Positions 1 to 64,000 of a stretch of DNA of 64,000 bases are shown here, piece by piece. Source of the stretch: Dicyema japonicum. Taxonomy: Eukaryota > Animalia > Dicyemida. Each line of letters opens with the position of its first letter. The stretch's first letter is position 1. The notes below the pieces were generated by a model. It searched no databases. It worked only from the letters and a program-made list of their open reading frames with translations, and was not told the DNA's origin. The stretch is taken from the NCBI GenBank assembly GCA_011109175.1, contig RDEW01000026.1, positions 214,761 to 278,760 of the forward strand. Direction: 5' to 3'. The translations under genes were made by a program, and so were the position numbers.

Positions 1-41
1 TATTTTTAATTGTATTTTAATTTTATTATAAAAGTAATCAG

Positions 42-290
42 TTAATTTATCCCTAGTAAAGCATATTTAAAACTGCCATCCATCCAAAGTGACCCCGCCG
101 ACATTATCGACGTTGCGTTGCCTCTCACGATTGCAACAGAGATCAACTGGAGTAGCCACCGGGTCTCACGTGCGTCGTGGCTTTTTAGTGTAGCTAAGCG
201 TCCAAGTTTCTTTAGGAAGCGAAGCGATTTTCCACTTATTCCTCCAGTTGTCTCGACCACTATCGGATAAAACGCGAATCGGTCGCGTTA
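42..290 (-). mobile_element. CRE-clade non-LTR retrotransposon, 3' fragment (subfamily C)
   Basis: Translates as VETTGGISGKSLRFLKKLGR...RWLLQLISVAIVRGNA, the typical CRE C-terminus. A near-identical copy lies at ~4077-4285. Confidence 0.8.
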
Positions 291-1058
291 TCGTATTTTG
301 TATTTTTATGGCATACTTTTTAATTACTTTGGAAGTAATTTAATTTCAACACGACTTATGCTCATTATTTTTTGAGCTTTTCTCATTCAGTTTTTTCTTT
401 AAATCAAATTTGTTGAATAGGATTTAAGTCGGATGCCCTCTAATCATACATTTTTTCTTTCAAAAATTTTATTTCGCCTTCGATGTGTGACAGGGAGTAA
501 AATCCTATTAGAAGTATTTACCTCGATATCTTAAATAAAGGAAACTTGTAGTTAACCAAGAACTTTTTTCTCTGTCTGCTTCATAAGGTTATGTATTCCC
601 GGGTGTATTATGCAAAAACAGATAATAATTGTGGTTTTCTTCCCTCTGCCGATGGAAGTTCGTTTTATCTTGCCTCTTCCAGTCTATAGCATTGAGAAGT
701 GTAGGGTATTAGTGAATACTGTCCAAGGTTGGTGACAGCATATATTAGTTATTTGATTGGCATGTCAATTGTACTACATAGTTGAAATTCTCAGAACTGA
801 GTATTTTGTTATATAAATGTGTTTCGTGATTGTATTTCTCTAAATTAATAATATTACCACAGTGTTACAAAAGGAAAAAGAGGAAAACAATTAGTCATAA
901 TATCACTATTGACGTTCATAATCTGCAAACTATGGAAACATTGAATACAAAAAGTTCCCTGAATACTCAAAAATTCCACATTTGACTGAACGAAGGGTTC
1001 TAGTAATTAAACTGTATAGAACAGGACGTCATTTTAGTAAAGAAAAATGTTAGTAATG

Positions 1059-1898
1059 TTAAACGTGGTCAATGTCGATAATATCCCTGGATGGTTGGTA
1101 TTCGTCCAGTAATTTTGACTCAACAATAAGAATGCCCTGTTCGACGTATGCCTGAATACACTCCAAGTCACAATTGTTAGGAATACTGTACTCACGTGTG
1201 TATTCGTTGATTGATTTGCATCCCTCATATATTTCTACATGTTTCGCAAAAAAATTAAGTTTATTTTCACCTTCATTCAATGTTATTTTAATTTCACTAC
1301 TGTCCACTTGTTTAACATTCAGTTTGAGTCTCCAAAGCTTGGTCCCCAGTATGTCAATTACTCCAGGATCGTTTATAGCTCGAAAAACTCCAGGACCACT
1401 TCTTGTCTCAGGCGGTTGTTCGCTAATTCTAGGAGCAGATCTAAATCGACTGTCAGATGCAATCGAAGGTCTGTAATCGGGTGGGTCATTTACGGGACCT
1501 TCAATTGTAAGGATCCCATCACTCGAAAGAGTGCTCACAAGAGCGTCAGAATCCACGTTGTGAGGGATACTTGCTGTCTTTTTGAAAATTTTTTCAGAAA
1601 AGGATCCATCACGTGTTGTCCCCGTTTTATTGGCTTCCACAATAATTAATCCATTCTCGACTTTAGCTGTAATGTCACCAGCTTCAAAATCACCAACATT
1701 CAAGCGAATCTGATACTTTCGAACTCCATCCTCGTCAGAAACAAACGAAGAATCAAACCAAATTGTGGAAGAAAGTCTGCTACTAAACCGCGGACGGAGT
1801 ATTTCCAGCCTCTCCTCATTGAACCGTCTGTCAAATTCTTCAATAAACCGCTTCTGTCTCTCAGAAAAACTTCGGGGATCGTTCTGAACAGGCAGCAT
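1059..1898 (-). CDS. Small heat-shock protein with two alpha-crystallin domains (p40/major-egg-antigen-like), intronless
   Basis: Open ORF, probable start MLPVQNDPRSF at 1898. Domain 1 is YQIRLNVGDFEAGDITAKVENG...LVSTLSSDGILTIEGP. Domain 2 is WRLKLNVKQVDSSEIKI...FTREY-like/YVEQGILIVE. Confidence 0.88.
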   Translation of the reverse strand: MLPVQNDPRSFSERQKRFIEEFDRRFNEERLEILRPRFSSRLSSTIWFDSSFVSDEDGVRKYQIRLNVGDFEAGDITAKVENGLIIVEANKTGTTRDGSFSEKIFKKTASIPHNVDSDALVSTLSSDGILTIEGPVNDPPDYRPSIASDSRFRSAPRISEQPPETRSGPGVFRAINDPGVIDILGTKLWRLKLNVKQVDSSEIKITLNEGENKLNFFAKHVEIYEGCKSINEYTREYSIPNNCDLECIQAYVEQGILIVESKLLDEYQPSRDIIDIDHV

Positions 1899-3461
1899 AA
1901 AAATTTTCGCCAACCTAGATGATAAAATTGAATTTTCGCATTTCCCACATTTTATCGGACACAATCGATAACCTCATAATTTACGACAAAAATATTGACT
2001 TTAATTGCTCTATCATATATGATCAATAAATATATATCTAAACTACAGGATATTTATTGTACCACACATTTAATTGACTGTGAAATAATCCTACATTCAC
2101 CATTTTTATGCCTTAAAACCATTCTCGGACAAATGTTGGAAACCACAATTGCTTTTTCCCTTACGAACATTTAGCTAACATTTGTCTGTCAGTCCTTTTC
2201 TTTAATAATTTATATCTTTTTTACAAACCGATTTTTTCAATGAGACATATCTGGTTCACGAACATAGATTCCATATCCTTGATTTAATGTTTATGTTTTT
2301 TTAATGAGCTAATGTTTATGTGGCTCTTTGTAAATTGGGCGTTACTTGTCAGTTTCAACGCCTGTTTTGGGTAAATATCAGTAATAAAGTTTTCAGATCT
2401 TTGGAAAGCTGGACGTGTTCTAATTGTGAACTGGGATTTATAATTTGGTTTCCTCCCACTGGAATAATATCTATCTTATTACCCAAATAGTTTGCAGTTT
2501 TGAATAATCGACAGGGTGATACTAATACATGCCTCTGTCCTGTATTGCAAATAGTTATTCTTGATGGCTTTAAAAAAGATTAGATTATGTTTTTCTATTT
2601 TCCAGTACGAGCACTGGATCTGTAAACAAATTCTCTTGCAAAAACGTCTTTATCAAGTCGAATGAAAGCACACTTGACTACCTTTATTGAATCATTAAGC
2701 ACAAACGCTTGATTAGCTTTATTGAATCACTAAGAGGCCACAAAGTAAATCGATTGAAGGAGATCTAATTTACGTCAGATGACTTCTGTGAAAACGCCTG
2801 TCCCGAACCTAGGAGAGAATATTCCTTCTGCCGATCTTCATGATGCCTTTTATCATCTCGAAGGGGTAGTAGTTGAGTTGATAGACTTAAGACGTACATC
2901 TCACGGACCTTTTATCTGAACCTCCTACATTCTGGAGAATTATGAATCTTGTGAATGGGATACTTTTGGGAATATTTCTGATTTTGGACGTAAAATTCTA
3001 TTTTCTGCAAACTGCTCAAGGAAAGATAATAGAATTCGTTTTATTGCAGTCATCAACGTTTTTCCGGAATGATTGCTTGTCATTCAATAATTAGAAATGT
3101 GCCAATTATCGCTGGCCGTGTGAAGTGAAAATCCGTACTGTAAGGCAGTCGTTCCCAAAGTCCTCGCGGAACCCTTTTGGGCTAATTTTTTGCGGAACCC
3201 TTCCAATTCAATTATTACAATTTCATTTAAACATAATCGTAATAACCAAAAATAAATTTAATGTGAACATTAACTTTTATCATAGTTGTGTAACATTAGG
3301 AACTGTATCCTCATATCGTCAGAAGCATTGAGTTTATATTTTTATTGAAAATCCGGTAAGTCGTTGGAAAAGGTAATAGTGTATTGCCTTTTCTTAAATA
3401 TCAGGATATTTTGAAATGTATGCTCTCCAAAAATTAAAAAGGGATATATCTGATTTATTAT

Positions 3462-4010
3462 TAGCACTTTCACGAGAGCCATAATATTTATAGCCCCGCA
3501 TGTGCAGCAAAAATTATAAGAGAATTAGTTAGGTTGCTCCAAGCTCTTCTGTTCTTTGCTAGGTCCCTCAGTGAGTCCAGATCGTCACCAGATGCCAATG
3601 TTTTCTTCACGGCTTTCAGATCGTTTTGTAGAACGACAGGGAGGGTAGTTCTCGGTCTTCCACGAAAGCGTTTTACATTGGAGGAGTCTTCCATTGCGAT
3701 GTTCGGAGGGGATATCGGGTCCAACCTCAGGACATGTCCAAAAAGTCTCCAACGAGAGCTAATGATCTCGTGGCTTAATGGTATACAGTCACACTTATTG
3801 TAGAGTCCATTCCGTGAGATCTTGGATGGCCAGGACATTCCAGTTATGTTTCTTAGATGATTCCTGTGAGATGAGTCTAGCCTCTCCAATTCCTCTTTAG
3901 AGGTGGCCCAGAGTTGTATAGTAGAATTGGTTTGATGAAAGTATCGTATAACATAATCCTTGATTTTTCAGCCTATTTGATGTTGATTCTGATATTCAAT
4001 TGATGTTAGA
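3462..4010 (-). mobile_element. RTE-clade LINE, 3' fragment
   Basis: ORF 3488-3889 contains RWRLFGHVLRL...RFRGRPRTTL...LAKNRRAW, followed by a short 3' UTR. Confidence 0.85.
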
Positions 4011-4076
4011 TTTGCTGGTATTACTTTAATTTGAAAATAAAATGTTTAATAATAAAAATAATTAATAATTAACAAA

Positions 4077-4535
4077 ACCATCTATCCAAAGTGGTCCCCC
4101 GACATTATCGACGTTGCGTTGCCTCTCACGATTGCAACAGAGATCAACTGGAGAAACCACCGGGACTCACGTGCTTTTTAGTGTAGCTAGGCGTTTAAGT
4201 TTCTTTAGGAAGCGAAGTGATTTTCCACTTATTCCTCCAGTTGTCTCAACCACAATCTGATAGAACGCGAATCGGTCGCGTAGCGCTTCGTATTTCTTCT
4301 CCATTGCCCTCATCGTTTTTTTCCGCGACATGGAGTGTGTCTACCGCGCTCCAGATAATGTTGGATGGGCAAAGGGGTCGACACAAGTACCATCCCAGAC
4401 CAAAGGTTTCCCTCTTCGAATGGGAAAATTGTGATTCCGTCAGGACTTTTTTCCATCTCCTCTGTCCAGGCAAACAGGTTCAAGTATGGCGGGGTATCCC
4501 GAAGACTCCAGGGCTCGCTTGACAATTCAGTTGAT
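4077..4535 (-). mobile_element. CRE-clade retrotransposon 3' fragment (subfamily C)
   Basis: Contains the PDGITIFPFEEG restriction-like endonuclease motif. Its 3' part duplicates 79-290. Confidence 0.8.
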
Positions 4536-4694
4536 CGCCTTATGTCTTGGAAATCTCTTATGCAATTATTGTTTCTCATTAAAAATCTTATAAAATTGAC
4601 TAACCCAAAACAGAATCAATGTATAAGCGTGGATGTTTAATATATTTTAATTTTTTGAGAAACAGAACTCGAAAAAGTAAAACGAGTAAATTAT

Positions 4695-4890
4695 CTAGTT
4701 AACCGGATTTAATCCAGATTGCTGGTAATCCCTCTACTTCTCTAAAAGAAGATTGTGCCATCAATTCCCAGTTATTCCCCATCTCCAAATCATAGTCAAT
4801 CGAAATATCCCTGTTAAAGTCCAGTGGGATGGCAGTTTCACAAGTTGAGAGGTAGAAGAGGGTTCTCTTCATAAGAAACCTTCATCCCGT
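4695..4890 (-). mobile_element. 3' fragment of the R4/NeSL-like element also present at 63085-64000
   Basis: CAGATTGCTGGTAATCCCTCT...CCATCTCCAAATCA...CACAAGTTGAGAGGTAG aligns with 63110-63290. Confidence 0.7.
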
Positions 4891-4929
4891 GTTTCTGTAA
4901 TTAAAAACTATTATTAAATAATTTATAAT

Positions 4930-6110
4930 AAATTTCGCTAATAACCTCATGAAAGACTATGTGTCGATCAGCCGCAAGGAATTTTCTCGATCTCTGCATG
5001 TCAAACGAGGTGGTCCACAACAGTCGACATATACGACGTTCTTCACTCCCTACGACGTTCTCATTGAACACTCCAATCCTCAAGCTTGGAAAATCAAAAG
5101 ACATTCCATCCTCTTACTGTCTCCATAACTTGCGCCTTGTCAAAAGTGTTGGAGAAGCTTGTACTAATGTTAATCACCCCTGTTCTACAATTTCCTGATT
5201 TTCAACATGGCTTCAGATCAGGTCGTTCTGCAAAGACGCATTTGGGATCTGTCTCCAAGTTCATCACAGACGGCTTCAACATGAAGAGACTCAATTACGG
5301 ACGGCTCTGGTGTCTATAGATATACAGAAAGCCTTCGAATCGGTTTCGAAAACTCTTCCAACAAAGAAGATCTCCCTCCAGGGCTGTGGCGATGGTTCAG
5401 TCACACCTCAACCAGGTGTGTGATTGGCTATCCATAAATTTGCTGTCTGTGTCTGCATCCAAGTCTCAGTTCACCCTATTTACTACGGACAGAAGATTTA
5501 AAGGTGGACTTGAGATATTCCTCGGAAACATTCCCATCCCTTATACACGAATCCATAAGATCATTATTGTAACCTTCGACTCTCTGATGACGTTCGCCAA
5601 TCATACGGAGGAGGTATTAACCAAGTGTCTTCGAAAATGGAACGTCAGAAAAGCCATCGTAAAGAAGAGTCCCTTCCCTCCTACTGCTTGTATAAGCAAA
5701 GTATATCTCCAAGTTATTGCGCCGACGATTGAATATGCTTGTTCTGCCTGGAGATTCGCTATTCCTTCTACGAGGGTGGAGCGTATAAACTCTCTCAGAC
5801 GGGAGATCATGAAGCATATACAATCAGACTCCACATCCGTCTGCTTTCAGAGGAGGCGACGGTGAGAAATGGCCTAGGCTTTCTACGTATGTGCAATGAG
5901 CTAGAAAACCCATTCAGAGAGAGGGTGGTTCATGCGGAAGAATTCAGATCGGCATTAAAAAGTGCACTCCGATAGAATTCCTCTGCAGAAATAAAAGAAG
6001 ACACTTCAGAAACGCTGTTGGTTCACTGGCGGAGCATTCGAAAAAAATTCGAGAGATGTTGGAGGCTGGAATTTTTTCTTTCTTGGTGGTCGTGGGGTTT
6101 AAAATAAAAT
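4930..6110 (+). mobile_element. Decayed Vingi/Ingi-like LINE (RT and C-terminal fragments)
   Basis: SITCALSKVLEKL, FQHGFRSGRS and VTFDSLMTF...IEYACSAW motifs, with frameshifts and deletions. Confidence 0.75.
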
Positions 6111-6544
6111 AAACTAATAATTTAGCGGAACCCTAAAACTGCCTCCGCTGAACCCTGGGGTTCCCTGGTTGGGAACCAGTGCTGTAAGGGCCTTCGTAAG
6201 GCTATCATCTAAAGCTGAGGAGAACGTCTTTTTTTAATTTGATCAACAAAACGCCTCTAACTCTATGAGAAGAGATATAAGAACACCGAAAATTTATCCT
6301 TTTGTTCATCATTCATATTCTACTCATCCCCCTCGTTTTTGGAAATGAAATTATTACTCAAAACGAGAGTACAACAGGGCGAACATTTGTTCCCCTTTTT
6401 TTCTTTAACGATCGATCACATTGTGTAAGATATTTTTACTGATTAATTTATGACATTTGAACAATTGCATCCTCGGAGGAAGCCTTAAGATTGTTTTCTC
6501 AAAAGTCACATAATTGACAGCTGGTTAGAATCTCGATGCTGTAC

Positions 6545-6655
6545 ATTATGGCTGAAGGTTCAACTCTGTGGTTTGTACAAGGACTCGCACACAAAAAAGA
6601 AGTGAAGAATATTGTTTGGTTTCCTTTCTTAGTTATCATAACTGATCTTTAATTG
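6545..6655 (+). mobile_element. Remnant of SINE family 1
   Basis: GAAGGTTC...AAGGACTCGCACACAAAAAAAGAAGTGAAGA...TTAGTTATCATAACTG matches the body of 34424-34725. Confidence 0.55.
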
Positions 6656-6884
6656 TCTCCTGTCTAGAGTTATATTGTGGTTCTGCTGTGTATGCCACAA
6701 AATTGAAGTTAACACAAAAGTAAAATAATTTTAGGCAACCAATAATATATAAACTCATGGATCGTCTTAGTCATGGTGGACCTTTGAGATGGCGGAGGAA
6801 TCTTCTTTAGCATTTTTCGACAGTCAATTACTGTAGAAACAATGTCTTATAAATTTCTTGTTTTGGTTGCAAGGATAGGATTTA

Positions 6885-7080
6885 TTAGTTAAGTAACCCC
6901 AGCCTCACTAACTTGTAAGTGGCCAGCAGCTATTAAGTAGGACGCAGAGGATTTATTAAATCACTGAAGATGCTTGGTTTCAGGTAATCTTCCAATGTCA
7001 GTGCTCTAAAGGTGTATGCAGGTTGCAATTATCGAGAGCCACATTTTGAGTTTTTTTAGATTTGAATGGGAAACACTGCT
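6885..7080 (-). mobile_element. Vingi-like family A 3' end
   Basis: TAACCCCAGCCTCACTAACTTGTAAGTGGCCAGCAGCTATT is nearly identical to 36505-36560. Confidence 0.65.
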
Positions 7081-7220
7081 GGATTAGCTAAAACTAGCGT
7101 AGTTCAGAGGAGTTCAAAAAACCGTTTGAATATAAAATAAAACTGTTTTTTGTTGTGTCTAACTTTGACATCAGAAACAGCACGGAGAGCGTTGAGTATA
7201 CTTATAGCCTTCATTATGAC

Positions 7221-7325
7221 TAGGGCGATTTTTTTAACCTAAAAAATAAAAAAATTAACATAAAAAATTAACTTTATTAACCTAAAAGCTAAAAAAATTA
7301 ACCCAAAAATTTAACTTTATAACTA
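7221..7325. mobile_element. Possible hAT-like terminus (TAGGG...) with AT-rich subterminal repeats
   Basis: TAGGGCGATTTT is followed by repeated TTAAC(C/T)/AAAAA units. Similar starts occur at 52684 and 62301. Confidence 0.35.
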
Positions 7326-7985
7326 AGCCATCCCAAATGAAGCTCTGGGCACCATTCTAGATAATGAATGCGTTAGAAGTGGTATCTATCTGCGGCTAGG
7401 ACTGAAAGTATGTGTACCTCACCCGTGCCGATGTGGCGTTCTGATAGACTGCTATGGCCTGCACCCTCTCGTCTGCAAGAGGAGTGCTGGCAGATCTCCA
7501 AGGCACAAGGCTCTGAATGAGATTGTCAAGCGGGCTGTGGATGCTGCTGGATACTCGGCCATTCTTGACCCGGTCGGGTTATGCAGAAGTGACGGGAAAC
7601 GACCGGACGGGATGACCATATTTCTCTTCGAGTCCGGGAAACCATTGGTTTGGGACGTGACATGTACAGACACGTTTGCCCCGAACAATCTTCACGAGTG
7701 CGCTTCAAGGGCCTGCTCTGCAGCCGTCAAGGCGGAGAAGGCTAAACTCTAAAAATACGGCGGCCTTCCCGATAATGTCCAATTTGTTCCGCTTGCTATG
7801 GTGACTTCCGGATCCTACTCCCACTCTACACTAGAGTTTTTCGGACGTCTTGGAAACCGGATCACTTCATGCACTGGAGATCTCCGCGAACGCCGCTGGC
7901 TGTTTGAGCGAATTTCGCTCGCAATTCTGAGAAGGAACAGCCACGCAGTGAGGCTGCAGCTAACTGATGTTTCGTTCTTTTTTTG
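7325..7985 (+). mobile_element. CRE-clade retrotransposon 3' fragment (subfamily A)
   Basis: CRCG...HPLVCKRSAGRSPRHKALN, then KRPDGMTIF...LVWDVTCTDTFAPNN...EKAKL (PD-(D/E)xK endonuclease). An inverted close copy lies at 16625-17270. Confidence 0.88.
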
Positions 7986-8282
7986 CTCATATATAAATAT
8001 AGTTAAAAATCATTTTAATGATTATTTACTATTATTAAATTTTAATTTTTTAACTTAGTTCGCCCAAATTATGACATAGTAAACGTGGGACGAGAAAGAA
8101 AGGGATTGGGCATAATTCATCTCAAGTATTTTTTTACAGTTTTTTGTTAAAAGGAAAACTTTTCTGAATATCATCACTTCTGGTTGAAGGTTAAAATGCT
8201 GGCAGTAAAAACCGTAATGGTATATTTTGACGGCGGAGTAAGTTGATTGTAGCTATTTTGTTAAAATATCGAGATTTGCTTG

Positions 8283-8462
8283 TAACCTTCACGACTTTAT
8301 TTAAGTAAATAACAGTTATGATAGCTAATCGACGAGGGAGAACCAAGGTGTCTTCTTCACCTCTTTTTCGTTGGACATGAGTCTTTTTATAGACGATCCG
8401 GTTCCGCAATGAGACGTAACTTGTGAAGCAAAGCATCGTAGATGCATGGAACCTTCAGTTTG
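8283..8462 (-). mobile_element. SINE family 1, partial copy
   Basis: The reverse complement GAAGGTTCCATGCATCTACGATGCT...CTCATTGCGGAACCGGATCGTCT...TTACTTAAATAAAGT matches the other copies. Confidence 0.7.
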
Positions 8463-8469
8463 AATGTAT

Positions 8470-9340
8470 AGCAACGAGATTCTAACTAGGCCTCTTGTTA
8501 CATTGTGCCACCGGCTTGGAATCCGATGAAATAATCTTAAAGTTCTATCAAAAGCTTTGGTCATGTCGATAGTGGCGAAAACAGTTCGAAGAAGTGATTT
8601 ATGGTTATTGAATCAATCGGCGATAAAGTCAGTTTAATTAGGTGGACGATAGTGGAATTATGTGGGTTGAATAAATATTTTGATTTTGATAGGTTGGTAA
8701 ATCGTTAGATATGGTTAAGTAAGAGTCTTACAAAATATTAGAAGTGGCAAAAAAAGAGAAACAGGGGAAAGATCCTGGATCACATCCTTGTTTGGTTTCA
8801 GAATAGGAATGATTGTTGACTGTTTCCACAAGAAAAGATAAATCGGGAGTGTAGGGAAGCAGTTAAAATTGCATGTCTCAAACATAAATAGTGACTTGAA
8901 GGAGCGGCTTACCGCCCCCTTATTAGCAGCCAATACGATTTTCTGAGAAAAAAATCCTGTGGGGAAGGATAGGAGATTCAATTTTCACTACGAGGATGTG
9001 ATTCATGGAAAATTTTAAATTAGTTATTTTTAAGTAAGCTAGTTATTAACCATAACCTCGCTACTTTGGAGGCCAAATGTCCTCAGCTGTACATCATCTA
9101 GTTCTAGACGCTTCCACAGGACTCTGATGTTTACCTGATGTTCAGGGCAGGAGAAAGTTTTTTGAATAATCAATAATAACTGGTCCGGTTGAGAAAGTCG
9201 AGAGCCTGATTCGTCTCTTAGGAGGAATGCCCAGAATGTAATTATACTAGGGACCTCCTTGTTTCTCTGTCGAGGGTAGTCTCCGAGTCATCCATCAGTG
9301 GGGGAAAGGCCTCCAGTAGATCGTTCCGAACCAGGTAGAG
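8470..9340 (-). mobile_element. Vingi-like LINE fragments
   Basis: WKQSTIIPILKPNKD and IDMTKAFD RT motifs, plus a 3'-region fragment at ~9040-9340. Confidence 0.65.
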
Positions 9341-9349
9341 ATGTGGTCA

Positions 9350-9655
9350 TAAATTGTATATTTTTTATGTATTTATTTATTAACCTAAGACTTGCAATCT
9401 TTGGCAAGCCCAGCACAAACAGTAACAACTAATTAATCAGGGAAGAAAATTTGCTTGCAATCTTCACCAGATGAGTTGGTCAAAGAGAAGGTAAAGAAGA
9501 TTTCTTTCAACTTATGTGTCGTGGCAGAAAAACTCGTCGCCTCAATGGTCGAATCTGTTTGATGAGGATTGACCTTCGCTGAAAACTCAATCTTTTGGAT
9601 TCGAACCCACAGCCTTCAAATAAGATGCAATCAAAAGTTCAGCCAGAAAGTCTAA
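9350..9655 (-). mobile_element. tRNA-derived SINE family 2
   Basis: The reverse complement shows an A-box-like TGGCTGAAC and a B-box GGTTCGAATCC, an unrelated ~230-nt body and an (AATA)n/A tail. It does not fold into a cloverleaf. Confidence 0.55.
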
Positions 9656-9863
9656 GTATCAATAAAAAATATTAATATTTAAAATTTAAAATACATTGTA
9701 TTAAAAATAAATATTAAAATTCAAAATTATGTTTTACTGGTTATGATGTTTTGCTTTGCATAAAATATTAATGAATTATTTTGCTATTGCATAAGTTATT
9801 AATTAATTATTATTATAAATGAAATACAAATTAATTAATATATGTAATTATTTCAGATTATTA

Positions 9864-12800
9864 ATGGCAAATTTTTCAGTTCTGGAAACAAATAAACGAA
9901 AAAACGACAAGGATCTCCAGGATAGCCAGTCAAAGCGCAAAAGGCACATCCTCAACGTTCTCGATTCTGAATTAAGTCAAAAATTTAAAATATACAACCA
10001 TAACGTGTCTGAGTTGTTTTTAAAACAACAAATGAGAGATACTAGTCCAATTTCTCATTTCGACTTCTTTTCACATTGGAAGCTTGACGATGACTTCTCA
10101 TTCACAGAGAAGGCCCTCTTGGTTCTTCCAAATTGTAATGTCATAGGAGAAGGGAATCATGCTGACTCATCCAAATTTAATGAAACGTATTCACCGCATT
10201 AACTTTTAGAAACGGAAACAATCCCTTCTCAGTTCCAGAGTCCTCACCATGAAGAATCCGATGACCCTAGAAATAACAGAACGTTGAATAATGAGAGTCT
10301 GTCGATCCTAGAACGAGCCAAGAAGGTATATTTAAGGTGGTATTTCTAGGATGCGGCTATTCTGAAAAAGGTGGCCCACTTGAGGAAGACAGGACTCTGG
10401 TCTATCAAACAACTCCCTAAAATACGGGAATCCGACAGAAGCAAGTCCCATTGGGACTACCACCTTGAAGAAATGAGGTGGATGGCTAAGGATTTTAAAA
10501 TTGGTGGGAGATGGAAAATAGCTTCTGCCAGTTTGGTTTGTCTCAATGTTCATTAATCTAGGTATCCAATCTGTGCAAAAAGTGTTACTTAAAGACACAA
10601 TTAGATGAGGAAATGACGTATTCAAAGCTTCTCCAAGTAAAGGATACAAACCAAAATGAGTATATTGAGAATTTGGACACAGTTAACTCCGTATATATGG
10701 TTATTAACGGTAGAATGGGGAATCTGATAATATGTCAACTAATTATGCGATGGATAACAACAACTACTCTCACAAATTGGAAATATCTGATAATAGAGAG
10801 CACGTGGTTGTCTGCCAACTGTCACCAACACAGACACGACTGTATAACAGCCAAATTGACAAAATAAGGTCATTTTATTGCTATTATTATAGAAATATGA
10901 CCTCATCTAGTGATTTCAGTGGATTTAACAGCATCTTGTTAGCTTTAATACAAATTTGTGATCATCCTGACTTGGTAGAACAACATACTGTTAGATTTCC
11001 GTTCAGGTCCCCTCAAATAATCCACCAAACCCCCGAATGATCCCAAATATGTTGAATTCCGTCTCAAAAGAAGTAATATTAGTTTTATTATAGAAACCTG
11101 ATATTATTGGGATATTTGGGGATAACCTCTTAGAGATGTGTAGGTACTCCGTCTATGATTTCGATTCAATCAGAAACATTAGATTTGACTTGCATTTTAT
11201 GTTCACAACTGTAACAGCACCTCCCGTTTTGAAGCACGTGGGTGGAGTTGACTTGAATTTGTTGTTAAATTCCGCCTGTTTGGTAGTTTTGTTTCTCATA
11301 GTTAAGAAAACGTGTTCTCTGGTCCGTCACGGAAAGAATACCAATAGGGGTCATCTCCGTAGAAAGAAAAAGACCCTAAAATTAGTTCCGATCGAGCGAT
11401 TTCGAGGATTTTCTCGTAATTTCAAGAATATATACGTCTCACGTAATAGGGGACTGTGGAAAGTTAGTTAAACTATAATCTCAGTTATCCGTGGTTGAGG
11501 ACTTGAGTGGCAATTGGGATGAAGATAAGACAAAGAGATTATCTGCCTCTAATGATCGCAATCATAACTTACGGATTACTCAGCCAATGTACGGCAGAGA
11601 TCTCCTCTCACTAGTAAATGTGTACACGTCCTCTAAAAATGGTTCTTTATCTGTCACCTGTCTCTCGAATGTGGAGGATCTTAACAGTTGTGAGGTTTAT
11701 TTGTCTACCACAACCACTCTGTGGAATATCATAAAGTCTCCATTGTCTTATAAAAATGTCTCAGTTTATAATCAGTATTCAAAAGTGGTCATTTTAGGCT
11801 ATTTTTTGTTGTGAACAGGTTATCTGCGCTCCCACTATCTTAGAGACATCGGGTCACTGCAGAGTATCCACTCAACTGGTTGGGGATGTATATAAAAGCT
11901 TTAACTGTGAGGATATATCAACTAAATTGGTTCCAATCACTGACAGGAAGAGAGTCAAGTTGGTTTGTGGTGAGCTGTCTGTTCTAAAGGTTAGGAAAAC
12001 TACAAATACTTGATGATATTTTAAAACAATTACAAAAAATTAGCAAAAAGCCAGTAATTATTACAAAAATGCACAAAATGTTGGATTTGCTTGAAGAATT
12101 TTTGACCTCATATTCCTATCGATACATAAGAATTGACAATACAACCTACTACAAACAAGAACTGCTAAACATGTTTTGTTGTGATTCCAACTATTTTGTG
12201 CTTATAATGATTGCCAAACCTGGCTATCTAGACATGTCTAGTCTCAACACTGTCATTTTCTATGATCAAGAATGGAGTGACACCTTTGTTGATGGGATCA
12301 CTGATTTGCCTGAATCACTGAGGAATGCTAATATTTATAGGTATTTAGTTTATTAATTAAGACTGTTTAATAAGAACACTGTCGAGGAATGTTTAATTAA
12401 GGCAGCACATGAAGGACGATTTCAGAGAAACAGAAGTGAGGGAACTCATATATCCATTAATGATCACATTTGTAGAATGCTGCAGATTCCAAGAGTTATG
12501 GATGTGAACATTGGGGACACGGATGATAACATGGTAGTTTAAATTATTATATTTAGAAATTTATTGAAGAATGTAGCCCATCTGTTCAGATGGAAATTCA
12601 AGATGAGTCTTCATTTGATTTTGAAAATGATTTCTTTGATGAACAATTTCAAAAATCAGATCAGAATGATCAAGAGATCTACAGATATGACCAAATTGAC
12701 TCATTTGGTAAAGATTTGTTTGTGAACCCACTAATGGACTATGACCCTCAACCTCAAGAATGGGAGAATTATTTTTTTAATCACAAAGATCAGGTTGTTT

Positions 12801-15061
12801 GTTAATTATGACTTTTAGGAACTTGATTTGAATGAATCGGTGGAATTTGTTCTTATTTTTAGGGATTTTACGAATCCGATGATTATATTTACGGGGAGGA
12901 TATCCCAGAAGTATACTTACCGCCAATAGTCCCGGATTCCATTGTTCCTGTTGAAGTAGAACATACTGAACAGATCTATAGAAGTGATTGTAGTTAATCA
13001 ACTTAATTTAGCTGGTGTTTTTACCCGTCGACCAAAGCGATGTGAGAAACATGAACGGAAATTGTCTACTTTTTTCAATCAAGATGGAATTTTGCCTGGG
13101 AAAATAGAACCAAAGCGACGTGGGGACAGAAAACTCCTTCAGACTGTGGATGCCAAACAAGAATGGCTGATTGACGAAGAATGGTCCATTTTACAGGTAT
13201 TTTGATTTGTTGTATTCCCAGACATCGCGTCGACTCCTCATGAGACCAAACCTTCTAAGTTCTTCAATTGCCTCCAATTGGAATTTGAGTTCACATGCGG
13301 TTGCAATAAGGACGGGGTGTGTGGTGTCCTCGAGACTCATTTCGAGTCGGTTCTACTCCACGATTGGTCCTAGGGAAGAAGGGAAGTACCTGACAGAACT
13401 CAACACTCGTAAGGCAGTCAGAGGGAGATTCATAGTTTGACTTTGTCCTCATTTAGTTTCCGAAAACCAATAAGCAGATAAGGACAGATGAACTTTATGT
13501 CAGAGACGACGGATTTGCCATTCAGGACTCAATGGAGAAGGTTATTTCACTATTCTCTGTGGATTCTTTTGAATACAAACGTTTTAATCTCAACGTGTGT
13601 CCACCACCCAAGAACTATTTCATGCCAAAAAGGTCGCTTTCTGTGGAAAAGGTTGAAGCGCACAAAGTAAAACTCCAATCTATTTATGGGAGGCAAATAA
13701 AATTGATATACTTCAATTATATTTGTCATAAACGTCCCAAAAAAGAGGAGAGTACACCCGAAATACTTCCATTTAAGGTTAATTTACTATTTATGAAAGT
13801 TCCAGAGTCTCTGTTTTTCCATTAAAGATGGAATCCTGTTTTTCAAACGAATTACCAAACGATATAGCTCCATTCCCACAAACTTTGTAAAAGATCAAAG
13901 TTGTCGGATAAGATCAAAGCCATACCTTTTGTATTCTACTGCAGTGGGTTGTCTTTTTTATTATATTAGTAGTGGCTCGCTGTAGGTCTAATGCTATTCG
14001 TATGCTGTACTCCATGCAGTACTGTTACTTCCTTTGTCTTGTGGGTTGCGTACTCCCAAAGCAGCAGAAAGGGACTGCTCATTTGGGTGGAAAGAACTAT
14101 CGGTTTCAATCACGGGTACTTTGTTTATTTACTGAAGTATGAGCAGGAGATGATACTGAAACAGCAGTATAGAAGGCAGGTGGAACAACCAGAACAGAAG
14201 GTGTGCCTTTTTATAATAAAATAGAATCCCCGTCCAGTAATGAACCCCACTGCCTATGTAGATGTACTCCTGCTGAATAATTTTTAGGAATCAAAGTACC
14301 GTCAGTATTACACCAAAACATCCCAGGTTCCAGTTCAGTATGTACAAAACAGTCCCAATATGCGTCCAGTTGTTGTTTGATTATTTACTATAGAGTCCTC
14401 TCTATTCTGGTGGATATTCTATCCCCAACTATGTGCCACAGTCTCCTGTTCCTCATCGATCCCCCTTAGGATATATTCCTCGTAACTCATACGCCCATAA
14501 AATACCCCGACAGATGTCAAATATGTACAGTCAAATGTATGACTCGACTGGGTGTATGACTGGCTCCCCTGTTCGGAGAAATTGTGATTGCTGTGGTAAT
14601 TTTAGTATCCTCAGCTTATTTGGAAGAGCAAAGTCGACGAAATAACCAAATGACGGGTTCTATCCCACAGAGAACACAAATGCCTCGTATTTTTTAGTTA
14701 AACTGTGGTAGAGCAAATAAGATCGAGTAATATCAACTTGGTTGGTAGATCGGGGATCCCTGTCCCTACTCTACAAAGGAGGCCGAATTCCGTCATAAAC
14801 AGACCTACATATGTTGGAATGAGCATGTCTAGTACTCCCACACCTACAATTGTGTCTTCAAGTCAGAGACCGATAAGATTGCAAGTAAGTAATAATAATG
14901 GGAATCTCCGTCTTCCAACCTCTGAACCATCTAATCGTAATCAATTGACTATTTCAGTGACTAATATTGGTGTTACTCTCCCTTCTTCAATTTCTTGGCC
15001 TTCCTCTTCTCATCTGGGTATCAATAATCCCAATCACCCTTATTACAACCAATACAGATGA
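9864..15061 (+). CDS. EP400: p400/Domino (SWR1 family)-like protein, multi-exon. It has an HSA domain, a degenerate helicase lobe 2, a SANT domain and a P/S/Q-rich tail; ATPase lobe 1 is absent.
   Basis: HSA: LRKTGLWS...KSHWDYHLEEMRWMAKDF. Post-lobe-1 segment: EHVVVCQLS...LIQICDHPDL. Lobe 2: MHKMLDLLEEFL...TVIFYDQEW. SANT: EWLIDEEWSILQ...NWNL...PREEGK. Tiny GT-AG introns join the frames at the junctions I traced. Confidence 0.85.
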
Positions 15062-15139
15062 TTTTGTAAAATATTCAATTTGTTTATTTAATGGCTTTTT
15101 ATTAAGAGGAATATAAGCTTAATAAAATAAATTTTTTAT

Positions 15140-16225
15140 TTGAAAAAAGTGGTTAACGGCCTGCGTGGCTATTCCCTCTCCAACACCGCAGGCTCAAGTG
15201 AACTAGATGTCGAAACGGCGAGTAGAACAAACAAGAAATCCTCGTTTAAGACCACATACTTTGCTCGTTTCAACGAACCGGCCTTCTCACCGGCTGAACA
15301 GGCAAATTCCTTGCATTTAGAATAACACAAAACCAACACAAGAACACCTACTCGACAAAAGACAAACCTACATCCCATGATTTCTCTTTATGTTCCCCCT
15401 CATCAACTGGACTGTAAAATATGAACTAAGAAGTGATCACAACCTTATCATGATGAAAATCAACACTGAAAATAAATTTATCAGACAGAATTCCACTTTT
15501 TTAAATTTTGAAACTTGTCTAATTACATCGACACAAATATGGAAGTATTTTACACATTGGTATTCTCATCAATTGACCACATGATCAAAACTTTCACGTT
15601 ATACGCAAGAAAATTATTAATTCCAATGCCATCAAGCAAGGAATACCTATTATAATATACATACAAAAACACTTATCAGAAAAAAAAAAATAAATTTAAA
15701 AGGCAAAAGAATTCATCAAATGACGATTTTCAAAAATGAAAACCTTAAATATACAAATTAAACAAGTTACCCAATCTAGAATCAAGAAGCGATGTACATC
15801 ACTTAGAATCAAGAAACCCCTTTCCCAGCTTTGAAATTGTTGTACAAACAATTCATTGAGCCTTCTGTCAGCTATGCCTATGCGTCATGGGGAATCAATC
15901 TGTCCTGGACGAATAAACAAAGAATCCGCGCCTTAACAGCCACTATTTTAGTAATCTCGGGAAACTAGAAAAACTAACCCCCTCATCACTTGAAGAACTT
16001 ATCCGACAAAATGGAAAGTGATTTGCTACACTGTGCAGGCAGTGCAACTCTCAACAATACACAGCCACGATATGTTTTATGAGAAGGGCATAATCATCCC
16101 CTCTCCGATTCCTATTTCCCAAACTCGCCCACAGAGAAGTTGTGTTGGATCCCAGAAGGCGCTCGAAGAGAAAATGAGAAATCTGATAGAGGCCTTCGAG
16201 ATCACTTAATTTAGTAATTAAATTA
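15140..16225 (+). mobile_element. Internally deleted Vingi-like LINE (family C-related)
   Basis: APE C-terminus WTVKYELRSDHNLI and PSVSYAYASWG. The 3' end resembles the reverse complement of 41400-41520. Confidence 0.6.
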
Positions 16226-16269
16226 ACTATTGGTGTTCTTGGGTTAATAATAATTTTCATTTGGATTTA

Positions 16270-16520
16270 CATGTGATGAATTGATAGCAAAGAACTGAAA
16301 CCTCATACTGCTTGTCGTATCATTGCTCGGACTATGTTTGGTCATAAATATGAACAAAAATTAATGAAGATACCTTTGTCAGATAACACTGTTTCTCGTC
16401 GGTTCTTTGTCGGAGAATATTAAAAACAATGTCTTATTTTCTATTAATTACAACTTATGAATCCACAGACATTTGAGCAATTGGTCATTTGTTGGCATAT
16501 GATTTGTCTATTTAGGGAAA
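16270..16520 (+). pseudogene. Buster/ZBED5-type hAT transposase fragment
   Basis: Reads AK..KPHT...RTMFGHKYEQKLMKIPLSDNTVSRR, then a CWHMICLFRE-like CxxH region. Confidence 0.7.
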
Positions 16521-16624
16521 ATTACAATACTTGTAAGCCTCTAAAATTCGTTTATTTTAATATTTTAAAATTTATAAATGACAATAATATTGTTAATTTT
16601 TATTATTTATGTAAATCAAATAAA

Positions 16625-18900
16625 AAAAGGACGAAACATTAGTTAGCTGCCGCCCTCACTGCGTGGCTGTTCCTCTCAGAATTGCGAGCGAAATTCGCTC
16701 AAACAGCCAGCGGCGTTCGCGGAGATCTCTAGTGCATGAAGTGATCCGGTTTCCAAGACGTCCGAAAAATTCTAATGTAGAAAGGGAGTAGGATTCGGAA
16801 GTCTCCATAGCAAGGGGAACAAATTTGAAATTATCGGGAAGGTCGCCGTATTTTTCGAGTTTGGCCTTCTCTGCCTTGACGGCTGCAGAGGAGGCCCTTG
16901 GAGCGCACTCGTAAAGATTGTTCGGGGCGAACGTGTCTGTACATGTCACGTCCCAAACAAGTGGTTTCCCGGCCTTAAAGGGAAATATGGTCATCCCGTC
17001 CGGTCGTTTCCCGTCACTTCTGCATAACCCGACCGGTTCAAAAATGGCCGAGTATCCAGAAGCATCCATAGCCCGCTTGACAATCTCATTCAGAGCCTTG
17101 TACCTTGGATATCTGCCAGCGCTCCTCTTGCAGACTAGAGGGTGCAGGCCATAGCAGTCTATCAGAACACCACATCGACACGGGTGAGGTACACATACTT
17201 TCAGTCCTAGCCGCAGAAGATACCACTTCTAACGCATTCATTATCCAGAAAGGTGCCCAGAGCTCATTTGGGATGGCGTTTAGCCAAGCTCCGCTCTCAT
17301 GGGAAGCCCCGAAAGCAAACAAGCGCGTCGGTGCTGATTGGCTATTCCAGTAAGAGTCCAAATGATTTCCAGCACAATAAATTGTCCAGGTTTCGCTGGC
17401 AGTCTTGTGAAGGTGGCAGGGGGAGGTTGTGGCATTCTAGGCTTCTCGTGCGTGGTTATGTCTTGGTCAATTGAGAATTCGGGTAGGGAGTGTAGAATCC
17501 TCTTGACATGGGAGCTACAGCCCACTAGCGATGATAGGTATGAAGGGAGAGAAAGGTCCACAGGGTTCCGAATTCCAAGTCTTCCGGGTCTCACTGGTAG
17601 CGTGGTTTGCTTCCATGAGTAATCCTCGAACCGGACGTTGAAGATACGTTCTGCTGTCGTACGGAAGATCTCGTTAATCTTCGCGAGTTGGTCATACAGG
17701 GTGAAATAAGGAGCAGTCCTCAGGATATATGCAAGCCTCTGTACGTTGAGACTGTTTTTCAGGAGGAATAATGCTGTGTGCATATCAAGTAGACACAAGC
17801 GGTTCAGAGTCTTGCTTCGAGTGACAGTCGTTTTTCACGTATAGCTCTTCCCATTGCATTTATGGTGATCGGGGATCCGAGAATATAAGTTCTTCATCGG
17901 GTGGAAATACTTCCAGGCAGTAAATTTCCGAAACATGACAAAGCTTTTGAATACTTCTCTGAAAGTCCGCAATTGTAGATTTCGCATTTAGTGTAATTTA
18001 ATTCCGCCTCCAACAATGCAGGAATTATCACTTCCAAATCCCGGAAAACAGTATCCGGGGTCCTCCGAGGACCGCATCATCCAGATACCATAGGTTGAGG
18101 GGCGAGCACGGAAGTTTGGTGATTTTCTCTATTGCACGACAAAACAATAGGGTCCAAGGGGATCTCCCTGTTGCACTCCAGAATACGAATGGATTAGGTA
18201 GTCCCCGAAAAGTAAGGATGAAGGTAGACTGTATGACTGATTCACAAAATTCGAAAATATTAGGGCATTTCTCAACACACGCCTCCAGGATATTGTCCCT
18301 TCTTAGACTATTGAAGGCGTTATTGATGTCCAGTTTGACCAGGACATGTCCCCGGGAATCTTCTATTCTGTGGTTTATGAATGTCCTCACTGAATGGACA
18401 GCGGCCTCGCATCCCAAGTGAATACCGACGCCTACTTGAGGGAGGTTCAAGAATTTTGTGACGAGTGGAATAGAATGTCTGGAGGCAATTTTAGTAGCAA
18501 GTCTTCTGAAGACATAGACGTCAGCAACTGGTCGTACTCACCCGCCCTTCTTATTGAAGGCTATCAAATTGGCGGAGAACAGGACATGGCGCATAACTTT
18601 GGGAAGAATTCCAGACATGATCTGATTCATAAGTGAAGTAATTGAATTTGTAAGACGAAGTACCTGGTCTCCTACAGACAAAGAGTTAGATCCTTCAGGT
18701 AGCCATGTCTCATTCTGTCGAACCCGACACTGCTACTAGAGACAAAATTCCGTATTGCGAGGAGAACTTCATCGTTTGATGTAATCAGGGGACTCACTCC
18801 GGATGAGGGAGCGACTTGGCGTAGGTTTTGGGGTGGCAGTGGATGCTTGTTCAGTAAAATATTGTAGGCGTCTGGAGTCGGTTTTCGTGGTCCACTCGAG
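16625..18900 (-). mobile_element. Near full-length decayed CRE-clade retrotransposon (subfamily A): RT plus restriction-like endonuclease
   Basis: QVGVGIHLGCEAAVH, VLVKLDINNAFNSLRR, WYLDD and KRPDGMTIFPFKAGKPLVWDVTC, with frameshifts. Confidence 0.9.
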
Positions 18901-19103
18901 GAAAGTGCCCTGATGGCTACCCACCTTCGATTTTAAAATTTACTATATTATTTGTTTCCGTAAGCGAGTTGTGGCTAAATATCCTCTAGGCGAATTTGGG
19001 GATCACACGACCATCGAAGTGAATATCTTTAATTGACTAGGAAGAAATGGAAATTTAGAAGGTTAAAGTAGATGGAGTAAACCTAAGATGTTAGTATTAA
19101 TTA

Positions 19104-22100
19104 TTATTTAGTAGAGCAGAGAAGAGCAGTGCCTCTGAAAATCCAGTGATAATTTGGTTCCAAACTCTTCAACCGAATTGAGGCAATAAAATTAATTCCA
19201 GATCTTTGGGGATTTTTGTAAATTGGGCAAACATAAAAACTCTCTTTTATAGCATTAATACTGCTAACTGCGAAAAGACGAATAACAGGCATATCCTCGT
19301 AAATAATCTACAAATATTTATTATAAAAACCTTAAATTTAGATTCTTTAAGACGACAGCGTTTCCTATCCCATCCAGCACCTTCAAGAAACAATCCATGA
19401 ATATACACGCCCTCCGACGCCTTCTCAGAGACTTCGTCTTTGAAAAAGTGCATGACTTGATTGTGCAAGACAGCACAGTCCAAATTCCACCCTTTATGGT
19501 CCCTCACAGATTCCTACACTCAACTGAATTCTAACCTGTAGTACAGCTGTTAGAAATCCCTGAGGATTAAAAAACCCAGGAAGCCAAAAAGATATTGGTC
19601 TGCCATTGTTAAGCCAATCAGAGTACTGTGAACTTCTTTTGACCAATTCATTAATCCATAGAGCAAGTGAATGAGTGACCCAAGAAAACTAAATTGATTG
19701 ATGTAATTAACTTTAATCCATATTTTGGAAACTCGTAAATTATAAATATTATTGAAAGTCTCTTTAAGTTCGTCATTCATCACTATTGTTCCATTAATGG
19801 CCAAAATTAAGTTATCCACAGTTTGCTTGATCAAATTGACTAGTCTTTCCATTCGTTCTAGTTCCTGTCTTAAAAATATAATCATTGGTTGGCCAATCCC
19901 GAATTCATGAAGACGTTGATTTACCTAAAATTTATTACCCACTAACTTCGCCGTAGACGGGTAGAATGGAAAGAATCTCTTTACAAAATCTGAGGACAAA
20001 TGCCTCCTTCGACTCACTACTGTACACATTAGTGTCACTAGGCATCACGTTTACAATACTGGAGAGGCAATACTCAGCAGCATTTCGACAGTATCTATTT
20101 TAATGTTCAACAATACGTTATTTCAGCATTATTGTCAAGTCCAAAAACATGAGGGGAGTCATTGTCAGCAAATTCATTAATTTTTGTCAAAATCTCAATT
20201 TTATTACGGTCTTTAGGATATTGGTAATTGTTAATGTTATAATTTGGACGGAAAATGTGATCACCAAAGTATTTGCTGCAAAATGATATCAAAAGTCTCT
20301 TATCAAAGTCATCAGTCACCCGTCCCCCATACATAATTTCCCCAATCATATAGTGGATGCAGTTCCAAGAAATACCCTACAAAATAAGTTATTTGTAACC
20401 CTTTTGGGATCCACATCGTCCAAATAATTAAAAATAAACTGGACACTGCTGTTAAAGTCGGAGGCATTGAATTCATACGGAACATTCCAACCCAATGGAC
20501 CAAACTTCCTCCTCTCCTGCAGAATACTGTGCATGAAGGCTGTCGTAAATATGAGAGGAGTCCACTGAGTGGACGGCATTGATTCAAAAAAGTCTTCATT
20601 GATCGAATGATAGGTTCTCTTCAAGCCAGCTCGAATACCACACGGAGGTTCAGAAGTGTATTTAAGAGAAATCCGTCTAAAACAATAAATATTACTTGGA
20701 GGAAGTTAATAGGGAATTTATCATGATATTCCGTGGTTATCCAAAGACGGAAATCACTGTGAATATAGTGGGATGGATTTATCAAAATTTGGAGAATAGT
20801 TTCCAAAAAGTCAAAATCCAAGTGGCAATTTTGAAGCAAAACCCAGTTTCCATTAAGCATTGCAGATTGTAATTTCTTAATGGCTATGGTTTGTTGTCCC
20901 TGCCCCATACTAACGGAGGACAAATCTGTTTTATTACAAAATAAGCACCTGTCTCATATTTCTTGGACAGAATATCGATAGATTCAGTAGGGTCAGACCC
21001 AATGGCCAGTATTCCTAACAGCGGGATACGTGACGTTGATTCTTTTAACATTTCTTCAAAGTTGAGGACATTCCCCTCCACATATTTGTCTCCCATGCTG
21101 AATGAGACAAAATCTTTGGCACAGGAAAGCATTCGTTCGGGGAGAAAACATCGAATAAGCAATAATTGTTGGAATTTACTAAGAAATTCAGAGTAACCGT
21201 TTGGAAGTGGTTGTGTTTCAGGAGAATTGTGATCATACCACAATTTCCAGGTTTTCTCGTTATCCTTAATAACATTTATAATTCCTGTGAATTTTTGAAG
21301 TTTGGACAATGACAATAAATTGAGCCAAATGTGATCCTGAATCCAACTAAACTTGTTAGGTTCAACAGATCTTAAATCTAGAGAATCCCCACCTACAAAT
21401 AATTACAAGAGAACCTTTAAGGAAGGTAATATATTCCTCTTTACGAATATCTTTAGCTTTCAAGCCAATTTTCATTACTAATAAAAGAATAAACGTGAAT
21501 TTGTCCTTTTCGAGATATCCCCTAACAGCATGGGTGAAGACGTTATATGTCAAGGTATCTATTATAGTCTGCACTCTTTTAGCCGTTAAAATTTCCTTGG
21601 GAGTCCTAAGTAGATAGAAATTGACTACTTTGTTATGGAACTGACAAAAAGGTTCATAAACTGATCAAGGGATATTGCATACATGCAGTTCACCTGGGAC
21701 ATTTCAAATATTGTAAAGTAAAGAATTGCCCCTCGAATTGCCACATGTCTGTATTCCTCCTCAATATTGTAGATTTTGATTTGAGTTTCTTCAGAGACTT
21801 CTAGTTGGTGACTAACAGTGATCTCTGTCTGTTTAGTTTCCTGGAGTACTTGTAGTAATGTTTTATCCTCTACCAGAGATCCCTTATAACTGTTTAGCAT
21901 AAATACCTTTATACTAATTAATCTTGATAGAAGATTATCCTCGAGTTGTTTTATTAGTAATTTATTATTCATTACTTGATGAACTAACGATATTCTTTCT
22001 TTTTCCAACTCCTCCTGTTCATAGTGAATCACTGACTTGAGCAATTGTTCTTCCAAACCTGATTCAGTAACAGTCATGTCGACTATTGAGGTTTTACTGC

Positions 22101-25100
22101 TTATTTGTGCTTTAAAATTAGGATTTGACAGTTTAGATATCAAATACAGACGAAACCCAGGCATTACGTCAACTTCCTTATCACCAACCTTCACCTATTC
22201 AAATTCAGAATTTACACTACCTTATACATACTCCCTAGTCTCACAAAATTTTTTCCAAAATATTATCCAAAATAGGATCAATCTCTTCTTCAACGTTTTC
22301 TATGATCAATGGATGCCCAAAACTCAACGATTCTTCCACTTTCATACGAAAATTTTTATCGTTAAAAGTTGTTTTAATAAATTCATTGTTTTCTTCCATA
22401 TTCTGATAATACAAAATCATACTTTAATCCACCTATGTCCCTGGTCTTGGGGATCAATCAACAAAGGATAACGTAAAGACTTTACAACTATAAGTCCATT
22501 CGAAATTGACAAATTATCACTTGGAAGTCCCTTTAGATTCCAATCTAGAACCTATGAACTCACACAAGTGACTACAGTTGTTGGCAAAACAAGTTTTTCA
22601 ACAATATCCAAGGATAACTCGAGTGGAATTTGATTATTACAAATTTGCGTTATCCAAATATTTTTGAGATAACTTCTAAAGTCATGATTGAATGGTCCAC
22701 AGTAGAAGTAAATGCACTACAGAGAGTAATGTCCCCAATAAGTCTATTTTATTTTATAACCAAACTTTTCAATTTCATCTTCAAAATCCTTTATCTGTTG
22801 AGTCCAACGACCTTTTTCGCCTTCCAGTCCATTAATGAGAATTTGAGCAGTGTTCATTTTATTTCTGCAGTCATTAGCCTCATTAATTAGTCTCTAAACT
22901 ATGAAATAATGATTACTGACCATCTTCTCCCCAACTGCTCTATCATACATTTCTCTAACCACTGCAAGTTCATGTTCCTTCTCGTCCAATTGAGATTGTG
23001 CAGTAGTCAGGTCTTTATTAGCCAATTCCAATCGAGCTTCTTGAATTACTAAATTTTCCTATTATTGGTAATCATTTAATACTTTCAAAGGAAGCACCTC
23101 TTTGTTTATTACGTAAAAATAACACATTGCCTTCGTCCATGACAAAAGTCCGGCCACGTTTCCACACACTTTTCTCGCATTAGTGATGTTATAGTCCTCC
23201 ATTCTCATGTAAGGCTCTAAAAGTTCCACAATTTCATCATTTATTATATCCTTGGCAAAGTTCTGCAGCATTTGAAGTAATGATCCTGCTGACATGAACT
23301 GTACACTATATGACAATTTACCTTCAGGGACTCACTCCATGACAGATTTATGAATTTTTTCTCAGAATTATAGACCACCTGGTTTAATTTCATACGAAAG
23401 AGAATTAAGACACAGTCCATTATTCTCATTATCAAATGTGGAGGTTTTGGAAGTTTTCTGACGGTGGCAATATCTTGAATTTATGGAAAATATAAACCGC
23501 TAGGTTTTATAGTGTTTAAAGCAGCTTCGGCTTCTTCTAATGCAGGCTTTGCTTCTAAAAGCCTCTCTTCTGCTATCTTTCTGTCTTTATCAATACTATC
23601 CACAATATTCTGGGCTTTGTCTTTCACTTTCTGAACTTGAGTCTTGACAACTTCAGCCAATGAAGCTTTTTCTTTAACTTCAATTAAAACCTAAAATTAA
23701 AACAACGATACGTTTTCAGCCTTTTCAGACGCTACAACTAATTCTGCCTCCATTACTTCCAATTCCTTACTTAGAACTTCGATTGCAGATGATGCTTCCA
23801 CTAACTTTTTAATTCCGTCGCTCATTTTTGTTTTTTCGTTTGTGACTTCCCAGAGTTTATCCTTGTACGTTTCTTTAAACAACGTCAAAAAAGAAAAATA
23901 TGATTTTGGAGTCACATGCACTACACGACGAAATCTACATTTTAATAAATTTTAACTTTTTAAAGTATTCTTGTGAACCCTCGACCACCGATTCGTGAAT
24001 AGTACCCATAAGTGAGACCAAATTCTGGAAAGTTTTATTGGAACAGTTTAATTCTTTAAAATCCTTCAAATAACGATTGGCGACAGAAAGCAAGGCATTC
24101 TTGGGCCAACTGTGAAACCAAACAACAGTACATCCGGATATGAGACCGGAGAATCTTAAAGATCTAACTCTCAGAGTGTCCCCAGCCTAATTTGATATCC
24201 AAATTAAAATACAGGAGAAAAGCATAATGCTACATGCAAATTCTTTCTTACTCTGTGCATAAAGTATTCACGAAGGCTATTAAGGGTAGGTACTCTCTTA
24301 GGGAACTCCTTCCTCATTATGTGGGTCAGGTTACTGTTTATTTCTACAACTTCTTCAGATGTGAATAAATCGGAAATCTAAAATTGATAAATTGAAATAT
24401 TTACAGTTCCACAAGATAACATGTTGTTTATTGGCTCTAGAAAAGTCTCGTCTTTAATATCTGTTTCAGAAAAAATGAAAGTGATGCCTCTCCCATCCAA
24501 GCCTGCAACCAGGTAGAGTACTTTCAAGTCTTCCATGAGGTCAGTTAAACCATAAGATCTTAAGTAAAAGGAAAACAGAACCTGGATAGGGAGATTTGAT
24601 AAGTTTTATAACCTGCTATAAACGATGCCAATTTGGTTAAAGACTTTCGCCCAGATCCATCAATTCCGACAAGGAGAATGTGTCCTCTCTCTAGTCTCAT
24701 TATTCTTGATATTTTTATTATATTAGTTATGGCTTCATCAAAGAAAACCAAGTCAAGGCCGGATCCACGAATTGTCTCATTATAACTACACATTTGTATT
24801 TCAAGGTTCTCCCTGAGAATGTTAATATCATAAATCTTAAATTACAGGAATAAATACAGGAATATATGGCAAACATAACTCAGAATCAAGGTCATCATTT
24901 CCCTCATATTCAGAACTAATGTAGAAATAAGAGGATAACTTGATAAAATTAGCAAAATAGACATCATCTACAAGTTTTAGGTCTCCAAACTCGCTGGCAA
25001 TTGCTGATGTCAAAAGATTAGAAAACCATTTGCATTCATCCTTGTTGATAAATCTGTTTTAATATTTTCTATTACCTGTCTGCAAACACTCTCATACATT

Positions 25101-28100
25101 CATGTCTCCACAAAAGTAGTAGATTTTCCTTATTTGTTACAACGTCTGGGGTGGAACAGGTCAATCCTTGCCAAATCCTCGACAAATCACGGAGGTTGAA
25201 CACATAGTGGAATTTAGCAGGGGAAGGAAGCATTTTATTCTAAATTTGAAATCCTCGGATGTACTTTGAGTGATTCCCATACATTTCTAGTCATCACAAT
25301 GACTTTATCGATTGAAGTGAGAATATCCTTAGAAAATTTCCGCCCTTCAGTAAAGTAGGTATTTGCTATCGTTTTAAAAATTTTGTCTATAGACATCTCC
25401 GTTGGTAAACATGCATTAAAGATACAAAACTGTCGTTTCAACCTCTCAGGGATATCATTTCGACCTCCTCCAGGAGAGATCATTGAACATATAAACTATA
25501 TAACAAAATCACCATACCTGAATATCTACAATATTGCAAAATATTCCAGGCTTATCTAAACTGTAGAAGCCACCTGTTTCCATGAGCTGCCGTGTGAGTT
25601 CATTTGTGACTTGATCCCCCCATTCATTAATTGAAGGCATATTGATATCATCTATGAAAAAAGTCATCTTCTTTCCACTGGGAGGGCCATATGTAGTTCC
25701 TACGCGTTTATCGACGTTTGTTTCGATCACTCTCTAAAGTTAAGTTCAAAATTGACAACTTGGAATATTTGAGGCGTTGTATAGTATGAAAAGTTAACTG
25801 TGGTCACAAAATGACTCTCTGGGTCGTGCTTGCTCAAATATGAGTTAATTGTGACTGTTTTGGCTGTTCCTTGGTCCCCAGTTAAGAGAACTCCCTTGCC
25901 TTGAATAGCTATTAGTCCAATCAAATATTCCATTCTAACACTGTCCAGATTGGGAACAAGTATTGAGTTATATTCATTAAAATCAGTCGTCAAAACAATT
26001 TTATTTTCCACAATATTTTCAAAATGCTTCCATTCACACATTTCATTAATAAAATATTCAAAAATTGACGAATCAGACAAATCTAATGTAGGCAAGTCCA
26101 AAGATTTGTAATAATTTTTCATAATAAATTGACTGAGTTTATTTCTGTCCTCGTTATTCAAAAGACTCCCAAAACTCCAAATGATTGAAAAAGTGCATAA
26201 TCGTTTAAATGTCCAGGAAGAGTACATTTTAGTATCCTGTCGAATAAGCAATCCATCAAAGATATCACAAGCCTAAATATTCATGAAAATGACCTGTCGG
26301 AGAATGAAAGACTCGTAAATTGGGATTTTCAAGTGTAGTTGTTTATTCGTATATTCAAAAATTCCATGAAAGCAATCATTAAAACAATCTGCAATAACCT
26401 TATTTTCTATCAAAGTGTTTTTACCAAGCCAACTCTTAAATTTATAATAAATTAAAACCTGAAATTGGGGTTCCCAACCAAGACCTAATGAACTAAAGTA
26501 AACAATTCCATTTCTTGAAACGGTCGCTGGTGAAGCATTATCAATGTTGTGGACTTCAAAAATTAACTTACAATTCGGAGACATTGGAATTCTATCACCA
26601 TTTGCCAATGTTAGTGTCTTGTTGTCATCCAAAACAGAATTAAGGTTCTCGATCCACAACGAATCAACGGGACCATCCAGAATAATCCAAAGATATTCGC
26701 CTTTTTTAATATTGCTAGCTTTTCTCCACAAAGTTGAAAAAATTCCATCAGTCCAGTCATTAGTTGATACATTCAGTTTTCCAAACATCTGAGATGATGT
26801 TATGGCTTTTGGGTTCATTTTATAGTCTCTATAAATATTTCCATTTGTCGACAAAGCCTTCATTAGGACTTCAATACAACTACTCTTTCCTGTTCCACTC
26901 GACCCCAAAGTAATGATCCCATGCCTCACCATTTGAGTCTCATTAAGCTGAGGATAAGACAATTTAAAACCTGAAATATTTTGTTGACCCAAGGTTGGTG
27001 GTAAATATATTTATTATTCGTAATTACCTCTCTGATAGAATTATTTAGGTAAATGTTTTCATTTTCTTCCAGAGTTAACGAAGGGAATAGTCCTGTGATT
27101 AAAGATTTAAAAAGAGGTTCATCAGCATCCACCAATTTGGACAAATTCATATCAACCAATCCTTTCATAACTACAATTTCCTCAGCCTTATCTGGGTTAG
27201 ATCTCTTTGAAGTACCCAAAGTCCGCAGAACTGAAAGCATATTTCTCAACCCAAAATCATAATGGACCTGCATTATTAAGAGACTACTTGTTTAGACAAC
27301 AACTCTTCACATAGTTTGTAAAGAGTGAAAAACTTTCGTGCAAGGTCTATGTTATGGATGAATCCAATTGAGGCCAACTTAACCCGAATTATTATTTGTC
27401 TGTCGGGAATCATCATGGAAATTGTTCGAAATTAATTTTTAGATTTTCTGGGAGTTCCTGTCGACCAGCGTAACCGGGATTCTATAAATAATCAAAATCA
27501 TAAACCATCGTCAAGAAAATTCCAAATTCGTAGTTAAAATTGACAACATCTCCATCTGTGAATATTAACATTTTTTTCCTTTTCTTTTTAAAGTTGAGAA
27601 CCACAGATATTTGTTGGGCAGCCACAGACAACACAGAAAGCTCAATTCTGTTAAACTCATCAAAACAGCCCCAAGTGCCTGACATGGCCAAACCTATAAA
27701 CTATAAAACTAAGTTTAAAAACCTTTAAATATCCTCCCAAGTCCAATATAGTCCATCTGATCAGAACAATTGAACACAACAACGTATTTTCCAATGCAAT
27801 GCCCCATATCTTTGGTTGTTTCAGTTTTCCCAGTTCCAGCAGGTCCAGCGGGGGCAGCACCCATTGAAAGTCTAATTGCCTGTGCGATCGTAATATAACA
27901 TCTTTAATAAAAGAAATCAGAACCTGTCCGTAAGTGGAGTTACTACAAGACGTTCAGTACACCCAAGATATTCATTTTGATAAGTAAAGTTAACATCAGT
28001 TATGGAAATGGAGCATGTCTTTGTGTTGCTATCAAAATAAAAACGAGTCTGTTTAGTCCATTCAAAATCACTAATAGACCTTACATTAGCACGACACTAA

Positions 28101-31100
28101 TAATAATGATATTGTATACCAATCCATCAAAAATATCTTTTTGGTGTACTTGGATAGTGATAAGAGTTTCAAACTTTGTCCTTTCATTCTTGGAAAGATC
28201 TTTTGTGGTTTGTGAAATTAATTCATTCAACAATTCTAGGAAGTATCGATTTGTATTTGACATTATTTTTTTGTCCTGTTTTGATTTATAAATGGAAACA
28301 GCAGAATCCCTTGTCCATATCATTTCAAGTCCGAGCAACCCAACCTACAATTATCAAACAATTACCTGAGAAGGAAACCTTTCCAAAAACTCTAGAATTT
28401 GAAAGTTCGGCTCACTAATAGCATCGTAGGCTGAGGCAATAATCTCCATTATTGTAGAATGTGACACGTTTAAGAGATCCTGGAGCCAATTTTCTACATT
28501 TCCTTCAGCCTTTACATACTTTTTGAGCTTAAAGTAATAAAATTATTTTACCATTACTTCTTCTCCCTCAGAAGAAACAACTCCCAAAATATTGTCATAG
28601 TATTTTTTGCTAAATATTACAGTTTTTGTGTTATCAAAGACGGAGATCAGGTTGTTTTGGATTGTGTGACTGTCACTAGCTTTCCCCAAAATTTCAAGCA
28701 AGAGAGCGTCAGAGACAAAACAAAATCTGGGAAAACTCTTTCGTTTGCTCTCAAGATATCTTTACTCATGCAAATATTTACCCGTACAAAGATTTTCTAC
28801 AAATTTCCAGCTGTTCGGTCATGTGAGTGAACACATCGCCAAGACTTTCATCAAAACAGCAAAACTCCACAACCAATCTTATCTCACGTGCACGTGTCAT
28901 AAGTTTATTCCATGTTTTGTCAACATTGATGAATCTCTTGGACTCCTATTAATGATTTCAAATGACTTTACTCACAATTGGTAGCTGCCTTGCAATATCT
29001 CCCCCAATAAACACGGATTCAAGGTACAACCACAAATTTTGAAGATTAAGCCATTTATCGAGCAATTCAGAAACCTGATTTAAATCCTTCTGCCACTTTT
29101 CACATTTTTGTTTGAATGGTTCATTATACCTTCAAAATTAAATAACTCAAACCTGTTAGTGACTAATGAGTTAAGAATCAATAGGGTGTCCTCGAGTGAT
29201 TCAGTAATCTCATCTGTAGTCTCACCTTTTAGGAGTAGTTCTCCACGTGACTTAAATTTGTTAAATTCAAATTCTTTGAGATTCCATTCTAATATAATCT
29301 TTTTCAGTTTTGTGTCGATTTCTTTCTCCTTTTCAGCAGCAACGTAAATGTCCTAAGCTTTATTTAAAGAAGACTTGTATTGTTTCTTTGTACATGTTAA
29401 TATTCAAGTCGATTAAAGTTTTTATCACAAATTCTTCATCTTTAGGATCCAGATTAGTGCCCAATGTCGTTGATATCTTCTCCCAATGTCGTTTTAATAA
29501 AGCTTTGCTCGACATCATTTCTATCAACGGCAGGATTTCGTTGAGATCATCTATCCTCTTTTTAATTTCAACATATGCATCACAGTCCTTAGCTCCAAAG
29601 GGAAGACGTCGAAGCCTAAATAATTATTTAAACTCACCTGACTTGAAATTCCTGTATTGTGTCCAATATCATGGCTGGTTTCAACTCCTTCCACCGGATG
29701 TTGTTTAGATGATAAATATAATTATTCACGTCATTGTATAATGTAAATATTTTCTCTAGCATAGAAAGTTCTTTCTTTATTTTTTCCAATTTTGGACGTT
29801 CTGACTTTTCTATACCAAATAATTCCTGTTCTCCACAATAAATGCTGTGTCGACGATAAATAGATTCAAAGTTAGACAGAACCAAAATTAAGATATCAGA
29901 CACTTCAGTGGGGGTCTTGCCTTTAGTCATAGGGCCATTCTTAAAATTAGTCAGACTTTAACCTTTTCGTAAGACTCGTAAAATTTATCACATTCACTTT
30001 CAAGCAATGAGATATTTTTGTTTAACTTTTGATGGAAAATGGGGGCTGCTTCTAATAAGCGGTCAGTCGTCGATTGTTCAAGTTCCTTTAATTTGATCCA
30101 AAGATATCTTAGTCCTTCAACCATTTCCATTTCATGGTGGGGTATTGCGAGATTCTTGCTCAACATAGAGTAAGCCTCCTTGAAGTAAAGCTACAACAGT
30201 AATGCCTCAATGGGTCCTATGGTCAGCTCTATATACGATTCCTTTTCTCTGATGAGGGCCATTCTTCTCATTATTGAACGAATATCATCGACCTCTTTGA
30301 ATGAAAGAGACAAAATTTTGATTGAACTGTTAAAAAAGATAGAAAATTCTTCAGCCATTGACTTGAACTTTTTGTAGAATTTTGAGCACAAAAGCAATGA
30401 CTTGTCGCCCATATATTCATTCAATTGTATTTTAAGGAAATCTAATATTACAATAAAATTACAATTATCAATTTCAAAAGGAAAACTCAGAATTGTGTCG
30501 GGAATACAACAAATTGTGTGTTTTATTTCATCTATTCTGCACATATTTGTATGTAATTCGTGATGTAGTAAGTTTTCTCCACTCATTTCCTCATTGAAAG
30601 TGGTTATTATTTGAGTAATAAAGTCATCCTCAAATTGTTTAATGTAATCTCCCAAAACCTACAAATAAGTTTAAGCTAACGTTTGCTGATTTGTGTATGT
30701 TATTCTGAAATTCGTGAGTAATCTTGTTCATGTCCTTGTGGTTTTTTACATAATAGTAGCATGTAGATATATCTTTCACGTCAATCCCACTTTCAAACGC
30801 GTATTCAGGCTAAACTTTAAATTCTAAGTACGCTAATTTTATCAAAGAATTTCCAAGTATCTATATTCTGTAAACTTTCCACAATTTCATACACAATTGA
30901 TATCAGGGAAGACTTTATAGTCTGAAAATTCGAAGAGGGGACAACTCTCCCTTCTTCCAGTCTGAGTTCTAACAAAATTAGTGGAGATTTTTCAAGATCT
31001 TCTAAATTCCTAATACTTTGGCCTGATTTATAATCTTGTCTGATGTAATGTTTCACATATTCTAGAGACTGCTTAAAGGACTTGAACAAGCACTCCATGG

Positions 31101-34100
31101 TTCTTCTATGAAAGTGAACCATAATCATTGTCCTTTCAAAATTTACTTCTTCCTTTTTCTTGTTGTTTTTCTTTACGTCCACCAAAGGTTTGATAACACA
31201 GTCGCAGTAATTATCAATAAACTCCATCAAAGTTGTACCAACAGACTCGTACTTTATTTTGAACAGATTTATGACATTCACCAGGTTTTTCTCGCAAATA
31301 AATGAAAATTACCTTAAATTTATTTTTAAACTCCGAGAGTGTCAAAGTCTCCTTCAAGTTAATGTTTATGAATAAGGTTGAGAGAATACTGTCCAAGTTA
31401 TTGCAAATTCTGTGCTGATTGATACAAGTAACATCATTTATTAAGTTTAGAAATTGATTGATCACATAATCAACCTCATTAAGATAACTAAATACAGGGA
31501 ATTATATACTTTTGCAGATTTAGAGAATTCCAGAATATTGAAGTGATTCCCTTTTCGATGACTTTGTCGACAATCTCAAAGTTCCAGAAACCGAAAAAAC
31601 GGTAAAACTTTGGAATCTTCATGCAGCAATTATTATAGCAGTCCACCAGCAACTACAATTGACTTATTAGGCTGACCTTCACACGGTAAGATTCCTCATG
31701 TACCATTTCCGATGATTTAAATGCGTTATAAACAAACAATGGGAGATCAGAATATATTTTGGTCATAAAATTGTAGTCCTTGAATATTTCCCAGTTTTGT
31801 TGATTAAAATTTAAGTAAAGTCTTTTGTCTTCCTGATCTCTATAGAATATTGTCGATGAATCCATTTGAGAGACTGACTCAACCTGCAAATCAAAACAAA
31901 CCCCGACCATTGTGAGCCACTTTTGTTGATAATAACACTCATAATCTGCTAGAACTTTCATCAAATAGTTGTGTCTCGATATTATAGAGTTGTATTCCTG
32001 TAACGTAAAATATTCTTTTGTTAAGATTATGGCTTGGATGGAATTCTCTGTTTTATTTAATAGATTTCGGACCCAAATAATTCGACCTGAAAATGAAAAA
32101 TCAACAAACCTGTGAAAAACGAAGAAAGTCGATCCAAATTTGGGTTTTTGTTTTCATTTTTGTAGACATTTTCGACGTATTTGAGTATGTCTTGCACTAC
32201 GCTTAGAATTTTGCCCTTTGCCTTTTCAATGTTCAAGTTGGGTAAGTTAAGGGACGAAAATACAGTCAAATAGTGAATAATCTGTTCCACAGACTTGCAT
32301 TTGTCAAGAATACTTACGGCCGCCTGGGAAAACGAGTCCTTTAATAAATCATGGATTTACGTCGAAAATTAAAATATTTTTCTTGAGGACTGAAAAGTTG
32401 GTCTCAAACTGTTTATCACGGAAATTTAGAGGTGATGAATTTGACCGTTTGAAACTATTTACAGTTCCATACAGGTTTTCTGTGATTCCAGCGAATCCTA
32501 GGCTTCCAAATAAGAATTACCATCTAATTTTATATCCGCCAATTTAGCATAATTCTGTATAATTTCGATCACTTGGGTGATCATTTCCACTCGTCGGTTA
32601 AGAGAGTCGATTTTTGTGAAAATTTCATTCTCTGAAAAGGTAGGAGAAAATAAAAGAAACTAAAATTTATGTAAAGGCTACTTGTAATTTTACTTTATTA
32701 AATGATTCCCGGTAATTTATAAATACTTTTCTACATTTATCCAATTTTAAGAGCAAATCCTTATTTTTGTGGTTCCAAATAGATTCGTCACAGTCTGTAA
32801 GCAAATAGTCTTTTAATGATGAAATGGTTTGATTTGTGACCTAAAATTAATTTTAATTTAAAAATATTTTATTAAAAATAATTTTACTTTAATTAAAATA
32901 GAATTAATATTTGTCTTATAATACTCCGAAGCCGTTTGAGTGTTGACAAGGGCATTCATTAAAGGTTCATATTGTGTCATGAATTTGTCCTTTAAATAAA
33001 ATAACATAATTTTACAATATTTTTAGAATATAAAAAATTAAAATATTTGTCCAGAGCCTGCAAAAACTGAATATTATTGTTTGCTAAGGAAATTTGCTTT
33101 GAAATGTCGTAATAAATGTTTTTCCATTTCTTAACATAAAATTTAAAATACTTTCAATATTTGTGATTTTGATGAATGTAATGCTTGTATTGCTCCTGAT
33201 ATTTTTGGGTCTTCAATGAACTCAAAAACAGTCGAAAATTTGCAATAAAACTTCATCCAAAAAAAAATTTCATCCTTTGGGCCAAATTCGTCGTTTTCTT
33301 GCCTGATTTGCTGAAAAAGATTCAAAATCTAATTTCCATCAAAATTTACTTGTTTAATTTTAGTGATCCATCTAAGCACATTTTTTTCTACACGAGTGAG
33401 TAGTTGCTGATCAACAAAACGTGAGTAATCGATTTTAAGGTCATTTAAAGATTCATCAAAATTCAATTGGAATCTTTCATTTAGGTAGACCTTGGCGTCT
33501 AAACTGACTATGATATTTCACTTTTTAAGCATGTTAATGTTAGATCAACTGAGGAAAGCATTTGGTCAGTGATTTCTGACTTATCTCCCCCAAAGTAATC
33601 AGTGGTTATGTTTCCTATTATGGGGACTTTGTAGACTTGCTCAAAGATCTGTTGTAATTCATCTAATGATTCCCCTCCTTCGTGCATATTTGCGAGTGTA
33701 ACCATGAAAACGATCTAAATTGACAGAATATTTAATGACATTTGTAAAATATTTTAAAATTACCTTCATAATATTATCAGAATTCAAAGGAACGGAGAGA
33801 TCCCTTCGAATGAAGCAAATGCACTCGCTCTGTCTTATGTTTTTATCAAATATTGAAATTTTTTTGGTTTCTACACTTACTGAATAACGTCGTGGAAAGT
33901 TAGTGCTTGAATCAATACCACCTATCGATCACGGTAAAATTAAAACTTAGTTCATCTTGAACTGAGTCATCGTGGTTGTAACTGACAAAAAGAGATCTTT
34001 GACCTCCGTCTATGAATCTGTTCAGATTTGTGAGCTATGATACCTTAAAGTCTAAAATACCTCAATGTCAAAACAAAATGCATTTTTCACCACAGAAAGG

Positions 34101-34275
34101 TCGACTTGGAAGAAAAAGGCTATCAAATTCATAAAATGGCAGTGAATGTCAGTAAAGGAAGAAAGTCTTTCATTTCTGATTTCTTTAAACTACTGTTTAG
34201 ACATTAAATTACCCTTTCGAGATTCAGTAGGCTTGACCTGTTTATAAGTCCATGGCGAGGTTGCAAGTTAGCCAT
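19104..34275 (-). CDS. DNAH5: Axonemal outer-arm dynein heavy chain, gamma type (DNAH5/DNAH8 orthologue), many tiny introns
   Basis: AAA1 [15 protein letters not shown] and [15 protein letters not shown]2 [11 protein letters not shown]3 GDQGTAKT (gamma-type). AAA4 [10 protein letters not shown]-terminus [15 protein letters not shown]-terminal DHC_N1 (GPKDEIFFW). Probable start MANLQPR at 34275. DNAH5 versus DNAH8 cannot be resolved here. Confidence 0.92.
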
Positions 34276-34423
34276 TTCAAAACTAATAATTAAATTTTTT
34301 AAGGTTGATTTAAAAATTTATTTATAAAAATTTTAATATTTTAATAATTAAATTATTATTAAAATCTTTTATAATTTTTCTTACTTTACATGCCTAATTA
34401 GTTTTTTATGGTCAATTAATCTT

Positions 34424-34725
34424 AGCCCGGTGGCATAGTGGTTAGGTGTCGGGCTAAAGTGGCTTAAGTTATAGGTTCTGTTCTCGCTGCTGTTCACCTG
34501 GTGGAGGGTTCCACGCATCTACGATGCTAAAAGGGTTTGACGAGTGACACCGTAATTAGTGGATACTCACTGAGGAACTGATTGTCTAGAAAGGACCCAC
34601 ACAAGAAAAAAAAGAAGTGAAGATCATTCCTTGGTTCTACGATTAGTTAAAATTAACTGTTCTTACTTAAAGTGTGTGTCCTGCCTATGCGGAGCTATAA
34701 ATATTATGTATCTCATGAAAAGGCT
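34424..34725 (+). mobile_element. tRNA-derived SINE family 1, full-length copy with RTE-derived tail
   Basis: A-box TGGCATAGTGG, degenerate B-box and a shared central core. The 3' end ATGCGGAGCTATAAATATTATG matches the RTE 3' end at 3468-3501. Confidence 0.8.
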
Positions 34726-35449
34726 ATTATATATATAATCTTTGGTGGGACACATGTCTTTTTGCCGAGTTATGATTTATATTTTTAATAGCTATATTAG
34801 TAGCAATCATACTAGTTTCCTTTTAGGATCAAGAAAATGGAAACATACTACGTAGTTTGTGGGAAAATAAATCAGCAGCACTACATTTTGTTTAATATTG
34901 TTGGTTTTGTGGTAATAAATAATTTATTTTTGAATACTTACCCTATATTTTGGTATGATTTTAAGGAATTAAAAATATCTCGCCAATGCTTCATTCTATT
35001 TTTATTGACTTGTATAAACAATCAGAAATACTACTTAGTTTATGAATGCTTTTTGGTTTACTTTTCATAAATCATAATTTACTAATAATCTTCTACTTTG
35101 ATTCGTTGAAAACCAATTATCAGAGTTCCAATATTTTTAATTTGTCTAATTCATTAATTCTTTAGGATTTTACTAACTAATGAATAATTTCTGGCCAATC
35201 TCAAATTCTAAGCATATGAGGGACGTATTCTCAGCTTTTGGCTGATGATCAGGATTGCAACAGAGAGTATTCCTAGTGGTTGGTGCAATGGTCTTAACAT
35301 AGTGAACAGTGTTGTTACAAATCATGATTTTTATGAATTATGATTTTTATTCGGCGAAACAAAGTAAAATAAAAACAATAGAAATCGTATTTATTTAAAA
35401 GCTTGTAAACAGACAAGTTTGGCAGCTTTTTCAATTCCAAGCCTATTTC

Positions 35450-36500
35450 GTACATTTGAATGTAAGAATCCAAAAGTCGAAAAAATTCGTTATATTTTAC
35501 CTGTGGAAAAAACTGCGATTTTTTTGCAGAGTGAAATTACTTCAGAAGGTAATTGGTAAGAGTTCGACTCCTACCAAGCTAAGGTGATACTTTGTTCAAT
35601 AAATTCGGAGCGAACATGTATAGTTTGGATGGATCAGCTTTTGCTCTGAAATTAATCAGAGTCGGAAGATCATATTCATAATGTTCAGCACAATACTTCA
35701 AGGCAAGGTCAATCTCAGCAGTTGAAAGAGATCTCCCAAACGTGTTGGGTCAATTAGATTCGCAAGTAAGTGGAAAGATGTTAATGCTTGATGCACTCGA
35801 GTTTTCACTTTATCTAAAATAGCTGTACATTCATAGTCAATATAAGTCTGTTCAAGTTCTTTCCAAATTGCAGAGGCTACAGCAACAGATTGAAGATACT
35901 CCGTGGTGTGGCTATATCCAGAGGTGTCCACAGTGTCAATTAGATAGTTTTCTCCGTCCGATGTTACAACTGACACACAAATAACAGGTTCATTATGAAT
36001 GTTACTCCACCCGTCCAACATCATAGACACTGTCTTGTCCTGGAGTCTTTGCCGACAGTCTTCATGTATTTGGTCGTACACACGATCGAGCAATGGACCA
36101 CCAATTTGATGACGAGAGGGTAAACGATACCCAGGAAGAAGCATTTGGACGAATTTGACAAATTCCGGATGTTCTACAGCTGCAAAAAGAGTGTTACTGG
36201 AATATATGTATCTAGCGAGTTGCACATCAATCAATTTTTTTTCGATGACGTCGTCGTAACGCAATTGATTAAAAACTGGTCCCTCATCCTTGGGAGGAAT
36301 TCGCTGATCAAATCAGGTTTCGACGGATTTTCTAGAATATCAATATTAGTTCAACATAACAAATGATGCTACCTCATCCGAGATACGAGACCTTGTACCT
36401 CCTTCCCGCAATTACGGCATCTGGCTCGACTCCCGGTCTTTCCAGGAATAATACGTTTATCGAAGTGAATCCACAAGGCATCACGCTTTCTTCCAGACAT
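35450..36500 (-). pseudogene. hAT transposase, decayed
   Basis: Begins MSGRKRDALWIHF...ARCRNCGKEV (BED finger), then FAAVEHPEF...LPSRHQIGG...SMMLDGWSN. Stops and a deletion are present. Confidence 0.85.
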
Positions 36501-36502
36501 TA

Positions 36503-39500
36503 GTTAGTTAACCCCAGCTTCACTAACTTGTAGGAGGCCAGCAGCTATTATGTAGGGCGCAGCAGATGTTGGTCGCTCCCATAGATCGGTCAGTTCCGGC
36601 ATTGTGGAGAAATGTTGTGCCAATTCATGACATTGAAATAGGTGATTTGTTGTCAGCACGTGGAGGTTGCAAAAGGGGCAGAGTACATCATATGTTGGTA
36701 GATATGGGTGGTAGACGAGCCAGGTTTACTCGCACGTCCCTTGAAAGAGAGGATTCTGATTGGTATATTCAAAAAGAGGGTCGCTGTAATATTTTATTGT
36801 CTCTCGAGGGATGTTCTAGACTGTAGGCTTGGAAGAGGAACTGCAGGGTTCTCATTTCCAGATGGTCTCAAATTGAAATAATCTTTGACTCCCAATGTAG
36901 ATAATCGACAGGAGTTGATCTGAAACATCCAGTAATTATCCTGAGCGCAATGTTTTGTACTTTTTGTAGTTTGTCAATAGAAGTAAGAAAGGCAGAGATT
37001 GACCAGCAAGGGCATCCATCGTTAATAGTTGTTCGAATGATTTGTTTATGATGGTTAAGGTTTCTTTGCTTTGGCCAAAGGAATGGCCTGACACAGCTTT
37101 AAATATGTTGATCTTGTGAGAAGTCTTTTTACATTGTTCCTCCACATGTTTAGAGAAAGTTAGTAGTTGGTCATAAATAACTCCAAGTATTTTGGGATGT
37201 TTCGTAACGGTGAGTGGTTAAAATTGGTTAAAAATTTAGTTGGCGGCGGTTGGGCGTGAATACAGTGACGGTGGATTTCGATGGAGAGGGGGATAGGTGG
37301 TTTGTTCCAAGCCACTCTTTAAGAGTGTTCAAATGGATCTAAACATCCTTCGTTGCTTCGTTGACGTCTGTCTTTAGAGGCAGCAATCATGTCATCCGCA
37401 TACAATAAGAGAAGTGTCTTGGAATTGATTGGAGGTGTAAGTTGAATAAGGTGGGTGATAAAACGGAGCCTTGGGGAACTCCATTTGGAAAGAGTCTGTA
37501 ATGAGAAAGACATGACATAATTTCAGCCCACCAATTCTTCCAGAGAGGAAATTTGTTAACCAATTCTGAAGACATGGAGATATTCCAAATACAAGAATTT
37601 TGTTACTTAGCACGCACCTTGATGTTCGATCGAACGCCTTGGTTAGGTTGATCGATGCGAGGATAGTCCGTTTGGGAGAATTATAATTGTTAAAAACATC
37701 AGCGATATATTGAGTTAGGGTAGAGAGATGTGTTAATTTTGAGTATTGTGGACGAAAGCCATGTTGAAAATCAGGGAAGGAAAGATTTTATTTATTTTAA
37801 TAACCCCGGGAACACTGAGAGAGAAAGACAAAAGAGTCAAACAGTTAGGTGATCCCAGTCCTCGCAATCAATTGTGCCATTCGGCGTCTGTGATCTTCCA
37901 TCGTCCCCACTACTTTCCGGAAGAGCCTTCTCTCGGTCTTGCAGAGGAATCCGATCGGGGAGGGGAATTTCTTATCCAATCGGTTTTCTCTTGCCGTGGA
38001 AAATTTCCATCTTCCTCACAGACGCGAAGAAATCCGGAGCCACGACTACGGATCTTATCTTCCATGAGTAGTGGGTCGACTGTTGATCCATTACGTGGGC
38101 AAAGCATACTGATTGTTTTCCGGTGTATCGAGTTGATTCTTTGGACCATAGACTCCGATAGCGAGAATCTCCATGCAACGGAGGCATACTCAACGGCAGA
38201 TATTAGTTTCAATACAACACGTTCAACAATTTTCGATACTACAGATAGTAGTTAAATTAATCTGAAAAATCCCGGATCCGAAGGATCTTTCTTGGGCTTC
38301 AGGATTGGATTATTTTGTATTTTTTCCATAGTGCAGGAATTCTCCAGGTGTTGATGGACACAGAAATTATGTCTGTTATTGCTTTGAATCCTTGCATTCC
38401 CAGTTGCTTTAAATAAGATTCCATCAAGCCCTTTGACAGGAAAGTTTTTGGCGTTTTTATGAGTTTTTCGACATTCGACGTACTGATTTCAATCGGTTTT
38501 CCTTGAGGAGTTAACGTTTTTCAATTTGCATGGACGAGAGCATTTGTTCATATCTATGTGATCACTTTTGCGTAGTGGTCCATTATGACATCTGCCTGAT
38601 GAGTGAAATCACGTGGTGTTTTATTCTTGTCAATACTGGTGGCGTGGGTTGTCTCCATTCTATTTTGTTTCGACTGAATTTCACGTAAAGTGCCCCAAAA
38701 TTCCTTTAGTTTTGTTCGGTGGTTAATTTTTGTGATGAAATTGTTCCAACGGTCCAATTTCCTCTTGTTGATTAATTCTGTAATTTCGCTATGAAGGTTG
38801 GATAGTTCGGCAGTATAAATTCTTGATTTTTTGAGTCGACGTCTTGTATGAATCTTTTCGATAATTTCCTTAGTGAAATTGGGATTATAGTCTGCAATGA
38901 GTCCTCTTGGAATGTATTTCTTGTCGGCACTGAGGATGACTTAATTAAAAAATTTCATTGCGGCGTCAAGCGATTTGAAATTCTCAACGGAAAAGTCGGA
39001 TAGAAATTTTTCTGTTTCTTCTCTGAATGAATCCCATTTTGCACGTTTGTAATTTGTTATAGTTTTCCGATGCCTAACAATAGGCGAGAGTAGTTCGATT
39101 GACAGTAAAATTGGATTATGCTCCGATTGTAGGTAATGTACAATTCTCCAAGATATCTTCGAAGATATTGATGGTTAACAAAATGTGAGGTCAGGTGATG
39201 TATCGAAGTGTCCAGGTCTGGAAGCTGTTCTATCTGATTTTCTGTCATTGAGGATAACTTATTGTTCTAGTTGAGAGAGGACCTGAAACCCCCTCTCATT
39301 ACTCTTTTGGCCGATTAGCCAGAGAGGATCTTTTGCATTTAAGTCTCCGCAGATTATCACATTTTCAATCTTTACCAATTCGGTTAGTTTTGGGTAGTAA
39401 TGTTTCATACTTGGTGGCGGGATGTAAATAATTACAAATGTATACCTTGTGCGGTTTATTTTCACCAAGACAGAAGTATGCTCGATGTGATCGTCATCTT

Positions 39501-40004
39501 CAAACAGAGCTTGTGTCTGAGCGGAAGTATCGGAGAATGGAATAGATTTGTGTATGAGTATGAGAACACCGCCTCCTCTGTTTGAATTCGGTCGATCACG
39601 GCGGACAATTGAGTAGTCTTTGTAGTGTGGAAGCGTTGACTCTCTTGATAGTTTCGTTTCCTGTAGCATGGCATTATCAATTTTGTGGGAGGTTAAAAAT
39701 GCAAAAAGTTCTTTAATTTGTGTGTAAAACCGTTTATGTTGAATTGCATGATATTGAGGAATTTCCCGTTCTTATAGGGCCCGGAGTTCTGTTCAATGTC
39801 CCCAGCAAAAAGTAGCCAATCCGATCTTTGGGAGCGAAAGCTACGCGCCCGCTCAATAGCCGCCATCATCCAGTCCGACTTCCCAGAGGTCGTTGAAAAG
39901 GTTGACAAAGGAATAATTGTGGTTCTTTTAGTTGCCAGATTGATGTTGCCAGATTGATACTGGTATCCAATTTTCTCGACGTGAAGGTGAACCACATCGA
40001 AAAT
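36503..40004 (-). mobile_element. Full-length decayed Vingi-like LINE (family A): 5' ribozyme, 2A-like motif, APE, RT, CCHC finger, no RNase H
   Basis: 12-bp TSD TTCCAGACATTA at 36491-36502 and 40005-40016. Motifs GDIEQNSGP, LQETKL, GDLNAK, GVPQGSVLSP, YADD and CPFC...HLFQC. Confidence 0.88.
37790..38205 (-). mobile_element. 5'-truncated Vingi-like family B 3' end nested inside family A
   Basis: Interrupts the family A RT between VVLKLI and KSFLPDFQHGFRP. It ends in the GGGATCAC...CCCGGGGTTATTAAAATAAA 3' signature. Confidence 0.72.
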
Positions 40005-40005
40005 T
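39919..40005 (-). ncRNA. Putative HDV-like self-cleaving ribozyme at the LINE 5' end
   Basis: Nested pseudoknot pairings: P1 AATTTTC/GAAAATT, P2 GTGGTTC/GAACCAC, L3 TTCACGT, J1/4 GG, P4 CCAG/CTGG, J4/2 CTAA. P3 is imperfect. Confidence 0.65.
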
Positions 40006-40194
40006 TCCAGACATTAAAAAATTTAAATGATTTTTTTGATTTTTTTAATGATTTAAATCATTGATTTTTTTTGTTGATTAAAATCAAATGATTTAAATCT
40101 AACAATCCTGATAGTGAAGCATCCCAGAAGGTTATCAAAATAATTTCTTACATTATGACGTCATCAACTTTTTAATTGCTATAATTCATTATAT

Positions 40195-40375
40195 CGCACT
40201 GTAACGAGTGCCGGGCAAAAGGCCTGATAGTCCATAGTACGAATCTCGCTACTGTACATTTCGACTAACGTTCCACGCTACGATGTTTTGGCTTGACGAG
40301 TGACGTCGTCATTAGTGAAAATTTCACTGCGGAACCGGATCGTTTATAAAAGGATTCACTATCAAAAAAAATTAA
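40195..40375 (+). mobile_element. SINE family 1, diverged copy
   Basis: GTACGAATCTCGCT (B-box remnant)...GTTCCACGCTACGATG...TTGACGAGTGACGTCGTCATTAGTG...CACTGCGGAACCGGATCGT. Confidence 0.72.
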
Positions 40376-40379
40376 AAAC

Positions 40380-40865
40380 AAGTTATATGCCCATAAGTCT
40401 CATACCAAAGATCTCAAGAGTTATGGAAAGAATTGTATTTAACAGACCCTCTGAAAATATAGAACATAATGATATATTATTAGTGGTGATTTCGAAAAAT
40501 CGCTTTTGTGAAGATTGTTTGTACAGCGTTAACGCGTCAATTGTGAAGCCTTTGAAACTAAAAGATGCTTGACACAATCTGCCTTGATATATCCAAAGTT
40601 TTTGACAGTGTGTGACATCTTGGACTTGTTATTTGTCTTGCAAAATGTGGTAATGAAAAGGAACTTTATTTTTGGATACGAAGTTTGCTCTCGGACGGTC
40701 AATTGTTAATTTTTTAAACTATGAGTCTCGTGAAATTTGGCTGAGAAGTGACTTCAGGGTTCAGTGCTCAGTCCTTTATTATTCAACATTGTAATGAGTG
40801 AATTGCCGTCCAGAAAACCCAGGTACAGAAATATTGATATACGCTGATGACATTATAATTTATGA
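40380..40865 (+). mobile_element. Deleted LINE RT fragment
   Basis: ISRVMERIVFNR, GSVLSPLLFNI and YADD motifs. Confidence 0.55.
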
Positions 40866-40869
40866 TAAG

Positions 40870-41385
40870 GGCTGCACCCGCTCTTGTGCAAAAGGAGTGC
40901 GGGCAGAGCACCCCGCCATGTTGCTATGAACAACATTGTCATGCGAGTTCTTGGCAGTACTGGAGCCTGTGGGATTGGACCGCGGATATGGGAAAAGACT
41001 GGATGGATTAACTATCCTTCCGTTCACTGAGGGAAAATCGGTCGTATGGGACTGCACTGTTCTTTCTCGAACTCGATGATACTCAGCTCGGCGCAGTCCG
41101 CTGGATTGACAGCCGATCTGGCCGAGAAAATCAAGATTAAAAAATATAGCGAAGTTGGAGACCGCTACCGTAGTGTACCGGTAGCAATCGAGACGTCTGG
41201 TGCGGCCGGAAGTATTACAGCCTCTTTCCTAAAGGAAATCTGAGGAAAATTGGCCCACCGCAGGAAAGACGTGCGGGAAGCGGACTGGCTGAGGCAACGA
41301 ATTGATATCGCAGTTGTCCGCGGAAACGCTTACTCCGTGATGTCAGCAGCCGCTCTCCCTCATAGTTAATAAATTATTATTATTA
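40870..41385 (+). mobile_element. CRE-clade 3' fragment (subfamily B)
   Basis: [32 protein letters not shown]...PVAIETSGAAGS, followed by a (TAT)n tail. Confidence 0.82.
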
Positions 41386-42380
41386 TTAAAAACCAAAAAT
41401 CACAGACAAATTAATTAACTACATAGCCGTCAGGTGATTCCGGCCGCCTCGAGTAGCCATCTCATTCTTGCTCGGTGTTCTCCCGGGTTCCAACGCATTT
41501 CCGGATTGGGCGGGGTTTCTAATTTTTTGGAGGGTAGTAAAGCTCCGGTTTTCCCACTAATTCCTCAAAAGGTGTAGGGTTTAGAAGTGTCTAAGAAAAC
41601 CTATTGCAAAGCCTTACTGGCCATTTTTTGGAAGATATTGATTTTTTTATATTCCTGTTTGATAGGTTGGTTCCCCATGCCGCACACCCGTAAGTTAGAG
41701 ACGGTTGAATATACTGCACGTAGAGCGAGTCCAAATTTGAGTTGAAACACCCATTATATTGTCCAAGGAGTGTTTTAACAAAATTTAGCATTCGTTGTGC
41801 CGAAAAGATGACGTTGTCGATGTATTTGCTGAAGGTCAAGAGTGGGTCGTAAGTTACGCCCAGTATCTTGACCGAGTTGGTCGTGGGGATTGAGTTTCCA
41901 TTTATGGTTACACATGGAGCGGAGTTTGTCAATCTTCTGTTTGTTGTGAAAATTGTTGTGTAAGACTTTTCGGGACTTGTATGAAGAATGTTCTTAACGA
42001 GCCAACAGTTCAGATCGTCCAATGAAGTTTGTATCCAGTAAACAGCAGTATTAACGTACAGATCTTTGACTGTGACGATTATATCATCCGCATATGTCAG
42101 AACCAGAGTATCGTCACTGGTAAGGGAGGGCATATCATTTAGGAATAGGTTGAACATGTGTGGTGACAGTGGAGATCCTTGAGGGACCCCATTTGGAAGG
42201 AACTTGGTCACTGATCTAGTTTTTCCAGCAGTCACTCTTCCTCTTCTTCCATTTAGGAAATTAGCGATCCAGATTTTCAGGTTGTTTGGAATTTTTGACG
42301 TAAAGATCTTACTTGTCAAAAGCTTTCTTGGGACAGTATCAAAAGCCTTTTCTATATAGATGGAGCATAACAAAGACTAA
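41385..42380 (-). mobile_element. Vingi-like family C, 5'-truncated, RT frame largely open
   Basis: ORF 41591-42373 with IEKAFDTVPR, GVPQGSPLSP, YADD and KILGVTYD. A sibling lies at 54778-56075. Confidence 0.88.
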
Positions 42381-42699
42381 TATTTTATTGTTAATAAATG
42401 TGACCGGTTGACAAAGATTTCAATCGATTTTACGGATCGTTCTCAACCTGGAGTCGTTGTCAACTTGTCACAATAAATTTTTCACATTTACTAAGATTGC
42501 ACTTTTTTGCAATTTTAAATTGAAAAAATAACTAAATTAATTATTATTCACTACTTTATTATTTATCTAAACTTTTATTAAATTATATTTAATTGCGAAT
42601 TATTGCAATTGATTGTCTTAATTATTAATAAAAATGACCCTTGCCCGAAAAATAGAATTTTATGGCAAAAAACTCCCTACTCACGATAAAGCATTTGCA

Positions 42700-43384
42700 G
42701 AAACTAACAACATAGTCATTTTCCTCCACTTGCCTGTCATATCAAGCTCCTAGTACATCCATAACCTCTACTTCACTTAGACGTTTCCCAATCTTTTGGA
42801 GGTTCCCGCTGAGGACCATCGGGAGAGTGTTCCATGGTCTTCATTGAATCAGGAAGCATCAGAAGCGAAAAAGTTTTTAGTGGATACATTAGGTCTATTC
42901 TCAGAATATTTTCAAAAAGCCTCCTTCTAAATTTGTGATTTTGATCAACTTGTATAGTTAGGTCAATCGATGCAATGATATAAGTTGGAGAGGATTGGAG
43001 TTATTGAACCTATCAGCGATATACTGAGTTAGGGTAGAGGTCCGTTTATGTTAAGGACGAAGATCATGTGTGAATCTGAAAAAAGCAGATACTCGGGTAT
43101 TAATTTAAATACAACACGTTCAACAATTTTGAACACTACTAACAAAATCGACGGAAGGATCCGGATGGTCTTTTTGGGGCTTTAGGATTATTTATGTTAA
43201 TGTCCCAGCGAGGCTTAGGAGTTGCTAATCCGATCCTTGGGAAAAATGCTTTGCGCCATCATCCAGTCCGACATTCTGAGGTCTTTGAACAGGTTGACAT
43301 GGGAGTAATTGAGGTTCTTTTAGTTGCCAGATTGAAACTGGAATCCAACTTTCTCCACGTGAAGGTGAACCACATATAAAATTA
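42700..43384 (-). mobile_element. Internally deleted Vingi family A derivative retaining the 5' ribozyme (43311-43384)
   Basis: The 5' ~200 nt align with 39790-40005. The sequence then jumps from GDI to the RT N-terminus (KPQKDHPDP...SKIVERVVF). Confidence 0.72.
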
Positions 43385-43387
43385 ACA

Positions 43388-46165
43388 TTATTATTATTAC
43401 CTCCAGGATCACTGGGTCAAAGAAAAGAAATAAAAGGTTCTCAACTAACTAAGTGATCCCAGACCCACAAGGGAGAGGACGAGTAGGTGGGGTCGAGAAT
43501 CTGAACAGCTTTTCTCATTGACATGGCATCGGCTCAAAATTTATGCATGATTGTAGATATTTCGAGTGTATGGAATAGAGGGCACCTCGGTAAAATAGCC
43601 TCCTTTAAGAATTTCCGTTGTAATTCGATTAATATATTTTTAATAGGCTGGATTTTGTGTTCTGGTCCAATTATCCTTATTGCGGTCTCCTCGATTGCGG
43701 ATAGTTTCAATGAGGAGGATCGTGAAATTACCCATAAAAGACTTGCAAACGTCATCGTGGGTCGGATAAATTCTTCATAAATCGTGGCAAGGCCACCAGT
43801 TTGCTCTCTAAGTGTTTTGAGAGCATTTTTTTAAATTCTCATTTTCCTTAGAGCAGAAGTTATTATGTTCTCAACATGTCGGATAAAGTGAGTCTCTGAT
43901 CAAAGGTGACTCTCAGAATCTTCGGTGTTTTGTTAATAGGAATAGCCTCGTTCTTCATAAAGAATTTTGGTTCGACACAGAGCTGTCTTTTGTAAGTGGT
44001 AAACAACGTGACAGAGGACTTTGTTGCTGATGCGTCGAGTCTCCGCTTCGAGAGCCATAGTTCCAGCTTGTCAAGCATTTGTTGAGCGGACTGAGTAGCT
44101 GATTAAATCTTCTACCCTTGGAGGCAAGAATGATATCGTCGGCATAGGAGAGGATTAGGCAGTTTTCATTACAGGTTTGTGGCATGTCGTTTATGTAGAG
44201 ATTGTAAAGGGCTGGAGATAGTAGGGATCTTTGAAAGACTCCATTTGGTATGAGACGGGATTTTGACTTTATGTTATTGCAAATCACTTGTCCACGTCTC
44301 CCACTTAAGAAGTAGGCAATCCATAGTTTTATGTTTGGGTGGATGCATGTATCGTAAATTTTCTCAGTAAGGAGTTTTCTTGAGACTGTGTCGAAAGCCT
44401 TTGTTATATCAACAGAGACCAAGACTGTTCGTTGGTGTGGTTTAGTGGAATTGAATCCCTCCGCAATGAACTGGCACAGGGACGTTAGGTATGTTGATGT
44501 GGAGTGTTTAGCCCGGAATCCATGTTGGAAAGGAGAGAGTGGGATGCAATCTTTGATATTTTCAAGAACTAATCTCTCGAGTGTTCGGGAAGTGAACATA
44601 GGATTGAGATTGTTTTGTAAAAAGAGGGTCATTTTCGGATTTTCCTGGCTTCAAGATCGGTTTGATGTATGATCTCTTCCAGACATCCGGAACAGTGTTC
44701 ATATTTATTGATATGTGTGTATATGTAAGCAATTAAATCTAAAGCAAGAGGTCCTAGGTGATTTAGTTCTGTTGTAGAAATATTGACTGGACCTCGGGCT
44801 TTGGAGTATCGGGCCTTTGATATTGTTCACGGATTTCTTTCGCCGTAAATATGGTCAACACGTATGATCCTTTCGGTTTTATTCTGTTTAAGAGTACTAG
44901 GTCTTCTTTGTAGTGGTTTTTATGTGCTATGGAAGCATAGTATTTCATTAATGTGTTTGGTTGTATTGATATCCCATTTTGCGGTTCATCAAAAGACCTT
45001 TTGATAGACTTGATTTTGTTTTAGACCTTCTGTAATGACGGATTTTCTGTTAGGATTTTTGATAGTTCTGTCCAGCGTTTCTCATTTGTTTTACTGATAT
45101 ATTTGTTAATCTCCTTGTTTAGTGTACGAATTCTTATTACATCCTCCTTCGACGGTATGTTCTTTTTCTTTAGTTTTTTTCTTTGACTAAATGTTGGCTG
45201 TTGAATTAAATCGCCTGTTTGTCTTTCCATTGGAATAAATAATTTTTAGCTTCTTGAATGAACGAAGAGAACTGCTTTATAATATTGTTTAGTGATGAGG
45301 CAGCATGTAGTTTTGATAACTTGATCTGCATGTCAATATAGAAAATCGTGTCAGTCAGCAAGGTTATATCAAAGTAGTGACCTTCTGATCTTGTTTTTAT
45401 TTGTAAAATGATCGGATTATGATCATTCATAGTTTCGTATTTCACTCTCCATGAAATTAAAGAAGCCAGAAGGGGAGACGCGATTGAAACGTCAGGGGAT
45501 GATGGTTTATCATTTTGTCTTGAGGGGGTTCTTGTGCGAAAGTTAGGGTCGTTAGGATGCAAAAGGTTCCCAAGTCTTCTGTTAGCATGTCTCACCGTCT
45601 GTTTGACGTCTGACCTCTCAACCAGAGCGGGTGTTTTGTATTTAGGTAACCGCAAATAAGAACGTTTATTAGTGAGCTGATGGACGAAAGTTTTGGGCAA
45701 GTGGCTGATGATGAAGGAGGTAGATATGAATTGATCAGAGTAAGACGTAACCTTGGGAGTTGGATTTATTTGACCAGAATTTCGATACTTTCATGGTTTT
45801 GGAGGCGGTTGTAGACGTATTTGGTGATATCTTCATAAGGGATCCCGTTTCGTATGATAGCTAGTAAGCCTCCCCCAAGTTTTCCAAATCTATCTTTGCG
45901 GATAACTGAGTATCTAGGAAAAATTAGAGTTGTGTTCACAATTCGATATTTTTCCATAAGTACGATAATCTTACATTTGATCCAGTTTATATTTATTTGC
46001 ATGATCTTTAGGGGTCCGAGGTTCGATTCGACGTCCCCACACAAAGACAGTCCGTCCTTGTCAGTCCATCCGTGTAGGATAGGCAGTGTAACTCTTTTCT
46101 TTAAAATGTCTCCAGTTTGGTTAGTTACACATTCAACCAATCGTAAACGTAAAGGTAATACTTTT
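43388..46165 (-). mobile_element. Full-length decayed Vingi-like LINE with 2A-like motif
   Basis: 11-bp TSD TAAAATTAACA at 43377-43387 and 46166-46176, and an (AAT)n tail. Motifs CGDVESNLGP, RKDRFGKLGGGLL, FQHGFRAKHST and YADD. Confidence 0.85.
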
Positions 46166-46234
46166 TAAAATTAACAAAAAATAAAATTTTCATTTGTAAA
46201 ATTTTATTCAAAAATCTAATAAATAATTAAATAA

Positions 46235-46492
<258 letters not shown>

Positions 46493-46639
46493 AATTTTGG
46501 ATCTTTATTACTTTGGTTAACTTTGTTCTTTCATTTACTGTTGTTTATTAGATTTGATATCTACTTTTGATTTTTTCAGAATGTAGTTTTTCCTTAAATA
46601 TAATAAGTGTTACACTTTTTATTCAAATTGGGTTTTAGT

Positions 46640-47850
46640 TCCGGGATTTGGAGGTGAAAATTATAGCCCTGTTGGAAGTTGAATAGGAATTAAATTACAC
46701 TAAATGCGAAATCTACAATTGCGAACTTTCAAAGGAAGAAGTATTCAAAAGCTTTGTCATCTTTCGGGAATTTACTACCTGGAAGTATTTCCACACCCGA
46801 TAAAGACCTAGTATTCTTCGGATCTCCATATATGCAATGGGGATAGCTATTCGTGAAAAACGACTGTTACTTGGATAGACTCTAGACCCCTTGTGTCTAC
46901 TAGACATGCATACATCATTATTTTTTCTAAAAAACAGTCTCAACGTACAGGAGGTTTGCATATGTTCTGAGGACTGCTACCTATTTCACCCTGTATAACC
47001 AACTCGCACAGATTAACGAGATCTTCCGTAAGACAGCGGAGCTTATCTTCAAAATTCGGTTCGAGGATTACTCATGGAAGCAAGCCACGCTCCCAGTGGG
47101 ACTCATGGGCTTGGAATTCGAAACCCTTAGACCTTTCTCTCCATACATGTCTGTCGTCGCTAATGGCCTATAACACTCTGGTCAAGAGGATTCTAAACTC
47201 CCTTCATGAATTCTCTATTGACAAGGACGCCGGACATACTCGTGAAGCCTGGAGCCATACTTATCAGCTTTCCCTGTCTAACCCGTTCTCTCAGCGGGGC
47301 CTAGACGATGCTATATGCTGGAATTCTTTCGAAGATTTTCTAGTGTCATCTAGCCAACATCGCCGTGCTTTTTTGTTGTCGGAGGCATCTTCCGAGAGCA
47401 GTGCCTGGCTCAACGCCATTCGAATAGAGTTTTGGATACCTTCCTGGATGATGAATGCGTCCGTTTTGGTATCTCATTACGACTGGGATTAAAAGTCTGT
47501 ATTCCACTTCCATGCCGATGCAGAGACCAGATCGACTGTTTTGGCCTACACTCTCTCTCCTGCAGGAAGAGTGCATGCAGATTTCCTAGACACGTGGCCT
47601 TGAACGAAGTCGTTAGGCGAGTTTGGACGCCGCCGGACACCCCTCCATGCTTGAACCTGTCGGTCTTTGCAGGGGGTACAGGAAACGACCAGATGGGATG
47701 ACAATCTTCCCTTTAGAAGGAAGGAAACCTCTTGTCTGAGACGTCACCTGCATCGACACATTTTTTTCTTGCAACCTTCTCCAGAGTGGTTCTAGAACCT
47801 GAAGGCCGAGAAGTTGAAACGGCAAAAGTATGGGGTCCTACCCATGGATT
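46640..47850 (+). mobile_element. CRE-clade fragment (subfamily A-related)
   Basis: Colinear with the reverse complement of ~16900-18040. Contains SAWLNAI, CRCRDQIDCFGLHSLSCRKS and RPDGMTIFPLEGRKPL. Confidence 0.82.
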
Positions 47851-47859
47851 TTTTGTTCG

Positions 47860-48770
47860 TTCCACTCGCCGTTAAACACGCTATAATTCTTGAGTCGTTT
47901 AGGGAATCATCGCTATACGATCAGGAAACTCTTGTGGGCGCTGCTGGATCTTTGGGATTTTCTGAACGGGACCACATCCTTGTTAGGTTTTAAAACGACC
48001 GTTCGTCTTCCCAGTCTCTTGTCTGTAGTAAAGAGAGTTGTGACGAACTTCTCAGTGTTGGTAAAACAAGCGATTCTTCAATAACAATTTTTTAATACCC
48101 TCTGATCTTCAAATGACTGGCAGTATTGTCGCTTCTTGAGTTGTAAGTGAAGACCAGGTCGATATTGCTTCCAAGCTGGGAGAAAAAAGCGTAATGTCTA
48201 GAGAAGCTAGTTGGTCTGACTCCCTGAAGGGGGTTCCCATATGTTTTGACTGGTCATTCATGATCATGAAAAGACCTGTCTGAGATAGTAGTTCATTCTT
48301 CTTTGAATCGGATGGTTGACTTTCCAAACGTAGAGGGTATTTCGCGTATACCAATAATCACGTCGTTCGAGGAGCCAAAGTGGATAAATTAGTCGGGCGA
48401 GAACTAGGCGGAGGCACGTAGATGTACACAAAGGTTCCATTTGTTGTTCCAAGTGAGATGATTTAGGTAACATCATCATTATTCTTTACCACTAAATTTA
48501 AAGCCTTTCCAATATAAAATAAGTAGTACACTACCCCCACTTCTTCCAGTTAGTCTGTATTGACTTGTATCCAGGGAACAGCGAGGTAGGACTGTTTAAT
48601 GGTAGTTTCGTCTTTTGAATCAAAGCAACGACGGCCAAGAGAGACTCAGTCCCAATATTTTGCTTTACGTTGTAAACTATGGTCCATTTCGTGCAGTGTG
48701 CTAGGGGTTCACTCCTGGTAGTTGAAGCTGAAAGTGCGTGCTGCCAGGGAGAAAGTATTTTTAGAGGTAA
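47860..48770 (-). mobile_element. Vingi-like 5' part (APE) with a ribozyme-like remnant
   Basis: LIQKTKL...LFPGY and ASLDITLFSPSL APE motifs. Confidence 0.6.
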
Positions 48771-48829
48771 ATGTTTAATGATTCTCTTTAGAGAAACATT
48801 AAGTGACCTCCGGACGTTACCAATACTTA

Positions 48830-49950
48830 TTTTTTTTACCCCAAGATCACCGGATTAGAAAAAGTTAAAAGCTAACTACTAACTAAGTGATCCCGGTTTT
48901 CTGGGTTCTGGCTCTCGTTCGGGGTCCTCGAAGATCCAACAGAATTGGTAGAAACGAGGACGGTCTCATTCTCCATAGATTTCCCGCATTTTTTCTAAAT
49001 AGTCAGATATAGAGGTGAAAGCGGACAGCCGGTTTTTATTGCCCACTGAAGAAATGACTTCACTCTCCACCTTAGGTGTTCTTTAACATTCAATACGTTA
49101 TCCACAGTTTTCTTATTTATTATTTTCAAGGCAGCAAGTTGTGCGGCTTATAATTTTTGAGACGACGATTCAGAAATCATCGAGCTCCAGGAGGGATATG
49201 CATATCCGATTACTGGCAGTATGTATTGTCTGTAAATTTCCTGTAGTTAGAAGGTGTTGTGCTCGATTGGTGATCGGGACAAAATTTTCAATATGTTGGT
49301 CCTCCTCCTGACTTTGGTAATAACGTCATTGACATGAATGTCAGGAGAGTATCCAACTTTAATCCTAGTATTGTTGGAGACTTTTGATTTTGGTAGAGTA
49401 TAATGATCTTCTATATGTAGAGAAAATTGTTATAAACGACTTTCCTGTAGGAACTTCCAGTCGATTTGATGTGAGCCAATGTTCCAACATACTAATATAA
49501 CTTTGAAGTTTTATCTCTGCCTTCTCATAGTTAGAGTCTCTCGTTGAAAGAACAATGTCATCTGCGTATGAGAGTATCAATGTATCGGGATCGTCATTGG
49601 TGGGAAGGTCATTGGTGTACAGGTTGAAGAGCAGGGGAGAGAGAGGTGAACCTTGAGGGACACCATTCGGCAATAAACGGGATATAGATTTTCTGTTGTC
49701 TGACATCACTTATCCTCTTCTTTCACTTAAAAAGTTCGACAGCCATCTTTTAATGTTTGGATTTATAAGAGTGTTAGAAATTTTCTCTATAAGCAGCGTC
49801 CGGGAAACGGAGTCGAATGCTTTCTTCAAGTCTATTGAAGCCATTATGGTCCTTTTATGTGGTTTGGAGTTAATTTTGTTAAATGAGTCGTAGTAGAATG
49901 ATTTTCACGGAATCCATGCTTGAAACCAAGACTTATAGAATTGGTGAACC
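48830..49950 (-). mobile_element. Vingi-like 3' half, deleted
   Basis: GVPQGSPLSPLLFNLY...YADD and a family B-type 3' signature at 48830-48900. Confidence 0.75.
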
Positions 49951-49984
49951 ACATAACGCCACTCTAAAAATTTATTAATAAACG

Positions 49985-50590
49985 AAGGGATTTATTTATT
50001 AGAACCCCGGGATCACCGAGAAAAACAGAAAAAAAATCAGACAGTTAAGTAATCCCAGTTCCCACAATCAAACAAGACATCCAACGTCTGTGGTCTCCCA
50101 TTATTCCCGCTACTTTGCGAAAGAGCCTTCTCTCTTCCCTGCAGAGGAATCAGATTGGAGAAAAGAACTTTCTAACCGATCGATTTTCTTTTGCCTTGGA
50201 AAAAGACAGGCTAAGCGGGTTTCCGCCCTCCTTACAGACTGAAGGAATCCGGTTCCGCGACTACAGGTAGTGGGTTAACTGTTGATCAAAAGTGAGGGCC
50301 CTCAGATATAGTTTTCCGGAATATTGAATTGATTATGTGGAGCGTAGTCTCTGATAACGCGAATCTCCATGCAACATAGGCATACTCCACAGCCTGGGAA
50401 TTTCCGGACTAGCGCGCGTATAATATTCAACTTCAGTCCTTTGGCGAGGACTGTCCCATCATGTAAGTTAAAGTTCAATAGCCTGTGAACAATAGCCCAA
50501 GAATTGAAGGAAACCTTGTCACCGGTATCTGGACAAGACAAATAAAAATTCTTGGATCCTCTTTTGAACGACGATCTAAAGTTAAAAGTG
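49985..50590 (-). mobile_element. Vingi-like family B 3' fragment
   Basis: Aligns with 37800-38200 and carries the same 3' signature. Confidence 0.75.
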
Positions 50591-50749
50591 CACATATTGA
50601 ATTTTTGGCAGAAATAGTTAGTCTGTTAGCAGTCAGTCAATCATAGACGGTGTTCACTCTCGCCTGAGCATTTGATGTTGCAACTTGCGCTGATCGGTTA
50701 GGTCGTGGAAGAAAAAAATGAAAAGGGTCGGAGAAAGCGGAGAACCTTG

Positions 50750-52683
50750 GGGTTAGTCATTAGGTAGTAGTCGTGATCTCGATCTAAGTTGCCTACATAC
50801 GACTCTCCCACGTCGACCAGAGAGTAAGTTGGTCAACCACAGCTTTAGGTTTGGACGAACTTTCGAATCAAAAATTTTCCCAATAAGAAGCTTCCTTGGG
50901 ATTGTGTCGAAAGCCTTGTTTAAGTCGATGGAGACAATTGTAGTTTGCACGTGTGGTGGGATGGCATTTAATCTATTGGCTATGAATTGGGATAGTGTGG
51001 TTAAAATTGGTGGTGGCGGACATTCCAGGACGAAAGCCATATTGAAAAGCTGCTTGAGGGATGTCCAGAATAATGGCAGATAGTACCAGTTTTTCAAGAA
51101 GTTTTGATAATGTGCTGGTTAAGGAGATTGTCCTGTATGAAGCAGGTTCTCTTTCCGGTTTTCCAGCCTTCAAAACTGGTTTTATAACAGTTCTTCCAAA
51201 TCTTGGAAATAATATTGTAGTTAATAGATTAAATACTTGCGTGAGGTAGCTAATTACGTATTTGCCTAAGTGTTTCATTGAAGATACTTGTAAGGACTAC
51301 ATACCCGTGAGTTTTTTAATCCTACGATAACCTCTGATATTTGGTTATCTGAGAATAGTTATAAATAAGGTTTATTTTTTGGTTTACGGGCACATACTTT
51401 TATATCCGGTTTTGTAGAGCTGATCACAGCGTAGTTTTTCATAAGTATGTTTGGGTGTATATGACCAATGTGATCTAGAGAAAGGTTACCGGTTCTATTT
51501 GCATCTTCCAATTTTAATTTGTTTTAGTGTTTTCCAAAATTGATGAGATGAACTTTTACCGTTGAGGCGATTGACCAGGTGACGCACCTCTGATCCTGAT
51601 GGTCTTTTATGCTCTGGTTGATACTTTTATTTAGTTGTCTAATGGATTTCAACGCATCTTTGCATTTGATTTCTTCGTCTTGAGTGTAATTGTCGGGAAT
51701 TGAAGGTATAAAATTCGTGTATGATGAGAGAGGAATAAATATGTTGTCAGCCTTTTGAATTTATTTATTATTTATTTTAATTTATTTAGCCTTTTGAATG
51801 ACCACACTGATGATTTTTGCGACTTCATCTATCGAACGAATATGGGATAATAGTCCTTTGACCAATTCCAGGTCAACCAAGTCCCAGAAGCCAGACTAAT
51901 CAACCTCTTATAATTATTGAAACTTTTCACTTCAATCTGTCCGGCGTATTCAAAATTCTCTTAACATAAGAAGGATGGTATTATGGTCGCTGAAAAAACC
52001 ATAATTCACATCCCATGTCGTGATTCCTGCTAAAGGAGGTAAACATAAGGTTAAATCAGTGCTTCTTAAACGAGTTCTTGTATGTAAATTATGATTATTC
52101 AGGAAAATCATATCAATAAGACCGCCATGAACTCTCATCAGCTGTCAGAGGACTGTGAAGCAAGCCAAACTGAGTGTCGGGTATTTAGGTGGCCGCATGT
52201 TAGAGCGTTCTTTAGAACTGAGAGGCAGGGTATATTTGGAGTGTAGGATTTTGGGCAGGATCCTTGTGGTGAAATATATAGGTTAATCAAGATGATCCAA
52301 AAAGACGGGTACCGCTCCATTTTGATGGTGATCTGATGCATGGTATCGTCTGACTCCAAAAGGTCTGAAGTTTGTCGACTCACATCAATGAAAGGTATAC
52401 CGTTCTTTATAATTGTGAGTAGTCCTCCACCTGGTCTTCCCTGACGGTCCTTACGGATAACTGTGTATCCCATTAAGGAAGGTGTTGGCATGGAGGATGA
52501 GAGCTTGGATTCCTGGATGAGAGCAAGGTCAGCTCGATTTACGGAAAGGAAAGCTGGAAGTTCCAGAACCTTCTTGTTTAATTCCATTAGTATTTAGTTG
52601 TAAAATTACTAAGTCTCCGCATGAACCAGGGTTTGTTTCAATGTCGTCACATATCAGGATCAATAGTCTAGAACAATGATGAC
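50750..52683 (-). mobile_element. Vingi-like 5' part (2A-like motif, APE, RT N-terminus)
   Basis: LLILICDDIETNPGS, LIQESKL, RKDRQGRPGGGLL, FSDHNTI and SIDLNKAFDTIPR. Confidence 0.8.
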
Positions 52684-53320
52684 TAGGCCCATTTTTTGTT
52701 AATAAAGTCAAAAATTCATGTTTTTTAAAATTATTTAAAACTTATAAAAATGTAATTTTTAATCAAAAATATTGTATAAATCAAAAGTTATAAAGTCAAA
52801 AAAAGTCAAAATTTTGGGTAATGTCAAAAAACTCAAAATTTAATTTTTTAGGTCAATAAAGTCAAAATTTTATATATTTTTATTTATTATTTTTTCAAGG
52901 ATTTGAATAAAATACTAATGTTTCGTCAACCTCTTTCAATCAGAAAGGTCGTTGAAAATGTTAAGATTATTATTAGAAAATATCCTGCTGAATATTCTAA
53001 AAAAACCCCAGCTTTTTGTTGAATCTTATATGAAACATTTCAAACTAACAGGTCTTTGATTTTTATTACTATTTCACAGGTGCTAATGTAAAAATGGGAA
53101 AGGCTAATTAAGAGGATTGTTAAGACGCGGCACGAATAGAATTATAGTTTATATGATTCTATGTAGTTGCTTATAATAATATAATAATAATGTAAAAATA
53201 TCTGATTTTCTAATTCCATCTACTCTAGGCTCAATGAAATCACTAATGCTTACTCGGATGTGATTTTCTTTGCATAAGTTGAACATTAAAGTTTACAAAC
53301 TTGTATAGATATCTTCTGAT
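52684..53320. mobile_element. AT-rich DNA-transposon remnant (TAGG terminus), related to 62301-62920
   Basis: AAAGTCAAAA subterminal repeats. 53210-53305 matches the reverse complement of 62640-62750. Confidence 0.5.
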
Positions 53321-53339
53321 GTTTATGAATTTTTGTCGC

Positions 53340-54450
53340 CTGGACAGAATGGGACGCTCGACCGCAGATGATGTTTAGTCTCACAAGTGGATATGTGCCA
53401 TGTGTCAACGATACAAAAGTGATTTTAAAATTTTGGGACTGGACATGTTTAGCGCCTTTGACACTGTCAACAGAAAAACATTGTTGTTGAAAGTTTCCTT
53501 GACGAGGATAACAGAAGACTTATTCGTTTCCTATTCGTTTCCTACTATCTAATACTAAAATAGTTGTATAGGTTGGGAACACGACATATGCCTTTCGGGA
53601 CAACAGTTGGAATACCTCAAGGAGACTCTATATCTCCGGTTTTATTCGTCGTATATCTGAAGGCGCCTCTGAGAACTCTTAGAACAAAAGTGAAAGATGT
53701 ATGCCGATGGAGATGCAGATGACATAGTTTTTGTGTCAGAAAATGATCAGGGACTTGTTTTAGAGAAAATCCCTGAAGAATTTAAGAATTGGTCTCTGCG
53801 ACAAACATATAGGAATCACAATAGAATTAAAATATATTGATGAAAGTTGGAGAAAAAATGGAAATAGGAATCCTTACTTGGTGATAGTGAGGACATGATG
53901 TATAAAAGAGTTCTAGACACTTCTATGTATAAGAAATGCAGAAGACATGGAGTCGACATAAACTAAGAACAAACCTAAAAATAAGACTATACAACTCATA
54001 AATAAAGCCGTTGTTTATGTAAAACTCTGGTACATGGGGGTCACAGATGTAAAGCTAAAGAAAATGGATATTTTTCATCGAAAACAATTACGCAATTTAC
54101 TGGGCCTAGGTTGGCCCAAGAAGATTTCAAATAAGAAATTATACTCTGTGGCACAATCCATGCAATAAGCATCGACATTATAGAATCAAAATGGAGATTG
54201 TTTGGGCTCGTGCTTAGAATGGACATAAACGCCCCTGTGAATATAATAATGGAAAATTACTTTAACAATGAGAACAAACCATCGTAGCTATAAACAAGGA
54301 ACTTAATTAAATTGGAAGAAAATTTAAATCTGCAGAAAACCTAGATCTACGGACAGATGTACAAAGCAGAGGGCGATGGAGAGGCCTAGTGAAACAAATT
54401 TCGAAACGTGTGGCACAAACAGGACCTTAGTTAATATAACGTTCTTTGGT
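53340..54450 (+). mobile_element. Decayed RTE-clade LINE, RT and 3' part
   Basis: ILGLDMFSAFDTVNRK, SLSPVLFVVYL, ADDIVF and KWRLFGLVLRMD. It ends in TGTGAAAG, like the RTE at 3462. Confidence 0.78.
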
Positions 54451-54545
54451 TCTGTGAAAGTAATTTTTAATAATAATAAAAATTATGTCAATCTGGTTAT
54501 AAATAATAACACCCCTTCTCACAAGAAGTAATAATTATTATTATA

Positions 54546-54775
54546 GTGGCGTCATGTGATCCACCTGTCTAGGTGGCCCAGTGCCAGGCTTGCACGAAAA
54601 AGGATCATTTGCTCTCCCCACTGGAGGGGTTTCCACAACTGCATGTAATGGACGTCTTACCTTTTATGCTGATTCCGGATGGACTCTGTTTCTGTATAAG
54701 TGGAAACTGGATACACTTAATTAGTTTTTTACTTTAACTTCATTCTCGGTGTATCCGGGGTTAATAAATAAAAAA
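54546..54775 (+). mobile_element. Short non-autonomous Vingi-related element with a degenerate HDV-like head
   Basis: P2 TGATCC/GGATCA, P3 ACC/GGT, P4 TGC/GCA and J4/2 CGAA. The 3' end CTCGGTGTATCCGGGGTTAATAAATAAA resembles family B ends. No ORF. Confidence 0.5.
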
Positions 54776-54777
54776 AA

Positions 54778-56075
54778 TTAAAAACCAAAAATCACCGACA
54801 AATAAAATAACTACACAGCCGTCAGGTGATTCCGGCCGCCTCGAATAGCCATCTCATTCTTACTCAGTGATCCTCCCAGGTTCCAACGCATTTCCGGATT
54901 GGGCGTGGGTCTCTGACTTTTTTGGGGGTAGTAAGGCTCCAGTTTTCCTCACTAATTCCTCAAATAGTGTAGGGTTTAGTGTTGTCTGGGAAATCCTTTG
55001 CAGAGCCTTATTGGCCATTTTTTGGAATGTATTAATTTTTTCCATATTCGCGTTTGATAGTTTGGTTCCCCATGGAGCACACCCATAAGTTAGAACGGTT
55101 AAATATACTGCACGCAGAGCGAGTCTAATTTTGATTTAAAACACTCATTAAATTGTCCAAGGAGTGTTTTAACAAAATTTAGTTTCCGTTGTGCCGAGGA
55201 GATGACGTTGTCGATGTGTTTGCTGAAGTGAGTCTTATATTACGCCCAGTATCTTGACCGAGTTGGTCGTGGGGATTGAGTCTCCATTTATGGCTACACA
55301 TGGAGCGGAGTTTGTCACTCTTCTGTTTGCTGTGAAAATTGTTGTATAAGACTTTTCGGGACTTGTATGTAGAATGTTCTTAACGAGCCAACAGTTCAGA
55401 TCGTCCAATGAAGCTTGTAGCCGGTATACAGAAGTATGAAAGTACTGGTCTTTGACTGCGACGATTATATCATCCGCATATGTCAGAACCAGAGTATCGT
55501 CACTGGTAAGGGAGGGCATATCATTTAAGAATAGGTTAAACATGTGTGGTGACAGTGGAGATCCTTGAGGAAAGAAACTTGGTCACTGACCTAGTTTTTC
55601 CAGCAGTCACTTTTCCTCTTCTTCCATTTAGGAAATTAGCAATCCAGACTTTCAGGTTGTTTGAGATTTTTGACGTAAAGATCTTCCTTATCAAAAGCTT
55701 TCTTGGGACAGTGTCGAAAGCTTTTTCTATATCGATGGAGCATATCAATGACTTCTGATGAAGTTTGAGTTTTAGGCCATCATTGATGAAATTTGTAAGT
55801 CATGTAAAATGCGTTACTGTGAATTGCCCTTTTCTGCATCCGTGTTAAAAAGGTGCATCAGGAAAGTATGGTTTGATTAGTTCAAGAATCAGCTTTTCCA
55901 AGATTTTTGATGTAACACATAAAAGAGATATTGGTCTGTATGTGGCTGGTGATCACTTTGGTCGCCCGGGTTTCAAAATTGGTCGTATGTTTGATAGCTT
56001 CCATATGGAAGAAATGCAATTTTCGTTGATGGAAAAGTTGAAAATTTTGGTGAGTGATTGCATGGAGGCCTAACT
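54778..56075 (-). mobile_element. Vingi-like family C, 5'-truncated
   Basis: Highly similar to 41385-42380 and extends further 5' (KPGRPK..PATYRPISL). Confidence 0.86.
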
Positions 56076-56109
56076 AATGTTACCAGTACTTAACCCTAAA
56101 ATTAGGCAC

Positions 56110-56342
56110 AACTCTAACTTTATTTAACAAGTAAAGAAGAATTATGATAATTAATCTAAGACACTGGAAATGTTATTGACTTTTCTTTTTTGCTTGTGTG
56201 TGAGTCCAACAAGACAATCCGGTTCTGCAGTGACGAATAACTGATGAAGACGTCACTCGTCAAACCAGAAGGAATCTTCAGCCTAATGGACAGCAGTTAG
56301 ATTCGATATTGGCCCGGAACTTATTACACTGAGCCATCGACC
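56110..56342 (-). mobile_element. SINE family 1, diverged copy
   Basis: The reverse complement shows GGTTTGACGAGTGACGTCTTCATCAG...CACTGCAGAACCGGATTGTC...GGACTCACACACAAG...TAAATAAAGT. Confidence 0.68.
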
Positions 56343-56455
56343 TGTTGTGTTTGGATGCAAGGATGAATAGACATATCAATAAAATAATAAAATAAATAAT
56401 ACAAATAATTTAAATATTTACAAAAATCTTAAATTTTAGTTTATTTTTGTGGGGA

Positions 56456-57421
56456 ATGAATTTAATAAATTCAACGAATCACTTACGCAAACTGGAGAAT
56501 GAACATGCTGGAATAATGGACGTCTGGCAGTCGAATGTGGATAAGGAATTTAACCGACTTCAAGAAATAACCCAGAACTACAACTACATAGCCATTGTAT
56601 GAGAATGAATGCCCTTACTTAAGGACACTGAGTTCCCTGGTTGCATAGAGCAGGTAGATCACAGAATAGTAAAATATTTTGGGTACCAAAACGTTGTAGC
56701 CAACCTCAAGCATTTAAATGTAATTCAAATTGGCCTTTCTTTTTTCACTGAAGATGGACATAACCCTCCAGGACTTCACACGTGGCAATTCAACTTTAAA
56801 TACAACATAAAGTAAATCATGGATCCAATTAGAACTTAAAAATTCATTGAGAGTTATACTGGGGTTCTCCAAAACTCAGGGATTAAATTTGAGGAATATG
56901 AGAAGTATAGGATCGCTCCAGAGTATTTTGGGGCGCTTCTTTATGTGTCTGGGATAATCCTCCGTCGAAGGAAAATCTTTGTGGGTTTTCATTGGTTTGA
57001 TTTGTTGTGACTTTAGTGCGTTTGACTTTGCCTATTTAGTGAAAGTCCTCAAGTGTGGATATATTCCATCGTCAGAATCAAAATTCTTTATATATTTGAC
57101 TAAACTGTTTCCGACTATATATGACTTTAAATATGTTATTAAGTTTTGTACGACAATACGAGGAGGACTACAGGATATTGCTAACTATTTTAAGGTGAGA
57201 TATGGCTAATTGGTAGATAAGGAGTGTAGGGATTCAACATCAGGCTGGAAGTGATGCTTGGGTTACTGGGATGTGTTTCTTTAGAATAAGAGATGTTGCA
57301 TGTACTTATATTTTAGTCTTTCTTTGCTAATCAACTGTCTGAGCAACAGTACTGCAATCTGCTACATTTTTTGGGGGGAGAAAAACATAAAGAAGAGTCG
57401 GAGGATGTCAAGGATATGTGA
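56456..57421 (+). CDS. CNOT7: CAF1/POP2 (CNOT7/8) DEDD deadenylase, five small introns; one in-frame TAA problem
   Basis: YIAI|DTEFPG, IQIGLSF, TWQFNFK, FHCAFDFAY, GGLQDIA and HQAGSDA. The catalytic residues are present. Introns of 21-27 nt. See the finding on 56837-56839. Confidence 0.82.
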
Positions 57422-58539
57422 TGTTTTATTTTCATTTTTTTGATTTTCTTTTAAGTCTCGAAAGAATAGTATTTCCCCAAGGATCACTTCAGAAAGGGGG
57501 TGGAAATTTTGTAGAAAGGTTTCTTAATATATTTAGCGAAATTCTGGGGTCGTCTAATTACCACATTGAAACATTATTGTCCCAGGATCGCTTGGTTAAA
57601 AGAGAAGACTGACACTGAGGCGGTTGGAGTGGTTCGTTTGATCTCCTAACTATGAAAATTACCATCTATTCTTGAAAACATATCGGATATGGGATTTTTC
57701 TCAATAAATAGATGAGTATTAGTAGATATTTAAATGTGTCTTTGAGAAACAAAAACTAAAAGATATCCAAGTAATGACAAAGAAAATCTAAGTATTAAAT
57801 TGGTACCTCGTAACTCATCCGCATAAGAATCATATGATGTTCTTGTACTCATACTAGAGAGGACTATCTGTTAACCTAAAAAAGTGAATTGTAGTTCGTT
57901 AAACAACTAAGAAAACTATAGTGGTAGTCAAAAGGAAATTGAAGACAGAAACGAGCGAGGCAGTATAAACATAAAAATGAAAGTGCTAAATGTCAGAAAA
58001 ACTGACACAAAATGGGTAATATGTGCTGCAAATGGAAGAATATAGATTCAATTAATATAGACTCATCTAACATTCTCAATTATGTTTACAAAAACATAAC
58101 AAAGTGGGGTTACTAACTCCACTTAACTCAGTGCAAATAATATGATCTGAGATTATAACGATTCATGGAAACTGATACTGGAACAGAAAAAATGGCACAC
58201 AGTGAAGTCTCTCTAATTGGGCAATTTATGCCTAAATGTTAAAAAAACCAATTTTTCTAGAATTTGGCCAATTCTCAAATTTTTGATAAAAAGGTTCCAA
58301 TTCAAAATTGACTCCAATTAATTTTTTCAAGTTCATAAATAAACATCACGAGATTTTTTACAATGTGATTGACATCCTAATGTGAAAGGTCATCTTTTTT
58401 AAATTTTATAAAATTGATTTAATGGGTATGAAAACCTCTCGAATCCACCACACTTTTAAAAATAATTTTTTTAATTTTCTTAACTTTTTAATTTTAAAAC
58501 ACGTTTTATTTAACAATAAAATATGTCACATCGCGCTGA

Positions 58540-59460
58540 AATTACGGAGAAAGCGTTTCTGCGGACAACCGACCTCTTCCCGCACGTCTTTCTTACGATG
58601 GGCCAATTTCCCCCCGATTTCCATCAAAAAAGAGGCTGTGATACTTCCCGCAGCACCAGAGTTTCGATTGCCACCGGTACAAAACGAAAGCGATCTTAAA
58701 TTTCGACATATTTTTTAATCTTGATTTTCTCGGCCAGATCGGCTGCCGATCCAGCATACAGCGCCGATCTGAGTATCATCGAGTTCGAGAAAAAATCACA
58801 ACAGTGCAGTCACATACGAGTGATTTTCCCTCAGTAAACGGAAAGATTGTTAAACCATCCGGTCTTTTCCCGTCTCCGCGGTCAGATCCCACGGGCTCCA
58901 GCACTGCCAGGAAACATGCAGCTTCAAGAGCACGCATGACAATGTTGTTTATAGCAGCATGGAGGGTGCTCTGACCGCACTCCATTTGCACGAAACCGGA
59001 TGCAGCCTTTTGACATCGACAATCCCTCCACAACGAAATTCGTGTTCGACGCATACATCAACTCCCAAGCGTTGTGCGATCCCAATCCGAATACAGTCAT
59101 CGTCCAACAGGGTCCCCAGGGAGTAACATGGGAGTGCATCCAGCCATGCTCCGCTCCCATGTTTGGCTGCGGACACGAGGCATGCAAGACGATGCTGGCT
59201 GGCCTCAAACTTTAGCACGTCGAAGATATTCTTGAAGTAGATATCATCCCATTCTCGTTGCATCGAAGGATTTTTCGGCGCATCCAAACCAGTTTCACAC
59301 GATTCGCGACGAGCTTCGTCGAAGACTCTTTCCCTAGAAAGTCTGGTTGGAAGACGTAGGATATCTTGGACCAAATGGCTTACACTTGAGAGCGATGAAA
59401 GACAGAGAATGCATTAATGGTAAAGAACAAAAGAATGAACAAGTTGTTTTAGACTACGAT
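58540..59460 (-). mobile_element. CRE-clade 3' fragment (subfamily B)
   Basis: SGAWLDALPCYSLGTLLDD, FRCGG...HPVSCKWS and GKRPDGLTIFPFTEGKSLVCDC. Confidence 0.85.
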
Positions 59461-59705
59461 GCAGTGAATGCTGTTACATGTGGTCACCACCCCTCTACCA
59501 ACGTACGATGTCCTCTGTCACTTTTGCAACCTCTTCGTGTTGACAACAAATTACCTATTTGATTGGCATGAATTAGGACAACGTTCGTTTACAATGCCGG
59601 GACTGACAGATCTATGGGAGCGACCGTCATTTGCTGCGCCCTATTTAATATCAGCGGACTTCCTACAAGTTAGTGAGGCAGGGGTTACTTAACTGGCTAA
59701 CTAAC
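59460..59705 (+). mobile_element. Vingi family A 3' end
   Basis: LCHFCNL...DLWERP and a CTACAAGTTAGTGA tail, as at 36503-36720. An inverted LINE scrap follows at ~59705-59885. Confidence 0.75.
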
Positions 59706-59913
59706 ATGTTACTCAAACAAAAACACTTAAGAACAAACTGGAAATATGAAAAATTTATCCGACCCACAATGACGTATGCAAATTCTTCGTGGGCAATGAA
59801 GATTTCACGCTCTTCGTCTTTGAAACTATTCGCAATCCAGGGGACTGATGTAAAGTTGATTTGACCAGAATACAAGGTCCATTGAAAATCTTTTAATTGA
59901 ATAATAATAACAA

Positions 59914-60199
59914 TTTTTTCACGAGAGCCATAATATTTATAGCTCCGCATAAGCAGGACACACACTTTATTTAAGTAAAGAACAGTTAATTTTAACTAAT
60001 CGTAAAATGATCTTCACTTCTTTCTTTCTTTTTCTTGTGTGTGGGTCCTTTCTAGACAATCTAGTTCCGCAGTGAGTATCCACTGATGACGGCGTCAATC
60101 GTCAAACCCTTTTGGCATCGTAGATGCGTAGAACCTTCCACAGCAGCGGGAACCGAATCCGTAACCTAAATCACTTTAGCCCGACACCTAACCACTATC
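59914..60199 (-). mobile_element. SINE family 1, near full-length copy
   Basis: Colinear with 34424-34725. The tail ATGCGGAGCTATAAATATTATGGCTCTCGTGAAA differs from the RTE 3' end by 1 of 34 nt. Confidence 0.82.
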
Positions 60200-60629
60200 C
60201 GACTTCTATTGAAAATTCTTAAAATGGGCCAGTCAACCGAGCTGCCCCCTGTTATTTTTAATTCATTTGAATTGTGACAAAATCACACATTTTACCCATT
60301 TCCAACAATTGAAGCATTTTTTTTCATTCTATCACTTACATTTTTCCACATTATCGATTCCTGATAAAATTTAGATTTGATGTATTGATACTGAACTAAA
60401 AAATTAGTATATTTTAATTGATCTGTTTAGTGTCAAAATCACCTATTTGACAAATTTCCGAACATTTAAGTATCTTTTAAATATATAATAGTTACATTTG
60501 TCAATCATCCATTCCTGTTAAGATTTTAGCTATTATCTTTTGATACTGAACTAGGAAATTCGTTTATTTTTAATTCATTTAATTGTTGGAAAATTCATCA
60601 TTTTCAAAATTTTCGTCAATTTGAAACAT

Positions 60630-61562
60630 CATTTTTCATTCCATTACCTGTTTTTCGACATGACCGCGATGGGGGCGGACCCCACCTTCGAGTTTTTTGA
60701 AGGCCTTGAAAAGAAGCTCCCTTGCGTGAAGAAGAATATCTCCGTTCAAAATACGCATAACCAGTTTTGTAATTGATTTGACAAGGTTGCAGCCAGTCTC
60801 TGCAGTAGCCCCCGCCGTAAAATCCTTGATGTGACCTGGCCGCAAGCCATCGAAACCACCACTGCTACTCGCCGTAAACGATGAAATATCGCGAGCACTT
60901 CGCATTTGGTGACGGTCGCCCTTGGCAAATTTCCCGGAAGCACGAATGGGCGGTAGTCTGCTGAAAAAAATGGATGTTTTCGTCTGAGTAGTTCAAACAC
61001 CTCAAGCGTCGTAGCCATGAAAGCATCGTCGCTGGAAATGGCGCCTTCAAAAAGTTTACGATTTTCTCTCTCCAAGTTTGTCCGGGCCATTCAAAAAAAC
61101 TGGAGGATTGGAATCAGGATGTTTGGTTTCATGACTTCTTTCTTGGTGAGAGACTGGAAATAGAAAATCTGGATGTTCTTTTTCAGGTTTGAGGAAAGGG
61201 AGTTGGGATCCTGATTTGAATCTTCCTGGCTTTCCTTAGATCCGACAAGAAGAGCAAGAGGTGTCCATATCATTGAAGTCTAGAAGCTCATTCGGTTAGA
61301 CGTGTCGTTTGGAATGATCGTCTGAGTTTTCCGACAGGTGTCCATGCAGACACTGCAGTTCCACAGGCAGAGCGAGCATGCAGCCCGCAGAGACATCTTT
61401 ATGCATCCGAGGTGGAAAAAGTCAGAAAAGTCCATATTTGCGTGCATTAGTATAACCGCATGAAGAGCATGTAGTGTCCAGTCTCTTGGGTGTAATATGT
61501 GTTGCTCCATTATATAAACGACGCTCCATGACGAGACAATTACGCACCACAAGACAACCACG
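60630..61562 (-). mobile_element. CRE-clade 5' part (Cys-rich N-terminus, RT start)
   Basis: LRRKHP, SSGGFDGLRPGHIKD and KKLEGGVRP motifs, with an upstream Cys/His cluster. Confidence 0.75.
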
Positions 61563-61651
61563 TTAATAACTTATTAACACATTTAATTTATTTAATTAAA
61601 AAATGAGTAAAATATTATATTCATCTTCCATTAGGATAAATTCCTTTTAAA

Positions 61652-61733
61652 GCCAACATGGCCGAGCGGTCTAAGGCGGCAGCTTAAGGTGCTGTTATCT
61701 TCGGATGCGTGGGTTCGAATCCCACTGTTGGTA
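61652..61733 (+). tRNA. tRNA-Leu-AAG: tRNA-Leu (anticodon AAG)
   Basis: Full cloverleaf: acceptor GCCAACA/TGTTGGT, anticodon arm GCAGC-TTAAGGT-GCTGT, long variable arm and T-arm GTGGG-TTCGAAT-CCCAC. Confidence 0.95.
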
Positions 61734-61741
61734 TTTTTTTT
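61734..61741 (+). terminator. RNA polymerase III terminator (T-run)
   Basis: A run of T immediately follows the tRNA discriminator base. Confidence 0.8.
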
Positions 61742-61774
61742 CTTTTGATCATAGATTTAAAAATTAAATTCGTC

Positions 61775-62070
61775 GATAAATAACAATTGTAAGATATCAG
61801 CTTTTTTGAGTGTATCAGAAGTCGCAGTTTCTTGATGAAACGAAACGATTTCCTCACTTATTCCTCCTATTGTCTCAACCATTATGCTGAACCAGTCTAA
61901 ACACTTTAATATTCTTCCTTTGTCTTTGTCAGCTTTTCCTCGGAGTACAGCGTGTCTACCGAGCGCGCTCGATGATGTTGGAAATACAAAGGGAGTAAAT
62001 GTAAGTAGCAACACATACCAATGTCTTTTCCGTCCGGCTGTTTTCCGTCTCCTCTGATCAGTCCGACTCG
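61775..62070 (-). mobile_element. CRE subfamily C remnant
   Basis: VETIGGISEEIVSF is similar to 42-260 and 4077-4285. Confidence 0.6.
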
Positions 62071-62300
62071 TTACAATATGAAGCGGTACGATCACAAATC
62101 CGTGTAAATTTATAATAATTATAATGAAAAAAATTTTATTATCGAAAAATAACAAACCAGGTTACTTATACCTTCCTTAGTGAAGATCCTGTTTGATATT
62201 ATTCTCTACACTTAAAGTTGCACCAAAGTAAAAGTCATCAATATGTTCGCTAGTCTTATATTTTGCATCACGAAGTACATGTTATTACTTATGTGATGAC

Positions 62301-62920
62301 TAGGGAGATTTATTTTGACTTTATAAATACGAATTTTAGAAAAATGATTTATTGACTTTAAAAATTAAAAATTTCGACCATTTTTGATGAAAAATTTTTT
62401 TAGAAAATTTTTTTAATATAAAAGCTCCTAATCAAAAAATTTATTAAAATATAGAATAATGTAATTGAAAACCTTTTCAGATTAAAATTTCGGTCTAGAT
62501 TTCAGATACTTCTTAATTCCACATAAATCGATACAGATATACAATTTTTCAATATGCTAGCAGCGTCTTATACGGTTAAACGCATACCTTTGGCATAAAT
62601 TTTCTACACTTTTATATAGAAGGAAGTCGATGTGCAATACACAAACAAGTTTGTAAAGTTTAATGTTCAACTTATGCAAAGAAAATCATATTCGAGTGAA
62701 CATTAGTGGCCTCATTAATCCTATGGTTAATAGATGGAATGAAAATCACACTGACATCTGTAAAATAGTAATAAAATGATAAACCTGCTAATTTGAAAAT
62801 TTTTAGACGAACATTTTAATAAAAAAAGTAAAAAGTCTCCAGGATATTTTCTAACAACAGTCATCACAATTTTAAAGAGCTCCCAGGTTGAACGATACAT
62901 GACAGTTGATGACATGTCAG
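62301..62920. mobile_element. AT-rich DNA-transposon remnant (TAGGG terminus)
   Basis: TTGACTTTA subterminal repeats. An internal segment is shared in inverted orientation with 53210-53305. Confidence 0.5.
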
Positions 62921-63084
62921 TATTTTTACAAAAACTCTAAATATAATACAAAATTATAATCAATTTTTTGAAACTTTATCATTGATCTTAGCAATCCACA
63001 TTGGAAATATAATCTTAACTTTTAGCATTAACTTTGTCATTAAAACGATAAAGTAAATGAATTTAAAATAATAATAACGAGTAA

Positions 63085-64000
63085 ATTAACTAATTAAGCG
63101 TATTTTGATCCAGATTGTTGGTAATCCCTCTTCTCTTAGAAGAAGAGTGTGCCATAACCTCCCTGTTACTCCGCATCTCCAAATCAGATTCTTCAAAATA
63201 TCTCCGTTAGATTCCAGTGGGCTGTCCTCACGGCATGCCAGTTCCACAAGTTGGGAGGTAGCAGAGGCGTACTCTTCATTGTATACCCTCATCCTATGCT
63301 TATGTTCAATGAGCATACTTTCGAGCGTTCTCTTCAGCACAACCGATTGGATGTAAGTCCTCGTTGATTCCAATGATTTTTGAAGCATCTTGAGACAACT
63401 CCATCCCATGTCAAAACCACTGGAATAATCTTCACTTGGCATTCATAGAGCAGCGAAAGTTCATTTGCTAGCAAGTCATATTTGTGAAGTTTCTCAACTT
63501 CAACTTGCTTTAGTCGGTCTTGTGAGGTAATCCACACTTCAATTAAAGTTATTTCCTTCTTTGTTTTGTCATACACAAAAATATCAGGTTTATTGTATTG
63601 GACTTTTGTTTCTGTCAAAATCGACGTGTCAACTCTAATTTCGACATTTTGATTGGTCAATATTGACTGAACCGAATGTCTTTTCAATTTCCTGCTTCTT
63701 TTGATTCCATAAATTCGACAAAGATGAAGATGGATGCACTTTACCACTTCATTATGTCTTCGGAGATAATCACTATTTAGCATTTTTCCACACTGAGTGG
63801 CCAAATGATCGACAGTTTTCTGCTTTTTTGCAATGGTTGCAAAATGACCACGTGTGTGCAAAAAACAAATTCCTATCTTGCAAAAGACAGTACAATGCTT
63901 CGCTCCGTGGGCCGTTATTTCCTTTGGATACCCATTCTGAGGAAGTATATAGGTCGACATTTGTTTCATCAATACATTTGAACATAATTGAGTGTAGTGT
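63085..64000 (-). mobile_element. R4/NeSL-like (restriction-like endonuclease) non-LTR retrotransposon, 3' part; continues beyond the window
   Basis: DHLATQC, YLRRHNEVVKCIH, NKPDIFVYDK...LIEV and EKLHKYDLLANEL. One frameshift. Confidence 0.82.

What the first reader, a model, noticed from the sequence alone, without database searches (positions are those of the whole stretch)
39919..40005. HDV-like ribozyme fold forms the exact 5' end of a TSD-bounded Vingi-like LINE, with a second copy at 43311-43384
Seen in sequence: on the minus strand, directly after the TSD, the sequence reads AATTTTC-GAT-GTGGTTC-ACC-TTCACGT-CGA-GAAAATT-GG-ATA-CCAG..CTGG-CAA-CTAAAA-GAACCAC. This gives a 7-bp P1, a 7-bp P2, L3 = UUCACGU (fits the UYCNCGY pattern), a J1/4 GG, a P4 hairpin and a J4/2 beginning with the would-be catalytic C. 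Copy 2 keeps the same layout (L3 identical, then GGA-GAAAGTT-GG, P2 6/7). Established: HDV-like ribozymes head R2, RTE and trypanosome L1Tc/ingi elements, and the CACC-TTCACGT-GG core closely resembles the L1Tc Pr77 core. Inference: this Vingi lineage processes its 5' end with a ribozyme. P3 is imperfect (ACC opposite GGA or CGA), so these two copies may be inactive.
Basis: partly seen in the sequence, partly recalled or inferred. Interest (0 to 1): 0.8.

Follow-up and report, generated by a model that had tools for sequence, protein, structure and literature searches.

The report
Ribozyme-like head of a squid-type LINE
The first ~75 bases of a dead jumping gene (a Vingi-like LINE in a cephalopod-like genome) have the layout of a hepatitis-delta-type self-cutting RNA. 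The layout is the same as in the proven trypanosome L1Tc ribozyme, so this is a plausible new member of a known kind, not a new kind of thing.

Summary
On the minus strand a 3,505-nt APE+RT LINE (36501-40005) is flanked by a 9-nt target-site duplication, ATGTCTGGA. Its first base is the first base of a 7-bp P1. P1 interleaves with a 7-bp P2 around a 13-nt P3-L3-P3' block (ACC-TTCACGT-CGA). A second, internally deleted copy starts at the same base (43383).

The spacing, 7-3-7-3-7-3-7-2, equals that of the experimentally active L1Tc ribozyme (Pr77), and 11 of 14 bases in the core are identical. Related LINEs that carry a 2A peptide, taken from metagenomes, have canonical HDV-like folds with this geometry upstream of their APE domain. 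An Octopus sinensis relative shares the block ATGTGGTTCACCTT.

The ancestral ORF starts at element base 9, inside the fold. It runs through a decayed 2A-like motif into the endonuclease, as in L1Tc.

Weak points:
- P3 is 2/3 pairs in copy 2 and 1/3 in copy 1.
- J4/2 is long (9 nt).
- Rfam finds nothing, but it also misses the canonical relatives.
- A model built from relatives scores only about 7 bits.
- The octopus L3 lacks the key G.

Both copies are dead. Catalysis and the Vingi label are inferred, not shown.

Verdict: new member of a known kind, of moderate interest.

The parts
39919..40005 (-). Copy 1 HDV-like module (87 nt, or 73 nt without one duplicated unit). Segments: P1 40005-39999; J1/2 39998-39996; P2 39995-39989; P3 39988-39986; L3 39985-39979; P3' 39978-39976; P1' 39975-39969; J1/4 39968-39967; P4 39963-39960 with 39952-39949; J4/2 39948-39926; P2' 39925-39919.
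43311..43383 (-). Copy 2 HDV-like module with the same layout: P1 6/7 (one wobble, one terminal mismatch), P2 6/7, P3 2/3. It heads an internally deleted copy.
40006..40014 (-). 5' copy of the target-site duplication ATGTCTGGA. The boundary is ambiguous by one A.
36492..36500 (-). 3' copy of the TSD. It is also the ATG start of the interrupted hAT/BED-DUF659 transposase remnant.
36501..40005 (-). Full-length but decayed LINE (3,505 nt). APE lies at about 39760-39259 and RT (YADD) at about 37575-37319. A CCHC-like motif sits near 36700. The tail TAACTAACTA is at 36510-36501.
39995..39997 (-). ATG at element nt 9-11 (J1/2-P2 junction), the start of the ancestral ORF 'MWFTF...'. It is in frame with the 2A-like motif and APE once one 14-nt duplicated unit is discounted.
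   Evidence: octopus homologues begin MWFTF
39931..39958 (-). Exact 14-nt tandem duplication (ATCAATCTGGCAAC x2). It lengthens P4/J4/2 and shifts the reading frame.
39777..39800 (-). Decayed 2A/StopGo-like motif D-I-E-Q-N-S-G-P (S in place of P), directly before the APE start.
   Evidence: canonical motifs in relatives
59486..59706 (+). 5'-truncated 3' end of the same LINE family, with the tail TAACTGGCTAACTAAC followed by flank ATGTTAC. This shows the same ATGT-type target.

Best explanation
The module is a decayed copy of an HDV-like (L1TcRz/Pr77-type) self-cleaving ribozyme that heads a Vingi-like, single-ORF APE+RT LINE.

Proposed mechanism in the active master element:
1. The LINE is transcribed, possibly as part of a longer host or read-through transcript.
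2. The first ~75 nt fold into the nested double pseudoknot (P1, P1.1, P2, P3, P4).
3. The cytosine at the start of J4/2 catalyses cleavage immediately 5' of P1 base 1.
4. This gives the RNA a precise 5' end while the whole ribozyme stays on the RNA, so every full-length new copy inherits it.
5. The ORF starts inside the fold, at AUG nt 9-11. A 2A/StopGo motif about 60-70 codons later releases the leader peptide encoded by the ribozyme from the APE-RT protein.

Shown: the sequence layout; the TSD-defined 5' end coinciding with P1 base 1 in copy 1, with copy 2's similarity starting at the same base; geometry identical to the proven L1Tc ribozyme; canonical folds in relatives; and ORF continuity.

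Inferred: cleavage, co-transcript processing and 2A function. The two copies in this window are dead and probably non-catalytic.
For: (1) The TSD fixes the 5' end at 40005, which is P1 base 1. Copy 2's similarity to copy 1 begins at the same base.

(2) The chance of a 7/7 P1 plus 7/7 P2 in HDV topology is about 2e-5 per fixed position.

(3) The Pr77 77-mer printed in PMC1874656 has the same 7-3-7-3-7-3-7-2 segment lengths. It matches 11 of 14 bases over nt 17-30. L1TcRz cleaves at +1 in vitro, Mg2+-dependently.

(4) Canonical HDV-like folds of the same geometry lie upstream of the 2A/APE region, on the coding strand, in L009, L010, L013, L014, L029 and L061. The scan gave 5-8 hits against 0-2 in reverse-complement and downstream controls.
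- L009 encodes the second-best APE match to the window element (44% identity). Its core is ACC-TTCACGC-GGT.
- These loci have strong P4 hairpins (z = -2.3 to -5.7 in five of the six; L029 -1.3) and J4/2 = C-[A/G]-A-A. The descriptor required neither feature.
- All 10 P1/P3 pairs covary in a five-sequence alignment. Four of those five sequences were selected for pairing.

(5) Octopus sinensis copies share ATGTGGTTCACCTT and CTAAAA(A)GAACCA. They have a perfect P3 (ACC/GGT) and different P1' and P4 sequences that can still pair.

(6) Comparison with these outgroups suggests G28, C7 and an intact P2' in the master element. That gives P1 7/7, P2 7/7 and P3 2/3.

(7) The long ORF starts inside the ribozyme in L014 (nt 12, 753 aa) and L061 (nt 66, 936 aa), as in the window element (nt 9).
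Against: - P3 is never perfect here. A18 opposite A30 occurs in both copies, and the same ACC...GGA occurs in a third LINE in the window. Copy 1 also has C28.
- J4/2 is 9 nt, against 5-7 nt in the relatives.
- P4 is weak: 4 bp, z about -1.
- In copy 1 a 12-bp alternative hairpin is the predicted minimum-energy fold.
- No Rfam HDV-family hit at E<=10. Rfam also misses the canonical relatives, so this carries little weight.
- A covariance model built only from relatives aligns end to end at exactly 40005-39967 and 43383-43345. It scores only 7.2-7.7 bits: E about 0.05-0.07 locally, and not among the window-wide matches at E<=10.
- The octopus family is young (copies about 99% identical) and has L3 = TTTTCT, without the G shown to matter in R2 ribozymes. 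Its 5' end does not coincide cleanly with the homologous P1.
- A precise 5' end can also come from an internal promoter, as Pr77 itself shows.
Confidence: 0.7

Rival explanations
1. The module is a structured 5' element with a non-catalytic job: an internal promoter, a translation-start platform, or a binding site for the element's own protein. Its HDV-like shape would then be a vestige of a ribozyme ancestor, and transcription initiation would set the precise 5' end.
For: - Pr77 in L1Tc is both a promoter and a ribozyme.
- The recently active octopus family keeps the block but lacks the L3 G and has an ambiguous P1.
- P3 carries A opposite A in all three window versions.
- The P2 strands and the AUG are conserved in sequence between octopus and window, which fits coding or protein-binding constraint.
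- The model built from relatives scores the module weakly.
Against: The complete HDV geometry, L3 with U at position 1 and C-G at positions 5-6, the P1.1 partners (C23 with G38), and C-A-A at the start of J4/2 are all retained. A promoter or binding site has no need for them. Close relatives have canonical folds. An active R2 ribozyme with a P3 mismatch is on record.
Confidence: 0.2
2. Chance resemblance: AT-rich complementary heptamers that happen to sit at a LINE 5' end.
For: Perfect P1+P2 pairs in this topology arise about 2.4 times per 128 kb in shuffles, and several occur in low-complexity parts of the real window. Loose descriptors give many hits.
Against: The position is fixed independently by the TSD. 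The 13-nt core and all segment lengths match L1Tc. The block is conserved in octopus. The 18-nt core occurs only at the two element heads.
Confidence: 0.04

Closest known systems
L1TcRz / Pr77 of Trypanosoma cruzi L1Tc (Ingi clade)
   Same: - Occupies element nt 1 onward.
- Identical segment lengths: P1 7, J1/2 3, P2-side 7, P3 3, L3 7, P3' 3, P1' 7.
- P3 5' strand is ACC in both.
- L3 is T-N-N-A-C-G-T in both.
- Followed by a leader peptide, a 2A motif and then APE within a single ORF.
   Different: - L1Tc has P3' GGT (3 bp); the window element has GGA or CGA.
- The P1 and P2 sequences are unrelated.
- L1Tc encodes RNase H; this group does not.
- L1Tc activity is proven; activity here is untested.
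- The host is a cephalopod-like animal, not a trypanosome.
R2 / R4 / RTE / LOA LINE 5' HDV-like ribozymes
   Same: Same fold class and same logic: cleavage at or near the element's 5' end, with the ribozyme retained in the RNA. Ruminski et al. 2011 link them to translation initiation; only that paper's title was seen, in the reference list. P4 and J1/4 are variable, and a P3 mismatch is tolerated in one active R2.
   Different: Different LINE clades. R2 is a site-specific rDNA element that is co-transcribed with 28S rRNA. No 2A cassette is described for those elements in the papers read here.
CPEB3 and HDV ribozymes
   Same: Double-pseudoknot topology, and a catalytic C at the first position of J4/2. 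From my memory only, the CPEB3 L3 is also UUCACGU. I could not verify this here.
   Different: Those are viral or intronic, not LINE heads. Their J4/2 is short (C-G-A-A).
Vingi / metazoan Ingi LINEs (Kojima et al. 2011; Ingi-1_AC of Aplysia)
   Same: Single ORF of about 1,000 aa with APE+RT, a 3-3.5 kb element, and a microsatellite-like tail. Ingi-1_AC has an active N-terminal 2A.
   Different: [quoted passage not shown] Odon et al. found no 2A in Vingi. Clade assignment by RT phylogeny was not done here.

Membership tests
HDV-like self-cleaving ribozymes | Nested double-pseudoknot order P1-J1/2-P2-P3-L3-P3'-P1'-J1/4-P4-J4/2-P2', with P1 of about 7 bp and P2 of at least 5 bp | tested here: met
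   Copy 1 has P1 7/7 and P2 7/7. Copy 2 has 6/7 and 6/7. The segment lengths equal those of L1Tc.
HDV-like self-cleaving ribozymes | 3-bp P3 closing L3 | tested here: not met
   ACC/GGA gives 2 of 3 pairs in copy 2, and ACC/CGA gives 1 of 3 in copy 1. Relatives have 3 of 3. One active R2 ribozyme has a P3 mismatch.
HDV-like self-cleaving ribozymes | L3 of 7-8 nt with conserved U at position 1 and C-G near the 3' side, plus P1.1 between L3 and J1/4 | tested here: met
   L3 is TTCACGT in both copies. C23 with G38 and U22 with G39 can form P1.1. Compare L1Tc TCAACGT and L009 TTCACGC.
HDV-like self-cleaving ribozymes | Catalytic cytosine at the first position of J4/2 | tested here: inconclusive
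   A C (39948) directly follows P4 and begins C-A-A, as in the relatives' C-[A/G]-A-A. However, J4/2 is 9 nt, and a second C (39945, or its duplicate 39931, in the CTAAAA block shared with octopus and L1Tc) is an alternative candidate.
HDV-like self-cleaving ribozymes | Cleavage immediately 5' of P1, so the product starts at P1 base 1 | tested here: met
   This is indirect evidence only. The TSD places the element's first base at P1 base 1, and copy 2's similarity begins at the same base.
HDV-like self-cleaving ribozymes | Mg2+-dependent self-scission, abolished by C-to-U at the catalytic site | not testable with these tools
   This needs an in vitro transcription and cleavage assay.
HDV-like self-cleaving ribozymes | Match to curated or relative-derived covariance models | tested here: inconclusive
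   Rfam gives no hit at E<=10, but it also gives none for the canonical relatives. Model R1, built from 5 relatives, scores 7.2 and 7.7 bits, gapless, at the exact 5' ends. Local E is about 0.05-0.07, and neither copy appears among the window-wide matches at E<=10.
Vingi clade of non-LTR retrotransposons | Single ORF with APE and RT, no RNase H, about 1,000 aa | tested here: met
   APE and RT pieces were found in the window element. The six intact full-length relatives show APE+RT only, at 1,033-1,111 aa (one also has a PHD finger). The element is 3,505 nt.
Vingi clade of non-LTR retrotransposons | RT-domain phylogeny placing it with Vingi reference elements | not testable with these tools
   No Repbase reference sequences were available. 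The only hint is a mite homologue that its source names 'Tcoingi protein-like'.
2A / StopGo recoding peptides | C-terminal motif D-(V/I)-E-x-N-P-G-P | tested here: not met
   Copy 1 has DIEQNSGP, copy 2 has DININNPKAP and a third LINE has DVESNLGP. All three are decayed. Relatives carry canonical motifs at the same place.

The most novel reading that the evidence does not exclude
The ribozyme, leader and 2A form one ancient cassette shared by trypanosomatid Ingi/L1Tc elements and metazoan Vingi-like LINEs. In it the self-cleaving RNA is itself translated: the start codon sits in J1/2-P2, and 2A discards the peptide that the ribozyme sequence happens to encode. On this reading the cephalopod lineages show the cassette evolving under joint RNA-fold and coding constraint. 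That would include a tolerated A-A pair in P3 and, in octopus, an L3 without the canonical G that may either still cleave or have switched to promoter-only use.
Probability: 0.35. Interest if true: 0.65.

Novelty: new member of a known kind. Interest (0 to 1): 0.5.

Why it matters
HDV-like ribozymes are accepted 5'-end processors for R2, R4, RTE, LOA and trypanosome Ingi/L1Tc elements. In the literature I could search, Vingi is not on that list.

A Pr77-type ribozyme followed by a 2A motif in animal Vingi-like LINEs would imply that the whole 5' cassette predates the split between the trypanosome and animal lineages. It would explain how these single-ORF LINEs get uniform 5' ends. It would also offer a natural case of a ribozyme lying inside a reading frame.

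There is a practical side. Vingi-1 5' UTRs are being retained in gene-writing constructs, so knowing whether that region self-cleaves is useful.

The two copies in this window are only fossils.

Tried and rejected
- **Rfam.** Gathering and E<=10 searches of both copies gave no HDV-family hit. A control on six canonical relatives also gave nothing, so Rfam is uninformative here.
- **Word-index protein searches.** The 136-aa APE ORF and the octopus leader found nothing new.
- **Exact DNA patterns.** The core in viral contigs gave 4 chance matches in unrelated GC-rich genes. A two-block pattern in JGI metagenomes gave 0 matches.
- **Loose HDV descriptors.** They proved far too permissive, with hundreds of hits, and were replaced by stricter ones with controls.
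- **TSDs for the four octopus copies.** None found, so their 5' end is defined only by where the copies stop matching.
- **L011 and L012** (upstream of P0081 and P0100). No convincing fold or shared block.
- **MAFFT alignment** of the window, octopus and third-LINE heads misaligned them. I compared them by hand and by script instead.
- **CPEB3 L3 check.** A literature search for UUCACGU to verify my memory of the CPEB3 L3 was useless.
- **Pol III A/B-box reading** of GGTTCACC. Considered and dropped: it is only a partial B-box match, and there is no tRNA or SINE context.

Full report
**What is there.**
- P1: AATTTTC (40005-39999) is perfectly complementary to GAAAATT (39975-39969).
- P2: GTGGTTC (39995-39989) is perfectly complementary to GAACCAC (39925-39919).
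- The two helices interleave, as in a hepatitis-delta-type double pseudoknot.
- Between P2 and P1' lie exactly 13 nt, ACC-TTCACGT-CGA. After them come GG, a 4-bp hairpin (CCAG/CTGG), and a single-stranded stretch that begins with C.
- Copy 2 (43383-43311) has the same layout, with one mismatch each in P1 and P2 and with ACC...GGA for P3.
- Copy 1 also holds an exact 14-nt tandem duplication within P4/J4/2.

**The element and its ends.**
- The module heads a 3,505-nt LINE (36501-40005). It has endonuclease and reverse-transcriptase pieces broken by stops and frameshifts and a tail TAACTAACTA.
- ATGTCTGGA flanks it on both sides, at 40014-40006 and 36500-36492. The 3' copy is the start codon of a hAT/BED transposase remnant, so this sequence is target DNA. 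The element therefore begins at A40005, give or take one A.
- Similarity between copies 1 and 2 starts at that same base.
- Two further 3' fragments of the family lie at 59486-59706 and 6884-6947. One of them shows another ATGT-type target.

**Chance.** Across the window, a perfect 7+7 bp P1/P2 pair in this topology is not rare: about 2.4 registers per 128 kb in dinucleotide shuffles. At the single position that the TSD fixes independently, the expectation is about 2e-5. The 18-nt core occurs only at the two element heads, against 0.05 expected.

**Comparison with the proven ribozyme.** The 77-nt Pr77 sequence of T. cruzi L1Tc is printed in PMC1874656.
- It reads CCCTGGC-TCA-GCCGGCC-ACC-TCAACGT-GGT-GCCAGGG-TC. 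These are the same segment lengths as the window element for nt 1-39.
- The P3 5' strand is ACC in both, and 11 of 14 bases over nt 17-30 are identical.
- L1TcRz cleaves at +1 in vitro, Mg2+-dependently, and still works without the P2 3' strand.
- L1Tc also has a short leader peptide and a 2A motif ahead of its endonuclease.

**Relatives.**
- A full-library search with the 136-aa endonuclease ORF found relatives at up to 46% identity. Many have (L)LLxAGD(V/I)ExNPGP just before the endonuclease.
- Four Octopus sinensis proteins begin MWFTF, which is ATGTGGTTCACCTT, the same block as in the window.
- Their loci (L005-L008) are about 99% identical 2.9-kb copies. Each head reads TTTAGCGCGCGTC-ATG-TGGTTC-ACC-TTTTCT-GGT-GGCGCC-GG, then a 5-bp hairpin, then C-TAAAAA-GAACCAT.
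- In octopus P3 is perfect, and the P1' and P4 sequences differ from the window yet can still pair. However, L3 lacks the G, three P1 registers are possible, and I found no TSDs.
- The window's host is cephalopod-like: a two-domain small heat-shock protein at 1062-1898 is 60% identical to an O. sinensis protein.

**Broader clade.**
- An alignment-based scan of JGI metagenomes returned 75 loci.
- A descriptor was applied upstream of the endonuclease. It required P1 and P2 with at most one mismatch, a full P3, and L3 of the form T-N3-C-G-N.
- It found folds of the same geometry on the coding strand in L009, L010, L013, L014, L029 and L061. That is 5-8 hits, depending on threshold, against 0-2 in reverse-complement and downstream controls. 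All six loci encode 2A motifs.
- L009 encodes the second-best endonuclease match to the window element. Its core is ACC-TTCACGC-GGT.
- Features the descriptor did not demand are also present. P4 hairpins begin 0-2 nt after P1' and are strong in five of the six (z = -2.3 to -5.7; L029 -1.3). J4/2 reads C-A-A-A-U, C-A-A-U-G, C-G-A-A-A-U or C-A-A-A-C.
- In a gapless five-sequence alignment that includes L1Tc, 98% of P1/P3 cells pair and all ten pairs show compensatory changes. Four of the five sequences were chosen for pairing, so this shows consistency. It is not an independent test.

**The ORF starts inside the fold.**
- Discounting one unit of the 14-nt duplication, the ATG at element nt 9-11 opens MWFTFTSRKL... 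It runs through ...LLFAGDIEQNSGP into the endonuclease.
- In L014 an ATG at ribozyme nt 12 opens a 753-aa ORF, with NPGP at residue 83. In L061 an ATG at nt 66 opens a 936-aa ORF.
- This matches the L1Tc arrangement. It suggests that 2A frees the enzyme from a leader peptide whose sequence is dictated by RNA structure. That last point is inference.

**What weakens the case.**
- P3 has A18 opposite A30 in both copies. A third, different LINE head in the window (about 46150-46075) also reads ACC...GGA. Copy 1 additionally has C28, whereas copy 2, octopus, L1Tc and the third LINE all have G. By that comparison the master element had P1 7/7, P2 7/7 and P3 2/3.
- An active R2 ribozyme with a P3 mismatch is on record, so 2/3 is not disqualifying.
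- J4/2 is 9 nt and P4 is weak.
- Copy 1's predicted minimum-energy fold is a competing 12-bp hairpin.
- Rfam finds nothing, but it also finds nothing in the canonical relatives.
- A covariance model built only from relatives aligns gaplessly at exactly 40005-39967 and 43383-43345. It scores only 7.2-7.7 bits, which is suggestive locally and not significant window-wide.

**Conclusion.**
- The module is best read as a fossil of an L1TcRz-type HDV-like ribozyme that defined the 5' end of a Vingi-like LINE. Confidence is about 0.7 for descent and for function in the master element.
- The copies present here are most likely inactive.
- The main rival is a structured 5' module that now serves only as a promoter or translation platform. 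The octopus data keep this rival alive.
[quoted passage not shown] It also reports no 2A in Vingi.
- I file this as a new member of a known kind.

Noticed in passing
window 46150-46012 (minus strand): The head of a third, different LINE, with a near-canonical 2A-like motif (DVESNLGP at 46035-46012) directly before an APE start. Upstream, ATG-GTGTAAC ... AAAAGA-GTTACAC mirrors the P2 layout of the main element with three compensatory pair changes. There is no room for a normal L3, and TTGGTT/AACCAA forms a simple H-type pseudoknot instead. Metagenome locus L016 shows a similar P1/P2 pseudoknot without P3/L3 (CCTCTAG-GGTGCCTGC-CTAGAGG...GCAGGCACC).
   Followed up: partly
window 39777-39800; 43200-43170; L005 about 3150-3173: 2A/StopGo-like motifs sit about 60-70 codons into the ORF in this LINE group. 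They are decayed in the window and canonical (GDVEQNPGP) in Octopus sinensis and in many metagenome relatives. Odon et al. 2013 reported finding none in Vingi.
   Followed up: partly
window 35698-36500 (minus strand): A hAT-type transposase remnant (BED-finger-like start MSGRKRDALW..., DUF659 domain) was hit by the LINE exactly at its start codon.
   Followed up: partly
window 39969-40003 (minus strand): In copy 1 the differences from copy 2 (CG at nt 7-8, C at nt 28) together create a 12-bp hairpin (nt 3-14 with 22-33). This hairpin is the predicted minimum-energy fold and competes with the HDV-like fold.
   Followed up: partly
window 59486-59706 (+), 6884-6947 (-), 40006-40014, 43384-43390: The insertion sites of this family share (TA)ATGT next to the (TAAC)n-like tail. 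Copy 2 sits just after an (AAT)n run. This suggests a target preference, or microhomology with the tail.
   Followed up: no
window 41385-42378, 43955-44632, 54777-55753, 49991-50393, 63130-63999: Several other LINE reverse-transcriptase remnants from at least two further families. One (63130-63999) is 74% identical at the DNA level over 896 nt to a LINE in Octopus sinensis locus L006.
   Followed up: no
window 1062-1898 (-), 21625-26992 (-), 61652-61733 (+): Host genes: a two-domain HSP20 small heat-shock protein (60% identical to an O. sinensis protein), dynein heavy-chain exons, and a tRNA gene.
   Followed up: partly
L009 137-246, L013 17-96, L014 99-181, L061 269-340, L029 232-354, L010 212-286: Canonical-looking HDV-like ribozymes at the heads of 2A-bearing LINEs in environmental metagenomes. 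None is detected by any Rfam 15 family at E<=1, so these look like a family that current models do not cover.
   Followed up: partly
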